Part shown: in pieces, positions 1 through 64,000 of the stretch
How positions within the stretch are numbered: position 1 is the first letter of the stretch
Layout: the number at the start of each line of letters is the position of its first letter
Notes under the pieces: model-generated
Told to the model about the DNA's origin: nothing
Database searches by the model: none
What the model saw: only the letters and a program-made list of their open reading frames with translations
Translations under genes and position numbers: made by a program
Source of the DNA: Pristiophorus japonicus
Taxonomy: Eukaryota
Direction of reading: 5' to 3'
NCBI RefSeq assembly: GCF_044704955.1
Contig: NW_027251843.1
Span: 930,001 to 994,000, forward strand
DNA: 64,000 nt

Positions 1-1068
1 CAAAGATGCTAAGTTCCTTAATACTTCTTCTCTCACTATGTTTATCTCATCTAATATTTCACACTTGTCCTCCTTAATTGCAATGTCTGCATCGTCCCTC
101 TCTTCTGTGAAGACAGATGGAAAATATTCATTAAGAACCATTACCCCGTCTTCCGCCTCCACACACAGGGTACCTTTTTGGTCTCCAATAGGCCCAACTC
201 TTTCTTTAGTTATCCTCTTGCTCTTTATGTATTTATAAAACATCTTTGAGTATTCCTTGATTTTACTTGCCAGTATTTTTTCATGACCTCTCTTTGCATT
301 TCGAATTTCCTTTTTAATTTCACCCCTGCACTTTCTATACACCTCTGGGCTTTCTGTAGTATTTAGCTCTGGGTATCTGACATAAGCTTCCCTTTTTTGC
401 CTTATCCTACCCTGTATGCCCTTTGCCATCCAGGGGGCTCTAGATTTGGGAGTGCCACCCTTTTCCTTTGTGGGAACATACTTGCTCTGAACCCTCACTA
501 TCTCCCCCTTGAATGCCTCCCACTGCTCTGACACTGATTTACCTTCAAGTAGCTGTTTCCAGCCCACTTTTGCTAAATCACCTCTCAGCTGAGTAAAATT
601 GGCCTTTCCCCAATTGAGAACCTTTATTCCTGCTCTACCTTTGTCCTTTTCCATAACTACACTAAATCTAACTGAATTATAATCACGAGCACCACAATGC
701 TCTCTCACTGATCTGCCTTCCACCTGCCCAGCTTCATTCCCGAAAACTAAGCCCAGAACCGCCCCCTCCCTTGCTGGGCTTGCTACGTACTAGCTGTAAA
801 AGTTCTCCTGAATGCATTTGAAGAATTATGCACCCTCTATACCTTTGACACTGATTCCATCCCAGTTAATGTGAGGGGAGTTGAAATCCCCGACTATTGC
901 TGCCCGATTGTTTTTGCACTTCTCAGCAAATTGCCGACATATTTTCTCTTCCATCTCCCTCTGACTGTTTAGGGGTCTATAGTACACTCCCAGCAGTGTG
1001 ATCGCCCCTTTTCTGTTCATCATTTTAAACCATATGGCCTCATTTGATGATCCTTCAAACATATCCTC
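1..1068 (-). mobile_element. CR1-type LINE fragment (ORF2 endonuclease C-terminal half/linker)
   Basis: Minus ORF 826..1062 has APE motifs (LLGVYYRP, IVGDFNSPHINW); paralogous to 7300-8095. Confidence 0.85.
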
Positions 1069-1072
1069 CCTC

Positions 1073-1268
1073 TGTCAGAAGTGCCGTCTTTCAGATGAGA
1101 TGTTAAACCGAAGTCCCATCTGCCCTCTCAAGTGAACATGAAAGATCTCATAATCATTATTGGAAGGGCATGGGGGTTCTTCCCAGTGTCCTGGCCAATA
1201 TTTATTCCACAACTAACATAGTTAAAGCCGATGATCTGGTCATGATCTCATTGCAGTCTGGGAGCTTC
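1073..1268 (+). mobile_element. tRNA-derived shark SINE (SacSINE1/Deu-like) fragment
   Basis: Core 'gtgccgtctttcagatgagatgttaaaccg...gggttcttcccagtgtcctggccaatatttat' is shared with 2120-2300 and 10220-10380. Confidence 0.7.
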
Positions 1269-1752
1269 ATAGAATCAGAGAAATTTACAGCATGAAAGGA
1301 GGCCATTCGACCCATCGTGTCTGCACTGGCCGGCAAAGATCTATCCAGCCTAATCACACTTTTCAGCTCTTGGTCCATAGCCCTGTAGGTTACAGCACTT
1401 CAAGTGTACATCCAAGTAATTTTTAAATGTGATGAGAGTTTCTGCCTCTACCACCCTTTCAGTCAGTGACTTCCAGACCCCCCACCCCCTCTGGGTGAAG
1501 ATATTTCCCCTCAAATCCCCTCTAAACCTCCAAGCAATTACTTTAAAATCTATGCCCTGGTTGTTGGCCAATCTGCTTAAGGAAATAGGTCCGTCCTATC
1601 CACTCTATCTCGGCCCCTCATAATATTATACAACTCAATAAGGTCTCCCCTCAGACTCCTCTATTCCAAAGAAAACAACCCCAGCCTATCCAATCTTTCC
1701 TCATAGCTAAAATTTTCCAGTCCAGGCAACATCGTTGTAAATCTTCCTGTGT
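1268..1752 (-). mobile_element. CR1 LINE 3' end fragment
   Basis: Minus ORF 1350..1571 resembles the CR1 ORF2 C-terminus (FTQR..VWKSL..RVVEAETLITFK), followed by a CR1-type 3' tail. Confidence 0.8.
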
Positions 1753-1986
1753 ACAATTGCTTGTAAAGCACCTTGGGACATCCTGAGGTTGTGAAAGGCG
1801 CTATATAAATTCAAGGCTTTCTTTCATTGAAGTGGGAGGGCCCTGATCCTGACCCTCGGCCATTGTCGGCGCACTCTGACCTTCCAGGAGGTCACGGGAA
1901 TATTGAGAGCAGTGACCCGGCCTGACCTCGGTACACTTAGGCTAATTGTAGTCTCTCCTTTGACCTCACCCCGGTATGATTTTGAG

Positions 1987-2445
1987 CATCAGCCATGGCT
2001 CAGTGCATTGCACTCTCGCCTCTGATTCAGAATGTTGTGGGTTCAAGTCCCACACCAGGCATTTGAGCACAAAAATCTAGGCTGACACTGCAGGGCAGTG
2101 CTGAGGGAGTGCAACACTGTTGGAGATGCCGTCTTTCACTTGAAATTTTAAACTGAGGCCTCGTCTGCCCTCTCAGGTAGATGTAAAAGATCCAATGCCC
2201 CTATTTTGAAGAAGAGCAGGGGAGTTCTCCCCGGTGCCCTGGTCAATATTTATCCCTCAACCAACATGACAAAAGAACAGATTATCAGGTCGTTATCACA
2301 TCGCTGTTTGTGGGAGCTTGCTGTGCGAAGATTGACTGCCGTGTTTCCCACATTACAACAGTGACGACACTCCAAAAGTACTTCATTGGCTGAAAAGTGC
2401 TTTGAGATGTCCGATGGTTGTGAAAGGCGTAATATAAATGAGAGA
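1987..2445 (+). mobile_element. Near full-length tRNA-derived SINE (SacSINE1-like)
   Basis: A box 'tggctcagtg', B box 'ggttcaagtcc', central core, and L2-like tail 'gtgaaaggcgtaatataaatg'. Confidence 0.8.
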
Positions 2446-2683
2446 TTTTTTTTTAAAAACCTTAACATCAAACGCATTTATATTTATATTAAACTTATCA
2501 AGCGAGGCAAAGAAGATTAAGAATTAGTGTTGCTCGCTTCGAATGGTTAATCGCCATCCAGGAGTTCATTAACCCAGCTCTCCGTTATCAGATGTGAATT
2601 ATCCCCACACGGAAACACCCACAGTGACACACACACACACACACTAATATACACCTATTAAACATCATTCTCCTCCCTTTCAG

Positions 2684-3011
2684 GCCGAGGGAAGACACCA
2701 CCCACGCTGACCCTGCTGCCCCCTCCCCGGAGGAGGTCACGACCAAGGGCACTGCCACCCTGGTGTGCCTCGCCGATCACTTCTACCCCGATGCGGTGGA
2801 GGTGGAGTGGAAAAAGGACGGGGTGACCATTTCGGCCGGGGTCCAGACCAGCGACTACCTGCGAGCTTCGGACAACACCTACAGTGTCAGCAGCCTGCTG
2901 ACCCTCTCTGGCTCCGACTGGGAGTCCAACGCCAGCTTCTCCTGCAGCCTCACCCACGAGAGCCTCTCCTCTCCCCTCAGCAAGGGAGTCAGGAGAGCAG
3001 AATGTGCGTAG
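2684..3011 (+). pseudogene. IGKC: Immunoglobulin kappa (type III / NS4-like) light-chain constant exon with a 1-bp frameshift
   Basis: Polypyrimidine splice acceptor 'ctcctccctttcag' ends at 2683. Translation (G)RGKTPPTLTLLP/SPEEVTTKGTATLVCLADHFYPDAVEVEWKKDG...YSVSSLLTLSGSDWESNASFSCSLTHESLSSPLSKGVRRAECA* is a C1-set domain with both Cys, the Trp and the penultimate interchain Cys. The frame changes in the C run at 2719-2723. Confidence 0.9.
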
Positions 3012-3164
3012 TGTGTCAAGGACAGTCCGCGGGAGACGCAACTTTAAATAGAAAAGGGGGTGAGCAGGGAGGGCAAAGGTCATTATCAGCACTGCATTTC
3101 TACTCTCTTCCTTCTCGGGACTGGGTCAGGGAAAGCATCTGAGGGTCAGGGGGTAAGGCACATT

Positions 3165-3245
3165 ATTGGGACAGTGTAGAGGGAGCTTTGCTCTGTATCT
3201 AACCCGTGCTGTACCTGCCCTGGGAGCGTTTGATGGGACAGTGTT
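3165..3245 (+). repeat. Single unit of a ~66-bp shark minisatellite in the Ck 3' UTR
   Basis: 'gggacagtgtagagggagctttgctctgtatctaacccgtgctgtacctgccctgggagcgtttgat' followed by a restart 'gggacagtgt'. Confidence 0.5.
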
Positions 3246-3439
3246 GACTCGTGCTGCCAAGTAAAACCTCTCGAAAATGCTGAAGACTGTCAGCAGAGTA
3301 AAACTAATGTTAAACTATGAAGTGCCTCTTCAGTGAGCAGACCTTCTCCCTGCTCACCCTGCTGTTACAATTCAAGGTTTAGTCCCCGTTTGAAGGGACA
3401 GGATTCTCACGGTGTGGAGAAAATCCCCACAACTGTTTT

Positions 3440-3540
3440 AATAAAGCTGCATTCTCCCTGTGAATGTCTCCAGCTCGCTCTCGCTGGGCTGTTTATTCAA
3501 GTCTTGTTTCTGTAAATGTGAATCTGTAAAAGGCAATAAA
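3440..3540 (+). terminator. Candidate polyadenylation signals of the Ck transcript
   Basis: AATAAA at 3440-3445 and 3535-3540, the second followed by GT-rich sequence. Confidence 0.55.
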
Positions 3541-3799
3541 TGTGAAGAATATTCAGTCTGTGTCTGGCGAGTGCTTTGGAAATGTCCCACCTCCCCCTCA
3601 GCTGGATTGGCTGCATTTCAGTAAGTGTCTGTCCTGATTGGCTGAGTGGGCTGTCAATCATTGGCACGTCAGCAGGAGATTTGATTCAAAGCCAATTATC
3701 AATCATTTTAAAACGATCAATTTGACCTCAAACCCCTGGAGTGCACAAGATGAAATACAGAGACATTAAAAGCTGCTGGGATTAAACCATCCCAGTCTC

Positions 3800-4912
3800 A
3801 TCATATCATCGGCAGTCCCTCGGAATCAAGAAAGACTTACTTCCATCCTGGAGTGAGTTCTTTTGTGGCTGAACAGTCCAATACGAGAACCACAGACTCT
3901 GTCACAGGTGAGACAGACAGTCATTGAGGGAAGGGGTGGGTGGGGACAGATTCGCCGCACGCTCTTTCCGCTGCCTGCGCTTGGTTTCTGCATGCTCTTG
4001 GCGACGAGACTCGAGTTGCTCAGCGCCCTCTCGGATGCACTTCCTCCACTTAGGGTGGTCTTGGGCCAGGGACTCCCAGGTATCAGTGGGGATGTTGCAC
4101 TTTATCAGGGAGGCTTTGAAGGTGTCCTTGTAGCATTTCCGCTGCCCACCTTTGGCTCGTTTGCCATGAAGGAGCTCCGAGTAGAGCACTTGCTTTGGGA
4201 GTCTCGTGTCTAGCATGCGGACTATGTGGCCTGCCTAGCGGAGCTATCGAGTGTGGGCAGTGCTTCAATGCTGGGGATGTTAGCCTGACTGAGGACGCTG
4301 ATGTTGGTGCGCCTGTCCTCCAGGGGATTTGTCGGATCTAGCAGAGACATCGTTGGTGATATTTTTCCAGCAACTTGAGGTGTCTGCTGTACATGGTCCA
4401 TATCTCTGAGCCATATTGGAGGGCAGGTATTACTACAGCCCTGTAGACCATGAGCTTGGTGGCAGTTTGGAGGGCCTGGTCTTCAAACACTCTTTTCCTC
4501 AGGCGACCGAAGGCTGCACTGGCGCACTGGATGCGGTGTTGGATCTCGTCGTCGATGCCTGCTCTTGTTGATTGGTGGCTCCCGAGATATGGGAAGTGGT
4601 CCACGGTGTCCAGGGCAGCGCCATGGATCTTGATGACTGGGGGCAGTGCTGTGTGATGAGGGCAGGCTGGTGGAGGACCTTTGTCTTACAGATGTTTAGC
4701 GTAAGGCCCATGCTTTCGTACGCCTCAGTAAATACGTCGACTATGTCCTGGAGTGCGGCCTCTGTATGTGCGCAGATGCAGACATCGTCCACATACTGTA
4801 GCTCGACGACAGAGGTTGGAGTGGCCTTGGATCTGGCCTGGAGACTGTGCAGGTTGAACAGCTTCCCACTGGTTCTGTAGTTTAGTTCCACTCCAGAGGG
4901 GAGCTTGTTGGC
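3800..4912 (-). mobile_element. RTE-clade LINE, 5'-truncated and degenerate
   Basis: RT motif LQYVDD; RTE C-terminus RLPKQVLYSELLHGKRAKGGQRKCYKDTFKASL; frameshifted. Confidence 0.85.
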
Positions 4913-5587
4913 TCTCACTCTGCACACTGGGGTTGTTGGGGCTGCCCCCGATGGTGGGATCGTACTGTGCACTATGTGCTGACTGCTCGGAGCAATCTGG
5001 GGGCAGGAGGCCACAGTCACAATGTTGCATTCTCTCTCCTTAACGGGTGGCTCATGGCAGCAGCACAAAACTGTACCAAGTGAGGCCTCAGCTTAGGGAG
5101 AGGAGCAGTCAGTGTATCACCGTGTACATGTCGCTGAGTGTTCGTGTGACTTACCCAGCACCGCCTGTAGGTGTGTGTGTGTGTGTGACTGTTACCCAGT
5201 ACCGCCTGAAGGTGTGTGTGTGTGTGTGCAAGACTGTTACCCAGGAGAGGGGAGACCGGGCCGGGGGAGGGTGGGCTTTATCGGGGGCTGACTGTGCGTG
5301 GAACGGGGGGAGCGGAGTGATCGGGGGGTGGGGGGGATCATGGGGGTCACGGGGAGGCCAGGGGCTCTGGGGGGGACTGGGTGCTGGGTATCGAGTGGGG
5401 GGGATCCTGTTGGGACTGTGGGGTCGGGGAGGGGTCTCGGGGACCAGCAAACCAGCCAGTCACCACTCTGCACACACTCTGCTCCCTCTGTGTCTCAGTC
5501 CAATGTTGCAGTGGGCAGTTCAGGATCTGAGGCTCAGGCTGGTTCTCCGGCACCATCAGCACCCTGTTGGGTAAGGGTATTACGGAT

Positions 5588-6385
5588 TAAGAACATAAGA
5601 AATAGGAGCAGGAGTCCATTTGGCCCCTCGAGCCTGCTCCACCATTCAATGAGATCTTGGCTGATGTGTTCGTGGACTCAGCTCCACTTCCCTGCCTGCT
5701 CACCATAACCCTTTATCCACTAATTGTTCAAAAATCTGTCTATCTCTGCCTTAAAAATATTCAATGACCCAGCCTCCACAGCTCTTTGCGGCATGAGAAT
5801 TCCACAGATTTGTAACCCTCTGAGAGAAGAAATTCCTCCTCATCTCAGTTCTAAATAGGCGACCCCTTATTCTGGAACTATGCCCTCTAGTTTTAGTTTC
5901 CTCTATGAGTGGAAATATCCTCTCTGCATCCACCTTGTCAAGCCCCCTCATTATATTATATGTTTCGATAAGATCAACTCTCATTCTTCTGAACTCCAAT
6001 GAGTATAGGCCCAACCTACTCAACAAGTCTTCATAAGTCAACCCCCTCAGCTCCAGAATCAACCTAGTGGGCCTTCTCTGAACTGCCTTCAATGAAAGCA
6101 TATCCTTTCTTAAATATGGAGACCAAAACTGCACACAGTACTCCAGGTCTCACCAATACCCTGTACAATTGTAGCAGGACTTCCCTGCTTTTATACTCCA
6201 CCCGCCTTGCAATAACAGCCAACATTCCATTTGCTTTCCTGATTACTTGCTGCATTCTAAATTTTTGTGTTTCATGCACAAGGACCCCCAAATCCCTCTG
6301 TACTGCAGCAGTTTCAATTATTCTCCATTTAAAAAATAATTTGCTTTTCTATTCTTTCTGCCAAAGTGGATAACCTCACATCTAC
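5588..6385 (-). mobile_element. CR1 LINE 3' fragment
   Basis: ORF2 C-terminus (VQRRPTRLI..LGLYSLEFRRMR) and a (TAAGAACA)n tail. Confidence 0.9.
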
Positions 6386-9300
6386 CTGGCCTGCTACCTT
6401 CAGGTATCTGTGGACAGATCCCTTTGTTCCTATAAACTTCTCTGTATCCTACAATTTAATGTGTATTCCCTTGCCTTGGTAGCCCTCCCCAAATGCATTA
6501 CCTCACACTTCTCTGGATTAAATTCTATTTGCCACTGTTCTGCCCACCTGACCATTTTATTGATATCTTCCTGCAGTCTACAGCTTTCTTCTTCATTAAC
6601 AGCCACACGGCCGATTTTAGTATGATCTGCAAACTTCTTTATCATGCCCCATACATTCAAGTCCAAATCATTGATATATACCACAAAAAGCAATGACCTT
6701 GTACTGAGCCTTGCGGAACCCCACTGGAAACAGCCTTCCAATCATTAAATCACCAACCATTACCCTTTGCTTCCTGCCTCTGAGCCAATTTTGGATCCAA
6801 CTTGCCACTTTGCCCTGGATCCCAAGGGATTTTACTTTCATGACCAGTCTGCCATGTGGGACCTTACCAAAAGTCTTGCTAAAATCTTTATACACTACAT
6901 CATATGCACTGCCCTCATCAACCCTCCTTATTACTTCCTCGATGAATTCAATTAAGTTAATCAGACACGATCTTTCCTTAACAAATCCATGCTGACTTTC
7001 CTGGATTAATTTGTGTCTTTCTAAATGAAGATTTATCCTGTCTCTCAGAATTTTCTCCAATGACTTTCCCACCATGAGGTTAGGCTGACTGGCCTGCAAT
7101 TACTCGGTCTATCCCTTTTTCCCTTTTTAAACAAAGGTACAACATTAGCAGTCCTCCAGACCTCTGGCACCACACGTGCAACCAGAGAGGATTGGAAAAT
7201 GTTGGTCAGAGCCTGTGCTATTTCCTCTTTTGTTTCACTTATCAGCTTGGGAAACATTTTATCAGGACCAGGGGATTTATCCACTTTCACAGCTGCTAAG
7301 CCCCTTAATACTTCCTCTCTCACAATGTTTATTTCATCTAATATTTCACACTCCTCCTCCCTGATTGCAATGTCTGCATCGCCCCTCTCTTTTGTGAAAA
7401 CAGACGGAAAGTATTCATTAAGAAACATATCCACATCTTCTGCCTCCACACACAGATTACCTTTATGGTCTCTAATAGGCCCGACACTTTCTTTAATTAT
7501 CCTCTTGCTCTTAATGCATCTTTGGGTTTTCCTTGATTTTACTTGCCAAAATGTTTTCATGCTCTCTCTTTGCTTTCCTAATTTCCTTTCCAATTGCACC
7601 CCTGCACTTTCTATACTCCTCTAAAGTTCCTGCAGTATTGAGCCCTCAGTATCTGTCATAACTCTCCCTGTTTTACTTTATCCTACACTGTATATCCCTT
7701 GACATCCATGGGCCTCTAAATTTGTTAGTCCCACCCTTTTTCTTTAAGGGAACAGACTTACTCTGAAACCACAGGATTTCCTCCTTGAATGCCTCCCACT
7801 GCTCTGACACTGATTCACCATCAAGTAGCCGTTTCCAGCCCGCTTTGGCCAAATCTCATCTCAGCTCAGCAAAATTGGCTTTTCCCCAATTGAGAATCTT
7901 TATTCCTGGTCTATCTTTGTCCTTTTCCATAACTACACTAAATCTAACTGAATTATGATCACAGGCACCAAAATTCTCTCCCACTGATACCCCTTCCACC
8001 TGCCCCTCTTCATTCTGCAAAACCAAGTCCAGAACCGTCCCCTCCCTTGTTGGGCTTGTTACATACTCATTGATAAAGTTCTCCTGAATGCATTTAAGTG
8101 TGATCCAGTCCAGAGGGTTCCCACGCAGAAGATGCAATCACGAGTGACTGCTTAGCCAATCAGGTAGGTAGTTCACAGGTTCCCATTAATAGCACTAAGA
8201 CTCGCGTATCTACCAGTTCTCAGTGCTATTAATGGGGACAAAACCAAACACACAAAATAATAAAAAAATAAAAAATAGACCACACATACTTAAAATTATT
8301 TGAAATTAAAGTTATTATGGTCTTATAGAAATAAAATATTTTCCCGATTGCTAAAAAAGTTTTTAAAATTATGGTAATAAACTTACTGTAGTGGGGAGGT
8401 TTTTGAACAATAAACTATGTGTCTATAATGTTATTTTACAATTGTTTCTGTATGTTTTAAAACACTTACGCCTGTAAAAGTAGGCTATGATTTTTGAGGA
8501 CATTTGCTGGGAAAGATATGGGTAAATAGTCCCATCTTGCCCGTACAAATGTCCTCGCTCATGATCTGGCTATGATCTCTCCAGCTCCAGCTTGACAGAT
8601 CGGAAAAGCAGGTTTTCAGTGCATGCGCATTGCACGCTGAAAACTGGCTTTTCCGATGCCTTCCCGGGTCCATAGAAACCACGTACGGGCCCCGGGACGT
8701 CAGAATTTCCACCTCAATATCGTTCTCTCAATTGTCTATCTGTGCTCTCAGCTCATCTGCAATATTCCCTATACTCCTTGCATTGAAGTATACACCATTG
8801 AGCAATGCCAACCATCTTTGCTGTCTATTTTCTGGGCTTTGTTTCCTCTGTCTTCCAAATTCACTTTCTACTTTTCTGCTTTCAAATTCCAGATTTGCTT
8901 CTCTCCCCACTGAATCTATTCTCCGGTTCCCATCCCCTGCCAAGCTAGTTTAAACCCTCCCCAACAGCACTAGCAAATCTCCCGCGAGGATATTGGTCCT
9001 GGCTCTGTTGACGTGTAACCCGTCCGACTTGTATAGGTCCCACCTCCCCGAGAAATGGTCCCAATTTCTCAGGTAACTAAAGCCCTCCCTCCTGCACCAT
9101 CTCTCCAGCCATGCATTCATCTGCTCTATCCTCCTATTTCTGTACTCACTAGCACGTGGCACCGGGAGTAATCTGGAGATTACTACCATTGCTGTGTTGC
9201 TTTTTAATCTAGCTCCCGAAACTCTGCCTGTAGGACCACATACTTCTTTCTACCTATGTCATTGGTATCGATATGGACCACAATCTCTGGCTGTTCACCC

Positions 9301-9950
9301 TCCCCCCTCAGAATGTACTGCAGCCACTCAGTGAAATTCTGGACCCTGGCACCAGGGAGGCAACATACCATCCTGGGGTCACGTCTGTGGCTGCAGAAAT
9401 GTCTGTCTGTTCCCCTAACTATCGAATCCCCTACCACTATTGCTCTTCCACTCTTCTTCCTCCCCCCTGTGCAGCTGAGCCACCCGTGGTGCCGTGGACT
9501 TGGCTCTGGCTGAACTTCCTGGAGGAACCATCGCCCCCACCAGTACTCAGAACACAATACTGGTTGGAGAGTGAGTTTGACTCAGGGGACTCCTGCACTA
9601 CGTGCCTGGACCTCCTCTTCTGTCTGGTGGTCACCCATTCCCTCTCTGCCTGCACACTCTTAAGCTGCGGGGTGGCCACCTCTAGAAACGTGCTATCCAC
9701 GAAGTTCTCAGCCTCGCGGACGCACCGCAGTGACTCCAGCCGCCGCTCAATCTCCGAAACGCGGAGCTCGAGTTGCTGTAGCTGGTGACACTTCCTGCAC
9801 ATGTGGTCGTCCAGGCCACGAGAAGTGTCCAGGACTTCCCACATGGCACAGGATGTGCTCTCCACGGGACAGAACTGCCCTGCCATGCCTCTATTTAATA
9901 GACTAAGGACTAACTTAGCAGAAATAAATTTAAAACTAAAAAAAAAAAGC
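6386..9950 (-). mobile_element. CR1 LINE with ORF1 (Zn finger + SGNH esterase) and partial ORF2, degenerate
   Basis: ORF1 motifs CRKCHQLQQLE and AIVVGDSIVRG; ORF2 motifs NARSIGN, KSPGPD, QHGF and a decayed FADD. Confidence 0.9.
8098..8710. mobile_element. Non-autonomous DNA transposon remnant (Harbinger-like MITE) inside CR1
   Basis: Non-CR1 block with an AT-rich core interrupts CR1 ORF2 and ends 'aatttccacc'; no clean TIR pair seen. Confidence 0.4.
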
Positions 9951-10054
9951 AAATAATGGCCTAGCCTACATCATTCTGGCCATAATTTCTGGATTTGTTC
10001 ACCCCACTGAGGGCGAACACCGTCGATGGGCCATTAATGAGCCTTAAGTTTCCA

Positions 10055-11020
10055 GCTCAGTCAGCTGTGGCTCAATGGGCAGCACACTCACCTCTGAGTC
10101 CGAAGGTCCACTCCAGAATAGGAGGATAGAATAGATGAATGCGTGGCTGGGGAGATGGTCCACTCCAGGGACTCTCAGAAATCCACACTGACAGTCCCAG
10201 TGCAGAACTGAGGTAGTGACGCACTGTCGGAGGGGCCGTCTTTCAGGCGAGAGGTTAAACCAAGGCCCCATCTGCTCTCTCAGGTGGGCGTTAACGATCC
10301 CATGCCAATGTTTTGAAGAAGAGCAGGGGAGTTCTCCCCAGTGTCCTGGTCAATATTTATCCCTCAATCAACATCACAAAAACAGACTGAGGATGAAATT
10401 CCCCCGCTGTGTGCCTGCCATTAGTGGCTCCGGAGGGCGCTTACGGGGTGTGACAGTGTTTTCCCCGAGGGTATGGAGTGGCGGTGGAGGGGGGAGCTAC
10501 CCGCGCGATTTAGCAGAGACGCGAAACGGAGAATGCCCCGTGAGCCGTGTCCGCACCAGGCCTGCGGGTCACGAACCGGGCCGCATTTCACTCACGGGGT
10601 GAAAGTTACAGGCGGTGCGCGCCTCTGCGCCCCGACATTTGTTTTGGACAACTAACCGGTCGGGCCTTTCTATGCCGATGTGACGGGGTCAGTGCCGCGA
10701 TGGTGCAGCCTGACACTGGCCCCTGAGCCCGCCCCCAGGGGAAATGCTGTACACCACATTGCACTCCACTTCCTGTCAGGGGCTGTGACCCCAATTTCGC
10801 TTCCGGGGCGTGACTTCGGCATGGAAAAGTTACCGCCCCAACCGGGGCGATACGCAATTTGGGCCCAAAGTAACTTGTGGGAGCTTGCTGTGCACAAAAT
10901 GTCTGTCGTGTCTCCTCCATTACCGCAGTGACTACACTTCAAAAGTACTTCATTGGCTGTAAAGCGCTTTGGGATGTCCTGAGGTGGTGAAAGGCGCTAT
11001 ATAAATGCAAGTCTTTCTTT
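10055..11020 (+). mobile_element. tRNA-derived SINE interrupted by a GC-rich insertion
   Basis: SINE head and core at 10055-10388; resumes at about 10870 ('tgtgggagcttgctgtgc') through the L2-like tail. Confidence 0.75.
10389..10866. mobile_element. CpG-rich MITE-like insertion (possibly Harbinger-derived)
   Basis: Interrupts the SINE; imperfect termini 'gaggatgaaatt' / 'aatttgggccc'. Confidence 0.4.
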
Positions 11021-11054
11021 CCAATTCAGCTCTACATCTTTGAAACCCAAACCC

Positions 11055-11365
11055 ACAGACAGTGACGGACAGGTAAAGACCCTGTGGTCCATCCAGCCCG
11101 TCCCACACAATTGTGATACCTTGTGTATCACAGTATAGACTCTCCACCCCACCCAAAACTACCTGACCTCCTGGGAGAGGCAAAAAACCAGGGAAAAAAC
11201 CCATTGGGGGAAATAAATCTGGGAAACTCCTCTCCAGCCCCGCCCCCAGGCGATGGAAACTAGTCCAGGAGGTCACTGTGGCCCTGAATTCCCTGCAGTA
11301 ACTACCTTCTGTAAGTGGTGATCTCCGCACCGGCCACAAACAGGTCCTGCTCTCGCTTAGGTACA
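11055..11365 (-). mobile_element. CR1-type LINE 3' UTR fragment
   Basis: 'ggtaaagaccctgtggtccatccagcccgtccc' resembles a CR1 3' terminal hairpin motif. Confidence 0.5.
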
Positions 11366-12422
11366 GCTCATGGATTTAAAATTACAAGCTTTCCCAACAG
11401 TGTCAAGTGCTGCAAATACTGTGTTACATTATCAGGGTTATATTCTCACTGTCTGTCATTGTCACAACACTCGCTATATAAATGCAAGTTGTTGTTGTGT
11501 TCAGGGGCCGTTGTATCTGGCTCAGGCTTCTTATCCATCCCCCCTTCCCTTCCCCCTCCATTGGGGGCCGTGCCTTCAGCTGCCTGGGCCCTAACTCCCT
11601 GCTCCCTAAACCTCTCTGCCACTCCACCCCTCTCCTCTTTTAAGACCTCCCTTCAAACCCAATCTGTGACTGAGCGTTTTGATCACCCTCCCAGCCCCTC
11701 CCCCTTTGGCTCAGCACCACTTTGACCAGATTACGCCTCTGTCAGCTGCTTCGGGATGTTGTTCTAATGTTCCAGTTACTGTAGCAATGCAGGTTGTTGC
11801 TGCCGTTCCTGGCTGTCTCTGTGTGGATATACCCCGTGCACCGAGCTCCGCGGTGAGGCCTCCCACAGTGAATGGCCTGCCGATGCTCACTGCAGTGCAG
11901 AGTGGCTTCTGACCCCCAATCGGTCTGAGACACCGCCTCACGAGCGGACGAGGAGATACCTGCTGAGATCCACCATCAAATGTCACGTGGGGAACTGGAA
12001 ATTATTCTGCAAACCTGACTGGAGGTTTGGTCCAAACGCGTTTTACAAACCAATCAATTGAGTGACACAGAAATTGTCCAAAAATTTGGTCTTTTCAGAA
12101 CCAACATCGCCCCCTTTTGGTATGAAGACAACACTGCCAATTTCCCTCACAATTTGACTGAGCTGCAATTTTCAATGTCTCCTTACGTGGCTCGCTGTCA
12201 ATCTTTATTCTATAACGCTCCTGTGAAGTGCTTGGGGAGTTTTACTGTGTTAAAGGTGCTGTATAAAAGTTGTTGTTGTTGTTTGTTCTGAGTTAGCTGT
12301 TCCAACTGAGGTCGGGATATGACTCACAGCTCAGACTGTGCGGCATCCAGTGATGCAATGTTGTATCGTGGGTTCAAGCCCCACTCTAGGGACCTGAGTG
12401 TAAAATAAAGACATACACTACT

Positions 12423-13000
12423 GTGCAGTCCTGAGGGAGTGCTGCACTGTCAGAGGGGCAGTACTGAGGGAGTGCTGCACTATCGGAGGGGCAGTACTGA
12501 GGGAGTGCTGCACTGTCAGAGGGGCAGTACAGAGGGAGTGCTGCACTGTCGGGGCAGTACTGAAGGAGTGCCGCACTGTCAGGAGGGCCAGTACTGAGGG
12601 AGTGCTGCACTGTCAGAGGGACAGTACTGAGGGAGTGCTGCACTGTCAGAAGGGCAGTACTGAGGGAGTGCTGCACTGTCAGAGGGGCAGTACTGAGGGA
12701 GTGTCGCACTGTCAGAGGTGCAGTACTGAGGGAGTGCCGCACTGTCAGAGGGGCAGTACTGAAGGAGTGCCGCACTGTCAGAGGGGCAGTACTGAGGGAG
12801 CGCTGCACTGTCAGACGGGCAGTACTGAGGGAGTGCTGCAATGTCAGAGGCGCAGTATTGAGGGAGTGCCGCACTGTCGGAGGTTCAATACTGAGGGAGT
12901 GCCGCACTATCGGAGGGGCAGTACTGAGGGGGTGCCGCACTGCCAGAGGGGCAATATTGAGGGAGTGCCGCACTATCGGAGGGGCAGTACTGAGGGGGTG
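12423..13000 (+). repeat. 33-bp minisatellite derived from the SINE core (~17 units)
   Basis: Unit 'cagtactgagggagtgctgcactgtcagagggg', preceded by a SINE head at 12340-12420. Confidence 0.95.
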
Positions 13001-13002
13001 CC

Positions 13003-14120
13003 TGTAGGTGGTTTTCTCGGGCGTAACGTAAATGCACCTCCTACTACAAGTTCTGGACGATAGGGATTATATGGACAGATCAGACTCACATTTTTCAGGC
13101 TCAACCAAATAAGATTAACAACACCACTCATAAACAGTGCAAAACAGTACAACCCTGGCTTGTCCAATAAGCCCTGCCGTGTTAAGTTACCACGGCTTAA
13201 TAAAAGAACCCTCCCGTGAAATAAACTAACACAGGACCCCCCCCCCAGCACTAAACCCCTTGGGTTTGGTTGGGACTTACAATCACCCCCTCACACAGCT
13301 AAGTGGTCTTGTGGATGTGTAGGCGCAGGCAATATGCTCACCCTGATTGCCCGTTGTCTTGCTTGCAGCTTCTTCCTGAACGTCTCACTCCTGGGCTTTT
13401 TCCTGGGCTTTTCTGGAGCTTTTACCGGAGCTTTTTCCTGGGCTTTTTCCGGAGCTTTTTCCATAGCGTTCTTCCACCTGAGCTGGAGTTTGTTGCAAAG
13501 TGGCTCCTTATATCCCCAAAACTCATCACTTCTTCCGCCCGCCAATACTGACCGATGGATTGACTCCGGTGATCTGTCTGGACCCCTCCTCCCCCCCCCC
13601 CCCTCCCCCCGTGGCCTGGAGCGGCTCATAGCCTTTGAAATGTTTGTGAAAAATGATATTTTGTTTTGCCGCTCCCAGGCCTTGCATCTGGAGAGACAAT
13701 GGGTGCTGATTACTGGATGTCTGTCGTTTCCTGAGTTGATGACCCCCATTAGCAGGTAATGGGTTTCGATCACAAACCGATCTTGCTTAACCGGCTTATC
13801 TCCTGGAAGACAATGGGCCGGCCATTTCCTGCCTTGGACCAGTTTGGGTTGGGACTGAGTCGTGACTGTGCTTTAATAATGTGAGGGCACAGTGTCTCTG
13901 AGTTACCTCTCGGGGTATTGTTCCCAGGAATCACTTTAGATGGTGATGACATCAATAAGCCTGGGTTCCCTGTTACGCAGCCTGTCAGTGTGAAATGTCC
14001 GGTTGTATATGAATGCAGCTTAGTGCCACCCCCACAAGCTCGCCAAACAGCACAGTTCTTTCTTGGGATTTGGATTTAAGGATTTAAAGTATTGTTGATA
14101 GAAATGTCCAGAAAGCTGAT
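13003..14120 (-). repeat. LTR type 3 (3' LTR of the outer loki-like element, left arm)
   Basis: Ends ...CCACCTACA at 13003; matches 40071-41196 and 22758-23539; the first ~10 nt and the PPT are deleted in this copy. Confidence 0.8.
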
Positions 14121-14399
14121 GATATTTTGTCACCAAAACCAGAAATATCTCGATTCCGTCATCTTCTGCTGCGGGAGGTGCATTGTGGGTCCATTACTGA
14201 TCAATTACACCCAGGCTCCCGTTTCTTCTGATTTCCTGATTAAGACCGTTCTCTGAGCGCTTTTTCCCTCCACAGGTCGGGCTTTCGTTATTTGCATATA
14301 TATACAGTTCGTTCCGCATTATCGAGTGCCCCCGGTTAAAATCTCTCCTGTTGGGGCACCTTGCGGCTCGCGGCCGGTGAGTAAGGAGGCGTCCAAGGC

Positions 14400-14874
14400 G
14401 CCCTAGGCCGTGGTATCTGACTGTTTCTCCTTACTGTCCCGCCCTCTGGGTCATCATCATCGTCCTACACCATGGGAGGAAGACCCGTGTCCACCAGGCT
14501 CATTATCGTGCCCTGGTTTCTCTTTGCCTTTGTCTTCCCCCCTCCTTGGGGTTAAACAACTTGCATTGGTTGATATGGCAGCATTTTGTATGTTTCGGGA
14601 GTCTGACTGCATATACCATGGGGCTGGCCTTATCTACGATGTTATAAGGCCCCATGTACAGTGGCTCGAATGCCCCCACTCGAGCACAGTTCCTGAACAT
14701 TACCTGGTCTCCCACCTTCCACTCGTGGCTTCTCCGGGGCTCAAGTAGCAACCGATGTTTCCCGGTGCTGGTTCCCCAGGTTACTGGCTGCCTGCCAGTG
14801 AATCTGTTTTAAAACATCAAACAGATTCTGGACAAACCTGTCCCGGTTTACCTCGCGGTCATGAGCTCATGTGC
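14400..14874 (-). pseudogene. Integrase C-terminal (GPY/F) remnant of the outer element
   Basis: WKVGDQVMFRNCARVGAFEPLYMGPYNIVDKASPMVYAVRLPK is paralogous to the inner element's IN C-terminus. Confidence 0.85.
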
Positions 14875-15691
14875 TGTAGGGTGTTGGTTTTCCACTCTAC
14901 TCTGATTCATAGACCTCGGGAATTACAGGAAGGACTCCATGTAATGCAAAGTTTAGGCTTAAACCCAACTGTTAGTTTATTACACAAAAAACAATTAAAC
15001 ATTACAGAACAAGTCTTCTTAGAGATTGACCGAAGACATACAATCGCCCATCCAGCCAGTTGCTACTGTTGTCCATTGTCGGCTCGTGGAGCGAGGGAAG
15101 GTGTTGTGGCCCTGCTGCTGCTTCGTGGCTGTAGTTCATTGACCTGCTGGTTTGAGATGTTTCTTCGACCTGTTCTTCCTCTCTCTGAACCTTTGTTCTC
15201 AGCTCTTACAGATATATCCATTTGATTATACACATCTCCTGCTCGGCTGCCTTTCAGTTAATGCAGCTGGATGAGCCTCGATGGCTGTGGTGATGGGTCT
15301 GGATCTGTTCGGATGGCCACAATTCACACATGGAATCGACGGGGCAAAAGATAACTCCTTATCTTTTGTGCCCCGTTATCCAAGAATGCATGCCTTGTGG
15401 GATCCTTTGTTGTCCTGGGTTTTCGCAGACTTGGAGTCTCCAGAGGGAACTGGTTTTCCCCTCCGGCCAATGAATCCATGGGCTGCTCTGCTTGATTGTA
15501 TCAAACCCTTTGTCTCGATGTTAATCGGGTCTCACTCCTGACCCCAGAAATCACATTAATCAGTGATCAATCATCACCTTCCCCAGGCTGGTGCTCTTTC
15601 TCCTGCCCAACAGTCCCAAAGGTTTTCTTTTCAGCCATTTTAGTCCATGGCCTCTTGCTGTGCCTCGATCATGAAACATATAACCCTTACA
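14875..15691 (-). repeat. LTR type 2 (3' LTR of the inner loki-like element, left arm)
   Basis: PPT AAAGGGGGAAG, then TGTAAGG...CCCTACA; contains TATA-like and AATAAA signals; matches 38471-39288. Confidence 0.85.
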
Positions 15692-15859
15692 CTTCCCCCT
15701 TTAATATCTCTTGTTATAAACTCAGAGACATTACTCTAGGTGACTTCTTCTTCTTTCCCTTGAGCTCTTTTGGGTGTATTGCAGTCTTCAGTCAAATCTC
15801 CACATTACATACTTTTTACAACAAAACAATGTTTGGCCTTAATCCATCTGACTTCAGTT

Positions 15860-17010
15860 TATACTTTTACAAACACTTGCGCCTTGGTTGATTTTAATAA
15901 CCTTTCAAGATTCCCTTCCCTCATCTTTTGCTTTAATTAACAGGACAAGACGAATAGATACAACACTATTACCAACTGTACAATTACTAACAAGTGTGAT
16001 ACAATTCGAACCCAGGAGGGGATCTCAATATTGAGTCCCACATCCCACTGTGGAGGGGCAATCATTTCCTCAATTTCCGCCCTTACTTTTTCATTCTTTT
16101 GTTGTAACGTGTAATAATGTTTGTGGGACAACTCGATGTTCTTTAACAGTTCAGTCAAATGTTTGGGTAACGGTGGGATATAGTATCCAACACGCGATAT
16201 GTATCCCTGGAGGTTCGTAACGTATCATTGACTGTAATATGGATATGTTTGTGGTCTGAGATAGGAATTATTCTTTCTTGTGCTACTTGTGCCTCAACCT
16301 GGGGTTTGAAACAAAAGGAAGAATCTTTCAGCATTTTAGGGAGAGGTTTTAATCTGCTTGCGATCAGTTCGGTCGCATTGACTGCCTTTGGTCAAGGTCA
16401 CACAGGAATCAAAACCCTGCGTCCAATTCATTCCTGACCCAGAATTCTGCCATTGTCATTTAAAAACAATCCCCACACCTCCCCTGCACTTGTGGCTAGA
16501 TCCAACCACACAGACATAAATCCCTTGTTCCTCCTTCCACCACTTTTCCCAACACAATTTCACCCCTTCTCTTGTTCCTCTGCTCCACCTGTTTGAGTTA
16601 TTACCCAGTTTCTCCCATTCTGTGGATGCATTAACTTTTCCCCTGACTGTTTTCTGTAACCACCACCACCCTTCCATGGGGGTAATCCCTTTACATTCCA
16701 GACAAACTCGTCTCCCCTCTCTCACCCGTACATTCCTGGTCGTGATGTTTAGCCTGGGGCAGGACACTGACACCTCCCCAAGTTTACCCTCGGTTTGTCT
16801 GGAGTACTTGGTCGAATTTGACCCTAACCACCCTGGCCAGCTCCCAGTGTGAGCATAGGTGTTTGTGCCCTTGTTGCTCCGTATGGCTCCCCCTTGAGTT
16901 ACAGTGGGGCCGGTTCCTCCCATACACCCGTGTGTAAGGAATGTCTCGGTGTCTCCCCGATCTCCCAATCCTTTAATAATAATGGCCATCCACAGGCCTA
17001 TCCACAACAT
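15860..17010 (-). pseudogene. env: Env-position membrane protein with signal peptide, Ig-like domain, heptad region and TM anchor (disrupted)
   Basis: Upstream splice acceptor 'tttgtcttatag'; signal MLWIGLWMAIIIKG; Ig motif VRVREGRRVCLEC..W..EEQGIYVC; TM IVSHLLVIVQLVIVLYLFVL. Confidence 0.7.
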
Positions 17011-17232
17011 CCACCTCCTCTCGTACCCTTGGCTCGATTCGCTCCTATAAAGACAAAAATGAAAGAAATACTTTTGCTCTGTGGGGCCTCCCCCTCACAG
17101 GTCCTTCTTCAGTTATTCACAAATGTACATAACTCCTTTTTACAATCACTGCTTCCCTCTCCTTTTATCCCGATGCTTGGGCTTACAGAGGCTCGGGGGT
17201 GGAGATGGAGGAGGTGTCCAGGGCACCCTAGG

Positions 17233-20200
17233 TCACAGTACCTGACCACTCCACCTTACTGCTCCGTCCCTTACTTCTCCATCCTCATCATCCCACAGTA
17301 TTGGTGGGAGGCTTACACTGATCAAACTCATTATTGTTCCAGGGGCCTTGGCCCGCTTTTTACTTTTCTCTCCGGGGTTGTACAGCTGACACTGGTTTAT
17401 ATGGAACCATTTTATATGTTTTGGCAGCTGGATCGTGTACACCATAGGGCTTGCCTTGCCTACAATGCTATATGGTCCTTTGTACAATGGTTCAAATGCC
17501 GCTATTCTGGTATAATTCCTGACCATTACCTGATCCCCTACCCTCCATTCCTGTGTAACCCAGGGTTCCAGCAGCAGTTTATCCTGCTGGTGCTGCCTGC
17601 CCATATTGTGAGCTTCTTCCCAATGCAGCCCCTTCAGAGTACCATACAGATCTCTGACAAACCTGTCCCATGTGATCTCTTTAACCTGCGTTTCAGTCAG
17701 GACTGGTGCTAGGATATGGGTCGGGGCCCTCATTAGTCTCCTGTCATCATCACATGTGGGGAGTGTCCCGTACTCTTAGAGAGACTGGCTCGGTGGCTCA
17801 TCAGTATTCGGGGTAGGGTCTCATCCCATTTCTTCGGGGTATCTCCTATCTCCTTCCTAAGCCTCTCTTTTAAGGTCCGGTTTGTCCTCTCCTGGATCTA
17901 ACGATTGGGGGTTATACGCCACATGCCATTTCCCCTGTATCCCTAACAGCTTTAGGGTGGCCTGCATTACTGCTCCGGTGAAATGACTCCCTTGATCTGA
18001 TTCCACTATCAGGGGCAGTCCCCATTGAGAAAATACTTCTCGCACCAGAACCTTTGCTGTGACTATCGCGGTGGCCGCCCGACATGGAAAAGCTTCAACC
18101 CATTTTGTAAAGAGATGTATTAACACCAAGCAATATTTATTGCCTCTGCCTGAGGTGGGCAGTGGCCCAATGGAATCTATCTGTATAGACTGCCATGGCA
18201 CCTCTACCCTCCTCGTGTGTCCCAACGGAGCCTTCCTCGGTGGGGGTGTGGATTGTTTGTGGCACATACCAGACAATTCTGGCAATAATCCCTGACATCA
18301 CTTCTAAGCCCGGGCCACCATCCCACGGCTTCTACTTTATTCCACATTGTTTCTGGCCCTGGATGTCCAGCTCCTGGACCCACATGCACCAGCTGCAAGA
18401 ATTCTTCCCTGCATTGCCCTGGCACGATCCAACTATCTCCTTGAACAATATTCCTTGCTTTACTGCTATGTCTGCAGCTCCCAAAGTTCCCGCTACAGAC
18501 TTCCCATCCATCTTGTCCCTTATCGCTGCTCTAAGGTCTGCATCCCGTAGCTGAGCCTGTTTTAAATCAGGCGGCAATGGGACTTCTTTGGGCCCCTCTC
18601 TGCCTGTTACAGCCATGATCTGTCCACAGTGACATGGGTCCCAAGGTGTCCCTTCTCCTGCCCCTGTTTTAGCCAGTGTGTCTGCTTTCTCATTCCCTTC
18701 CCACTTCGGCTCTGTTTTAGAGTGTGCTTTGACCTTTTGGATGTAGTCACCCTTCTGGTACGTACCCGTGACATCCAAAATGACTTTTAACAATGGAACC
18801 ATCACCAACCATTTTCCATCTGAGGGCTTAAACCCTCGCCTCGCCAATATGGCTAAATACTCTGTACAGGAGTTAGAAATGAACATGGAGTCTGAACATA
18901 TCATACAGGGAGTTGGGAATTCGTTCGGGTGTGTGACTACATACGCTACTGCTGCTAGCTCGGTCTGCTGCGTACTTAAAGTGTTGGGGATTTTATGGCT
19001 TTCTCCATCACTGCCTCTGGATCGTAAATCCCACAGCCTGTCTTCTCTCTCTGTTTATTACTGAACTGGACCCATCTACATAGACGTCCCTGCCTGTCAG
19101 GTGTTCTCCTGCTCAGAATCCCACATCTACATCCCACACTCCTTCCACTGAACACACATGAGCTGTCCCCGGATAAACCAGGCTCGGGGCCTCTCGACCT
19201 TCAGGTCGAACTGAGTAAGCAACAATGTCCAGCGGGCAATCCTGTTACTGCTCACTGTCCCATCTTTCATTCTACCATCCAGTAACATTTGTGTTGTGGT
19301 GTGACAGGTCAGTAAAGTTACTGTAGCTAACCCTGTGAGCGACCGAAAATGCTTCACTGCCCAACATATTACTAACAGATGTCGTTCGCAATTCGAAAAG
19401 CTCTTTTCTACTTCGGTGAGAACTCGGGAGACGTAGGCCACCGGTCTCAGCTTGCTGTGTCGCTCCTGGAGTAACACTGCACTCAAACTGTCCCCAGTCA
19501 TTGCTACCTCCAGACTAAAGTCCTGGTCCCCATTTACTGCTCCCGATGCTGGTGCTGTCTGTAACACCTCTTTTAACCAAATGAAAGTTTCCTGACAAGT
19601 CTCACTCCATTCCCACTCTACTCCTTTCCTAAGAAGCCTCAACAAAGGAGCTGCCATGGTTACATATCCCTCTATGAATTCCCTGCAGTGACCCGTTATT
19701 CCCAGGAAAGACCTTACTCCAGACACGTCCTTCGGAACAGGTAGTTCCTGGACTGACTTTCTCTTCGCTCCATCTATGGCTCTCTCTCCTGCCCCAATGG
19801 TCAAACCTAGAAACTGCACCTCCTCTTTGCCTATTTGAGCTTTCTGGGGATTTACTTTAAAACCTGCTTCTTTCAACAAATGCAGTAACTCACTCAATAA
19901 TGGCCCGTGGTCCTCCGCACTTTCGGAGAATAACAACAGGTCGTCCACATATTGGACCAACCGGTCTGGCTGACTAAAACCGTTTAATGCCTCGGCCAAA
20001 CTCTGGTGGAAGATCGAGGGACTGTTGTGAAACCCTTGTGGAAGACATGTCCACTTATACTGCTGACCTTTAAAGGTAAAGGTAGATTTATACTGGTCCT
20101 CCCATCTCAGGGGAATGGACCAAAACCCGTTTGAAATGTCCAGCACTGTGAAAGTTGTTGTGGCCGCAGGGATACTCCCGATCAAATCCGCTACCACTGC

Positions 20201-21019
20201 TACCGTGGGCGCACAGGCTGGAATATTTTTTATTCAGGATTCGGTCATCTACCGTGGCCCTCCATGAGTTATCGGGCTTCTTTACTGGCCATAGGGGTGA
20301 GTTTACATGTGTGGCTATGGTCCTCAACACACCTTGATCCACCAGGGAATTTATAGCAGTTTCCAAATCCCTTTCTGCTTCCCGGGGAAAATTATACTGT
20401 TTTTGGGGTCGTGTCATCGAATCCCCGTCTATCTTCACCTCTACCCCAGGTACTATCCCGCAATCGTGCTTGTGCATTGCAAACGCATCCATATTCTCCC
20501 GTACATACCTTGATACCGGGCCGGAATGTTATCGACTAATCGTTCTCAGTCATAACTCCCTTTCGGCTTCATCGTGCAGGTGCTGCCTTTGTCTGTACTG
20601 TCCCTGGGAATCACTACGATCTCTCCCATCTTATCTGCATCAAATGCCCCCCATAGACAATTGTTTTCCATATCCACTATGGTGTGGTGTGTCAACATGT
20701 AGTCGGCCCCGAGAACTCCCGAACCGGGCTGTTCCCACTTCATTAAAATGCCCTCCCATTTCATTATGTTCGGCCCTAACTCTACGGTTCAGGGTTTCCA
20801 CACTGCCCCAGCCTGCTCATTACCCGTAAAACCCACCAGTGTAAATGGTACTCTGCTCGACCACGGGGAAGTGGTCGGATTCGGTAAGTGGACAACCGTG
20901 CTAGAGGCTCCTGTATCTACCAGATACCTTCCCCTCACTGTTTCCACCTTCACATCCACACATGACCTGCCCCACCCATCATATATGAGCAGACACAGGT
21001 ATTCTGGCTGGGCACACCG
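17233..21019 (-). pseudogene. pol: pol (PR-RT-tether-RNase H-IN) of a lokiretrovirus-like element, frameshifted
   Basis: DTGA protease; LPQG and YVDD RT motifs; RPVAY tether; second RNase H (YVDGS..ELAA..SDS..KVKAH..GNEKAD); HHCC and DDE integrase. Confidence 0.9.
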
Positions 21020-22659
21020 TCACAGTGGGGGTGCCGACACATTGGGTCCCTTTTCTCCCACTGCTGCGTCCAGCTTTCCTCCACCCGTGCCCATAACCTG
21101 CTGTAATGCGGCCACTAAAACCTGCACTGGGTCGTCGGCTACCTTCTTCTGGCCTTTTCCTGCCTCAGCACCTCGTACCCTGGCTTCCCTCCTTTAGAGA
21201 GCCTACAATCCTTGCTCCAGTCTCCCAACTTCCCACAGTTAAAACACTCACCTTTAGATCGACCCGCATTACCTCCCTCTTGTCTCCATTCTTTCTATGG
21301 CCTAACCTCTCCTTTTACTTCGTGTACCTTCCCGTTTAGTTTCTCCTCCTCCCCTTGCCTAGACTTAAAGCTAGAGTTAATCTTCTCAGCACCCCTGCCT
21401 CTGTATTCTGGAGATGGTCTGGGTCAAACCATACTTCAACCTTTGCTCTGAGCCGGTTCTCAGCCAATGGTCCCTGGGTTCCCCTATTAAATCTGCCCGC
21501 ACCAGATTTCCTCCAGCAGCCCTGAAATAAATCACCCACAGTCTGTCTGCAAACGTATCGGGCGATTCGTTTACTTGCTGCCTAGTCTGTTCTACCTGCC
21601 AGAACGGACTACCCTGACTGTACCCGAGCACTGCCATCATTTGCTCCTTTAAGCCCTGTGGGGTTCCTGCACCTAACTTGGTGGCTGTCGACAAGCTCTG
21701 ATAAAGCTTCCCCTCCAGCGAGAGCAGTGTTAGCTTCACTTTCTCCTCCTCGCTGCAGTTATTGATACCCGCTATCTGCTCTATATTAGCAAAATGAACA
21801 GAGGCATCCCCTCCTTGCTTTAACTGTACTACACCCATCAGCATCTCCTGCAGCTGAAGCGGTGTGTATGGGATCACTGGTCGCTCTGTAATGGTGCCGG
21901 ACCACCATTTGGGGGGGTGGGCTGAATTTCTGCTGTCTCAAAGGACACATCGGTTTCAGGGGTCCCGGTGCCTCAGGAGCCGGCCGATGCTCGCTATTCT
22001 CGGGCCCATCGTCTGACTCTTTCCCCTCTGGATCCCAATCTTCCTCGCCTGTTCCGTGTGCCCTGAGACAAACCATCCCTTTGGTCCCGTCTAACTCTGC
22101 CGTTAATTGGTGGATCTTTTCCTTACAAGGTCCGTGATCTGCTCTCGCGTAACCCTGTTTCTGAGCTACCTGATAGGCTATCGACTCTCCTGAGCTGGTC
22201 CTCTGCCTCTTTGGCTCTTTCTAAATGCCTTTCACTTTGTTCAATGTGGGTCTGCTGCTGCTTTTTGCACTCGGTCACCTGGCATTGTAAATACTCAAAG
22301 TGATTCCGTGCCGTTTCTTCCTTCCTACCCTGGTCCTGCCTTTCCTTCTCCAAACTGCCTACCTCGCCCTTTAACCCTTTATTCTCCTCCTCCAGCTTTC
22401 TGACCCTTTCTTTTAACAGTTGTGTCTGCTTCTGCAGGCACATGAGCCAAACCTCCTTCTCTTTTGACCCTTTGTGGTTACCACTGACTGTCCACTCTGT
22501 CGCTTTTTCCTGCGGATCCCCAGAGTGCAGCATTTCCCGTGCCCACAGCCCTGAAATGTTCAATTTGTTGCCTATATATCCAGCTACCTTAGCCTCCATG
22601 GACTTCCTACGATGGCTGTTAGCTGCGGGCTCGACCGCGTTTTGCTGCGGTGAGTCCAT
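21020..22659 (-). pseudogene. gag: gag with N-terminal coiled coil, frameshifted
   Basis: ORF 22123..22659 is coiled-coil-like; a CA-like segment follows, then a degenerate knuckle CFNCGKLGDWSKDC; stop TGA at 21020-21022. Confidence 0.8.
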
Positions 22660-22757
22660 TTCCAGTGCCTCTGGCTGAGAAATTCTCCCTGACTACCTTG
22701 GTGTCCCCTGAGACCACCTCGCAGTGACCTGCGGTTCCTGTTACTCTGGCTTCTCTC

Positions 22758-23539
22758 TGTGGCTAAGTGGTCTTGTGGATGTGTAGGCGCAGGCAATATG
22801 CTCACCCTGATTGCCCGTTGTCTTGCTTGCAGCTTCTTCCTGAACGTCTCGCTCCTGGGCTTTTTCCTGAGCTTTTTCCTGGGCTTTTTCCGGGGCTTTC
22901 TTCCTCCTGAGCTGGAGCTTGTTGCAAAGCGGCTCCTTATATCCCCAAAACCCATCACCTTTCTTCCCGCCAATACTGACCGATGGATTGACAACGGTGA
23001 TCTGTCTGGACTCCCTCCCCCCGTGGCCTGGAGTGGCTCGTAGCCTTTGAAATCTTTGTGAAAAATGATATTTTGTTTTCCCGCTCCCAGGCCTTGCGTC
23101 TGGAGAGACAATGGGTGCTGATTACTGGATGTCTGTCGTTTCCTGAGTTGATGGCCCCCATTAGCAGGTAATGGGTTTCGATCACAAACCGATCTTGCTT
23201 AACCGGCTTATCTCCTGGAAGAAAACGGGCCGGCCATTTCCTGCCTCGCACCAGTTTGGGTTGGGACTGAGTCGTGACTGTGCTTTAATAATGTGAGGGC
23301 ACAGTGTCTCTGAGTTACCTCTCGGGGTATTGTTCCCAGGAATCACTTTAGATGGTGATGACATCAATGGGCCTGGGTTCCCAGCCACCCAGCCTGTCAG
23401 TGTGAAATGTCCGGTTGTATATGAATGCACCTCAGTGCCACCCCCACAAACTCGCCAAACAGGACAGTTCTTTCTTGGGGATTTGGATTTAAGGATTTAA
23501 AGTATTGTTGATAGAAATGGCCAGAAAGCTGGAGCTACA
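22758..23539 (-). repeat. LTR type 3, 3'-truncated (5' LTR of the outer element)
   Basis: Starts TGTAGC at 23539; joins the inner element leader at a TAGC microhomology. Confidence 0.8.
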
Positions 23540-23544
23540 ATTCT

Positions 23545-24672
23545 TCACCTCTCCACTCACCCCACCCCCCCAGGACAATAACGTATGTTCTTCAACGCTC
23601 CCCTCCCTCTCTCTTTCTCTCTCTCTCCCTCCCTCCCCTCACCCGGAGACAATAATGGGATGCTCCTCACCTCTCCCTCTCCTGTCCCTCCGGGGACAAT
23701 AATGGGATGTTCCTCACCTCTCCCTCTGCTCTCCCACCCCCTCCCGGGGACAATAATGGTTTATTCCTCACCTCTCCTTCTCCTCTCCCACCCCCTCCAG
23801 GGGACAATAATGGTATGTTCCTCACCTCTCATAAGAACTGAAGAAATAGGAGCAGGAGTAGGCCACACCGCCCCTCGAGCCTGCTCCCCCATTTAATCCA
23901 ATCATGGCTGATCCGATCATGGACTCAGGTCCACTTCCCTGCTCATTCCCCATAACCCATTATAATTTAAGAAACTCTATTTCTGTCTAAAATGTATTTA
24001 ATGTCCCAGCTTCCACAGCTCTCTGAGGCAGCGAATTCCACAGATTTACAACCATCTGAGAGAAGAAATTCCTCCTCATCTCAGTTTTAAATGGGCAGCC
24101 TCCTATTCTCAGATTAAGCCCTCTAGTTCTAGTCTCCCCCATCAGTGGAAACATCCTCTCTGCATCCACCTTGTCAAGCCCCCTCATAATCTTATATGTT
24201 TTGATAAGATCACCTCTCATTCTTCTGAATTCCAATGAGCGGTGGCCCAACCTACTCAACCATTCCTCATAAGTCAACCCGCTCTCCTTCTTCGCCCCCC
24301 CGGAGACAATAATGGTATGTTTCTCACCTCTGCCTCTCCTCTACCCCCCTCCCTCTCTGGGAAAATAATGGTATGTTCCGCACCTCTCCCTCTCCCCCAC
24401 CCCAGGGACAATAATGGTATGATCCTCACCGCTCTCTCTCTCTCGTCGTCTCCCCGGGTCAATAATTGTATGTTCCTCAAGTCTCCGTCTCCTCTCCACC
24501 ACCCCCATCCCTGTGGACAATAATGGTATGTTCCTCACCTCTCCCCATTCTCTCCTTCCCCCGGGAACAATAATAGCATGTCCTCACCTCTTCTCCACCC
24601 ACGATGAAAACAATTGTATGTTCCTCACCTCTCCTCATCCTCTTGCACCCCCAGGGACAATAATGGTATGTT
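23545..24672 (+). repeat. Degenerate minisatellite (ggacaataatggtatgttcctcacctctcc + CT-rich spacer), split by CR1
   Basis: About 13 copies of the core, on both sides of the CR1 insert. Confidence 0.85.
23830..24280 (-). mobile_element. CR1 LINE 3' fragment
   Basis: ORF 23987..24277 is a CR1 ORF2 C-terminus with a 'cataagaac' tail. Confidence 0.9.
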
Positions 24673-24920
24673 CCTGTTGGTTCCCCTGGATCATTCTCAG
24701 TTACTGAGGAAGTCCATGTAGCCCCTGTTGGGTTCCCCTGGATCATTCTCAGCTACTGAGGAAGTCCATGTAGCCCCTGTTGGGTTCCCCTGGATCATTC
24801 TCAGTTACTGAGGAACTCCATGTAGCCCCTGTTGGGTTCCCCTGGATCATTCTCAGTTACTGAGGAAGTCCATGTAGCCCCTGTTGGGTTCGCCTGGATC
24901 ATTCTCAGTTATTGAGGAAG
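24673..24920 (+). repeat. 52-bp tandem repeat (~4.7 copies)
   Basis: Unit 'gttgggttcccctggatcattctcagttactgaggaagtccatgtagcccct'; copies near-identical. Confidence 0.95.
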
Positions 24921-25210
24921 ACTGAGCAGATCCAATACGTGGGAATACGGAGCGCAGTGTTGAACGACAGGACCTGGTGACCTGCTCACTGTTTCCATCC
25001 AGGTGCAGCAACACCTGGACCCTCCGATTCCCCCCATGGCCAAGTTCCCCAGCACACTGAGAGCTTCAGCCCGCACTTTATCACACGGCATCGCAGAGCG
25101 GTTGGATCCTTGCGTGGGTTTTGTCTACAAACAGTTGGATGGTGTCTGCTCTCAACTGGATTGTGTTCTTGGAGAGGGTCGACAGCGCCTCCTTCTGGTT
25201 CTGTGTTTCC

Positions 25211-25897
25211 CAACAACAACAACAACTTGTATTTATAGAGCGCCTTTAACGTAGTGAAACGTCCCATGGTGCTTCACAGGAGTATTATGCGATATAAATT
25301 TGAAACTGAGCAGCATAAATAGAAATTAGCGCAGGGCTTAGTCAAAGAGATAGAGTTTAAGGAGCATCTTGAAGGAGGAAAGAGAGGTAGAGAGGTGAAG
25401 AGGTTTAGGGAGGGAGTTCCAGAACTTGGGACCCAGGCAACAGAAGGCATGGCCACCAATGGTTAAGCGATTATAATCAGGGGGGCACAATTAGAGGAGC
25501 TCAGACATCTCGAGGGGGTTGTGGGGCTGGAGGAGATTACAGAGGTAGAGAGGGGCGAGGTCATGGAGCGATTCGAAAATAAGGATGTGAAATTTGAAAT
25601 CGAGGCGTTACTTAACCGGGAGCCAATGTAGGTCAGTGAGCACAGAGGTGATGGGTGAGCGGGACTTGGTGCGAGTTAGGACACGGGCAGCAGAGTTTAG
25701 GATCACCGCTAGTTTACGAAGGGTAGAATGTGGGAGGCCAGCCAGGAGTGCATTGGAATAGTCGAGTCCAGAGGTAACAAAGGCATGGATGAGGGTTTCA
25801 GCAGCGGAAGAGCTGAGGCAGGAGTGGTGACGGGCGAAGTTACGGAGATGGAAATAGATGGTCTTAGTTATGCTGCGTATGTGAGGTCGAAAGCTCA
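25211..25897 (-). mobile_element. L2-clade LINE 3' fragment
   Basis: AETLIHAFVTSGLDYSNALLAG...LHWLPV and a (TTG)n tail. Confidence 0.9.
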
Positions 25898-27037
25898 GAC
25901 TAATCAATGTGCCCGTCACTTTATGAGACCAGTAATGGGCTCCAGTTGTAATGTTGCCCAGGCCCGTGACACACAGCAACTGGACAAGTGTAGAGCAAAC
26001 ACCCCAACAATCTGCTCACCAGCGTGTCTGTGAGCTGCAGCTGTGAAACCCGTGGAGATTTGAACAGCTCTCCGAAGGAGGAAGCCACGGTGATTGGCTG
26101 ATAGTCTGGGACGGTAAGGATCGGAGCTGCCTGCCCTTCCACAATGCCAGGCAGGCTGAGGCCAGTGTATTTCACCATTGCTCTGGCCGGCAGGACAGCC
26201 TCCTTGTCGGACATGCCCAGGTCCATCATCTGGTCCCATCCCCCCCTTTTCACCGTGTCCTTACCGACTGTTTTATTATTGGTCGGAGCCAGTGGGTCCT
26301 TTAGTGCCCCCACACAGTCCATGCCCATCTCTGCTTCTCCATGTTTCACACCCAGCTGAGCAATCTCTCTGCTTGGATTTGCCGTGGGGAGCAGTACCAT
26401 TGAGCAGAGAAACATTAACACAGGGGTTGAGATGAATGAGCAGGGCGCAGAATAATAGCAGGAATAATGTTGTCACTGCCTCTGCCAACTCAGGCTTAGT
26501 TTTCAGACGGCAGCCAGGGATCGAAGGGTTAAATAGATTGAAGCTCTCTCCTCGTTGCTCTCTCAGGCACAAATGCACAGTCTGTAGCACTTTGCTGTGA
26601 TTGGTCCACCGCTGCGGTTTCTGTGTTGCCATGGTTTCCATTGTGAGGCCAGGGGACATGAGCCCTCAGTGGTGATGTGTCCTGCAGGGGGTCATGTGCC
26701 CATATAAGTCTTGCCCGCTGTGTGTGTCAGTTTAAGGTGGGTGTTGGGGGGTGGAGAGGGGTTGTGTTGGGGGCGGTGTTGGGGTTGGGAGAGGGGCAGT
26801 TTTGGAGGTGGATAGGTGAGTGTTGTGTGTAAGGTTACCAAACTTCAGAAAAGCACAGAAGGAGATCATGAACTAAAAATTGCTTAATACCAGCTTTTGG
26901 AATGAAGCTGGACAATTAATGACATTCTGTGGTCAGGGACCAAAACTGACTCCATGCATAACAAGAATGGAGTTGTTACATGAGGCCCTGAAGTTGATTG
27001 ACCAGGGTGGGGAAAACAAGCTCACTGGAGACACCAA

Positions 27038-29920
27038 GGGCTAGAACCTCCACTTTTGAGCTTAGCGCCCAAAACTGGGCGTGATTTCCGGCGTGGACGG
27101 TAAAAAAGGGTTTTTAGATCGCCGGCTTCTCGCCCATTCTCAAAACACTTAGTTTACATCTTTGAAAATGTGCGTTACCGCGAGTGATATCAAATGGGCA
27201 GTAGCGTTAAACTTTTCTGACCTTCTGTTGTGAAGTGTGGCCGTCCTTCGCAACAGCATGGCAATGGTCCATTCCCTCGATTCTGGAGGTCAAGGGTCAC
27301 CATGACATACGCAGAAGAGGAGACAGAGAGAGAGGGAGCTCAGAGGCACTGAAAGCGTGTGTGGCTGTGGTGTGTGTTTGTTTGGCTGTTGTGGGAGGCA
27401 CGAGGGAGATTCACCAGCAGCAAAAAGCGCACTAAGCACCAAGAACATAGTTGGCATCAAGTTTTTGTCCCACAAATAACATATAAAATGTAAGGGATAG
27501 AGGAGGCCCTGGAGCTGGTAGCCAGGAACACTGGTGGCAGAGGGCTCCCAGTGGTCCCGGAGAGCCGCACTGCACCCCAAGGTGACGCAACCCCATTGCC
27601 AACCACACATGAGAGCCAGGAGCAACATCTCGTTTCTGGCTCGAAGCACATTCCCACCTTGGGACCATCCTCTCCCATATCCGTCCAAGCAGTGCTTTGT
27701 CCATCACCACCCACCTCCCAATGAAGCATCGCCTGAGAACCTCCACGGTCAGGCGGCTTGGAGTCAGGCGGGGAAGGGAAATGGGTAGAGTTGGGGAGGA
27801 GAAGCGGGGTGGGTGGGGGAAAGGTTGGTTTGTACAGAAATACTGATGATTTCAGACTATTGTTCGGTTTAAATGTTTTTTATTGAACAAAACCTTGCAG
27901 CACATTGGCTCAGATAGCTGTACCGTTACACGCTGGTGATTCGTTAACATCAAAGGATATAATCAAAGTAAACTTTTTAACGGTCACCAAGGTGATGCCC
28001 ACGATTAATTTATGACCTGCACACACAGCAGTGTGTCAGCCGTGGAAATAACACCAACGTTCTTTCAGGCAAAGCGATTATTGATGAGCTCCTGGCGTAA
28101 GGCTCTTGCAGCTATCATGCCACCATGGGCCCTTTCATGCGGTCTACAGAAGGGCGGGGGCATGGCTTCAGCGTCAGCCTGATTGTCTGACCCGATGTCG
28201 GCGTCCGCCTCCTCGTCCTCCTCTTCCTCTCTCTGGTGAGGTGGACTGTCAGGCTCATCAGGCAATTCTTGTCCCCTCCTGATAGCCAAGTTGTGCAGCA
28301 TGGAGCACATCACCATGAATTGAGCTACCTGCTCGGGGTGGTATTGAGGCTCACCACCTGAGTGGTCCAGGCATCTAAAGCTCTGCTTCAGCACTCCAAT
28401 GGTTTTGCGAGTTGCTCTGTGGCTCTCATTGTATCACTTCTCAGCCTCAGTGTGGGTGTCACGCAGGAGGGTCATCAGCCAGGTGGCGAGGCCATATCCT
28501 TTGTCCCCAAGCATCCAGTATGGACCTTGTAGCTCATTGTTAAACAAGTCAGATACAATGCTCTCACGCAGGATGTGTGCAGCATGGATGCTGCCCAGAA
28601 ATTGAGCATTCACTGCCAGTATAATTTGCTGGTGGTCGATAACCAGCTGGACATTCAGGGAGTGGAATCCTTGCGGTTCCTGAAAACCTCAGCATCCTGA
28701 AAAGGTGCCCACATCGCGATGTGCGTACAGTCTATTGCTCCCTGCACCTTGGGGACGTTTGAAATTCTGGAGAAATCTCGAACCCTCTCACTCTGTGCCT
28801 CCCTGGTCATAGGGAAGCTGATCAAGTCCCTCCTGCGTGCGTACAGGGCTTCAGTGACCTGTCTAATGCAGCAATGTGTGGCATGCTGAGAAAGTCTGCA
28901 AATGTCGCCAGCTGTGGCCTGAAAAGAACCCGAGGCATAGAACGATAGTGGCGTGGTGACTTTGACCTCGACGGACAGTGCAGTTCTGATGGTGCTGGTA
29001 GGCTGTAGGCCTGCCCTTATCAGCTGGCATACCTCAGTGATAACCTCTTTGTGGAAGCGCAGTCTCCGAAGGCAGGTGGTGTCGGGCAAGTCGAGGTAAG
29101 AATGCTTCTCCTTGTACTTGCGGGGGTGTAACGTCTGGTCCTCCTCATCTGACTGTTATTTCGTACATTGGGCACATAATGCAATGTCGCGTTCCTTCAG
29201 TGATGTTGAGTCTGCTGCTTATATTTGGTCACCAAGAGAGGGTGAGAAAGGACAGGCCCCATTGCAGTAGCTCTCTGTCTGTCACCAATTGCACACAAGC
29301 AAAGAATGTCCCGACGAGCACACCTCTTCAATTCTAATCGGTCACAGTGTGGTCAAGATGTCTTCAGAGATGTTCACATCAACTCCAACGACCTGCAGAG
29401 TACATCTGAACTCCGCCGAGGTGAAAGGACGCGACATGTGATCAACATCACGGCGTCCAGAACGCTGTGATTCGTTCTGGTTAGTTCCACTTTTTGTGGG
29501 CGGTTTTTTGAGCGAGCGATATTGTGGGCGATATGTGTACGAGGTGGTGAAATTGACGGTGGGTGATCTCCATGGCCGTTACTTTGGGTAAATATGCTGT
29601 TCATGACAAAAAACAGTCGCCGGGTGTTAATATTGAATCTCGGCATTAATTCCATGAGGAAAGTAACGCTGGGTGATACTATGGGCGCTGAATTTGCCCA
29701 TTCTGCTGATTCCGCCCCAAAAAAGTAGGTGGGCGATAATATTTATTCTCTGCGTTAAGCCCATTGGGAAAGTAACGCTCGGCGACAAGTCTCCTAAAAA
29801 AGCCTGTCAGTTTCCATTTTTTGCCAAAATGGGTGATATCTGGGCGTTATATGTCATTTCAGTGGTAAAATGGGTGTTAAGTGGGCATTAAACAGGCAAT
29901 AAAAGAGGAGGTTCTAGCCC
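27038..29920 (-). mobile_element. PIF/Harbinger DNA transposon, degenerate
   Basis: 20-bp TIRs gggctagaacctcc(a/t)ctttt (19/20 match); 3-bp TSD CAA at 27035-27037 and 29921-29923; transposase remnant inside. Confidence 0.92.
28065..29262 (-). pseudogene. Harbinger (HARBI1-like) DDE transposase, disrupted
   Basis: GAIDCTHI, FRNRK, LGDKGY, GVLKQSFRCL and CSMLHNLA motifs across frameshifts. Confidence 0.9.
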
Positions 29921-30590
29921 CAAATCTGTAAAAGGACCTGACAACAAAGGAACCACAACAGTTGCACATTTTTTAGGATGAGGTGTTAAGATGAGAAATC
30001 AACTTGAGCCTTGCAGACTCAGTGTGCAAATGGGAAAACAGACGAGTTCATTATTGTAATCAATCAAACAAGAGAACCACAAAACAATGTATTGATGCAA
30101 ACACTTTATCAGAAAGCGCAGTGGCGGGAGATCAGTCATAACCTGGATATAAATATGTGAGCTAGAAGCAGCTCAGCAGGAGATGGAAGAAGGACAGGAA
30201 CAGACGGAAGAAGAAGCACACAGGAGAAGTAGAAGGACACATGTACCGATGGACACAGGTCGAAAGCACGAACAGACGAATGGACGGAGGAACATGTTGT
30301 ATGGAACGTACACAGAAGTAACAGCACTGCAGAGAACGGCCAGAAGAAGAACCAACCGGTCACGGAACCAATGACCACGAACCTACAATAGCTACAGCCA
30401 GGAAGGGCAATTGTATGATTTCAGTCGATTTCTCTCAGAAGTCTAGTCCTGTAGTTTTCGACGGTTTCTGTGCACAATAAAACTGACACTGGGTGAAGCC
30501 TAAATGTTGTGCCACATGTTGTCCTTTCCCACTACAAGTTCCCAGGTCGAAGAATCAGAGTAGAGTGAAAAATAAACTACCTACAGAAAT

Positions 30591-30608
30591 TGGTGACCGC
30601 AGCAGGAC
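30591..30608 (+). promoter_or_regulatory. Primer-binding site, tRNA-Arg type
   Basis: TGGTGACCGCAGCAGGAC vs the recalled complement of a vertebrate tRNA-Arg(CCG/TCG) 3' end, TGGCGACCGCGGCAGGAC: 16/18, both mismatches CpG transitions; lies 5 nt after the LTR end. Confidence 0.7.
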
Positions 30609-30699
30609 CTCGGCTTTGGGAATCGTATCACGGACACATACCAGAGCAAAAACCCCGAGGGAGGCTTGGTTATGTCAAAGGTCGGCTAAGGTGGTCGAA

Positions 30700-31370
30700 A
30701 AGGATCTTCTCCAGGGCGACTAGGGCGACCAGGAGAGTAACAGGGTCTGATAGGCTTGAGTCGTCTCCGTCGATTAGGGTAGCCACTGAGAAAAGAAGTC
30801 TCAGGTAGCTGCTCAGTGGTCTGAGGGAGACCATTGTACTCTCAAGGGCGGCTAGGGCAGCCAGCAGAGGAAGGAACAGTCTTGGGTAGGCTGGAATAAT
30901 CCCAGGTTGACTAAAGTAGCCACCGAGAAAGCCGCAGGTAGTCTGCGAAGGGGTCTCAGGGAGACCAAGGGAATCTCAAGGGGGACCAGGAGTAGCCGAA
31001 GAGCTCCGACTGACTAGGGCAGCCACCGGGTGAAGTAATCGCAGGTAGTCTGCACAGGGGTCTCAGGGAGGCCAGGGATAATCTCACGGGCGGCCAGGGC
31101 AGCCTGAGGAGAGAAACAGTCTCGGATAGGCTGGAATAATCTCGGGTTGACTGGGGTAGTCACAGAGAAAAGCCAATATTGCCACGGGTAGTCTCAGGGA
31201 GGCCAAGGGTGATCTCAAGGGCGACTAGGGGACCAGGAGAGAAAGTCTCTGACAGGCCGAAGTAGTCTCGGGTTGACTAGGGTAGCCACAGAGAGAAGCC
31301 AGAGTAACAGGAACCGCAGGTCACTGCGAGGTGGTCTCAGGGGACACCAAGGTAGTCAGGGAGAATTTCT
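30700..31370 (+). repeat. Diverged ~120-bp repeats in the retroviral leader
   Basis: Recurrent 'gactagggtagccac...ggtctcagggag(a/g)ccaaggg..tctcaagggcg', 5-6 times. Confidence 0.7.
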
Positions 31371-31388
31371 CAGCCAGAGGCACTGGAA

Positions 31389-33049
31389 ATGGACTCACCG
31401 CAGCAAAACGTGGCAGAGTCCGCGGGTAAGAGCAGTCGTAGGGAGTCCATGGAGGCTAAGGTAGCTGGATATATAGGCAATAAATTGAACATTTCAGGGC
31501 CATGGGCACGGGAAATGCTGCACTCTGGGGATCCGCAGGAACAAACAGCAGAGTGGACAGTCAGTAGTAACCACAAAGGGTCAAAAGAGAAGGAGGTTTG
31601 GCTCATGTGCCTGCAGAAGCAGACACAACTGTTAAGAGAAAGGATAGGAAAGCTGGAGAAGGAGAATAAAGGGTTAAAGGGCGAGGTAGGCAGTTTGGAG
31701 AAGGAAAGGCAGGACCAGGGTGACAAGGAAGAAACGGCACGGAATCACTTTGAGTATTTACAATGCCAGGTGACCGAGTGCAAAAAGCAGCAGCAGACCC
31801 ACATTGAACAAAGTGAAAGGCATTTAGAAAGAGCCAAAGAGGCAGAGGACCAGCTCAGGAGAGTCGATAGCCTATCAGGTAGCTCAGAAACAGGGTTACG
31901 CAAGAGCAGATCACGGACCTTGTAAGGAAAAGATCCACCAATTAACGGCAGAGTTAGACGGGACCAAAGGGATGGTTTGTCTCAGGGCACCCGGAACAGG
32001 TGAGGAAGATTGGGATCCAGAGGGGAAAGAGTCAGACGATGGGCCCGAGTATCGCGAGCATCGGCCGGCTCCTGAGGCACCGGGACCCCTGAAACCGATG
32101 TGTCCTTTGAGACAGCAGAAATTCAGCCCACCCCCACCAAATGGTGGTCCGGCACCATTACAGAGCGACTAGTGATCCCATACACACCGCTTCAGCTGCA
32201 AGAGATGCTGACGGGTGTAGTATAGTTAAAGCAAGGAGGAGATGTCTCTGTTCATTTTGCTAATATAGAGCAGATAGGGGGTATCAATAACTGCAGCGAG
32301 GAGGAGAAAGTGAAGCTAACACTGCTCTCGCTGGAGGGGAAGCTTTATCAGAGCTTGTCGACAGCCACCAAGTTAGGTGCAGGAACCCCACAGGGCTTAA
32401 AGGAGCAAATGATGGCAGTGCTCGGGTACAGTCAGGGTAGTCCGTTCTGGCAGGTAGAACAGACTAGGCAGCAAGTAAACGAATCACCCGATACGTTTGC
32501 AGACAGACTGTGGGCGATTTATTCAGGGCCGCTGGAGGAAATCTGGTACGGGCAGATTTAATAGGGGAACCCAGGGACCATTGGCTGAGAACCGTAATGG
32601 TAACAGTTTGCCACGGCTCAGAGCAAAGGTTGAAGCATGGTTTGACCCAGACCATCTCCAGAATACAGAGGCAGGGGTGCTGAGAAGACTAACTCTAGCT
32701 TTAAGTCTAGGCAAGGGGAGGAGGAGAAACTAAACGGGAAGGTGCACGAAGTAAAAGGAGAGGTTCGGCCATAGAAAGAATGGAGACAAGAGGGAGGTAA
32801 TGCGGGTCGATCTAAAGGTGAGTGTTTTAACTGTGGGAAGTTGGGAGACTGGAGCAAGGATTGTAGGCTCTCTAAAGGAGGGAAGCCAGGGTACGAGGTG
32901 CTGAGGCAGGAAAAGGCCAGAAGAAGGTAGCCGACGACCCAGTGCAGGTTTTAGTGGCCGCATTACAGCAGGTTATGGGCACGGGTGGAGGAAAGCTGGA
33001 CGCAGCAGTGGGAGAAAAGGGACCCAATGTGTTGGCACCCCCTCTGTGA
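31389..33049 (+). pseudogene. gag: gag with N-terminal coiled coil, frameshifted
   Basis: Matches the left-arm gag; stop TGA at 33047-33049 is in frame with the protease. Confidence 0.8.
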
Positions 33050-36000
33050 CGGTGCACCCAGCCAGAATACCTGTGTCTGCTCATATATGATGGGTGGGGC
33101 AGGCCATGTGTGGATGTGAAGGTGGAAACAGTTAGGGGAAGGGATCTAGTAGATACAGGAGCCTCTAGCACGGTTGTCCACTCACCGAATCCGACCACTT
33201 CCCCGTGGTCGAGCAGAGTACCATTTACACTGGTGGGTTTTACGGGTAATGAGCAGGCTGGGGCAGTGTGGAAACCCTTAACCGTAGAGTTAGGACCGAA
33301 CATAATGAAATGGGAGGGCATTTTAATGAAGTGGGAACAGCCCGGTTCGGGAGTTCTCGGGGCCGACTACATGTTGACACACCACACCATAGTGGATATG
33401 GAAAACAATTGTCTATGGGGGGCATTTGATGCAGATAATATGGGAGAGATCGTAGTGATTCCCAGGGACAGTACAGACAAAGGCAGCACCTGCACGATGA
33501 AGCCGAAAGGGAGTTATGACTGAGAACGATTAGTCGATAACATTCCGGCCCGGTATCAAGGTATGTACGGGAGAATATGGATGCGTTTGCAATGCACAAG
33601 CACGATTGCGGGATAGTATCTGGGGTAGAGGTGAAGATAGATGGGGATCCGATGACACGACCCCAGAAACAGTATAATTTTCCCCGGGAAGCAGAAAGTG
33701 ATTTGGAAACTGCTATAAATTCCCTGGTGGATCAAGGTGCGTTGAGGACCATAGCCACACATGTAAACTCACCCCTATGGCCAGTAAAGAAGCCCGATAA
33801 CTCATGGAGGGCCACGGTAGATGACCGAATCCTGAATAAAAAATATTCCAGCCTGTGCGCCCACGGTAGCAGTGGTAGCGGATTTGATCGGGAGTATCCC
33901 TGCGGCCACAACAACTTTCACAGTGCGGGACATTTCAAACGGGTTTTGGTCCATTCCGCTGAGACGGGAGGACCAGTATAAATCTACCTTTACCTTTAAA
34001 GGTCAGCAGTATACGTGGACATGTCTTCCACAAGGGTTTCACAACAGTCCCTCGATCTTCCACCAGAGTATGGCCGAGGCATTAAACGGTTTTAGTCAGC
34101 CAGATCGGTTGGTCCAATACGTGGACGACCTGTTGTTATTCTCCGAAAGTGCGGAGGACCACGGGCCATTATTCAGTGAGTTACTGCATTTGTTGAAAGA
34201 AGCAGATTTTAAAGTCAGTCCCAAGAAAGTTCAAATAGGCAAAGAGGAGGTGCAGTTTCTAGGTTTGACCATTGGGGCAGGAGAAAGGGCCATAGATAGA
34301 GCTAAGAGAAAGTCAGTCCAGGAACTACCTGTTCCTAAGGACGTGTCTGGAGTAAGGTCTTTCCTGGGAAAAAGGGTTACTGCAGGGAATTCATAGAGGA
34401 TTATGTAACCGTGGCAGCTCCTTTGTTGAGGCTTCTTCGGAAAGGAGTAGAGTGGGAATGGAGTGAGACTTGTCAGGAAACTTTCATTTGGTTAAAAGCG
34501 GTGTTACAGACAGCACCAGCATCGAGAGCAGTAAATGGGGACCAGGATTTTAGTCTGGAGGTAGCAATGACTGGGGACAGTTTGAGTGCAGTGTTATTCC
34601 AGGAGCGACACGACAAGCTGAGACCAGTGGCCTACGCCTCCCGAGATCTCATCGAAATAGAAAAGAGCTTTTCGAATTGCGAACGACATCTGTTAGCAAC
34701 ATTTTGGGCAGTGAAGCATTTTCGGTCGCTCACAGGGTTAGCTACAGTAACTTTACTGACCTGTCACACCACGACACAAGTGTTACTGGATGGTAGAATG
34801 AAAGATGGGACAGTGCGCAGTAACAGGATTGCCCGCTGGACATTGTTGCTTACTCAGTTAGACCTGAAGGTCGAGAGGTCAGGAGAACCAAAGCTCGCCC
34901 CGAGCCTGGTTTATCCGGGAGCAGCTCATGTGTGTTCAGTGGAAGGAGTGTGGGATGTAGATGTGGGATTCTGAGCAGGAGAACACCTGACAGGCAGGGA
35001 CGTCTATGTAGATGGGTCTAGTTCAGTAATAAACAGAGAGAGAAAGACAGGCTGTGGGATTTACGATCCAGAGGCAGTGATGGAGAAAGCCATAAAATCC
35101 CCAACACTTTAAGTACGCAGCAGACCGAGCTAGCAGCAGTAGCGTATGTAGTCACACACCCGAACGAATTCCCAACTCCCTATACGATATGTTCAGACTC
35201 CATGTTCATTTCTAACTCCTGAACAGAGTATTTAGCCATATTGGCGAGGCGAGGGTTTAAGTCCTCAGATGGAAAATGGTTGGTGATGGTTCCATTGTTA
35301 AAAGTCATTTTGCACGTCAAGGGTACGGACCAGAAGGGTGACGACATCCAAAAGGTCAAAGCACACTCTAAGACAGAGCCCAAGTGGGAAGGGAATGAGA
35401 AAGCAGACACACTGGCTAAAACAGGGGCAGGAGAAGAGACACCTTGGGACCCATATCACTGTGGACAGATCACGGCTGTAACAGGCAGAGAGAGGCCCAA
35501 AGAAGTCCCATTGCCGCCTGATTTAAAACAGGCTCAGCTACGGGATGCAAACCTTAGAGCAGCGATTAGGGACAAAATAGACGGGAAGTCTGCAGTGGGA
35601 CCTTTGGGAGCTGCAGACATAGCAGTAAAGCAAGGAATGTTGTTCAAGGGAGATAGTTGGATCGTGCCAGGGCAGTGCAGGGAAGAATTCTTGCAGCTGG
35701 TGCATGTGGGTCCAGGAGCTGGACATCCAGGGCCAGAAACAATGTGGAATAAAGTAGAAGCCGTGGGATGGTGGCCCGGGCTTAGAAGTGATGTCAGGGA
35801 TTATTGCCAGAATTGTCTGGTATGTGCCACAAACAATCCAGACCCCCACCGAGGAAGGCTCCATTGGGACACACGAGGAGGGTAGAGGGGCCATGGCAGT
35901 CTATACAGATAGATTTAATTGGGTCACTGCCCACCTCAGGCAGAGGCAATAAATATTGCTTATGTTAATACATCTCTTTACAAAATGGGTTGAAGCTTTT

Positions 36001-36854
36001 CCATGTCGGGCGGCCACCGCGATAGTCACAGCAAAGGTTCTGGTGCGAGAAGTATTTTCTCAATGGGGACTGCCCCTGATAGTGGAATCAGATCAAGGGA
36101 GTCATTTCACCGGAGCAGTAATGCAGGCCACCCTAAAGCTGTTAGGGATACAGGGGAAATGGCATGTGGCGTATAACCCCCAATCGTTAGATCCAGTAGA
36201 GGACAAACCGGACCTTAAAAGAGAGGCTTAGGAAGGAAATAGGAGATACCCCGAAGAAATGGGGTGAGACCCTACCCCGAATACTGATGAGCCACTGAGC
36301 CAGTCTCTCTAAGAGTACGGGACACTCCCCACATGTGATGATGACAGGGAGACTAATGATGACCCCGACCCATATCCTAGCACCAGTCCTGACTGAAACG
36401 CAGGTTAAAGAGATCACATGGGGCAGGTTTGTTAGATCTGTATGGTACTCTGAAGGGGCTGCATTGGGAAGCAGCTAACAATATGGGCAGGCAGCACCAG
36501 CAGAATAAACTGCTGCTGGAACTCTGGGTTACACAGGAATGGAGGGCAGGAGATCAGGTAATGGTCAGGAATTATGCCAGAATAGGGGCATTTGAACCAT
36601 TGTACAAAGGATCATATAGCATTGTAGACAAGGCAAGCCCTATGGTGTACATGATCCAGCTGCCAAAACATATAAAATGGTTCCATATAAACCAGTGTAA
36701 GCTGTACAACCCCGGAGAGAAACGTAAAAAGTGGGCCAAGGCCCCACGAACAATAATGAGTTTGATCAGTGTAAGCCTCCCACCAATACTGTGGGATGAT
36801 GAGGATGGAGAAGTAAGGGACGGAGCAGTAAGGTGGAGTGGTCAGGTACTGTGA
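33050..36854 (+). pseudogene. pol: pol (PR-RT-tether-RNase H-IN) of a lokiretrovirus-like element, disrupted
   Basis: DTGASS, YVDD, RPVAY tether, second RNase H and integrase motifs in ORF fragments from 33110 to 36854. Confidence 0.9.
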
Positions 36855-37076
36855 CCTAGGGTGCCCTGGACACCTCCTCCATCTCCACCCCCGAGCCTCT
36901 GTAAGCCCAAGCATTGGGATAAAAGGAGAGGGAAGCAGTGGTTGTAAAAAGGAGTTACGTACATTTGTGAATAACTGAAGGAGGACCTGTGAGGGGGAGG
37001 CCCCACAGAGCAAAGGTATTTCTTTAATTTTTGTCTTTATAGGAGCGAATCGAGCCAAGGGTACGAGAGGAGGTGG

Positions 37077-38228
37077 ACGTTGTGGATAGGCCTGTGGATG
37101 GCCATTATTATTAAAGGATTGGGAGATCGGGGAGACACCGAGACATTCCTTACACACGGGTGTATGGGAGGAACCGGCCCCACTGTAACTCAAGGGGGAG
37201 CCATACGGAGCAACAAGGGCACAAACACCGATGCTCACACTGGGAGCTGGCCAGGGTGGTTGGGGTCAAATTCGACCAAGTACTCCAGACAAACCGAGGG
37301 TAAACTTGGGGAGGTGTCAGTGTCCTGCCCCAGGCTAAACATCACGGCCAGGAATGTACGGGTGAGAGAGGGGAGACGAGTTTGTCTGGAATGTAAAGGG
37401 ATTACCCCCATGGGAGGGTGGTGGTGGTTACAGAAAACAGACAGGAGAAAAGTTAATGCATCCACAGAATGGGAGAAACTGGGTAATAACTCAAACAGGC
37501 GGAGCACAGGAACAAGAGAAGGGGTGAAATTGTGTTGGGAAAAGTGGTGGAAGGAGGAATAAGGGATTTATGTCTGTGTGGTTGGATCTAGCCAGAAATG
37601 CAGGGGAGGTGTGGGGATTGTTTTTAAACGACAATGACAGGATTTCGGGTCAGGAATGAATTGGACGCAGGGTTTTGATTCCTGTGTGACCTTGACCAAA
37701 GGCAGTAAATGTGACCAAACTGATCGCAAGCAGATTAAAACCTCTCCCGAAAATGCTGACAGATTCTTCCTTTTGTTTCAAACCCCAGGTAGAGGCACAG
37801 TTTGCACAAGAAAGGATAATTCCTATCTCAGACCACAAACATATCTATATTACAGTCAATGATACGTTACGAACCTCCAGGGATACATATCGCGTGTTGG
37901 ATACTATATCCCACTGTTCCTCGAACATTTGACTGAACTGTTAAAGAACATCGAGTTGTCCCACAAACATTATTACACGTCACACCAAAAGAACGAAAAA
38001 GTAAGGGAGGAAATTGAGGAAATGATTGCCCCTCCACAGTGGGATGTGGGACTCAATATTGAGATCCCATCCTGGGTTCAAATTGTATCACACTTGTTAG
38101 TAATTGTACAGTTGGTAATAGTGTTGTATCTATTCGTCTTGTCCTGTTAACTAAAGCAAAAGATGAGGGAAGGGAATCTTGAAGGGTTATTAAAATCAAC
38201 CAAGGCGCAAGTGTTTGTAAAAGTATAA
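37077..38228 (+). pseudogene. env: Env-position Ig-domain membrane protein (start ATG>ACG, internal stop at 37560)
   Basis: Paralog of 15860-17010; splice acceptor 'ttttgtctttatag' near 37042. Confidence 0.7.
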
Positions 38229-38470
38229 ACTGAAGTCAGATGGATTAAGGCCAAACATCGTTTTGTTGTAAAAAGTATGTAAATGGAGATTTGACTGAAG
38301 ACTGCAATACACCCAAAAGAGCTCAATGGAAAGACGTTTTGTTGTAAAAAGTATGTAAATGGAGATTTGACTGAAGACTGCAATACACCCAAAAGAGCTC
38401 AATGGAAAGAAGAAGAAGCCACCTGTAGTAATGTCTCTGAGTTTATAACAAGAGATATTAAAGGGGGAAG

Positions 38471-39288
38471 TGTAAGGGTTATATGTTTCATGATCGAGGT
38501 GCAGCAAGAGGCCATGGACTAAAATGGCTTAAAAGAAAACCTTTGGGACTGTAGGGAAGGAGAAAGAGCACCAGCCTGGGGCAGGTGGTGACTGATCACT
38601 GATTAATGCGTTTTCTGGGGTCAGGAGTGAGACCCGATTAACATCGAGACAAAGGGTTTGATACAATCAAGCAGAGGAGCCCATGGATTCATTGGCCGGA
38701 GGGGAAAACCAGTTTCCTCTGGAGACTCCCAAGTCTGCGAAAACCCAGGACAACAAAGGATCCCACAAGGCATGCATTCTTGGATAACGGGGCACAAAAG
38801 ATAAGGAGTTATCTTTTGCCCCATCAATTCCATGTGTGAATTGTGGCTGTCCGAACAGATCCAGACCCATCACCACAGCCATCGAGACTCATCCAGCTGC
38901 ATTAACTGAAAGGCAGCCCAGCAGGAGATGTGTATAATCGAATGGATATATCTGTAAGAGCTGAGAACAAAGGTTCAGAGAGAGGAAGAACAGGTCGAAG
39001 AAACATCTCAGACCAGCAGGTCAATGAACTACAGCCACGAAGCAGCAGCAGGGCCACAACACCTTCCCTCGCTCCACGAGCCGACAATGGACAACAGTAG
39101 CAACTGGCTGGATGGGCGATTGTATGTCTTCGGTCAATCTCTAAGAAGTCTTGTTCTGTAATGTTCAGTTGTTTTTTGTGCAACAAAATAACAGTTGGGT
39201 TTAAGCCTAAACTTTGCATTACGTGGAGTCCTTCCTGTAATTCCCGAGGTCTATGAATCAGAGGAGAGTGGAAAATTAACACCTTGCA
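38471..39288 (+). repeat. LTR type 2 (3' LTR of the inner element, right arm)
   Basis: PPT aaagggggaag immediately 5'; TG...CA termini; 818 bp. Confidence 0.85.
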
Positions 39289-39696
39289 GCACATGAGCTC
39301 ATGACCGCGAGGTAAACCGGGACTGGTTGGTCCAGAATCTGTTTGATGTTTTAAAACAGATTCACTGGCAGGCAGCCAGTAACCTGGGGAACCAGCACCG
39401 GGAAACATCGGTTGCTACTTGAGCCCCGGAGAAGCCACGAGTGGAAGGTGGGAGACCAGGTAATGTTCAGGAACTGTGCCCGAGTGGGGGCATTCGAGCC
39501 ACTGTACATGGGGCCTTATAACATCGTAGATAAGGCCAGCCCCATGGTATATGCAGTCAGACTCCCGAAACATACAAAATGCTACCATATCAACCAGTGC
39601 AAGTTGTTTAACCCCGAGGGGGGGAAGACAAAGGCAAAGAGAAACCAGGGCACAATAATGAGCCTGGTGGACGCGGGTCTTCCTCCCATGGTGTAG
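39289..39696 (+). pseudogene. Integrase C-terminal remnant of the outer element
   Basis: ORF 39412..39696 with a GPY motif. Confidence 0.85.
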
Positions 39697-40070
39697 GACG
39701 ATGCTGATGACCCAGATGGCAGGGCAGTAAGGAGAAACAGTCGGATACCACGGCCTAGGGCGCCGTGGACGCCTCCTTACTCACCAGCCGCGAGCCGCAA
39801 GAGGCCCCAACAGGAGAGATTTTAACCGGGGGCACTCGATAACGCGGAACGAACTGTATATATATGTAAATAACGAAAGCCCGACCTGTGGAGGGAAAAA
39901 GCGCTCAGAGAACGGTGGTGCTGTATCTGTTTGTCTTAATCAGGAAATCAGAAGAAACGGGAGCCTGGGTGTAATTGATCAGCTATGGACCCACAATGCA
40001 CCTCCCGCAGCAGAAGACGACGGAATTCGAGATATTTCTGGTTTTGGTGACAAAATATCATTAGGGGGAT

Positions 40071-41196
40071 TGTAGCACCAGCTTTCTGGCCATTTCTATC
40101 AACAATATTTTAATTCCATAAATCCAAATCCCCAAGAAAGAACTGTACTGTTGGCGAGCTTGTGGGGTGGCACTAAGCTGCATTCATATACAACCGGACA
40201 TTTCACACTGACAGGCTGGGTAACAGGGAACCCAGGCCCATTGATGTCATCACCATCTAAAGTGATTACTGGGAACAATACCCCGAGAGGTAACTCAGAG
40301 ACACTGTGCCTTCGCATTATTAAAGCACAGTCACCACTCAGTCCCAACCCAAACTGGTGCAAGGCAGGAAATGGCCGGCCCGTTGTCTTCCAGGAGATAA
40401 GCCGGTTAAGCAAGATCGGTTTGTGATCGAAACCCATTACCTGCTAATGGGGGCCATCAACTCAGGAAACGACAGACATCCAGTAATCAGCACCCATTGT
40501 CTCTCCAGATGCAAGGCCTGGGAGCGGGAAAATAAAACATCATTTTTCACAAAGATTTCAAAGGCTACGAGCCACTCCAGGCCACGGCGGGAAGGGGAGG
40601 AGGAGGGGTCCAGACAGATCACCGGAATCAATCCATCGGTCAGTATTGGCGGGAGGAAAAGTGATGGGTTTTGGGGATATAAGGAGCCACTTTGCAACAA
40701 ACTCCAGCTCAGGTGGAAGAAGCTCAGGAAAAAGCCCAGGAAAAAGCCCAGGAAAAGCTCCAGAAAAGCCCAGGAAAAAGCCCAGGAGCGAGACGTTCAG
40801 GAAGAAGCTGCAATCAAGACAACGGGCAATCAGGGTGAGCATATTGCCTGCGCCTACACATCCGCAACACCACTTAGCTGTGTGAGGGAGTGATTGTAAG
40901 TCCCAACCAAACCCAAGGGGTTTAGTGCTGGGCGGCGGGGGGGGGGTCCTGTGTTAGTTTATTTCACGGGACGGTCCTTTTATTAAGCCGTGGTAACTTA
41001 GCACGGCAGGGCTTATTGGACAAGCCAGGGATGTACTGTTTTGCACTGTTTATGAGTGGTGTTGTTAATCTTATTAAACACAATACGGTTGAACCCGAAA
41101 AACGTGTGTCTGAGTCTCATCTGTCCATATAATCCCTATCGTCCAGAACTTGTAGAAGGAGGTGCGTTTTTGGTACGGCTGAGAGAACCACCTACA
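40071..41196 (+). repeat. LTR type 3 (3' LTR of the outer element, right arm)
   Basis: PPT aggggga, then TGTAGC...CCTACA; TATA 'gatataag' near 40676; 12-bp GAAAAAGCCCAG repeats. Confidence 0.8.
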
Positions 41197-41199
41197 GGC

Positions 41200-41450
41200 A
41201 ACCCCTCAGTACTGCCCCTCCGACAGTGCAGCACTTCCTCAGTACTGCCTCTCTCACAGTGCAGCACTCCCTCAGTACTGTCTCTCTGATAATGCAGCAC
41301 TCCCTCAGTACTGCCCCTCTGACAGTGCAGCACTCCCCTCAGAACTGCCCCTCTGACAGTGCGGCACTCCCTCAGTACTGCTCCTGCGACAGTGCGGCAC
41401 TCCCTCAGTACTGCCCCTCTGACAGTGCAGCACTCCCTCAGGACTGCACA
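41200..41450 (-). repeat. 33-bp SINE-derived minisatellite (~7 units)
   Basis: Reverse complement of the unit at 12423-13000. Confidence 0.95.
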
Positions 41451-43478
41451 GTAATGTATGTCTTTATTTTGCACTCAGGTCCCTGGAGTGGGGCTTGAAC
41501 CCACGATACAACATTGCATCTCTGGATGCTGCACAGTCTGAGCTGTGAGTCATATCCCGACCTCAGTTGGAACAGCTAACTCAGAACAAACAATAACAGC
41601 AACTTTTATGCAGCACCTTTAACACAGTAAAACTCCCCGAGTGCTTCACAGGAGCATTGTTGTTATGTATTTAACCCCTTTTAACATTGTAACCTGCATC
41701 ACACCTGCCCACCAGAGGGCCTGCCTGCCCTGTTGGAGTCCCAAGGGATCCCAGCATCCCTTGGCAGTATAGTATATAAGCAGGCCACCCATGAGGTACC
41801 TGCACTCTGTAACTACAGTAAAGGAGCTAAGGTCACACTTGCTCATTACACACAGTAATCGGTCTGAGCATTTATTATGAGCATAACAATTGGTGACGAG
41901 ATAACGAACCGCGCGTAAATGCAAAGAACAGTTGGCATCCTGGAGAAGTTCTCGGAGGGGGATGATAGGGAGGACTATGTGGAGAGACTCGACCAATACT
42001 TCTTAGCCAACAAGCTGGAAGGGGACGAGAATGCAACCAAACGATGGGCGATCCTCCTAACCGTCTGTAGGGCCACTACCTATGGCCTCATGAAGAATAT
42101 CCTGGCCCCGGCTAAACCAACAGATAAATCCTATGAAGAACTGTGTACGCTGGTCCAGGAGCACCTAAATCCTAAGGAAAGCCTTTTGATGGTGAAATAT
42201 TGGTTATACACGTGTCAACGATCGGGGGACCAGGAAGTGGCGAGCTACGTCACCGAACTAAGGCACCTTGCAGAACATTGTGAGTTTGAGGCATTCCGAG
42301 AACAAATGCTCAGAGACTTTTTTGTACTGGGCATTGGACATGAGACAATCTTTCGCAAGCTTGTTGACTGTAGAAACAGCGAATCTGAATAAAGCCATAA
42401 CGATAGCCTAAGCATTTATGTCCACCAGCGGCAACACCAAGCAGATTTCGCAGAACAAAGAAGTTTTGGCCAGTACTGTGCATAAAGTAACGTCGGTTTT
42501 GAGCAGAAATGTACATGGCAGAATGTACACACCGGCTGCTGTGGCCTGACCTCAATTGACCCAGAATCCGTCATCATCTGTTAATACGAGGCAGTTAACA
42601 CCCTGTTGGTGCTGCGGAGGTGATCATCGGCCCCATCAATGCCGCTTTAAGCACTATGTATGCAATGGTTGCAGAACAATGGGACACCTCCAATGAATGT
42701 GCAGGCGAGCTGCAAACCCTGCAAACCACCACGTTGCAGAGGAAGATCGGTCCACAGTGGATCAGATGGAATTGAAAACTCATACTGAGGAGGCAGAGGT
42801 GTATGGGGTACACACGTTCACGACGCAATGCCCACCAATAATGTTGAAAGTTGAACTGAATGGTATTCCAGTGTCAATGGAGCGGTACACGGGAGCAAGT
42901 CAGTCCATAATGAGTAAAACAGCCTTCGACAGGCTGTGGGGGAAGAAGGCACCCAGATCTGTCTGCTCCACTGTGGACCGATCTTCCTCTGCAACGTGGT
43001 AATTTGCAGGGTTTGCAGGGTTTGTAGCTCACCTGCACATTCGTTGGAAGTGTCCCATTGTTCTGCAGCCATTGCACACAGGCCCAAGCTCAGCCCCATT
43101 CACACGAAGTTAAGGACTTATACAAGGGAACTAATCTCGGTAATTGGCAGTGCTGAAGTCAAAGTCTCCTATGATGGAGCAGTACACGAACTCCCGCTAT
43201 GGATTGTGCCATGGGATGGCCCCACGTTATTTGGCAGAAGCTGGCTGGGGAAAATCCGCTGGAACTGGGACAACATCCGAGCGCTTTCGTCAGTTGATGA
43301 CACCGCATGTACCCAGGTTCTAAGCAAGTTCTCATCGTTATTCGAGCCAGGCATTGGAAGTTTCTCGGGGACGCAAGTGCAGATCCATTTGGTTCCTGGT
43401 ACGCGACCGATCCACCACAAGGCTCGGGCGGTACCGTACATGAAGCATGAAAAAGTGGAAATCGAGCTGGACAGGCTG

Positions 43479-43954
43479 TGTCGAAGAAATTTTAGCTTAA
43501 ATTAACTCAGCGGAGACTTTCAGAGCCGTGCTTCGAGAGAAAGTTTATTTCTAACGAGATATCTCGGAGAGCCCGCTTAGTCCACACTAAGGCAGAGCTC
43601 TGACTTTTACAGGAAAACCCGCGCTATATTTATACAGTAAAAAGAGGAGTTTTATCTTCAAATTCCACACATTAACATTAATCATATTACTCCGAGAATA
43701 CAAAGGTCATCCCGGAAGGCACACATTATCTGTTCTTGCATAGTTTCTCCCTGTCTGTGTCAATAATCAGTTTCTCCCTGTCTGTGTCAATAATCAGTTT
43801 TAGGAGACTCATGCAGGGAACAGATAATCAGTTTTTGTTTTCTTAAGACAAAGAAGTTCGGGTGTTTTCTCTAGCTCCATTATTTCTACAATATCAGCAA
43901 GAAGTGATTTTAACCCTTCCCTTTACCATACTACAGAGATCGTTTTCTTCCACA
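43479..43954 (-). repeat. ERV 3' LTR
   Basis: TG..CA termini; minus-strand AATAAA at 43544-43549; PPT AAGGAGGGAG adjacent; 27-bp tandem duplication in U3. Confidence 0.97.
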
Positions 43955-44003
43955 ACTCCCTCCTTGTTGATCTTTATAACCGATCAACACAGTTTCTTTT
44001 TCT

Positions 44004-45491
44004 TTATTGAAAAGGGGGTTCATATCCTTCGGGGTAGGGTCGCATCTTGAGGCATTCTACTTCGTCATATTCATCTAATTTTTCTTCTATGCGGCTTAAC
44101 CTTCCTTTCACAAACATACTTTTCCCTTCTACTTGGGATACTAGGCCCATTACCTGGTTAATTAGCCTTTTTACTTTTATCCACATCCCACACATGATTA
44201 TTAGTAATATAAGCATAACCACACCTACGATTACTATGGGGTATATAGCAAGCTTCAGTACTGCTGAAGCTTTGGGGGACCATCTGGAAAACACATCCCA
44301 CCAGTGGTGTACTGTCAGGGAGGTGACTGCATTCGCGATTCTTACTAGTTGTCCCTTCTTGTAACTCATTTCTATTTTGAACTGGTGGATGTCTTGGCCC
44401 CTTTTGGACAGAGCCTCCTCTATTTGTTTGTCATTTTTTATCAAATTGTGCAATCTGGTCAAATTAATTACAGGGGGTAAAGGATCAATTTTGTGCACAG
44501 ACAGATATTTTACTACATTCTGCCACTGCCCAAAAGTATAAGTTCTTCTTTCTTCTGGATCATACAGGGTGTAGACTTCTCTCACACATGTATTAATGGG
44601 GGGTTTATACAGAATTCCGTCCAGGTAGACAGGTCTATTTCCCGTCAGACAGACCTCATTCTGTCCTACTTCAGAAATATCGGTGTCATTGGTCGGTTTT
44701 AGTTCCCATCTACATATTCCAGTGGGGTGCTGTAGAGAGCATGGTTCATGTATGGCAGTCTGATAGGGACACACCATTCCGAACGGCCACCTAGCACATC
44801 CCCTGTCGTGATGTGTTAGATTCTTTTCATCAACCCAGTCTCCTTTAAATTCTGGATACCAGAAGTTTCGTCCGAACAACTGGGGTATTATTTGGAACTG
44901 ACACCATATTTCTCCTTTTGTCTTATTTACTATTTCCATAGTGATGTTACATCCTTTTAAATCGCAACCAGTATATTTTTCTTGGGGTTTAATGGTTAAA
45001 TTTAGAAGTTTATCTTTCTGATTGATTTCCAGTAATCTCTCCCATGTGTTAGCATGGAAGGATAGTACTTTCCTTTCTAGCTCGGCTCTCAGTAACTGTC
45101 TGATCATCTCCCTGAACATGCAATGGGTGTACTTATTTACTTCCTTTTGTTCCTTCATTAGGTTTTCTATTTCCTTCTCTATCTTTTCATTCTGCCCCCA
45201 GGTCATTTTGTCTGTGATATAACCTGATACCTGCAATTGCTGTAATCCTTCATCCCAGGCATTTCTTATTTTTATGCCTTTCCCCACTCCACAAGCTTTG
45301 CACATTACTGTGAAGTTCCCTATTTTACAATTTTTTCCTTCTGGGCACACAAAGTTATCTTGCCGTTCTGACCTATCACTTCTTTCCCACTCCATATCTC
45401 CCTTCCATTCTTTTCCTTCTTCCTGTCTGACTCTTCCTACTGCTAAAATGATCAGAATGCCCAATGTCCGCTTACAGCTTTTCCGCCTCAT
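44004..45491 (-). CDS. env: Envelope glycoprotein (ERV-S/SnRV-type), 495 aa, no furin site or fusion peptide evident
   Basis: Signal-like LGILIILAVG; Cys-rich ectodomain; heptad repeat; HHWWDVFSRWSP membrane-proximal motif; TM IVIVGVVMLILLIIMCGMWI. Confidence 0.88.
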   Translation of the reverse strand: MRRKSCKRTLGILIILAVGRVRQEEGKEWKGDMEWERSDRSERQDNFVCPEGKNCKIGNFTVMCKACGVGKGIKIRNAWDEGLQQLQVSGYITDKMTWGQNEKIEKEIENLMKEQKEVNKYTHCMFREMIRQLLRAELERKVLSFHANTWERLLEINQKDKLLNLTIKPQEKYTGCDLKGCNITMEIVNKTKGEIWCQFQIIPQLFGRNFWYPEFKGDWVDEKNLTHHDRGCARWPFGMVCPYQTAIHEPCSLQHPTGICRWELKPTNDTDISEVGQNEVCLTGNRPVYLDGILYKPPINTCVREVYTLYDPEERRTYTFGQWQNVVKYLSVHKIDPLPPVINLTRLHNLIKNDKQIEEALSKRGQDIHQFKIEMSYKKGQLVRIANAVTSLTVHHWWDVFSRWSPKASAVLKLAIYPIVIVGVVMLILLIIMCGMWIKVKRLINQVMGLVSQVEGKSMFVKGRLSRIEEKLDEYDEVECLKMRPYPEGYEPPFQ

Positions 45492-45618
45492 CTTCCCTTT
45501 TTTCTCTGTTTCTATAACACTCCTGTATTAATTTGTTAAAATAACAGCACGCAAGCACGAGGGTAACAGTGATCCAAATAATAAAGGCCCAAATTGGCAT
45601 ACAAGCAAGTTCTGACAT
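45472..45618 (-). CDS. 48-aa single-pass membrane accessory protein between pol and env (below the ORF-track cutoff)
   Basis: Manual translation MSELACMPIWAFIIWITVTLVLACCYFNKLIQECYRNREKREDEAEKL*; first ATG after a candidate branch point/acceptor; overlaps the env start by 20 nt. Confidence 0.65.
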   Translation of the reverse strand: MSELACMPIWAFIIWITVTLVLACCYFNKLIQECYRNREKREDEAEKL

Positions 45619-45751
45619 CCGGCCTGAACTCTGGGTGTCTTATTTTAGGTTCAATGTACCCTTGCGAAGGGTCACAAAAGAGGGGTCAGTACAGTTCTTT
45701 GGTGAGAAGATGGCCGTCTTCTCGGGTAGGTAACCGTAGTACGTCCTAGTT

Positions 45752-48700
45752 CTATGTCTCTTCTTTTGGCTGTGATTTGTTGGGGAAGTAATATTTACAA
45801 CGGGTTGCATGCACCCAGTTTGGATGCTTTTCCAATTTCAATGCCGTTCTCGTCGTGAGAATTATCTGATACGGTCCTTTCCACCTAGGAGAAAAAGATT
45901 CTTTGTTTAATGTTTTCACTAACACTTGGTCTCCTGGCTTGAATGGGTGCATATTTCCTTCCGACAGGGGCACCTGTGTCTGCTTTATCTGTTCATGCAG
46001 ACTTCTTGCTATTTCACACATGGCCTGAGCATACTTTAGTGATTTTTCATCATTCCAAATTAATGCTACCTTTTCCGCTACCAGTGGTGGTTTTACTCCG
46101 GTAGGCATTGGCCTTCCCAATAAGGCTTCATGCGGTGTCAAACCAGTGTTTCGGTTTTTCTGGTTTCTTAATGTATATAGTACCAACGGTAGGGCGTCTG
46201 GCCATTTTAATCCTGTCTCCTTACATACCTTGGTAAGGGTAGATTTTATTATCCCATTTACTCTCTCTACTATTCCTGAAGACTGAGGTTGATATGGTAT
46301 ATGTAACTTCCACTGGAAACCTAACGCTTCTGCAAGATTTTGCACTATTTTTCCGGTGAAGTGTGTTCCCCTGTCACTGTTGATTCCCATAGGTATCCCA
46401 TATCTTGGTACTATTTCTTTAAATAGAATCTTTACTACTGTTCGGGCATCGTCTCTCCTAGTGGCGTACGCTTCTACCCACCTTGTGAACATGTCTACTA
46501 TGACTAATAGGTACTTAAAACCTGATACTGGAGGCATGTGGACAAAATCAATTTGCAAATTTTCAAAGGGCATACTTGGCTGGGGTAGATGATCATATTC
46601 AGCAGGTGTTTTACCTCTGTTATTTTGTTGACAAATTTGGCATGTTCTAGCAACTTTTTCAATTACCACTGTTATTCCTGGTGCATACCACTGTGCATTA
46701 ATAGCATGCATCATCCCTCCTTTGCCCATGTGAGCCTGACCATGTGCTAGGCGAGACAGGGGCAAGAATAGAGATCTAGGGCAAACAGTTCGCCCATCAG
46801 GGTGATACCAAATGTCATTTTTTAGAAAGCAACCCTGGTTTTCCCAAGTCCTTCTTTCTTGCATAGTAACTTGTTGTTGGGCTGTTTTAAGTAGTTGGAC
46901 GTCAAGTGTCTGTGGAAGGGTGACTGAGACTGCTTGAAGGCAGTCTGTCTGTGCCGAAGCGACCTGTTTGGCTGCTTCATCAGCCCTCCTATTTCCCACT
47001 GACACTTCATCCTCACCGATTGTGTGTGCTGCACATTTGATAACGGCTACCTTATTTGGCAACTGAATGGCGTCTAATAGATTAAGCACCAATTGAGAGT
47101 GCTTAATATGCTTTCCACCAGAGGTGATAAAGCCTCTGTTTTTCCATAGTTGTCCAAAATCATGGACCACACCGAATGCATATCTAGAATCAGTATAGAT
47201 ATTGGTAGTTTGATCTTTTGCTATTATACAAGCTCCGGTGAGGGCAAATAATTCAGCAGCCTGAGCCGAGGTTCCAGGAGGCAGGGCAAATGCTTCAACA
47301 GTTTCATGGGGGCTTACAATTGCATAGCCTGACAAAAGCAAATTATCTGATGGTCTGTACGATGACCCATCCGTATAGAGAATGAGATCAGGATTGTCCA
47401 TGGGCTCTGTGAGCAAATCTGGTCTCGGCAAGGTGGCTAATTCCACTGTTAACAGACAGTCATGCTGGTCTGGATCCTCTATTTCTCTAGTGGGAACAAA
47501 AGTGGCGGGGTTTACTATCGGCGCGCGTTGAAAGGTGTAGTTAGAGTGTGATAGCAGCAGTACTTCATAACCTGTTCTTCTAGATGCTGTGAAATGCTGG
47601 GTGGCGGCAGAGTTCAATAGTAATAGCACTGCATGAGCGGTAACGACAGTACACGGATAGTCCAAAACAATAGGTACTGACTTCTCCACCATGACCGCAG
47701 TAGCGGCTACAGCGCGTAGACATGCTGGCATTCCCCTCACTACTGGAGGAAGTAAAACCGAATAATAGGCCACTGGTCTATTTCCCCCACCATGTTCTTG
47801 GGTTAATACCGCCGTTGCAAATCCTTCTTTCTCATTCACATACATCTGAAAGGGTTTAGAATAGTTTGGAAGTCCCAATGCCGGAGCGTTAGTGATAGCT
47901 TTCTTTAACTGCTCAAACACCTCCTCCTTCTCTGGGGTCCACTCTACCTTGGGTGGGGCATCATTTAGGGCAGCTGATCTTAGGACCGCATCCCATTCTC
48001 GATAATCAGGGATCCACTGTCTGCAGTACCCCACCATCCCCAAAAAAGACAAAATATCCTTTTTTGTCTTTGGTATGGGGATACTCTGAATAGTCTGAAT
48101 TCTTTCGGGTCCTAGCTGCCTCTGCCCTTGAGATATGTGGAAACCCAGGTACTGGACTTGAGTCTGGCAAAATTGTAGCTTTTGTAATGATACTCGGTGC
48201 CCTCTTTCACATAGGTGTTGTAATAATTTCAGGGAATCTTGCATGCATCTGTATCCGTGGCTGGAAGCCACAAGCAAATCATCCGCATATTGTAACAGTA
48301 CAGACTGGTCTGATAATAAACAGTCTTCTAGGTCTCTTTTTACTGCTGCTGCATATACTGCGGGGCTTTCGGTGTACCCTTGGGGCAACCGGGTCCATGT
48401 GTACTGCTGTTTCTTGTAGGTGAAAGCAAACAGATACTGACTCTCTTGATTTACTGGGATGGAGAAAAAGGCTGAGCACAAATCTATCACAGTAAAGACA
48501 GTTGCTGTTGGTGGGATGGCAGATAGCACAATGTTGGTGTCCGGTACCACAGGGGTGATAGGGACTACTATCTTATTAATAGCTCTTAGATCTTGCACAA
48601 ATCTCCACTCATTCGGCCTATTAACCTTTGGTATGGGCAGTATCGGAGTGTTACACGGGCTCTGTGTCTTTTCTAGAACTCCTTGTTCCAACAATGCAGA

Positions 48701-49885
48701 AATGACTGGCTCTATCCCATCTTCTGCCTCTGGAGGCAGTGTGTACTGCTTAATGCTTGGTAACACGGCGTTCTTTATCAGTCGTACCCGGTGGGGTGCT
48801 GCAGAATGTACCTTCCCAACATGATTCTTATGTTTTGCCCAAAGTTCAGAAGACACTTGATTCAATGCCATTGGCAGCTTAGGGCTCGGTTGTCCAGGGG
48901 GTTGCTGTTTTTTAAAGGTGGAGGCATAACTTTTACCTTTCCACTGGAGAATTCCCCTGGAACGGGTGATAAATTCTATCTGGACATTCTGTAATTCTAT
49001 TACTGCCCAAGGTCTATAGCCTTGATGCTGCTTCTCCTTTTCTATTTCTACAATCATCGGACCCATATCTTTGGGTTTCGCCGGCGGTTTTACAGCCAAT
49101 GTCAGATGGGGTGTTGAGTTCTCTTCTTTAAACCGCTTCTGCTGTAAGGGTGTCAAATCCATGGCTACCCCTAATCCTTCTGGTCCGAAATAAATGCGGG
49201 GTGTAGCTTCTATTATCTCTTCTTTATCTAGAAAGGGCTGTATTAAGCACTGGTAAGTTTCAGCTTTTTGTCGAGTGTACCAGGCTGTGCAGTGAAGCTG
49301 AACCGCCTCAAAGCTTGTTAAGATGATATACATCAGTTCGTCCGCATTAGAGTCAAATTTAGCTTTTAAGTTTTTTACAATATCCTGTATCAGGGGGGAA
49401 TAGAAGTTGTCACTCAATTGCCAACAATAGAGGGCAGCCTTTTCTTTGTTATCTTCCCCCTCCTCCCTTCTAATCCCATCAAAGAACTGATGGATTTTAT
49501 TTTGAGGGAGCTCCATGAACATCCCTTCCTTTGTGCAATATATTGTGGCTCCTAGTTTGCACAAAGTCTGTCTTCCTAATAAGGGGAGAGGGGCTGTTTG
49601 AGAGACTATCAAAGTCTCATTATCTACTTGTTGTCCTTCAATTGTCAATTTAGTAGGTTCGGGCAAAAATTCTTTCAGGGGGATACCGGCCACTCCCATG
49701 CTCAAGACGGTAGTGTTGCTTACAGGTAATCCCACAGAGGGTGGTACAGAAGACATAGTAGCACCGGTATCCACCAGAAACTTTACATCAGTGTTTCCCA
49801 CTTTTATTACTGCCAAAGGATTCTCTTCTATGTCTGTAGATAAGCGGAGGGTTGCCGCCTGTACCACTACACCTCCGGGGCATCC
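45752..49885 (-). CDS. pol: Pol (PR - 2H phosphoesterase - RT - tether - RNase H - IN), expressed by readthrough
   Basis: Uninterrupted >1370-aa frame with FLVDTGA, LPQG, YADD, YTDGS, HHCC, DDE and GPY motifs; in frame with the gag TAG. Confidence 0.97.
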   Translation of the reverse strand, partial: GCPGGVVVQAATLRLSTDIEENPLAVIKVGNTDVKFLVDTGATMSSVPPSVGLPVSNTTVLSMGVAGIPLKEFLPEPTKLTIEGQQVDNETLIVSQTAPLPLLGRQTLCKLGATIYCTKEGMFMELPQNKIHQFFDGIRREEGEDNKEKAALYCWQLSDNFYSPLIQDIVKNLKAKFDSNADELMYIILTSFEAVQLHCTAWYTRQKAETYQCLIQPFLDKEEIIEATPRIYFGPEGLGVAMDLTPLQQKRFKEENSTPHLTLAVKPPAKPKDMGPMIVEIEKEKQHQGYRPWAVIELQNVQIEFITRSRGILQWKGKSYASTFKKQQPPGQPSPKLPMALNQVSSELWAKHKNHVGKVHSAAPHRVRLIKNAVLPSIKQYTLPPEAEDGIEPVISALLEQGVLEKTQSPCNTPILPIPKVNRPNEWRFVQDLRAINKIVVPITPVVPDTNIVLSAIPPTATVFTVIDLCSAFFSIPVNQESQYLFAFTYKKQQYTWTRLPQGYTESPAVYAAAVKRDLEDCLLSDQSVLLQYADDLLVASSHGYRCMQDSLKLLQHLCERGHRVSLQKLQFCQTQVQYLGFHISQGQRQLGPERIQTIQSIPIPKTKKDILSFLGMVGYCRQWIPDYREWDAVLRSAALNDAPPKVEWTPEKEEVFEQLKKAITNAPALGLPNYSKPFQMYVNEKEGFATAVLTQEHGGGNRPVAYYSVLLPPVVRGMPACLRAVAATAVMVEKSVPIVLDYPCTVVTAHAVLLLLNSAATQHFTASRRTGYEVLLLSHSNYTFQRAPIVNPATFVPTREIEDPDQHDCLLTVELATLPRPDLLTEPMDNPDLILYTDGSSYRPSDNLLLSGYAIVSPHETVEAFALPPGTSAQAAELFALTGACIIAKDQTTNIYTDSRYAFGVVHDFGQLWKNRGFITSGGKHIKHSQLVLNLLDAIQLPNKVAVIKCAAHTIGEDEVSVGNRRADEAAKQVASAQTDCLQAVSVTLPQTLDVQLLKTAQQQVTMQERRTWENQGCFLKNDIWYHPDGRTVCPRSLFLPLSRLAHGQAHMGKGGMMHAINAQWYAPGITVVIEKVARTCQICQQNNRGKTPAEYDHLPQPSMPFENLQIDFVHMPPVSGFKYLLVIVDMFTRWVEAYATRRDDARTVVKILFKEIVPRYGIPMGINSDRGTHFTGKIVQNLAEALGFQWKLHIPYQPQSSGIVERVNGIIKSTLTKVCKETGLKWPDALPLVLYTLRNQKNRNTGLTPHEALLGRPMPTGVKPPLVAEKVALIWNDEKSLKYAQAMCEIARSLHEQIKQTQVPLSEGNMHPFKPGDQVLVKTLNKESFSPRWKGPYQIILTTRTALKLEKHPNWVHATRCKYYFPNKSQPKEET

Positions 49886-51586
49886 CTATGCTGATTGGTG
49901 CGGGTTGGGGTTAGAAAAGGAAAATTGAGGGGCCAGTGGAGGTGTAGGTTCGGGGAAATTCCCCTGTAACCCTCCAAACTGTTTAGGTGGGCACCTACAA
50001 TCTCGAGCCCAGTGCCCCTTCCTTCCGCAATTTCTACACTCATCTTGCGAGCGATCTCGCTGGGACCACTGTCCTCTTCCTCCTCCCCTCCTTCCCCCAA
50101 ACCCTCCTCTATTCTGTGCTTGTCCTCTTCCTTTCTGCTGATAGTATTGTCCTGCTGTTTTGGCTTTGTTATCTTTGTAGGTAAATAGTCCCTCCCTGTC
50201 CATGTTTGCCAGTACTGTAATTGTTTCCTTCCAGTTTTTTCCTTGCCAGTCCAAGACCTTGATCTTGTACGTTCTGGCATGCTGTGGTAACATACAATTC
50301 AACAAAGTCTGCACTGCTAAAAGTTCGTTTTGATCCAAGGGTATTCCTGCATGCTCGTCCCAGCTATTTTTCCACCTGCCTGCGAAATCTATCATTGATT
50401 CTTCCGCTTTCTGCAGACAGCGGTTGACTTCCCCAATGTCCCCATGTTTTTTAGCTCCCTTCAGAATTGCATTTTTTCCCCTATGTTGCAGCCAGTGAGT
50501 TAATGACTCATTGCCGTTGTCCAGCAAGGTATCATCAACTCTCCAATCCTCCCTTTCTCCTGGCGGGATCGAGAACATATCTTTTACTCCCTGCCAGGAG
50601 GATCCGTAGGCTGCTTGTAATAATAATTTAATATCCCCCGGTAGCGGATTGTAAATCGTACATGTCTGCTCAAGCCAGTTGTGAAATGCTATAGGTTTCT
50701 TTACTGGGTTTGGGGCGGCAGAGATCATATCTCTGGCCTCTCCCGGGGACCAGGGTTTTAAAACCACTGTGGTTCCTATCATTACCCTGGGATTTTGGAG
50801 GAGGAGGGTAGAGTCGGCTTCTGCCTGGGCTGGGGTTGTTTGCGACCTTAGTCGAGAACTCATCCCAGATCTCTGATTGACTTCCCCTCCCTCTGCTGCT
50901 TCAGCCCCTGCTCCTAATACCTCCGGATTTCCTCCATCGGCTCCTCCATTAGGTGGTGGGGCCGGGAGGACAGCTAGTTCTCTCTGGGCTTGATCTCTAT
51001 GGGCAATAACCATTTCTATAATTTCCTGCCAGCTATTTCGCTTTGGGGGTTCTATACGAGGATAAAGTCCCACAGTGGGTGCTGAGGGGATAGGGAGGTT
51101 TGGAGGGCTATAAGAGGGAGGTTTTTCATTTTCCCCCTTTTCTTTTCCTCCTGATTTATTCTCCGAATTTTTATTTTTCGGAGGCTGATGTCTCTTAGCA
51201 ACCTCAATCCATTTATTAAAACAATTTTCCATGTAATCCTTGTCCCAAGTAGGGTCTCCCCCTCCTTCCTTGGTTATTTTTCTCCATTCCTCAATTAAAG
51301 ATAGTTTAAAACTTCCTCCATATGGCCAATCCCCATCAGACCAACCGTACAAATCGCTACTAAACGTTACCGTGTATCGGTCATCTCCTGTTTCTTTAAT
51401 TACAGTGTCCGCCGGCGAGCCGGGCGGCACAATTGGATCTCCTACCTTCTCTCGTTGCTTTACTACCTTACGGATTCTCTTTTCGGTTTTAGAATGTAAT
51501 TTCATTCCTTTGGTCAAGGGGTCGTCTTTCTTTCCTTTTCTAGGAGCTGGGCGCGAGCGCCCTGCTCGACTAGAGCTGTTTCCCAT
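49886..51586 (-). CDS. gag: Gag (566 aa)
   Basis: MGNSSS myristoylation start at 51586; PPSY, PSAP and LYPRI late-domain motifs; CCHC knuckle CRNCGRKGHWARDC. Confidence 0.95.
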   Translation of the reverse strand: MGNSSSRAGRSRPAPRKGKKDDPLTKGMKLHSKTEKRIRKVVKQREKVGDPIVPPGSPADTVIKETGDDRYTVTFSSDLYGWSDGDWPYGGSFKLSLIEEWRKITKEGGGDPTWDKDYMENCFNKWIEVAKRHQPPKNKNSENKSGGKEKGENEKPPSYSPPNLPIPSAPTVGLYPRIEPPKRNSWQEIIEMVIAHRDQAQRELAVLPAPPPNGGADGGNPEVLGAGAEAAEGGEVNQRSGMSSRLRSQTTPAQAEADSTLLLQNPRVMIGTTVVLKPWSPGEARDMISAAPNPVKKPIAFHNWLEQTCTIYNPLPGDIKLLLQAAYGSSWQGVKDMFSIPPGEREDWRVDDTLLDNGNESLTHWLQHRGKNAILKGAKKHGDIGEVNRCLQKAEESMIDFAGRWKNSWDEHAGIPLDQNELLAVQTLLNCMLPQHARTYKIKVLDWQGKNWKETITVLANMDREGLFTYKDNKAKTAGQYYQQKGRGQAQNRGGFGGRRGGGRGQWSQRDRSQDECRNCGRKGHWARDCRCPPKQFGGLQGNFPEPTPPLAPQFSFSNPNPHQSA

Positions 51587-51907
51587 TCTTCCGGGTGCGA
51601 TGTCTCGCGATTTTTCTGAAATGAGAATTAAGGACACTCCTACAAAATATACAGTAATATTTTACAAAGCGCTCACCGGTGTTCTCTTTTCCGCTCAGCT
51701 CGGGGTCTCCTTATTGCTTTCTTGTTATTTTAGCTTCTTTGTGGTAGCTACCTTAAATGCCTCACCCTTCAAGGGATCTTGGTGGCTCGTCCCCCTTTTA
51801 GCTAGGACAGCCTTGGTACCTTCCCCCTTTCAGCTAGGAAGGTCCTTAAAATTCCTCTTTTCTCTTTTCAAAGTTAAATTTGGTTCTTTTGGATCTCGTT
51901 TTTAGAG

Positions 51908-51926
51908 ATCCTGCCTGACTACGCCA
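51908..51926 (-). promoter_or_regulatory. Primer-binding site, tRNA-Ser type
   Basis: TGGCGTAGTCAGGCAGGAT vs the recalled tRNA-Ser(AGA) complement TGGCGTAGTCGGCAGGAT (one extra A). Confidence 0.8.
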
Positions 51927-51931
51927 GAATC

Positions 51932-52407
51932 TGTCGAAGAAATTTTAGCTTAAATTAACTCAGCGGAGACTTTCAGAGCCGTGCTTCGAGAGAAAGTTTA
52001 TTTCTAACGAGATATCTCGGAGAGCCCGCTTAGTCCACACTAAGGCAGAACTCTGACTTTTACAGGAAAACCCGCGCTATATTTATACAGTAAAAAGAGG
52101 AGTTTTATCTTCAAATTCCACACATTAACATTAATCATATTACTCCGAGAATACAAAGGTCATCCCGGAAGGCACACATTATCTGTTCTTGCATAGTTTC
52201 TCCCTGTCTGTGTCAATAATCAGTTTCTCCCTGTCTGTGTCAATAATCAGTTTTAGGAGACTCATGCAGGGAACAGATAATCAGTTTTTGTTTTCTTAAG
52301 ACAAAGAAGTTTGGGTGTTTTCTCTAGCTCCATTATTTCTACAATATCAGCAAGAAGTGATTTTAACCCTTCCCTTTACCATACTACAGAGATCCTTTTC
52401 TTCCACA
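51932..52407 (-). repeat. ERV 5' LTR
   Basis: 473/476 identical to 43479-43954; minus-strand TATAAATA at 52080-52087. Confidence 0.97.
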
Positions 52408-55283
52408 GGCTGTAACGTGAGGGCATCATCGCGCCGGTGGAATTCAACACTGGGCCGGCCTGATTGTTCCCATACTCAAGGAGGACAGTACAGTTAGAAT
52501 TTGCGGTGACTATAAAGTAACAATTAACCGTTTTTCGCTACCCAAGGCAGACGCCCTATTTGCGACCTTGCTGGAGGGAAGACGTTCACAAGCTGGACCT
52601 GACCTCGGCCTACATGGCGCAGGAGCTGGAGGAGTCTTCAAAAGGCCCCACCTGCATCAACTCGCACAAAGGTCTATTCATTTAGAACCGGTGCCCGTTC
52701 GGGATTCGGTCGGCTGCAGCAATCTTCCAGCAAAACATGGAAAGCCTGCTAAAGTCGGTTCCTTGTACACTGGTCTTCCAGGACAACATATTGGTTACAG
52801 GTTGGGACACTATGGAGCACTATGGATGAGGTTCTTAGTCGGTTGGATCGCGTGGGGCTCAGGTTGAAACGCTCAAAGTGTGTATTCCTGGCACAGAAGG
52901 TTGAATTATTAGGAAGAAGGATCGCAGCAGATGGCATCAGACCGACCGACGCCAAGACGGAGGCCATCAAGAACACGCTGTGACCACAGAACTGCCGTCG
53001 TTTCTGGGACTCCTGAACTACTTCGGTAATTTCCGACCTGGGTTAAGCACCCTACTAGAACCCTTGCATGTGCTACTGCGCAGGGGAGACGACTGGGTAT
53101 GGGGGAATTCACAAGAGGCTGATTTTAAGAAAGCCAGAAATTTACTGTGTTCTAACAAACTGCTTGTCCTGTATAACCCATGTAAACGACTCGTGTTAGC
53201 TTGCGATGCGTCGTCATACAAGTTCGGGTGTGTTTTACAACAGGCTAATGAATTGGGGATTTTGCAACCGGTTGCATATCCATCTAGGAGTTTGTCCAAG
53301 GCCGAAAGGGCCTACAGCATGATTGAAAAAGAGACTCTGGCTTGTGTTTACATTGTAAAAAAAATGCACCAGTACTTGCTTGGCCTGACGTTCGAACTTG
53401 AAACAGATCACAAGCCGCTCATTTCGCTGTTCTCAGAGAGCAAACGATAAATACCAATGCCTCTGCCTGCATCCAAAGATGGGCGCTCATGCTGTTGGCA
53501 TGCAACTGTGTAATTCGCCACAGACTGGGCACAGAGAACTGCACAGATGCTCTCAGTCGGTTACCGTTGCCCACCACTGGGGTGGAAATGGCACAGCCAG
53601 CGGACTTGCTTATGGTCATGGAGGCATTTTAGAATGAGAAATCCCCCATTACGGCCCGCCAGATCAGGACATAAGAACATAAGAACATAAGAACATAAGA
53701 ATTAGGAACAGGAGTAGGTCATCTAGCCCCTCGAGCCTGCTCCGCCATTCGACAAGATCATGACTGATCTGGCCGTGGACTCAGCTCCACTTACCCGCCC
53801 GCTCCCCATAACCCTTAATTCCCTTATTGGTTAAAAATCTATCTATCTGTGACTTGAATACATTCAATGAGCGAGCCTCAACTGCTTCCTTGGGCAGAGA
53901 ATTCCACAGATTCACAACCCTCTGGGAGAAGAAATTCCTTCTCAACTCGGTTTTAAATTGGCCCGTATTTTGAGGCTGTGCCCCCTAGTTCTCGTCTCCC
54001 TGACCAGTGGAAACAACCTCTCTGCCTCTATCTTGTCTATCCCTTTCATTCTTTTAAATGTTTCTATAAGATCACCCCTCATCCTTCTGAACTCCAACGA
54101 GTAAAGACCCAGTCTACTCAATCTATCATCATAAGGTAACCCCATCACCTCTGGAATCAGCCTAGTGAATCGTCTCTGTACACCCTCCAAAGCTAGTATA
54201 TCCTTCCTTAAGTAAGGTGACCAAAACTGCACGCAGTACTCCAGGTGCGGTCTCACCAATACCCTGTACAGTTGCAGCAGGACCTCGCTGCTTTTGTACT
54301 CCATCCCTCTCGCAATGAAGGCCAACATTCCATTCGCCTTCCTGATTACCTGTTGCACCTGGGCCAATTGTGGAGCAGTGGAGGCGTGGCCTAAACAGTT
54401 GGAGCTGTGAGCAGTGAGAGAAGGAGCTGCTGCTTTTGCTCCTGGCTGGGCCTGTGAATCAGCCCAGGAACAGAAGGAAGGAAGGAAGGGGCTTCACCAC
54501 CAACTTTCACCCAGAGGGAGAGGAGGAAAAAGCAGAAAACTTTAACAACTTCACCATTTCTACAAAGAGTTGGAGAGAGGGGGAAAGACCAACAACAACA
54601 TCCAGTGTGGAAGGAGGGAGACTCTACCATTCTACAGGTGGGTGTATTGGTGCAGTCCCTAAAAGACTTTGCTGTATCGGTGGGGGGAGGAAAGAAGACC
54701 AGTCGGGGGCCGGAACATCGCGGGGGGGGTGTGTGTGGAAGTGTGTGTGGGGGCCTTGCTTACAACTGGGCCCCACACACCTTTGAAGCACCCCTCCACC
54801 ATTGCCAAGCCTGGGATAGCTGGAGCTACCAGGCTAAGAAACAATTAATCCACCCTAATTAACATCGTTGGGAGTGTGTGCCTGTGTGGCTCCAGCTGCA
54901 CCAGGTGAAGACATCTTCTCCCCTCACCCGAAGACCACCCCAAGGACTATTTTTTGTTTGCCATCTGGGGATTGCACCCACCCACAGCTGCGAGGGGAGA
55001 CCTGCCCTCGCAGTTTCCCCCCTTCCCACCCCCCTCTCTCTTTCTCTGTTACTCTCTGTCTCTCCCCTCTCTCTCTGAGAGCCCTTTCCTCCCAAATTGA
55101 TTGGAAAAATATAAAACAATTAAGACAACTGAGCAGAGGGAGCAAGGCCCCTCCCCAATTGTCAACTAGGGGAGAGGTGTGCCTCGTTAAGAGCTCCTCT
55201 GCTCAGTCTATTAAACGAGGCCATTTAAAGACCATTAAGGCTTGTGACTTTGGGGTAGGTGTAGCCCTTAAAGGGACCCCGTG

Positions 55284-57246
55284 ATGGCGACCCCATCTAC
55301 GCCGGTGGCAGGGCCAGCTAGGACTTATGCGCAGGCGGCATCCACATCCACGGCACCTCCTGCGCCACCTGCTGCCCTGCCACCATTCAGACTTATAACT
55401 AAGAAATACGGGGTCAAGAGCTACACTCACCCCACAATGAGCATTGAGGAGTGCGTGCAGGCGATGGCTGGGGTAGTCGGCCCCTCGGCCATTGTCGCAG
55501 CCTCCAAGATGTCTGGGAAGGCCGTGTTCTTCCTGGGGTCGGAGCGGGTGGTGTCCCTGGCCATTGAAAAGGGGCTCACGGTGGGCAGGGCGTTCCTGCC
55601 GGTGGACCCTCTCGAGGCCACCGCGCAGAGGGTCATTCTATCAAACGTCCCGCCCTTTGTTCCTGCTGAGCTCCTCCTCCCTCACCTACACCAACTGGGG
55701 GAGGTAAGGTCGGGGATCAACCCCATACCGCTTGGCCTCAGGGAGAACAGCCTGCGCCATGTGTTCTCCTTCCGCCGCCAGCTCTTTGTCCGGCTGGCGC
55801 GGGAAGAGACGACAGAGGGTAGTTTTAATGTGGTGCACAAGGGGACTGGCTACCGCATCTTTTGGACGTCGGACGGCGTGCGGTGCCATGCCTGCAGGGA
55901 GGTGGGGCACGTTCGCAAGAATTGCCCCGCCTCCAAAGCCGCCAAATCACCGAGGGCGGCCAAGGCTGGCGCCGCCGCCACCCCTCCCCCTAGTAGCGTC
56001 CGCGTGCCGGGAGCTGTGGGTGCGCGGGCATCGTCGGGGGCCTTTGTTTTCACGGCCTCCGGCGGGGGGGAGGGAGAGCGTCCGGCCGGAAAGAAGGCGC
56101 AGAAGAAGGCGAAACACCTAGAGGCGGGTCCCCTTAGTGCGCCAGACAAGCTGTTCACCGCGCTCGGCCCAACCCCGTCACCGGCGAGCGCGGGGTGCCC
56201 TGAGCCCGTGCCCGAGCCCTTGACTAATACCGCAGAGGGGTTCGGGCGCGGGCAAGATAAGAAAAAGGGGGGAATGGAGCGGGAGGCCTCGGCAGAAACG
56301 GGTGTCTCCCTGTCTCCGTGCCCCCCCAGGAAAAAAAGGAGGCGCCGCTCCAATGAGGCGGGGGGGGGGAACAACATCCCTCCGCGGAGGAGTCGGTGCC
56401 CGCAGCGTCCCCCACCGGCGCCCCCAAACTGCGCCGTAGGCACAAGGAATCTATCCCCGGGGAGGGTGAAGCAGTCGAGGCAGCCCAGCCGCTGCCTCCC
56501 GGGGATGGCGTGAAAGATCTGCCTGTCGTGGGGGGCGTGGGGCCAGCGGAAGAATGCATTGCCGCCGGGTCGAGTAGCCCGGGGACTGAGGCGGGCGGGG
56601 CCGAAAAGGCCGAACCTGAGCCCGCCCAGCCAATATCCAACTTCCCCCGGGATTTGCTCGACTCGGCAGAAATACAAAGTATTAACACTTTTAATGAATC
56701 TGTACACGCTGGGCCGGGGGTGCTGGTGGGGAGGGGGAGGAACACCCACCCTCGCCCCCTGCTTTGGAGCTGGAGCGCTTGGAGGGCCTGGGGATTTCCT
56801 GTGGCCGGGTCTCTCCTTGTTCCCCGGTTCCTGGGGCGGAGGAGGAACCCCTTCCGCTGTCGCTTCCCGACCCAGCACCAATTCTAAAAGAGCCCAGTGA
56901 GGACTCCTCTGCCGACGATCCTGGGGGTGGGATCGGGGCGGAGCCAGGACCGGATGGAGCGGCCGGGCCGTTTGCCGTACCTCGTGCGGTCGACGGGCCG
57001 GCTGCTAGCGGCGACCTCCCGGAGGGGGACAGGGACTCAGTGGAGGACACGGGTGAAGATCTCGAGTCCATCGCCAGTGAGGCGGTGGATCTGCTCTCGG
57101 CCGCTGCTGAGTCCCCCCTCATTCCCATAGAGGATCTCCGGGACTTTTTGGTCGAGAGCCAGGGTCGCCGCAACCGAACCCATCTGGCCCGGGAAAGATG
57201 GTCCGAGCCGGGGCTGCTCATCGCTTCCGTCCGCGTCGCCGCTTAA
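55284..57246 (+). pseudogene. Tx1 ORF1 (zinc knuckle), frameshifted in homopolymer runs
   Basis: AIVAASKMSGKAVFFL, VILSNVPPFVP and CHACREVGHVRKNC; continues in shifted frames. Confidence 0.85.
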
Positions 57247-57403
57247 ACCATGGCCGCGGGCGGGCCCTTATCAAGGGCGCAAGGCCTTGAGCTGCGACGG
57301 CTCAAAAAGTTCCTCGCTGGGCTGCTGAGGGAGTGGAGGTCAACAAAAGACTCCACTCCCCCCCCCACAATAGGTTAGGTAGAGGTTGCACTATGCTCTA
57401 GTC

Positions 57404-60400
57404 ATGAAGATAACCATAGCCAGCCTCAACATCAACGGCGGCAGAGGGGCATGTCGTAGATTTGACAATTTTTCGCTCCTGCGGGAGGGGAAATATACGG
57501 TGTGCTTCCTGCGAGAAACCCACAGCGTTCCGGGAGACGAAGCCACGTGGCTCCTGGAATGGCAAGGAGAGGTCCGCATGAGCCACCTCACCGCCACTTC
57601 TAGTGGGGTGGCCATCTTGCTGGGCCCGCATTTTCAGCCGGAGATCTTGGGGGTCGAGGAGCCCGTGCCAGGCCGCTTGCTGCATGTAACGGTTCGCCTA
57701 GGGGACATGCCGCTCTATCTCGTGAACGTGTACGCCCCTCAGCCCGGCCCGCAGCAGGCGCGCTTCTTCGAAGAAGTGTCCGCTCTTCTTGGCTCCGTCG
57801 ACGTCGGCGACTGCATTGTCCTCAGGGGGGGATTTTAACTGCACCCTCGAGGCGAGGGACCGCTCCGGTGCCCTGCAGAGCATGACGGTGATGGAGAAGT
57901 TGAGGGACCTGGTCGGGTCCTTCGACTTGGTGGACGTTTGTCGAAATCTCCACCCCGACTCCAGCGCCTTTGCTTGGGTGAGGCCTGGAGTAGGATGGTC
58001 CAGAGTCGACCGCCTCTACGTGTCTCGGGCGTACGTTTCCTGCGTCCCGGCGGCCTCCATGCGGCCGGTGCCGTGTTCGGACCACCACCTGGTGTGGGCG
58101 GAGCTCGCTTCGCTCCGCGCGAGGACGGGGTCCGCGTACTGGCACTTTAACAACCAGCTGCTGGAGGACGTGCGGTTCCAGGACTCGTTCCGTCAATTCT
58201 GGGCCGACTGGAGAAGGAAGCAGGGGGGCTTCCCCTCCTTGAGGCTATGGTGGGACGTGGGCAAGGCTCACGTCCGCGTCTTCTGTCAAGAGTACGCGAG
58301 GGGGTCGACCAAGAGGCGGGCGGCCGGAGTCGGGCGCCTAGAAAAAGAGGTGCTCGACCTGGAATCCCGTCTCGGTCAAGTCGTCGAGGACCCGGCCCTG
58401 CGGACGGTGTACGAAGCTAAGAAGGCCGTGCTGAAGGACCTGCAGCTCATCGGGTCCCGAGGCGCGTTCGTGAGGTCACGGATCCGGTTCCTGCGGGATC
58501 TGGACCGCGGCTCCCCCTTCTTCTACTCGCTGGAAAAAAGGCAGAGTGTCCGTAAGCAGCTCTTGACGCTGCTGGCCGACGACGGCTCTCTCGTCTCGGA
58601 TCCGGAGGGCGTCAACAACAGGGCCCATGAATATTACGGGGCTCTGTTCTCTCCGGATCCGTCCAGCGAGGAAGCGTGTAGAGTTTTGTGGGAGGACCTG
58701 CCGAAAGTCAGCCCGGAGGGCGGTGAAAATTTGGAAGCTCCGCTAAGCCTGGCGGAGCTGACCGGTGCCCTCAACCGGCTCTCAAGGGGAAAATCCCCGG
58801 GGCTGGACGGGCTGACCGTGGAGTTCCACAGGGCGTTCTGGGACGTCCTGGGGAGCGACTACGCGCGGGTCCTGGGGGAAAGTCTGGAGACCGGGGAGAT
58901 GCCCCTCTCTTGGCGCAGGGCAGTCATCGTCCTGCTGCCTAAGAAGGGCGATCTCCGCCTCCTTAAGAACTGGCGCCCGGTCTCCCTCCTCAGCACGGAC
59001 TACAAAATCTTCGCCAGGGCGATGTCTGCTCGCCTTGGCACCATGCTGGACCACATGATCCACCCCGACCAGTCCTACATGGTCCCGAGCCGGACAATCC
59101 ACGACAACATCCATCTGGTCCGGGACCTCATCCATCATTCCCAGGAGGCTGGTCTGTCGGTTGCCTTCCTATCTCTTGACCAAGAGAAGGCGTTCGACAG
59201 GGTGGATCACGACTATCTGCTCGGAACTCTGCGCGCTTTCGGGTTCGGGACGCATTTCGTCGCCCGGATCCGACTTTTGTACGCTGCTGCGGAGTGTCTG
59301 ATTAAGGTTAACGGGTCCTTGATGGCGCCCCTTCGCTTTAGGAGAGGGGTGCGCCAGGGATGCCCCATGTCCGGCCAGTTATACGCCATCTGCGTGGAGC
59401 CTTTCCTGCGCCTCCTGCGAACGAGGTTGACGGGACTGGCTCTGCAAGGGCCAGGTGTGGAGGTCGTCCTTTCGGCTTACGCTGATGACGTGCTCCTCGC
59501 GGTAGAGGATCCCGCTGACTTGCGGAGGATGTGTGAGTGCCAGGAGATTTATTCGGTCGCATCCTCCACCAGAATCAACTGGGAAAAATGTTCCGGACTC
59601 CTGGTGGGTCAGTGGCGGGTGGACTCTCTGCCGGAGGAGCGCAGGCCTTTTGCCTGGAGCACGACCCATCTCCTCTACCTGGAAGTCTACCTTAGCCCCG
59701 ACGGGGAAGCCTGGCCGGCGAACTGGCAGGAGCTGGAGGCCAAGGTCGCCGCTCGCCTAGGGCGCTGGACAGGACTGCTCCGAGTGCTGTCCTACAGGGG
59801 TCGAGCGCTCGTCATAAACCAGCTGGTGGCCGCCATGTTGTGGTACCGGCTGGTCACTTTGACCCCTCCCCCTGCGTTTGTCGCCAAGATACAGAAGAAG
59901 CTGGTGGACTTCTTCTGGAACAACAGGAAGCACTGGGTCTCTGCCGCGGTCTTCAGTCTCCCGCATGAGGAAGGCGGTCAGTCGTTGGTGTGCGTCAGCG
60001 CCCAGCTCGCGACTTTCCGTCTTCAGACCCTGCAGAGATACCTATACGTCGAGCTCCCTCCTAGGTGGTGTGCTCTGGTGACGTATTTCTTCCGCCAGCA
60101 GCGCGACCTCAATTACGACTAGCAGCTCCTGTTTGTGAACTTGGGGGGTGTCAGGACCGCCCTCCAGGAGCTGCTTGTCTTTTACAAGGAACTCATCAGG
60201 GTCTGGAACAAAGTCTCCACCAAGCGCAGCTCTCCACCGGCTGGAGTGGCGGCTGTCCTGCAGGAGCCGCTGCTCGGGAATCCGTACCTCCACGACCGAG
60301 GTTTTATGTGGCGGTCGGAAGAGAGGGCTGTGGCTGGTGAGGTGACCAGAGTCAGGGACCTGCTCGATGGCGGAGGAGTGGGCTGGATGGCGCCAGGCAC

Positions 60401-61304
60401 GCTGGCACGGCGCCTAAATTCAGCCAACGTCTGCCGCGCGGCCGAAGCCATCGGGTCGCTAAAAACAGCTCTGGGCCCTGACTCCGTTAGGTGCATCGGG
60501 GAGGTTCAAGCACGTGGGGAGATCCTGTCCGAACTGACCCCCGTCCGGACGGAATTCCTCATCGGCGCCAAACCCCAGAACCTCCCTCGGGAGCTGGCGC
60601 CTCACAACTTGAGCCGCCTCAAGGAAATCCCCTCCGTGCCTTTCAGTTCCGCGCGGAGGGGTTTCCTGTACGGGCTGCTCCTGCACACTCTCAACTTTGC
60701 CTTCCTCGCCGGACGTCCGGACACGCCATGGCGTACCATCTTGCCGTCCGGAGGAGGCGGGGGTCCCTGATGGAGGGCACTCTATGCGGGAGTCCTCCCA
60801 CTATTCATCGGGGACTTGGCCTGGAGGGTGGTGCACGGAGCAGTGCCGTGCAACAAATTTTTAAGCCGGTTCACGGACTCCCAGGCCGCCTGCAATTTCT
60901 GCGGTCTGGAAGAGTCCGTGTTCCATGTTTTTATGGAATGCACGAGGTTGCAGCCCCTGTTCTATTTTTTAAAGGAGCTGCTCCTGAAATTCTGGCTGCA
61001 CTTCAGTCCCACCCTCCTGATCTTTGGGCACTCTGTGCGGAGGGGAGCGGGTAGGTCCGAGGGCCTCCTCGTAGGACTGCTCCTGGGCACGGCCAAGGGT
61101 GCCATCAGCCGGTCCAGGCAGCGGGCGGTCGAGGGGGTCGTTCAACCTGACTGCCTGCCTCTCTTCCGCGCGTACATCCGCGCCAGGGTGTCCTTGGAGA
61201 TGGAGCACGCGGTGTCCACTGGTACGCTCGCGGCCTTCTGCGAGAGGTGGGCACCGGAGGGACTGGAGTGCATCGTCACGCCCGGCAACCAAATTTTAAT
61301 TTGA
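57404..61304 (+). pseudogene. Tx1 ORF2 (APE endonuclease, RT, C-terminal Zn finger)
   Basis: IASLNING, GGDFNC, SDH, LDQEKAFD, QGCP, YADD and CNFC..HVFMEC; frameshift near 57830, stops at 60120 and 60768. Confidence 0.93.
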
Positions 61305-62147
61305 TTTTATGTTTTAAAGTTTAATTTGTTTTAATTGCCGGTGCTTTTAGTGTCCCCCTCCCCTTTTATAGGGGGCACTGGAAAAAATGTGATTTTAGTG
61401 CCCAAAAAAAAACCACAAAAAAAAAAGAAAAAAAAACACAAAAAAGAAAAAAAGAGCCTTGTAAATGTCTGGTGTGTCATCCAGCTCGGGTGGCACGGTT
61501 TAATGTTTTATGTTTTTAAGATAAACTCCAAAAAGAGTTTCATGCACAAGGACCCCCAGGTCCCACTGCACCTCAGCATGTTGTAATTTCTCCCCATTCA
61601 AATAATATTCCCTTTTACTGTTTTTTTCCCCAAGGTGGATGACCTCACACTTTCCGACATTGTATTCCATCTGCCAAACCTTAGCCAAACCTTAGTCAGG
61701 ACCTGGACCAGCCAGGATCCTTTATTGGCCCTGGTAAAAAAAACTGTGTCCTCCATGGGAACTGGTCCAGTGTCCCAGTGGAGATGCAGGAAGCGATTAA
61801 GCCATTCCATAGATGCAAAGATGAGCTGTCCCTGCAGGCGGACTGTCTCTTGTGGGGCAATCCTGTGGTATTGCCCAAGAAAAGCAGAGACACATTTATT
61901 GGGGAATTACACAGCACCCACTCAGGCATCATAATGATGAAAGCCATAGCCAGACCCCACGTGTGGTGGCCAGGCATCGACTCAGATTTAGAGTCATGTG
62001 CACGCCAGTGCTTGCTCTCCATTGAGCAATGCACCCAGAGAGGCACCACTAAGTTTATGGTCCTGGCTATCCAAACTGTGGTCGAGGATCCATGTAGACT
62101 ATGCAGGCCCATTCCTAGGCAAAATGTTTTTGGTTGTCGTGGATGTA

Positions 62148-64000
62148 TGTCCTTACACACTACTATATATTCACATGAGGCACATTCTGCAGACAAGGTC
62201 ACTCTGTGACCTGAACCTTTATTCACAGGACCAAGAAGTGATGACCCTGCATGGGAGCTCCCTTTATATACCTGGAAGACCAGGTGAGGAATGTCTCCCA
62301 CAAGTTCCCTGTGGTCAAGGTATGCATTTCTTAGGTGTATATAGCATGCAGTGTTATTACATAAAGATTACAGTTACATGAAGGTTACATACATGACATC
62401 ACCTCCCTCCAACATCTTATGGGGTTAAAGATTAAGTCTTTCAGGCGGTCGACGTTCTCTCGTGGAGCGCCGAAGTTGGGGCTCTGGTTGTTGAGCCTTG
62501 GTATGCGTCTCTGTCACCTGTGGTGATTCCGGCTTGTCCGGGCTGGCCACAGGAACTGTGCATGTTGCTGAATGTTCTTGTTGCTCGTTCACTGGCAGTG
62601 GTGTGGGCAACATCTCATGATCTTCCACAGGTTCCTCAGTGTCCATGCTGAACCTTTTTTTTTACTTGGTCCACATGCTTGCGGCATATCTGTCCATTTT
62701 TAAGTCTGACCACTATGACCCTGTTCCCCTCTTTGCCAATTACAGTACCCTCAAGCTACTTGGGCCCCAAAGCGTGATTAAGTACAAATACAGGGTCATC
62801 GATTTCTATACATCTCCCCTTTGAGTTACGGTCATGGCACTCATTTTGGGACTGACGCTTGCCCTCAACAATGTCTGACAGGACTGGATGAATGAAGGAC
62901 AGCCGAGTTTTAAGTGTACGTTTCATGAGTAGTTCCATGGGCGGGACTCCCGTGAGCGAATGCGGTCGGGACTTATAGGCCAGCAGGAGGCACGATAGGT
63001 GGCATTGAAGGGAGGGTCCTTGAATCTGGAGCATGCCTTGTTTTATGATTTGGACCGCACGTTCCGCCTGGCCATTGGAAGCCGGCTTGAACGGCGCCGT
63101 CCTGACATGTTTGATGTCATTACCCGACATGAACTCCCGGAATTCATAGCTGGCGAAACACGGGCCATTGTCGCTAACCAGAATGTCCAGCAAGCTGTGG
63201 ATCGCTAAGACCGCATGCAGGCTCTCCACAGTGGTGGATGTTGTACACAAATTCAATATGATGCACTCGATCCATTGAGGAACAACAATGAGGAACATTT
63301 TTTCCATGAATGAGCCCGCGTAGTCTAGGTTAATACGTGACCATGGCCTGGTGGGCAAGGGCCACGGGCTGAGTGGGGCCTCGCTGGGGGCATTGCCCAG
63401 CTGGGTATACGTCGTGCACCTGTGAACACAGTGTTCCAGGTCCGAGTCAATTCCCGGCCACCATATATGTGACCGGGCAATGGCTGTGCAGTTCTCTGAT
63501 GAATGCTTCCCTGCCCCTCTGGGGCATGACTACCCGGCTGCCCCATAGTAGGTAGTCGGCTTGGATGGAGAGCTCATCCATCTGTCTGTGAAACGGTCTG
63601 ACCTCCTCGGGGCATGCTCCGTGTGCGGGCGACAAATCCCCAGGCAGGACACATTTCTTAATCAAGGATAGGAGGGGATCTCTGTTGGTCCAGATTTTGA
63701 TCTGGTGGGCTGTGATGGGGGAGCCTGCGCTGTCAAAGGCATCGACAGCCATGACCATCTCAGCACTTTGCTCTGCTGCCCCCTCTGTGGTGGCCAGTGG
63801 AAGCCTGCTGAGCGCGTCAGCGCAATTTTCGGTGTCTGGCCGGTGCCGTATGGTGTAGTCATATTCAGCCAGCGTGAGAGCCCATCGCTGTATGCGAGCT
63901 GACACATTGGCATTGACAGCTTTGTTGTCTGACAACAGGGATGTTAATGGCTTGTGGTCCATTTCTAACTTCTGCCAAAAAGGTATAGTGCATCTTTTTC
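62148..64000 (-). mobile_element. Ty3/Gypsy LTR retrotransposon 2 (3' LTR 62148-62398, IN and RH; runs off the window)
   Basis: PPT GGAGGGAGG then TGTC...GACA; DHKPL, RIQRWAL, SDNGP and SNGQAERAV motifs. Confidence 0.9.

Follow-up and report, generated by a model that had tools for sequence, protein, structure and literature searches.

The window, that is, the whole 64-kb stretch of DNA analysed here, contains on its minus strand an 8,929-nt provirus (52407-43479, located by sequence inspection) that combines a class I pol with an envelope gene of predicted F type. This combination is what sets the element apart; as a provirus it adds one more member to a class already known. We consider it probable that the provirus, whose gag and pol are open, represents an epsilon-like class I lineage that was joined to an F-type env and is now losing it, and that the lineage spread within germ cells or with Env supplied by sister copies.

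An initial sequence-only reading had described an 8.9-kb provirus with LTRs differing at 3 of 476 positions, a perfect 5-bp duplication and a polypurine tract, and all of these were found. The 5' LTR (51932-52407) and the 3' LTR (43479-43954), both 476 nt on the minus strand, have TG...CA termini and mismatch at 43597/52050, 43859/52312 and 43942/52395. Within the 5' LTR are a 27-nt tandem repeat (52195-52253), a TATA-like box starting at 52087 and an AATAAA starting at 52002, the last two with roles suggested by their positions (that of a poly(A) signal for AATAAA). The primer binding site (PBS; 51908-51926, minus strand) starts with TGG, 5 nt inside from the 5' LTR, and presumably matches a vertebrate tRNA-Ser, although the match needs one extra base; there are no tRNA genes in the 64-kb window. 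The polypurine tract (43956-43965, minus strand) precedes the 3' LTR, which lies about 50 nt from the env stop. The same 5-mer occurs at 43474-43478 and 52408-52412, to the left and right of the provirus. The insertion interrupts a host element on the plus strand, which we take to be Ty3/Gypsy: its left part (42918-43478) is a decayed LTR-retrotransposon pol, and its right part (52413-53450) keeps remnants of RT/RNase H that are broken by stops and frameshifts. The reading frame of this element continues across the target site, and copies of it that are free of the provirus are present among the contigs of sequencing run X1.

Both gag and pol are uninterrupted, as the sequence-only reading had stated. 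The gag gene (49886-51586, minus strand) encodes 566 aa and ends in TAG, and pol (45752-49885, minus strand; 1377 aa) follows directly in the same frame. Gag starts with MG, has a serine at position 6, and contains PPSY and PSAP motifs, features that would suit myristoylation and late-domain roles, respectively. It has one zinc knuckle, of the CCHC type (Pfam E=6e-6); no Gag homologues were found among 8000 candidates at E<=0.001. The pol domains are ordered protease, 2H, RT (YADD), tether, RNase H and integrase, the last with HHCC, DD35E and a GPY/F-type C-terminal domain (PF18697, E=4.9e-15; WKGPY). The catalytic motifs of protease, RT, RNase H and integrase are complete. The 2H domain, a CNPase-like phosphoesterase domain (48989-49435, minus strand), lies between protease and RT and retains both HxT motifs. 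An insert with two HxT motifs at this place is common to 22 of the listed pol matches, and a weak match occurs in the same place in locus L012. All ten Foldseek matches to the domain model at E<=0.001 are CNPase, at a TM score of about 0.5. CNPase/2H domains are known from fish epsilon-like endogenous retroviruses (ERVs) and WDSV, according to passages of PMC4977317 and PMC9503650. Attribution to a shark ERV is borne out by the closest named proteins, which come from Pristiophorus japonicus: Pol is 93.6% identical over 760 aa (95% in RT) and Env 99% over 284 aa. The host is probably a sawshark, either this species or one close to it. Beyond the sawshark, the closest pol is only about 60% identical.

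The sequence-only reading had also assigned the provirus to class III, as an ERV-S/SnRV-like element, and here RT phylogeny contradicts it. Pol scores 495 bits with the MLV RT-RNase H, as against 198 bits with that of foamy virus. A scan of viral contigs with an RT alignment gave 14 retroviral loci from 71 pattern matches; the same scan with the window RT alone as query gave no relatives. In RT-RNase H, ten gamma-like loci are 41-44% identical to the provirus, L001 and L012 (the two fish/frog-type loci among these comparisons) 40.4% and 37.6%, and L013 28.9%. We take L012 (10,305 nt) to be SSSV (salmon swim bladder sarcoma virus), and L013 (10,688 nt, with an Arg-type PBS and a 1134-codon env frame) to be the snakehead retrovirus (SnRV). 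Trees were built without HERV-S, ERV-L, WDSV or WEHV, and with L013 as their one SnRV-like row. A 20-row tree was made from 12 of the 120 listed pol matches, six of the 14 loci and the provirus RT, with another RT of the window as its outgroup. In it, the provirus falls in a clade with P0008 (mackerel), P0018 (newt), P0049 (toad) and P0012 (support 100/98). Support for joining this clade to the L012 group is 88/90, a level that is not starred and that comes from a tree lacking WDSV and WEHV. A class I clade of 18 rows, gamma references included, is supported at 100/99 and leaves L013 outside; the branches of L013 and of the outgroup are long. A grouping of the provirus RT with L013 is rejected by the AU test (p=0.00079), and a 47-row quick tree agrees with the smaller one. 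By RT phylogeny, then, the provirus is class I, probably epsilon-like, and not ERV-S/SnRV.

The class I traits present are the position of RT inside that clade, the in-frame gag-amber-pol arrangement and the GPY/F-type C-terminal domain of the integrase. The 5-bp target duplication does not discriminate between classes, because duplications of this length also arise with some class I elements. Members of the genus Epsilonretrovirus (WDSV, WEHV) have accessory, cyclin-like ORFs before gag and after env. This layout is ruled out, as there is no ATG between the PBS and the gag start and only about 50 nt after env. The RT tree, the AU test and the 2H domain leave the ERV-S/SnRV label unsupported, as do two points made in passages of PMC4724089, namely that PBS usage is an unstable class marker and that HERV-S/L Gag lacks a zinc finger. 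The Gag of SnRV itself has one zinc finger (PMC2717909), so the zinc knuckle rules out ERV-S/L only, not SnRV.

The envelope gene was previously described as uninterrupted, which is correct for the reading frame, but about 190 residues found in its relatives are absent. The env gene (44004-45491, minus strand) encodes 495 aa with no stops, laid out as a signal peptide, a short N-terminal remnant, an F1-like body (HR1, beta domains and HR2), a transmembrane segment and a tail. The missing segment leaves an in-frame break at 45287-45293 (minus strand), at about residues 67-69. Against horn-shark P0123, Env residues 1-72 align to 22-99 and residues 69-351 to 285-563. In a family profile built from 49 members, the provirus Env included, this Env matches positions 5-40 and 196-580, with 41-195 unmatched. 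Among the 18 relatives with a length of 500-900 aa, 13 carry a basic (furin) site with a Gly-rich fusion peptide after it; in the provirus Env neither was found, and no hydrophobic peak appears between signal peptide and transmembrane segment at the stricter cut-off. Because the missing residues hold the cleavage site and the fusion peptide in relatives, it is likely that the provirus Env cannot mediate cell entry or membrane fusion alone. Two P. japonicus proteins, P0001 and P0002, match Env from residue 69 on and diverge upstream, and contigs of three of the four runs (X4, X6 and X7) depart from the provirus sequence at 45275. Among the contigs listed, none spans the break with 31 letters on each side, and the break is thus seen in the window only. 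For scans of ERVs there is a trap here, in that an open env frame need not mean a whole env.

No Pfam family was found for the provirus Env or for 20 of the 21 relatives tested; the match in the remaining relative, P0138, is a repetitive false one, and this protein was dropped from the alignments. PF00523 has no match in the provirus Env or any of the 21 relatives, and the gamma-type features ISD, CX6CC and PF00429 are missing from the provirus Env. In structure searches, the Env model matches F of measles virus (E=3e-8), Env of foamy virus (1e-5) and also the F proteins of hMPV and RSV, and the F-type match recurs in BFVD. The alignments begin at model residues 60-68, which correspond to residues 151-158 of RSV F and 141 of measles F, and the F1-like topology (a long HR1, beta domains, HR2 and a transmembrane segment) is present in the model. 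The pTM of the model is 0.39. VIA Z scores reach only 6-7.7, at a high rmsd, and helical proteins of non-viral origin obtain similar scores. Searched against PDB sequences, the Env profile gave one match, to a designed transmembrane helix at E=0.13. The fold of Env is a predicted one, of the type found in paramyxovirus and pneumovirus F and in foamy Env. A rhabdovirus glycoprotein reading, suggested by ESM Atlas clusters under a low recognition score, was not accepted. In the same atlas, P0123 matches one chordate cluster of 874 aa (0.76) and one viral cluster (TM 0.42), which are leads only.

Members of the Env family occur in sharks, bichir, pipefish, frogs, a caecilian, a turtle, owls, koala and marmoset, and the family includes ORF3 of chicken Ovex1 (LOC422926), to which the provirus Env is 22% identical over 225 aa in the membrane-proximal region (pairwise E=2e-13). 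There is an echo of the SnRV/ERV-S idea in this membership, Ovex1 pol having been placed near SnRV and class III (PMC2717909). Against L013, Env gave no tblastn match at E<=0.05 and no profile match. P0008, about 60% identical in pol and, among pol relatives that include env residues, the nearest, has PF00429 and an ISD motif; among the 120 listed pol proteins, ISD occurs in P0008, which is a spliced gene model, and in one more. Since this nearest env-bearing relative carries gamma-type motifs, it is likely that the F-type env was joined to the class I pol lineage by recombination. It may be that Env is a member of a vertebrate-wide and so far unnamed family of retroviral envelopes of F type, one that escapes Pfam and has been exchanged between pol backbones of class I and of class III-like kind. 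In that case orthoretrovirus-type genomes would regularly carry F-type fusogens, which would no longer be peculiar to foamy viruses and lokiretroviruses, Ovex1 ORF3 would have an F fold, and the shark family would be shedding env stepwise. We offer this wider proposal tentatively, with doubt slightly outweighing belief.

The env message would be made by a single splice. Its donor (51677-51678, minus strand) has a GT consensus, with the exon ending at 51678, and its acceptor (45885-45886, minus strand) has a pyrimidine tract and AG, with the exon starting at 45885. One contig from X4, a run whose type is unrecorded, has a joint that leaves out precisely this 5792-nt stretch (51678 to 45885, GT..AG) at a depth of 82.7 and with a short side of 38 letters. 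The contig comes from a related copy and so is no evidence of expression at the provirus locus; the provirus family uses, or used, the single env splice. Past the acceptor are three AUGs in weak context, followed by the AUG of env, which has an A at -3. The second weak AUG opens a 48-codon ORF (45472-45618, minus strand) that overlaps the start of env and has one predicted membrane helix and a charged tail. A comparable ORF appeared in one of 5000 and none of 5000 shuffles, with thresholds taken from this same ORF. It is the best candidate for the accessory ORF of the sequence-only reading, and its product could, on layout alone, be Vpu- or SH-like. Other ORFs considered for this role (137 aa within gag, 56 aa over the end of pol and 222 codons antisense) have no Pfam matches and were dropped.

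The divergence of the LTRs is 3/476, or 0.0063 (Poisson 95% 0.0013-0.018). At 2.2e-10 per year, the rate assumed for shark ERVs in the relevant passages of PMC4422223, this corresponds to about 14 My (95% 3-42). With a shark rate of 7e-10 per generation, given in part of PMC10587355, it becomes 4.5 million generations (0.9-13), and at a mammalian rate 1.4 My; CpG sites account for two of the three mismatches, and this would make the provirus younger. In the same passages of PMC4422223, two dated elephant-shark ERVs have LTR divergences of 0.024 and 0.033, and the provirus LTRs (0.006) are thus 4-5 times less diverged. The provirus is young for a shark ERV, and to that extent the description of it as very young stands; an age of some 14 My weakens the suggestion that it is recently or currently mobile. 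Near-identical shark LTRs can be millions of years old, a second trap for ERV scans. A count of near-identical copies had also been proposed. X1 contigs that match gag without a difference over 139-143 nt reach 503-606 in depth, compared with 36-70 for rare joints; depth is not copy number, and 72% of X1 was read. The family is multi-copy.

In the favoured reading, that of a class I lineage losing its F-type env, the LTR would drive a full-length RNA, Gag would be translated from the first AUG, and Gag-Pol would arise by amber read-through. Reverse transcription would be primed by a Ser tRNA, and the integrase would leave the 5-bp duplication. From the RNA spliced from 51678 to 45885, the 48-aa membrane peptide may be translated, and the shortened Env could be made from it by leaky scanning past the three weak AUGs. 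The 2H domain would be likely to hydrolyse cyclic 2',3'-phosphates or a related nucleotide. Judging from the motifs, the provirus copy may retain particle formation, reverse transcription and integration. Given the probable lack of a fusion-competent Env, spread would likely occur in germ cells, or else by means of Env that sister copies provide. Loss of Env is reported to favour intracellular amplification in mammalian ERVs.

The main alternative, conceivable though on balance unlikely, is that the provirus is a dead-end passenger. The family would then have spread by reinfection from env-complete members, the env segment would have been lost in one event during reverse transcription or after insertion, and gag and pol would be undecayed because the genome mutates slowly; the class I pol and gapped F-type env would be as already described. 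Sister copies do retain the region upstream of residue 69, and a deletion has a one-in-three chance of being in frame. Over the LTR age, gag and pol would stay open by neutral drift with an 11-39% chance, and the open frames are therefore weak evidence for recent activity. Among 18 hand-picked differences between X1 contigs and the provirus (from the 40 rows listed, with 473 further rows unlisted; few and selected), replacements account for 6 of 12 and 1 of 6 positions; the 6 of 12, where all X1 contigs differ, cannot be distinguished from a neutral 70% (p=0.2). However, other copies contain at least three other env-internal joints, 44261-45238 (in all four runs), 44105-45281 (X4) and 45132-45438 (X7). 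Two such joints have depths of 909 (X1) and 294 (X4), against 36-70 for rare joints in X1, which suggests amplified env-deleted forms. The evidence is weak, as the sides of the joints, 23-28 letters at 90% likeness, are below the trust threshold, and they are to be taken as hints.

A far smaller chance attaches to a shortened Env that was kept for a non-fusion role, for example as a surface protein blocking entry or the trimers of related viruses, or to a gap that is an assembly error. Signal peptide, F1 body, transmembrane segment and tail are still in one frame, the splice signals are intact and a spliced form is present in one run. The occurrence of several different env deletions in the family argues against such a role, and both sides of the gap align well to relatives, as for a real deletion rather than an assembly error. 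An intact, possibly infectious class III virus of ERV-S/SnRV type, moving now, would account for the 5-bp duplication, the likely Ser primer, the 3/476 LTR mismatches and an Env family in common with Ovex1 ORF3. It can be given hardly any credence in view of the RT placement and AU test, a zinc knuckle that HERV-S/L Gag lacks (per a passage of PMC4724089), an Env with no match to L013 and without cleavage site and fusion peptide, and an age that shark rates put in the millions of years.

Should the fold and the mosaic be borne out, orthoretroviral Env could not be separated cleanly from the F-like Env of foamy viruses and lokiretroviruses. A number of intact vertebrate ORFs that are so far uncharacterised (among them an ovary-expressed bird gene kept for more than 100 My, and those of koala and marmoset) would gain a predicted structure and a testable function, and the long-unexplained ORF3 of Ovex1 would be an F-fold protein.

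Among known systems, the lokiretroviruses (PMC7947760), compared by description, resemble the provirus in an Env with a signal peptide, coiled coil, transmembrane segment and F-like structure. Their basic cleavage site and fusion peptide are like those of the full-length relatives of the provirus Env. However, their RT is sister to all retroviruses, whereas that of the provirus is nested in class I (in a tree with no loki reference), and their smc gene is absent from the provirus. Foamy Env and paramyxovirus and pneumovirus F proteins (PMC11468914) share with the provirus Env the predicted topology of the F1/TM subunit, but the provirus genome is of orthoretrovirus type, and most of the N-terminal subunit and fusion peptide is absent. 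In the same source, orthoretroviral Env is put in a subclass separate from foamy Env and F. Chicken Ovex1 (PMC2717909) likewise has a single env splice and no gamma-type motifs in ORF3. Unlike the provirus, it is single-copy, LTR-less and conserved over 100 My, with inactive enzymes and an ORF3 of 873 aa.

Amber read-through, predicted for the provirus, and one zinc finger are common to the provirus and SnRV (clade Huo). The provirus RT-RNase H is 29% identical to that of L013, no Env similarity was detected, and the provirus has no large 3' accessory region. A 5-bp duplication and a Ser primer are features of ERV-S. The fish epsilon-like class I ERVs (clade Mu; the ZFERV/SSSV group) probably belong to the same RT clade as the provirus, and they share with it a gag and pol that are in frame across a TAG, a single zinc knuckle, the CNPase-like 2H domain, the MLV-type integrase C-terminal domain and a single env splice. 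They differ in Env, where L012 has CX6CC and P0008 has ISD, neither of which is present in the provirus. The elephant-shark CmiERV lineages II and III, compared by description from passages of PMC4422223, are, like the provirus, chondrichthyan and epsilon-related, and their LTR divergence of 0.024-0.033, against 0.006 here, makes the provirus the less diverged of these shark elements.

The window contains a large inverted duplication (12214-23541 and 31283-41658), the arms of which align at 96.3% identity along one 7,058-nt stretch and at 92.6% along another of 3,137 nt. The GC skew flips near 26-28 kb, consistent with this arrangement, and a 33-nt minisatellite lies at both outer ends (12425-13001 and 41203-41447), in opposite orientations. 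Within the duplication are two copies of a second, decayed retrovirus-like pol, at 20923-18000 on the minus strand and 33146-36088 on the plus strand. Motifs of a protease, an RT with YVDD, and an integrase are present; RT bit scores are 153 against MLV, 131 against Ty3 and 127 against foamy virus. With this RT set as the outgroup of the tree, it falls outside class I, and the F-type Env profile, built from 49 Env family members, found no match in the element. It is possibly a basal element, a loki- or spuma-like candidate.

A smaller inverted repeat, resembling a local inversion-duplication, is located in the host retrotransposon immediately left of the provirus (arms at 42657-42766 and 42962-43080; 71 nt at 92% and 57 nt at 95%). 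A LINE-like element occupies 55272-60767 on the plus strand, with a 413-codon frame containing a weak zinc knuckle and an 798-codon RT frame.

In BFVD, the fold of the provirus Env weakly matches that of the WEHV-1 Env (rank 36, E=0.042, probability 0.72), which hints that the Env of exogenous epsilonretroviruses may likewise be F-type. P0221, a protein with the label Bacteroidales, falls in the koala Env cluster; the label most likely reflects host contamination of a metagenome bin.

Among the Pol matches, P0026 from the hagfish Myxine glutinosa is placed within class I in the tree, and its protease-RT spacer is long, as is typical of the 2H (CNPase-like) domain. This class I placement contrasts with PMC6001957, in which clade Huo alone is reported for jawless fish.

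Follow-up and report, generated by a model that had tools for sequence, protein, structure and literature searches.

HIV-1 Vpu is a protein of ~81 aa that consists of an N-terminal membrane helix and a charged cytosolic helix. In the snakehead retrovirus (SnRV), ORF1 sits between pol and env, the start of env is provided by a leader exon that precedes gag and further ORFs are present, and in EIAV the S2 gene is located at the start of env. The pneumovirus SH and alphavirus 6K proteins are small hydrophobic proteins whose genes neighbor that of a class I fusion protein. Fish endogenous retroviruses of class I are usually annotated as plain gag-pol-env elements, and a survey of anamniote envelopes that covers gamma-type envs describes epsilon-related elements with a gamma-type env and without accessory genes (bioRxiv 10.1101/2021.11.23.469661). 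On the HIV-1 vpu/env mRNA, the weak context in which vpu starts lets ribosomes reach env (PMC5220186), and Vpu is reported to act via beta-TrCP (PMC7764263). SnRV ORF1 is described as a 52-aa accessory ORF with a subgenomic mRNA (PMC12193657), and S2 as dependent on both Gly2 myristoylation and an ExxxLL motif (bioRxiv 10.1101/065078). In the chicken element Ovex1, ORF3 starts 11 bp past its splice acceptor, and no accessory ORF is reported for the element (PMC2717909).

Here we analyzed a window of 64,000 nt from the shark Pristiophorus japonicus (contig NW_027251843.1, positions 930,001 to 994,000), in which a reading made from the sequence alone had proposed a hidden 48-aa Vpu-like membrane microprotein overlapping the start of a retroviral env. 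We located the ORF before env at 45472-45618 on the minus strand, with the same translation as in that reading. The provirus that carries it comprises the following features, given in window coordinates and in the order of transcription.

51932 to 52407, minus strand: 5' LTR of 476 bp, with a TATA-like box at 52087 and a polyA signal at 52002
51587 to 51931, minus strand: ATG-free leader, with candidate splice donors, presumably used, whose last exon base is 51766, 51752 or 51677
49886 to 51586, minus strand: gag, 566 aa, ending in a TAG that is in frame with pol and is presumably read through
45752 to 49885, minus strand: pro-pol, open, 1377 aa, directly after the gag TAG
45661 to 45691, minus strand: candidate env splice acceptor, with a branch-like heptamer (45691-45685), a pyrimidine tract and an AG ending at 45661
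45563 to 45619, minus strand: 57-nt block, beginning one base before the ORF ATG and running through codon 19, to which a diverged contig realigns while leaving its flanks unaligned
45472 to 45618, minus strand: 48-aa ORF, with ATGs at 45618 and 45600 and a stop that overlaps env
45544 to 45594, minus strand: predicted membrane helix, an uncharged hydrophobic run ending in CC, codons 9-25 of the 48-aa ORF
44004 to 45491, minus strand: env, 495 aa, with its own ATG (A at -3), a signal-like segment and an internal in-frame deletion
43479 to 43954, minus strand: 3' LTR, with three mismatches to the 5' LTR

The two LTRs of the provirus, 476 bp each, differ by 3 mismatches and the target-site duplication is 5 bp long, so that the insertion is likely to be young. 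Among solved structures, the RT/RNase H region of pol matched that of MLV best (495 bits, against 198 for foamy virus and ~55 for HIV-1), which places pol in a class I element, and we consider the provirus to be a likely recent entry into the shark genome by a young class I (gamma/epsilon-like) retrovirus. The family is multi-copy, and in the copy analyzed here gag, pol and the 48-aa ORF are all open while env is damaged. Older Gypsy-like gag-pol fragments flank the provirus on the plus strand (41919-43505 and 52905-53450), and the provirus was apparently inserted into this older element. Starting ~5 nt past the end of the 5' LTR, a primer-binding-site-like stretch (~51909-51926, minus strand) appears to resemble the 3' end of a tRNA-Ser. 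Between protease and RT, pol harbors an insert of ~215 aa (residues ~130-345; 48851-49498, minus strand) containing two HxT motifs, at residues 198 and 260, which as a pair presumably correspond to the 2H phosphoesterase pattern; Pfam and PDB sequence searches with the insert returned no significant match. CNPase ORFs are reported from fish epsilon-like endogenous retroviruses (PMC4977317).

The predicted protein has the architecture that had been described for it. The transmembrane prediction called for by the sequence-only reading yielded a single modelled helix and a best Kyte-Doolittle average over a 19-residue window (KD19) of 2.31, at residues 4-22, in agreement with the proposed N-terminal membrane segment. 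The juxtamembrane CC is present at residues 24-25, and the charged tail contains six basic and six acidic residues between positions 26 and 48. A single-sequence structure model returned one helix spanning residues 3-47 with a mean pLDDT of 91, an outcome to be expected for many short hydrophobic peptides. The hydrophobic moment peaks at 0.74 in windows starting at residues 26-27 and is low within the membrane helix (0.02-0.19 in windows starting at 1-18), where the only polar residues are T17, T19 and the cysteines. With so little amphipathic character in the helix, a pore face or channel is not evident, although the protein does show the general viroporin trait of small size combined with a predicted membrane helix and basic residues behind it (48 aa, KD19 of 2.31, six K/R). 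A motif scan of the protein detected no DSGxxS, [DE]xxxL[LI], YxxPhi or AxxxAxxxA, and residues 26-48 are free of both Ser and Thr; DSGxxS, the beta-TrCP phosphodegron, and AxxxAxxxA are motifs of Vpu.

The branch point and acceptor that had been proposed upstream of the ORF are both visible in the sequence, as the heptamer at 45691-45685 and the AG ending at 45661. Among the 678 sense-strand AGs of the internal region, this is the only one that combines a pyrimidine fraction of at least 0.75, a YTRAY branch match and the lack of a nearer AG, these being simple ad hoc rules and not a trained model; by pyrimidine content alone, it ranks third. The ORF ATG lies 42 nt from the acceptor-like site and is, as had been claimed, the first one after it, followed by a second in-frame ATG at 45600 and then by that of env at 45491. 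The latter falls within the last 20 nt of the ORF and in another frame, which bears out the proposed overlap. The start contexts of the ORF are weak (C at -3 and T at +4 for the ATG at 45618; T at -3 and C at +4 for that at 45600), whereas the env ATG, with A at -3, has a better one, and there is no further ATG between those of the ORF and that of env. Each of the three candidate donors in the leader matches the consensus at 7 of 9 positions. The stretch from the TATA-like box (52087) to the start codon of gag (51586) contains no ATG, and a spliced env RNA would therefore have the ATG at 45618 as its first AUG regardless of the donor used. The ATG-free leader also rules out an upstream coding exon spliced to the 48-aa ORF. 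The vpu/env-like layout put forward by the sequence-only reading is thus supported at the level of the DNA, with a unique acceptor, an ATG-free leader and a succession of weak, weak and better ATGs, while the spliced transcript itself is predicted. Neither of the two results that this reading had named as refuting it, a lack of ORF conservation in diverged relatives or an env acceptor located downstream of both ORF ATGs, came up in the sequence data covered here.

Comparison with HIV-1 Vpu reveals a small ORF that in both cases overlaps env out of frame and has a weak start context, and a predicted protein that, like Vpu, has a membrane helix at its N-terminus and a charged helix in the cytosol. 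In contrast to these similarities, the 48-aa ORF has no match to Vpu (Pfam, E up to 1; PDB, E up to 10), the pol of the shark provirus is of class I and not of the HIV-1/SIV lentiviral lineage (495 bits to MLV versus ~55 to HIV-1), and the protein, at 48 aa, lacks both a beta-TrCP degron and a dileucine motif. As judged from sequence, the ORF is Vpu-like in layout and is not a Vpu, since it differs in homology, lineage and degron. The SnRV ORF1, an accessory ORF of a fish retrovirus, is similar in size (52 aa as against 48 aa), but the leader of the shark provirus contains no ATG and its env ends ~50 nt from the 3' LTR. EIAV S2, Nef and glycoGag, which are convergent SERINC antagonists, parallel the predicted shark protein in being small accessory products of retroviruses that act at membranes and have no relation to one another; unlike S2 and Nef, however, the shark ORF encodes Ser at position 2 and a predicted membrane helix, and has no ExxxLL or YxxL. 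SH and 6K share with it a short single helix, juxtamembrane cysteines and a neighboring fusion gene, although our searches identified no sequence or fold match between them and the shark ORF. The provirus and chicken Ovex1 have in common the env family and, as predicted for the provirus, a single spliced message and gag-pol readthrough, and differ in that the shark provirus places 169 nt with a small ORF between the acceptor and the env ATG.

The frequency at which such an ORF arises in shuffled sequence varies with the null model. Dinucleotide shuffles of the 260-nt spacer generated an ATG-initiated ORF of at least 40 aa with a KD19 of at least 2.0 in 1 of 5000 instances, and in 16 of 5000 when the KD19 threshold was lowered to 1.6. 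Block shuffles, which preserve local base patches including the T-rich patch and constitute the strictest null used here, did so in 74, 80 and 57 of 5000 instances for blocks of 12, 20 and 40 nt, respectively (1.1-1.6%). Across the window, 8 of 230 ORFs of 40-100 aa, the 48-aa ORF included, reach a KD19 of 2.0, and it is the only one to do so among the five ORFs of this size on the sense strand of the provirus. Within codons 4-27 of the ORF, T occupies 8, 12 and 13 of the 24 first, second and third codon positions; T is not sharply enriched at the second position and adds no support for coding.

Evidence of conservation comes from contigs of two runs (X1 and X2) of one study, of unrecorded type, that were aligned to 43960-52300 at 80% likeness. 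A contig of 1085 letters from X1 is 84% identical to the provirus across the end of pol (45759-46378; 97 differences in 620 positions), and joints of equal depth (352.9) indicate that 45620-45758 is skipped, 45563-45619 is realigned and 45332-45562 is again skipped, with the assignment of these joints to a single diverged contig following from their equal depth. The length of the contig fits a collinear spacer, and run X2 presents joints at 45618 and 45563. The start of the realigned block falls within one base of the ATG, for which ~3 of the 260 spacer positions would qualify by chance. The block is less structured than its shuffles (z +2.0), so RNA folding provides no explanation for its realignment, and we dismissed the idea that the ORF coincides with a structured RNA element (z values of +1.2 and +2.0, with no Rfam match). 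The acceptor region is unaligned in the diverged X1 lineage. In the tail of the ORF, a 9-base insertion in one contig keeps the frame, and the indels listed for another X1 contig, of high depth, include a gap of one base within the 3' third that would change the frame unless compensated. These alignments lend modest support to the retention of the ORF's start and hydrophobic portion in one diverged lineage, and the realigned 57-nt block, thin evidence from a single lineage, is the best indication of possible selection on the ORF.

Searches with the 48-aa ORF identified no homologue among proteins of 26-84 aa or, in a weak search, among those of 85-2000 aa, no sequence match in PDB (E up to 10), no match among viral models and no Pfam match above the cut-off. 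The Pfam families WBP-1 (E 0.065) and MLANA (E 0.22) were rejected as below the cut-off; these hits stem from the presence of a helix with cysteines after it. In the Atlas, the best score obtained was 0.83, under the useful level, and the window contains no second copy of the ORF. Scans of viral, metagenome and genome contigs for related loci produced a single locus (L001), the env of which is 31% identical to the first sequence of the query alignment and which harbors no such ORF. As L001 carries a distant env of the same family, the 48-aa ORF is not family-wide. This locus (JAJBUH010000237.1), a pol-env fragment of retroviral origin, is deposited as part of a Bacteroidales MAG, where it likely represents host contamination, and its env clusters with koala records. 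The literature covered, which included few subscription papers, described neither the 48-aa ORF nor any Vpu-like ORF from endogenous retroviruses of sharks.

Alignment of the window env with a 711-aa Env of the same species (P0119) jumps from residue ~63 to residue 250 at 45285-45287. This in-frame deletion, which the sequence-only reading had overlooked, removes ~186 residues including the furin site and the fusion peptide, and no RxK/RR motif is left in the window env. With both elements deleted, this copy of the provirus is likely unable to make a fusion-competent Env. Other contigs present at least three different env deletions (45132-45438, 44105-45281 and 44261-45238), which suggests that a family with intact gag-pol has repeatedly lost Env function. 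The nearest env records, 99% and 73% identical to the window env, both come from P. japonicus. The window env has no Pfam match and 78 relatives at E up to 0.001, and, of the 20 that were looked up, those with a name belong to sharks, frogs, a caecilian, bony fishes, a turtle, birds and mammals. One of the matches (P0045, E 7e-7) corresponds to chicken LOC422926, the Ovex1 ORF3 locus. By these sequence matches, the window env is a member of an Ovex1-ORF3-like family that appears widespread in vertebrates and has no Pfam model. In the feature space of the Atlas, P0119 lies near paramyxovirus-F clusters (0.93; PF00523 on 32% of members), which we regard as a lead only, and P0119 and its relatives display features like those of paramyxovirus F or baculovirus F. 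The single-sequence model of env was unusable (pLDDT 40), and a search of solved structures with the env profile gave no match.

We lean towards the view, which we consider somewhat probable, that the 48-aa ORF encodes an accessory single-pass membrane protein that is expressed via leaky scanning and acts through its helix. Splicing to 45660 would give an env message with the 48-aa ORF at its first AUG, and most ribosomes would scan past the two weak AUGs (45618 and 45600) and start at the env AUG. Because the frame of the ORF ends past the env AUG, its translation would also dampen Env output. The N-terminus of the protein would be luminal and its C-terminus cytosolic, given that there is no basic residue before the helix and six after it. 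C24 and C25 may be palmitoylated, as their adjacency suggests, and the amphipathic helix at residues ~23-37 would rest on the membrane surface. In its most likely mode of action, the protein would be a small oligomeric membrane-modifying or helix-binding factor that operates in the secretory pathway and helps Env to be trafficked or particles to be released. A mode of action as a ubiquitin-ligase or AP-2 adaptor appears less likely than action through the helix, since the Vpu degron and S2-type sorting motifs are absent from the predicted sequence. With considerable doubt, we also entertain the broader possibility that shark retroviruses combining a class I pol with an env that is F-like and of the Ovex1 type arrived independently at the vpu/env design, and that their membrane microprotein, made from the env message via leaky scanning, counters an ancient host membrane defence or forms a release channel. 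Under this possibility, an ORF that stays intact where Env has lost fusion would imply an Env-independent role. Were the ORF found to be kept, the vpu/env solution would have arisen independently in a virus of cartilaginous fish; a kept ORF would also suggest that genes of fewer than 50 codons are being missed by annotation, and would provide a handle on the host membrane defences met by early vertebrate retroviruses.

In two alternative accounts, the peptide itself is idle. It is unlikely that the ORF is a regulatory uORF, with selection on its AUG, weak context and overlap setting the level of Env; retroviral uORFs are known cis-regulators of Env whose peptides have reportedly received no functional study (PMC13762970), and this account is favored by both a conserved block that begins at the ATG and an ORF tail that may tolerate a change of frame. 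The conserved block, however, extends 19 codons into the hydrophobic segment, beyond what a start context needs, and fewer than 8 in 100 of the shuffled spacers containing a 40-aa ORF are as hydrophobic (57-80 of ~1010-1030). A chance ORF in the T-rich patch of the spacer is very improbable, even though seven further ORFs of the 230 examined across the window are hydrophobic enough to reach the same threshold, a bias of T towards the second codon position is not clear and no homologues were identified. Under the strictest null such ORFs appear in 1.1-1.6% of shuffles, and chance would also have to account for the placement of the ORF at the first AUG that follows the best acceptor, where no other ATG competes with it, and for a conserved block that starts at that ATG.

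Two further readings retain a role for the encoded peptide. One of them, which we judge distinctly unlikely, regards the ORF as a detached leader of Env, whose helix continues into env as a polytopic precursor elsewhere. The ORF is out of frame with Env in the present copy, the env of which is already damaged elsewhere, and in one contig the tail of the ORF carries a gap that alters the frame; a helix, basic loop and signal segment would, moreover, be topologically coherent. Among 43 long Env relatives, several of which are near-duplicates or lack a signal segment, only one has two hydrophobic segments within its first 120 residues, and the second of these, at 104, has the wrong spacing for such a fusion. 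The horn shark proteins P0003 and P0015 possess a single signal segment at the point where the window env starts, no longer protein matches the ORF in a weak search, and the same-species Env P0119, whose N-terminus has no signal segment, does not match it either. The least probable of the readings considered here is that of a true functional analogue of Vpu, whose binding of a restriction factor, for instance tetherin, would direct the latter to degradation via a cytosolic adaptor motif. The tail is about half as long as that of Vpu and contains no Ser or Thr, and DSGxxS, [DE]xxxL[LI], YxxPhi and AxxxAxxxA are all absent, which argues against such an analogue despite the similarity in gene layout and predicted topology. 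In favor of such an analogue, an early-vertebrate origin of tetherin and the convergence of unrelated retroviral proteins on the same targets are reported (PMC7764263).

Another LTR element, which has a YVDD RT and is ~33% identical to the pol of the provirus, is present in the window as two decayed copies (~13300-23300, minus strand, and ~31300-41000, plus strand). Each copy presents, after pol and on the sense strand, a hydrophobic ATG-initiated ORF of 42 aa with a KD19 of 2.72 (at 16065 on the minus strand and at 38022 on the plus strand). A GC-rich LINE-like element at 55272-61304 on the plus strand harbors a first ORF of 413 aa and a broken endonuclease-RT frame.
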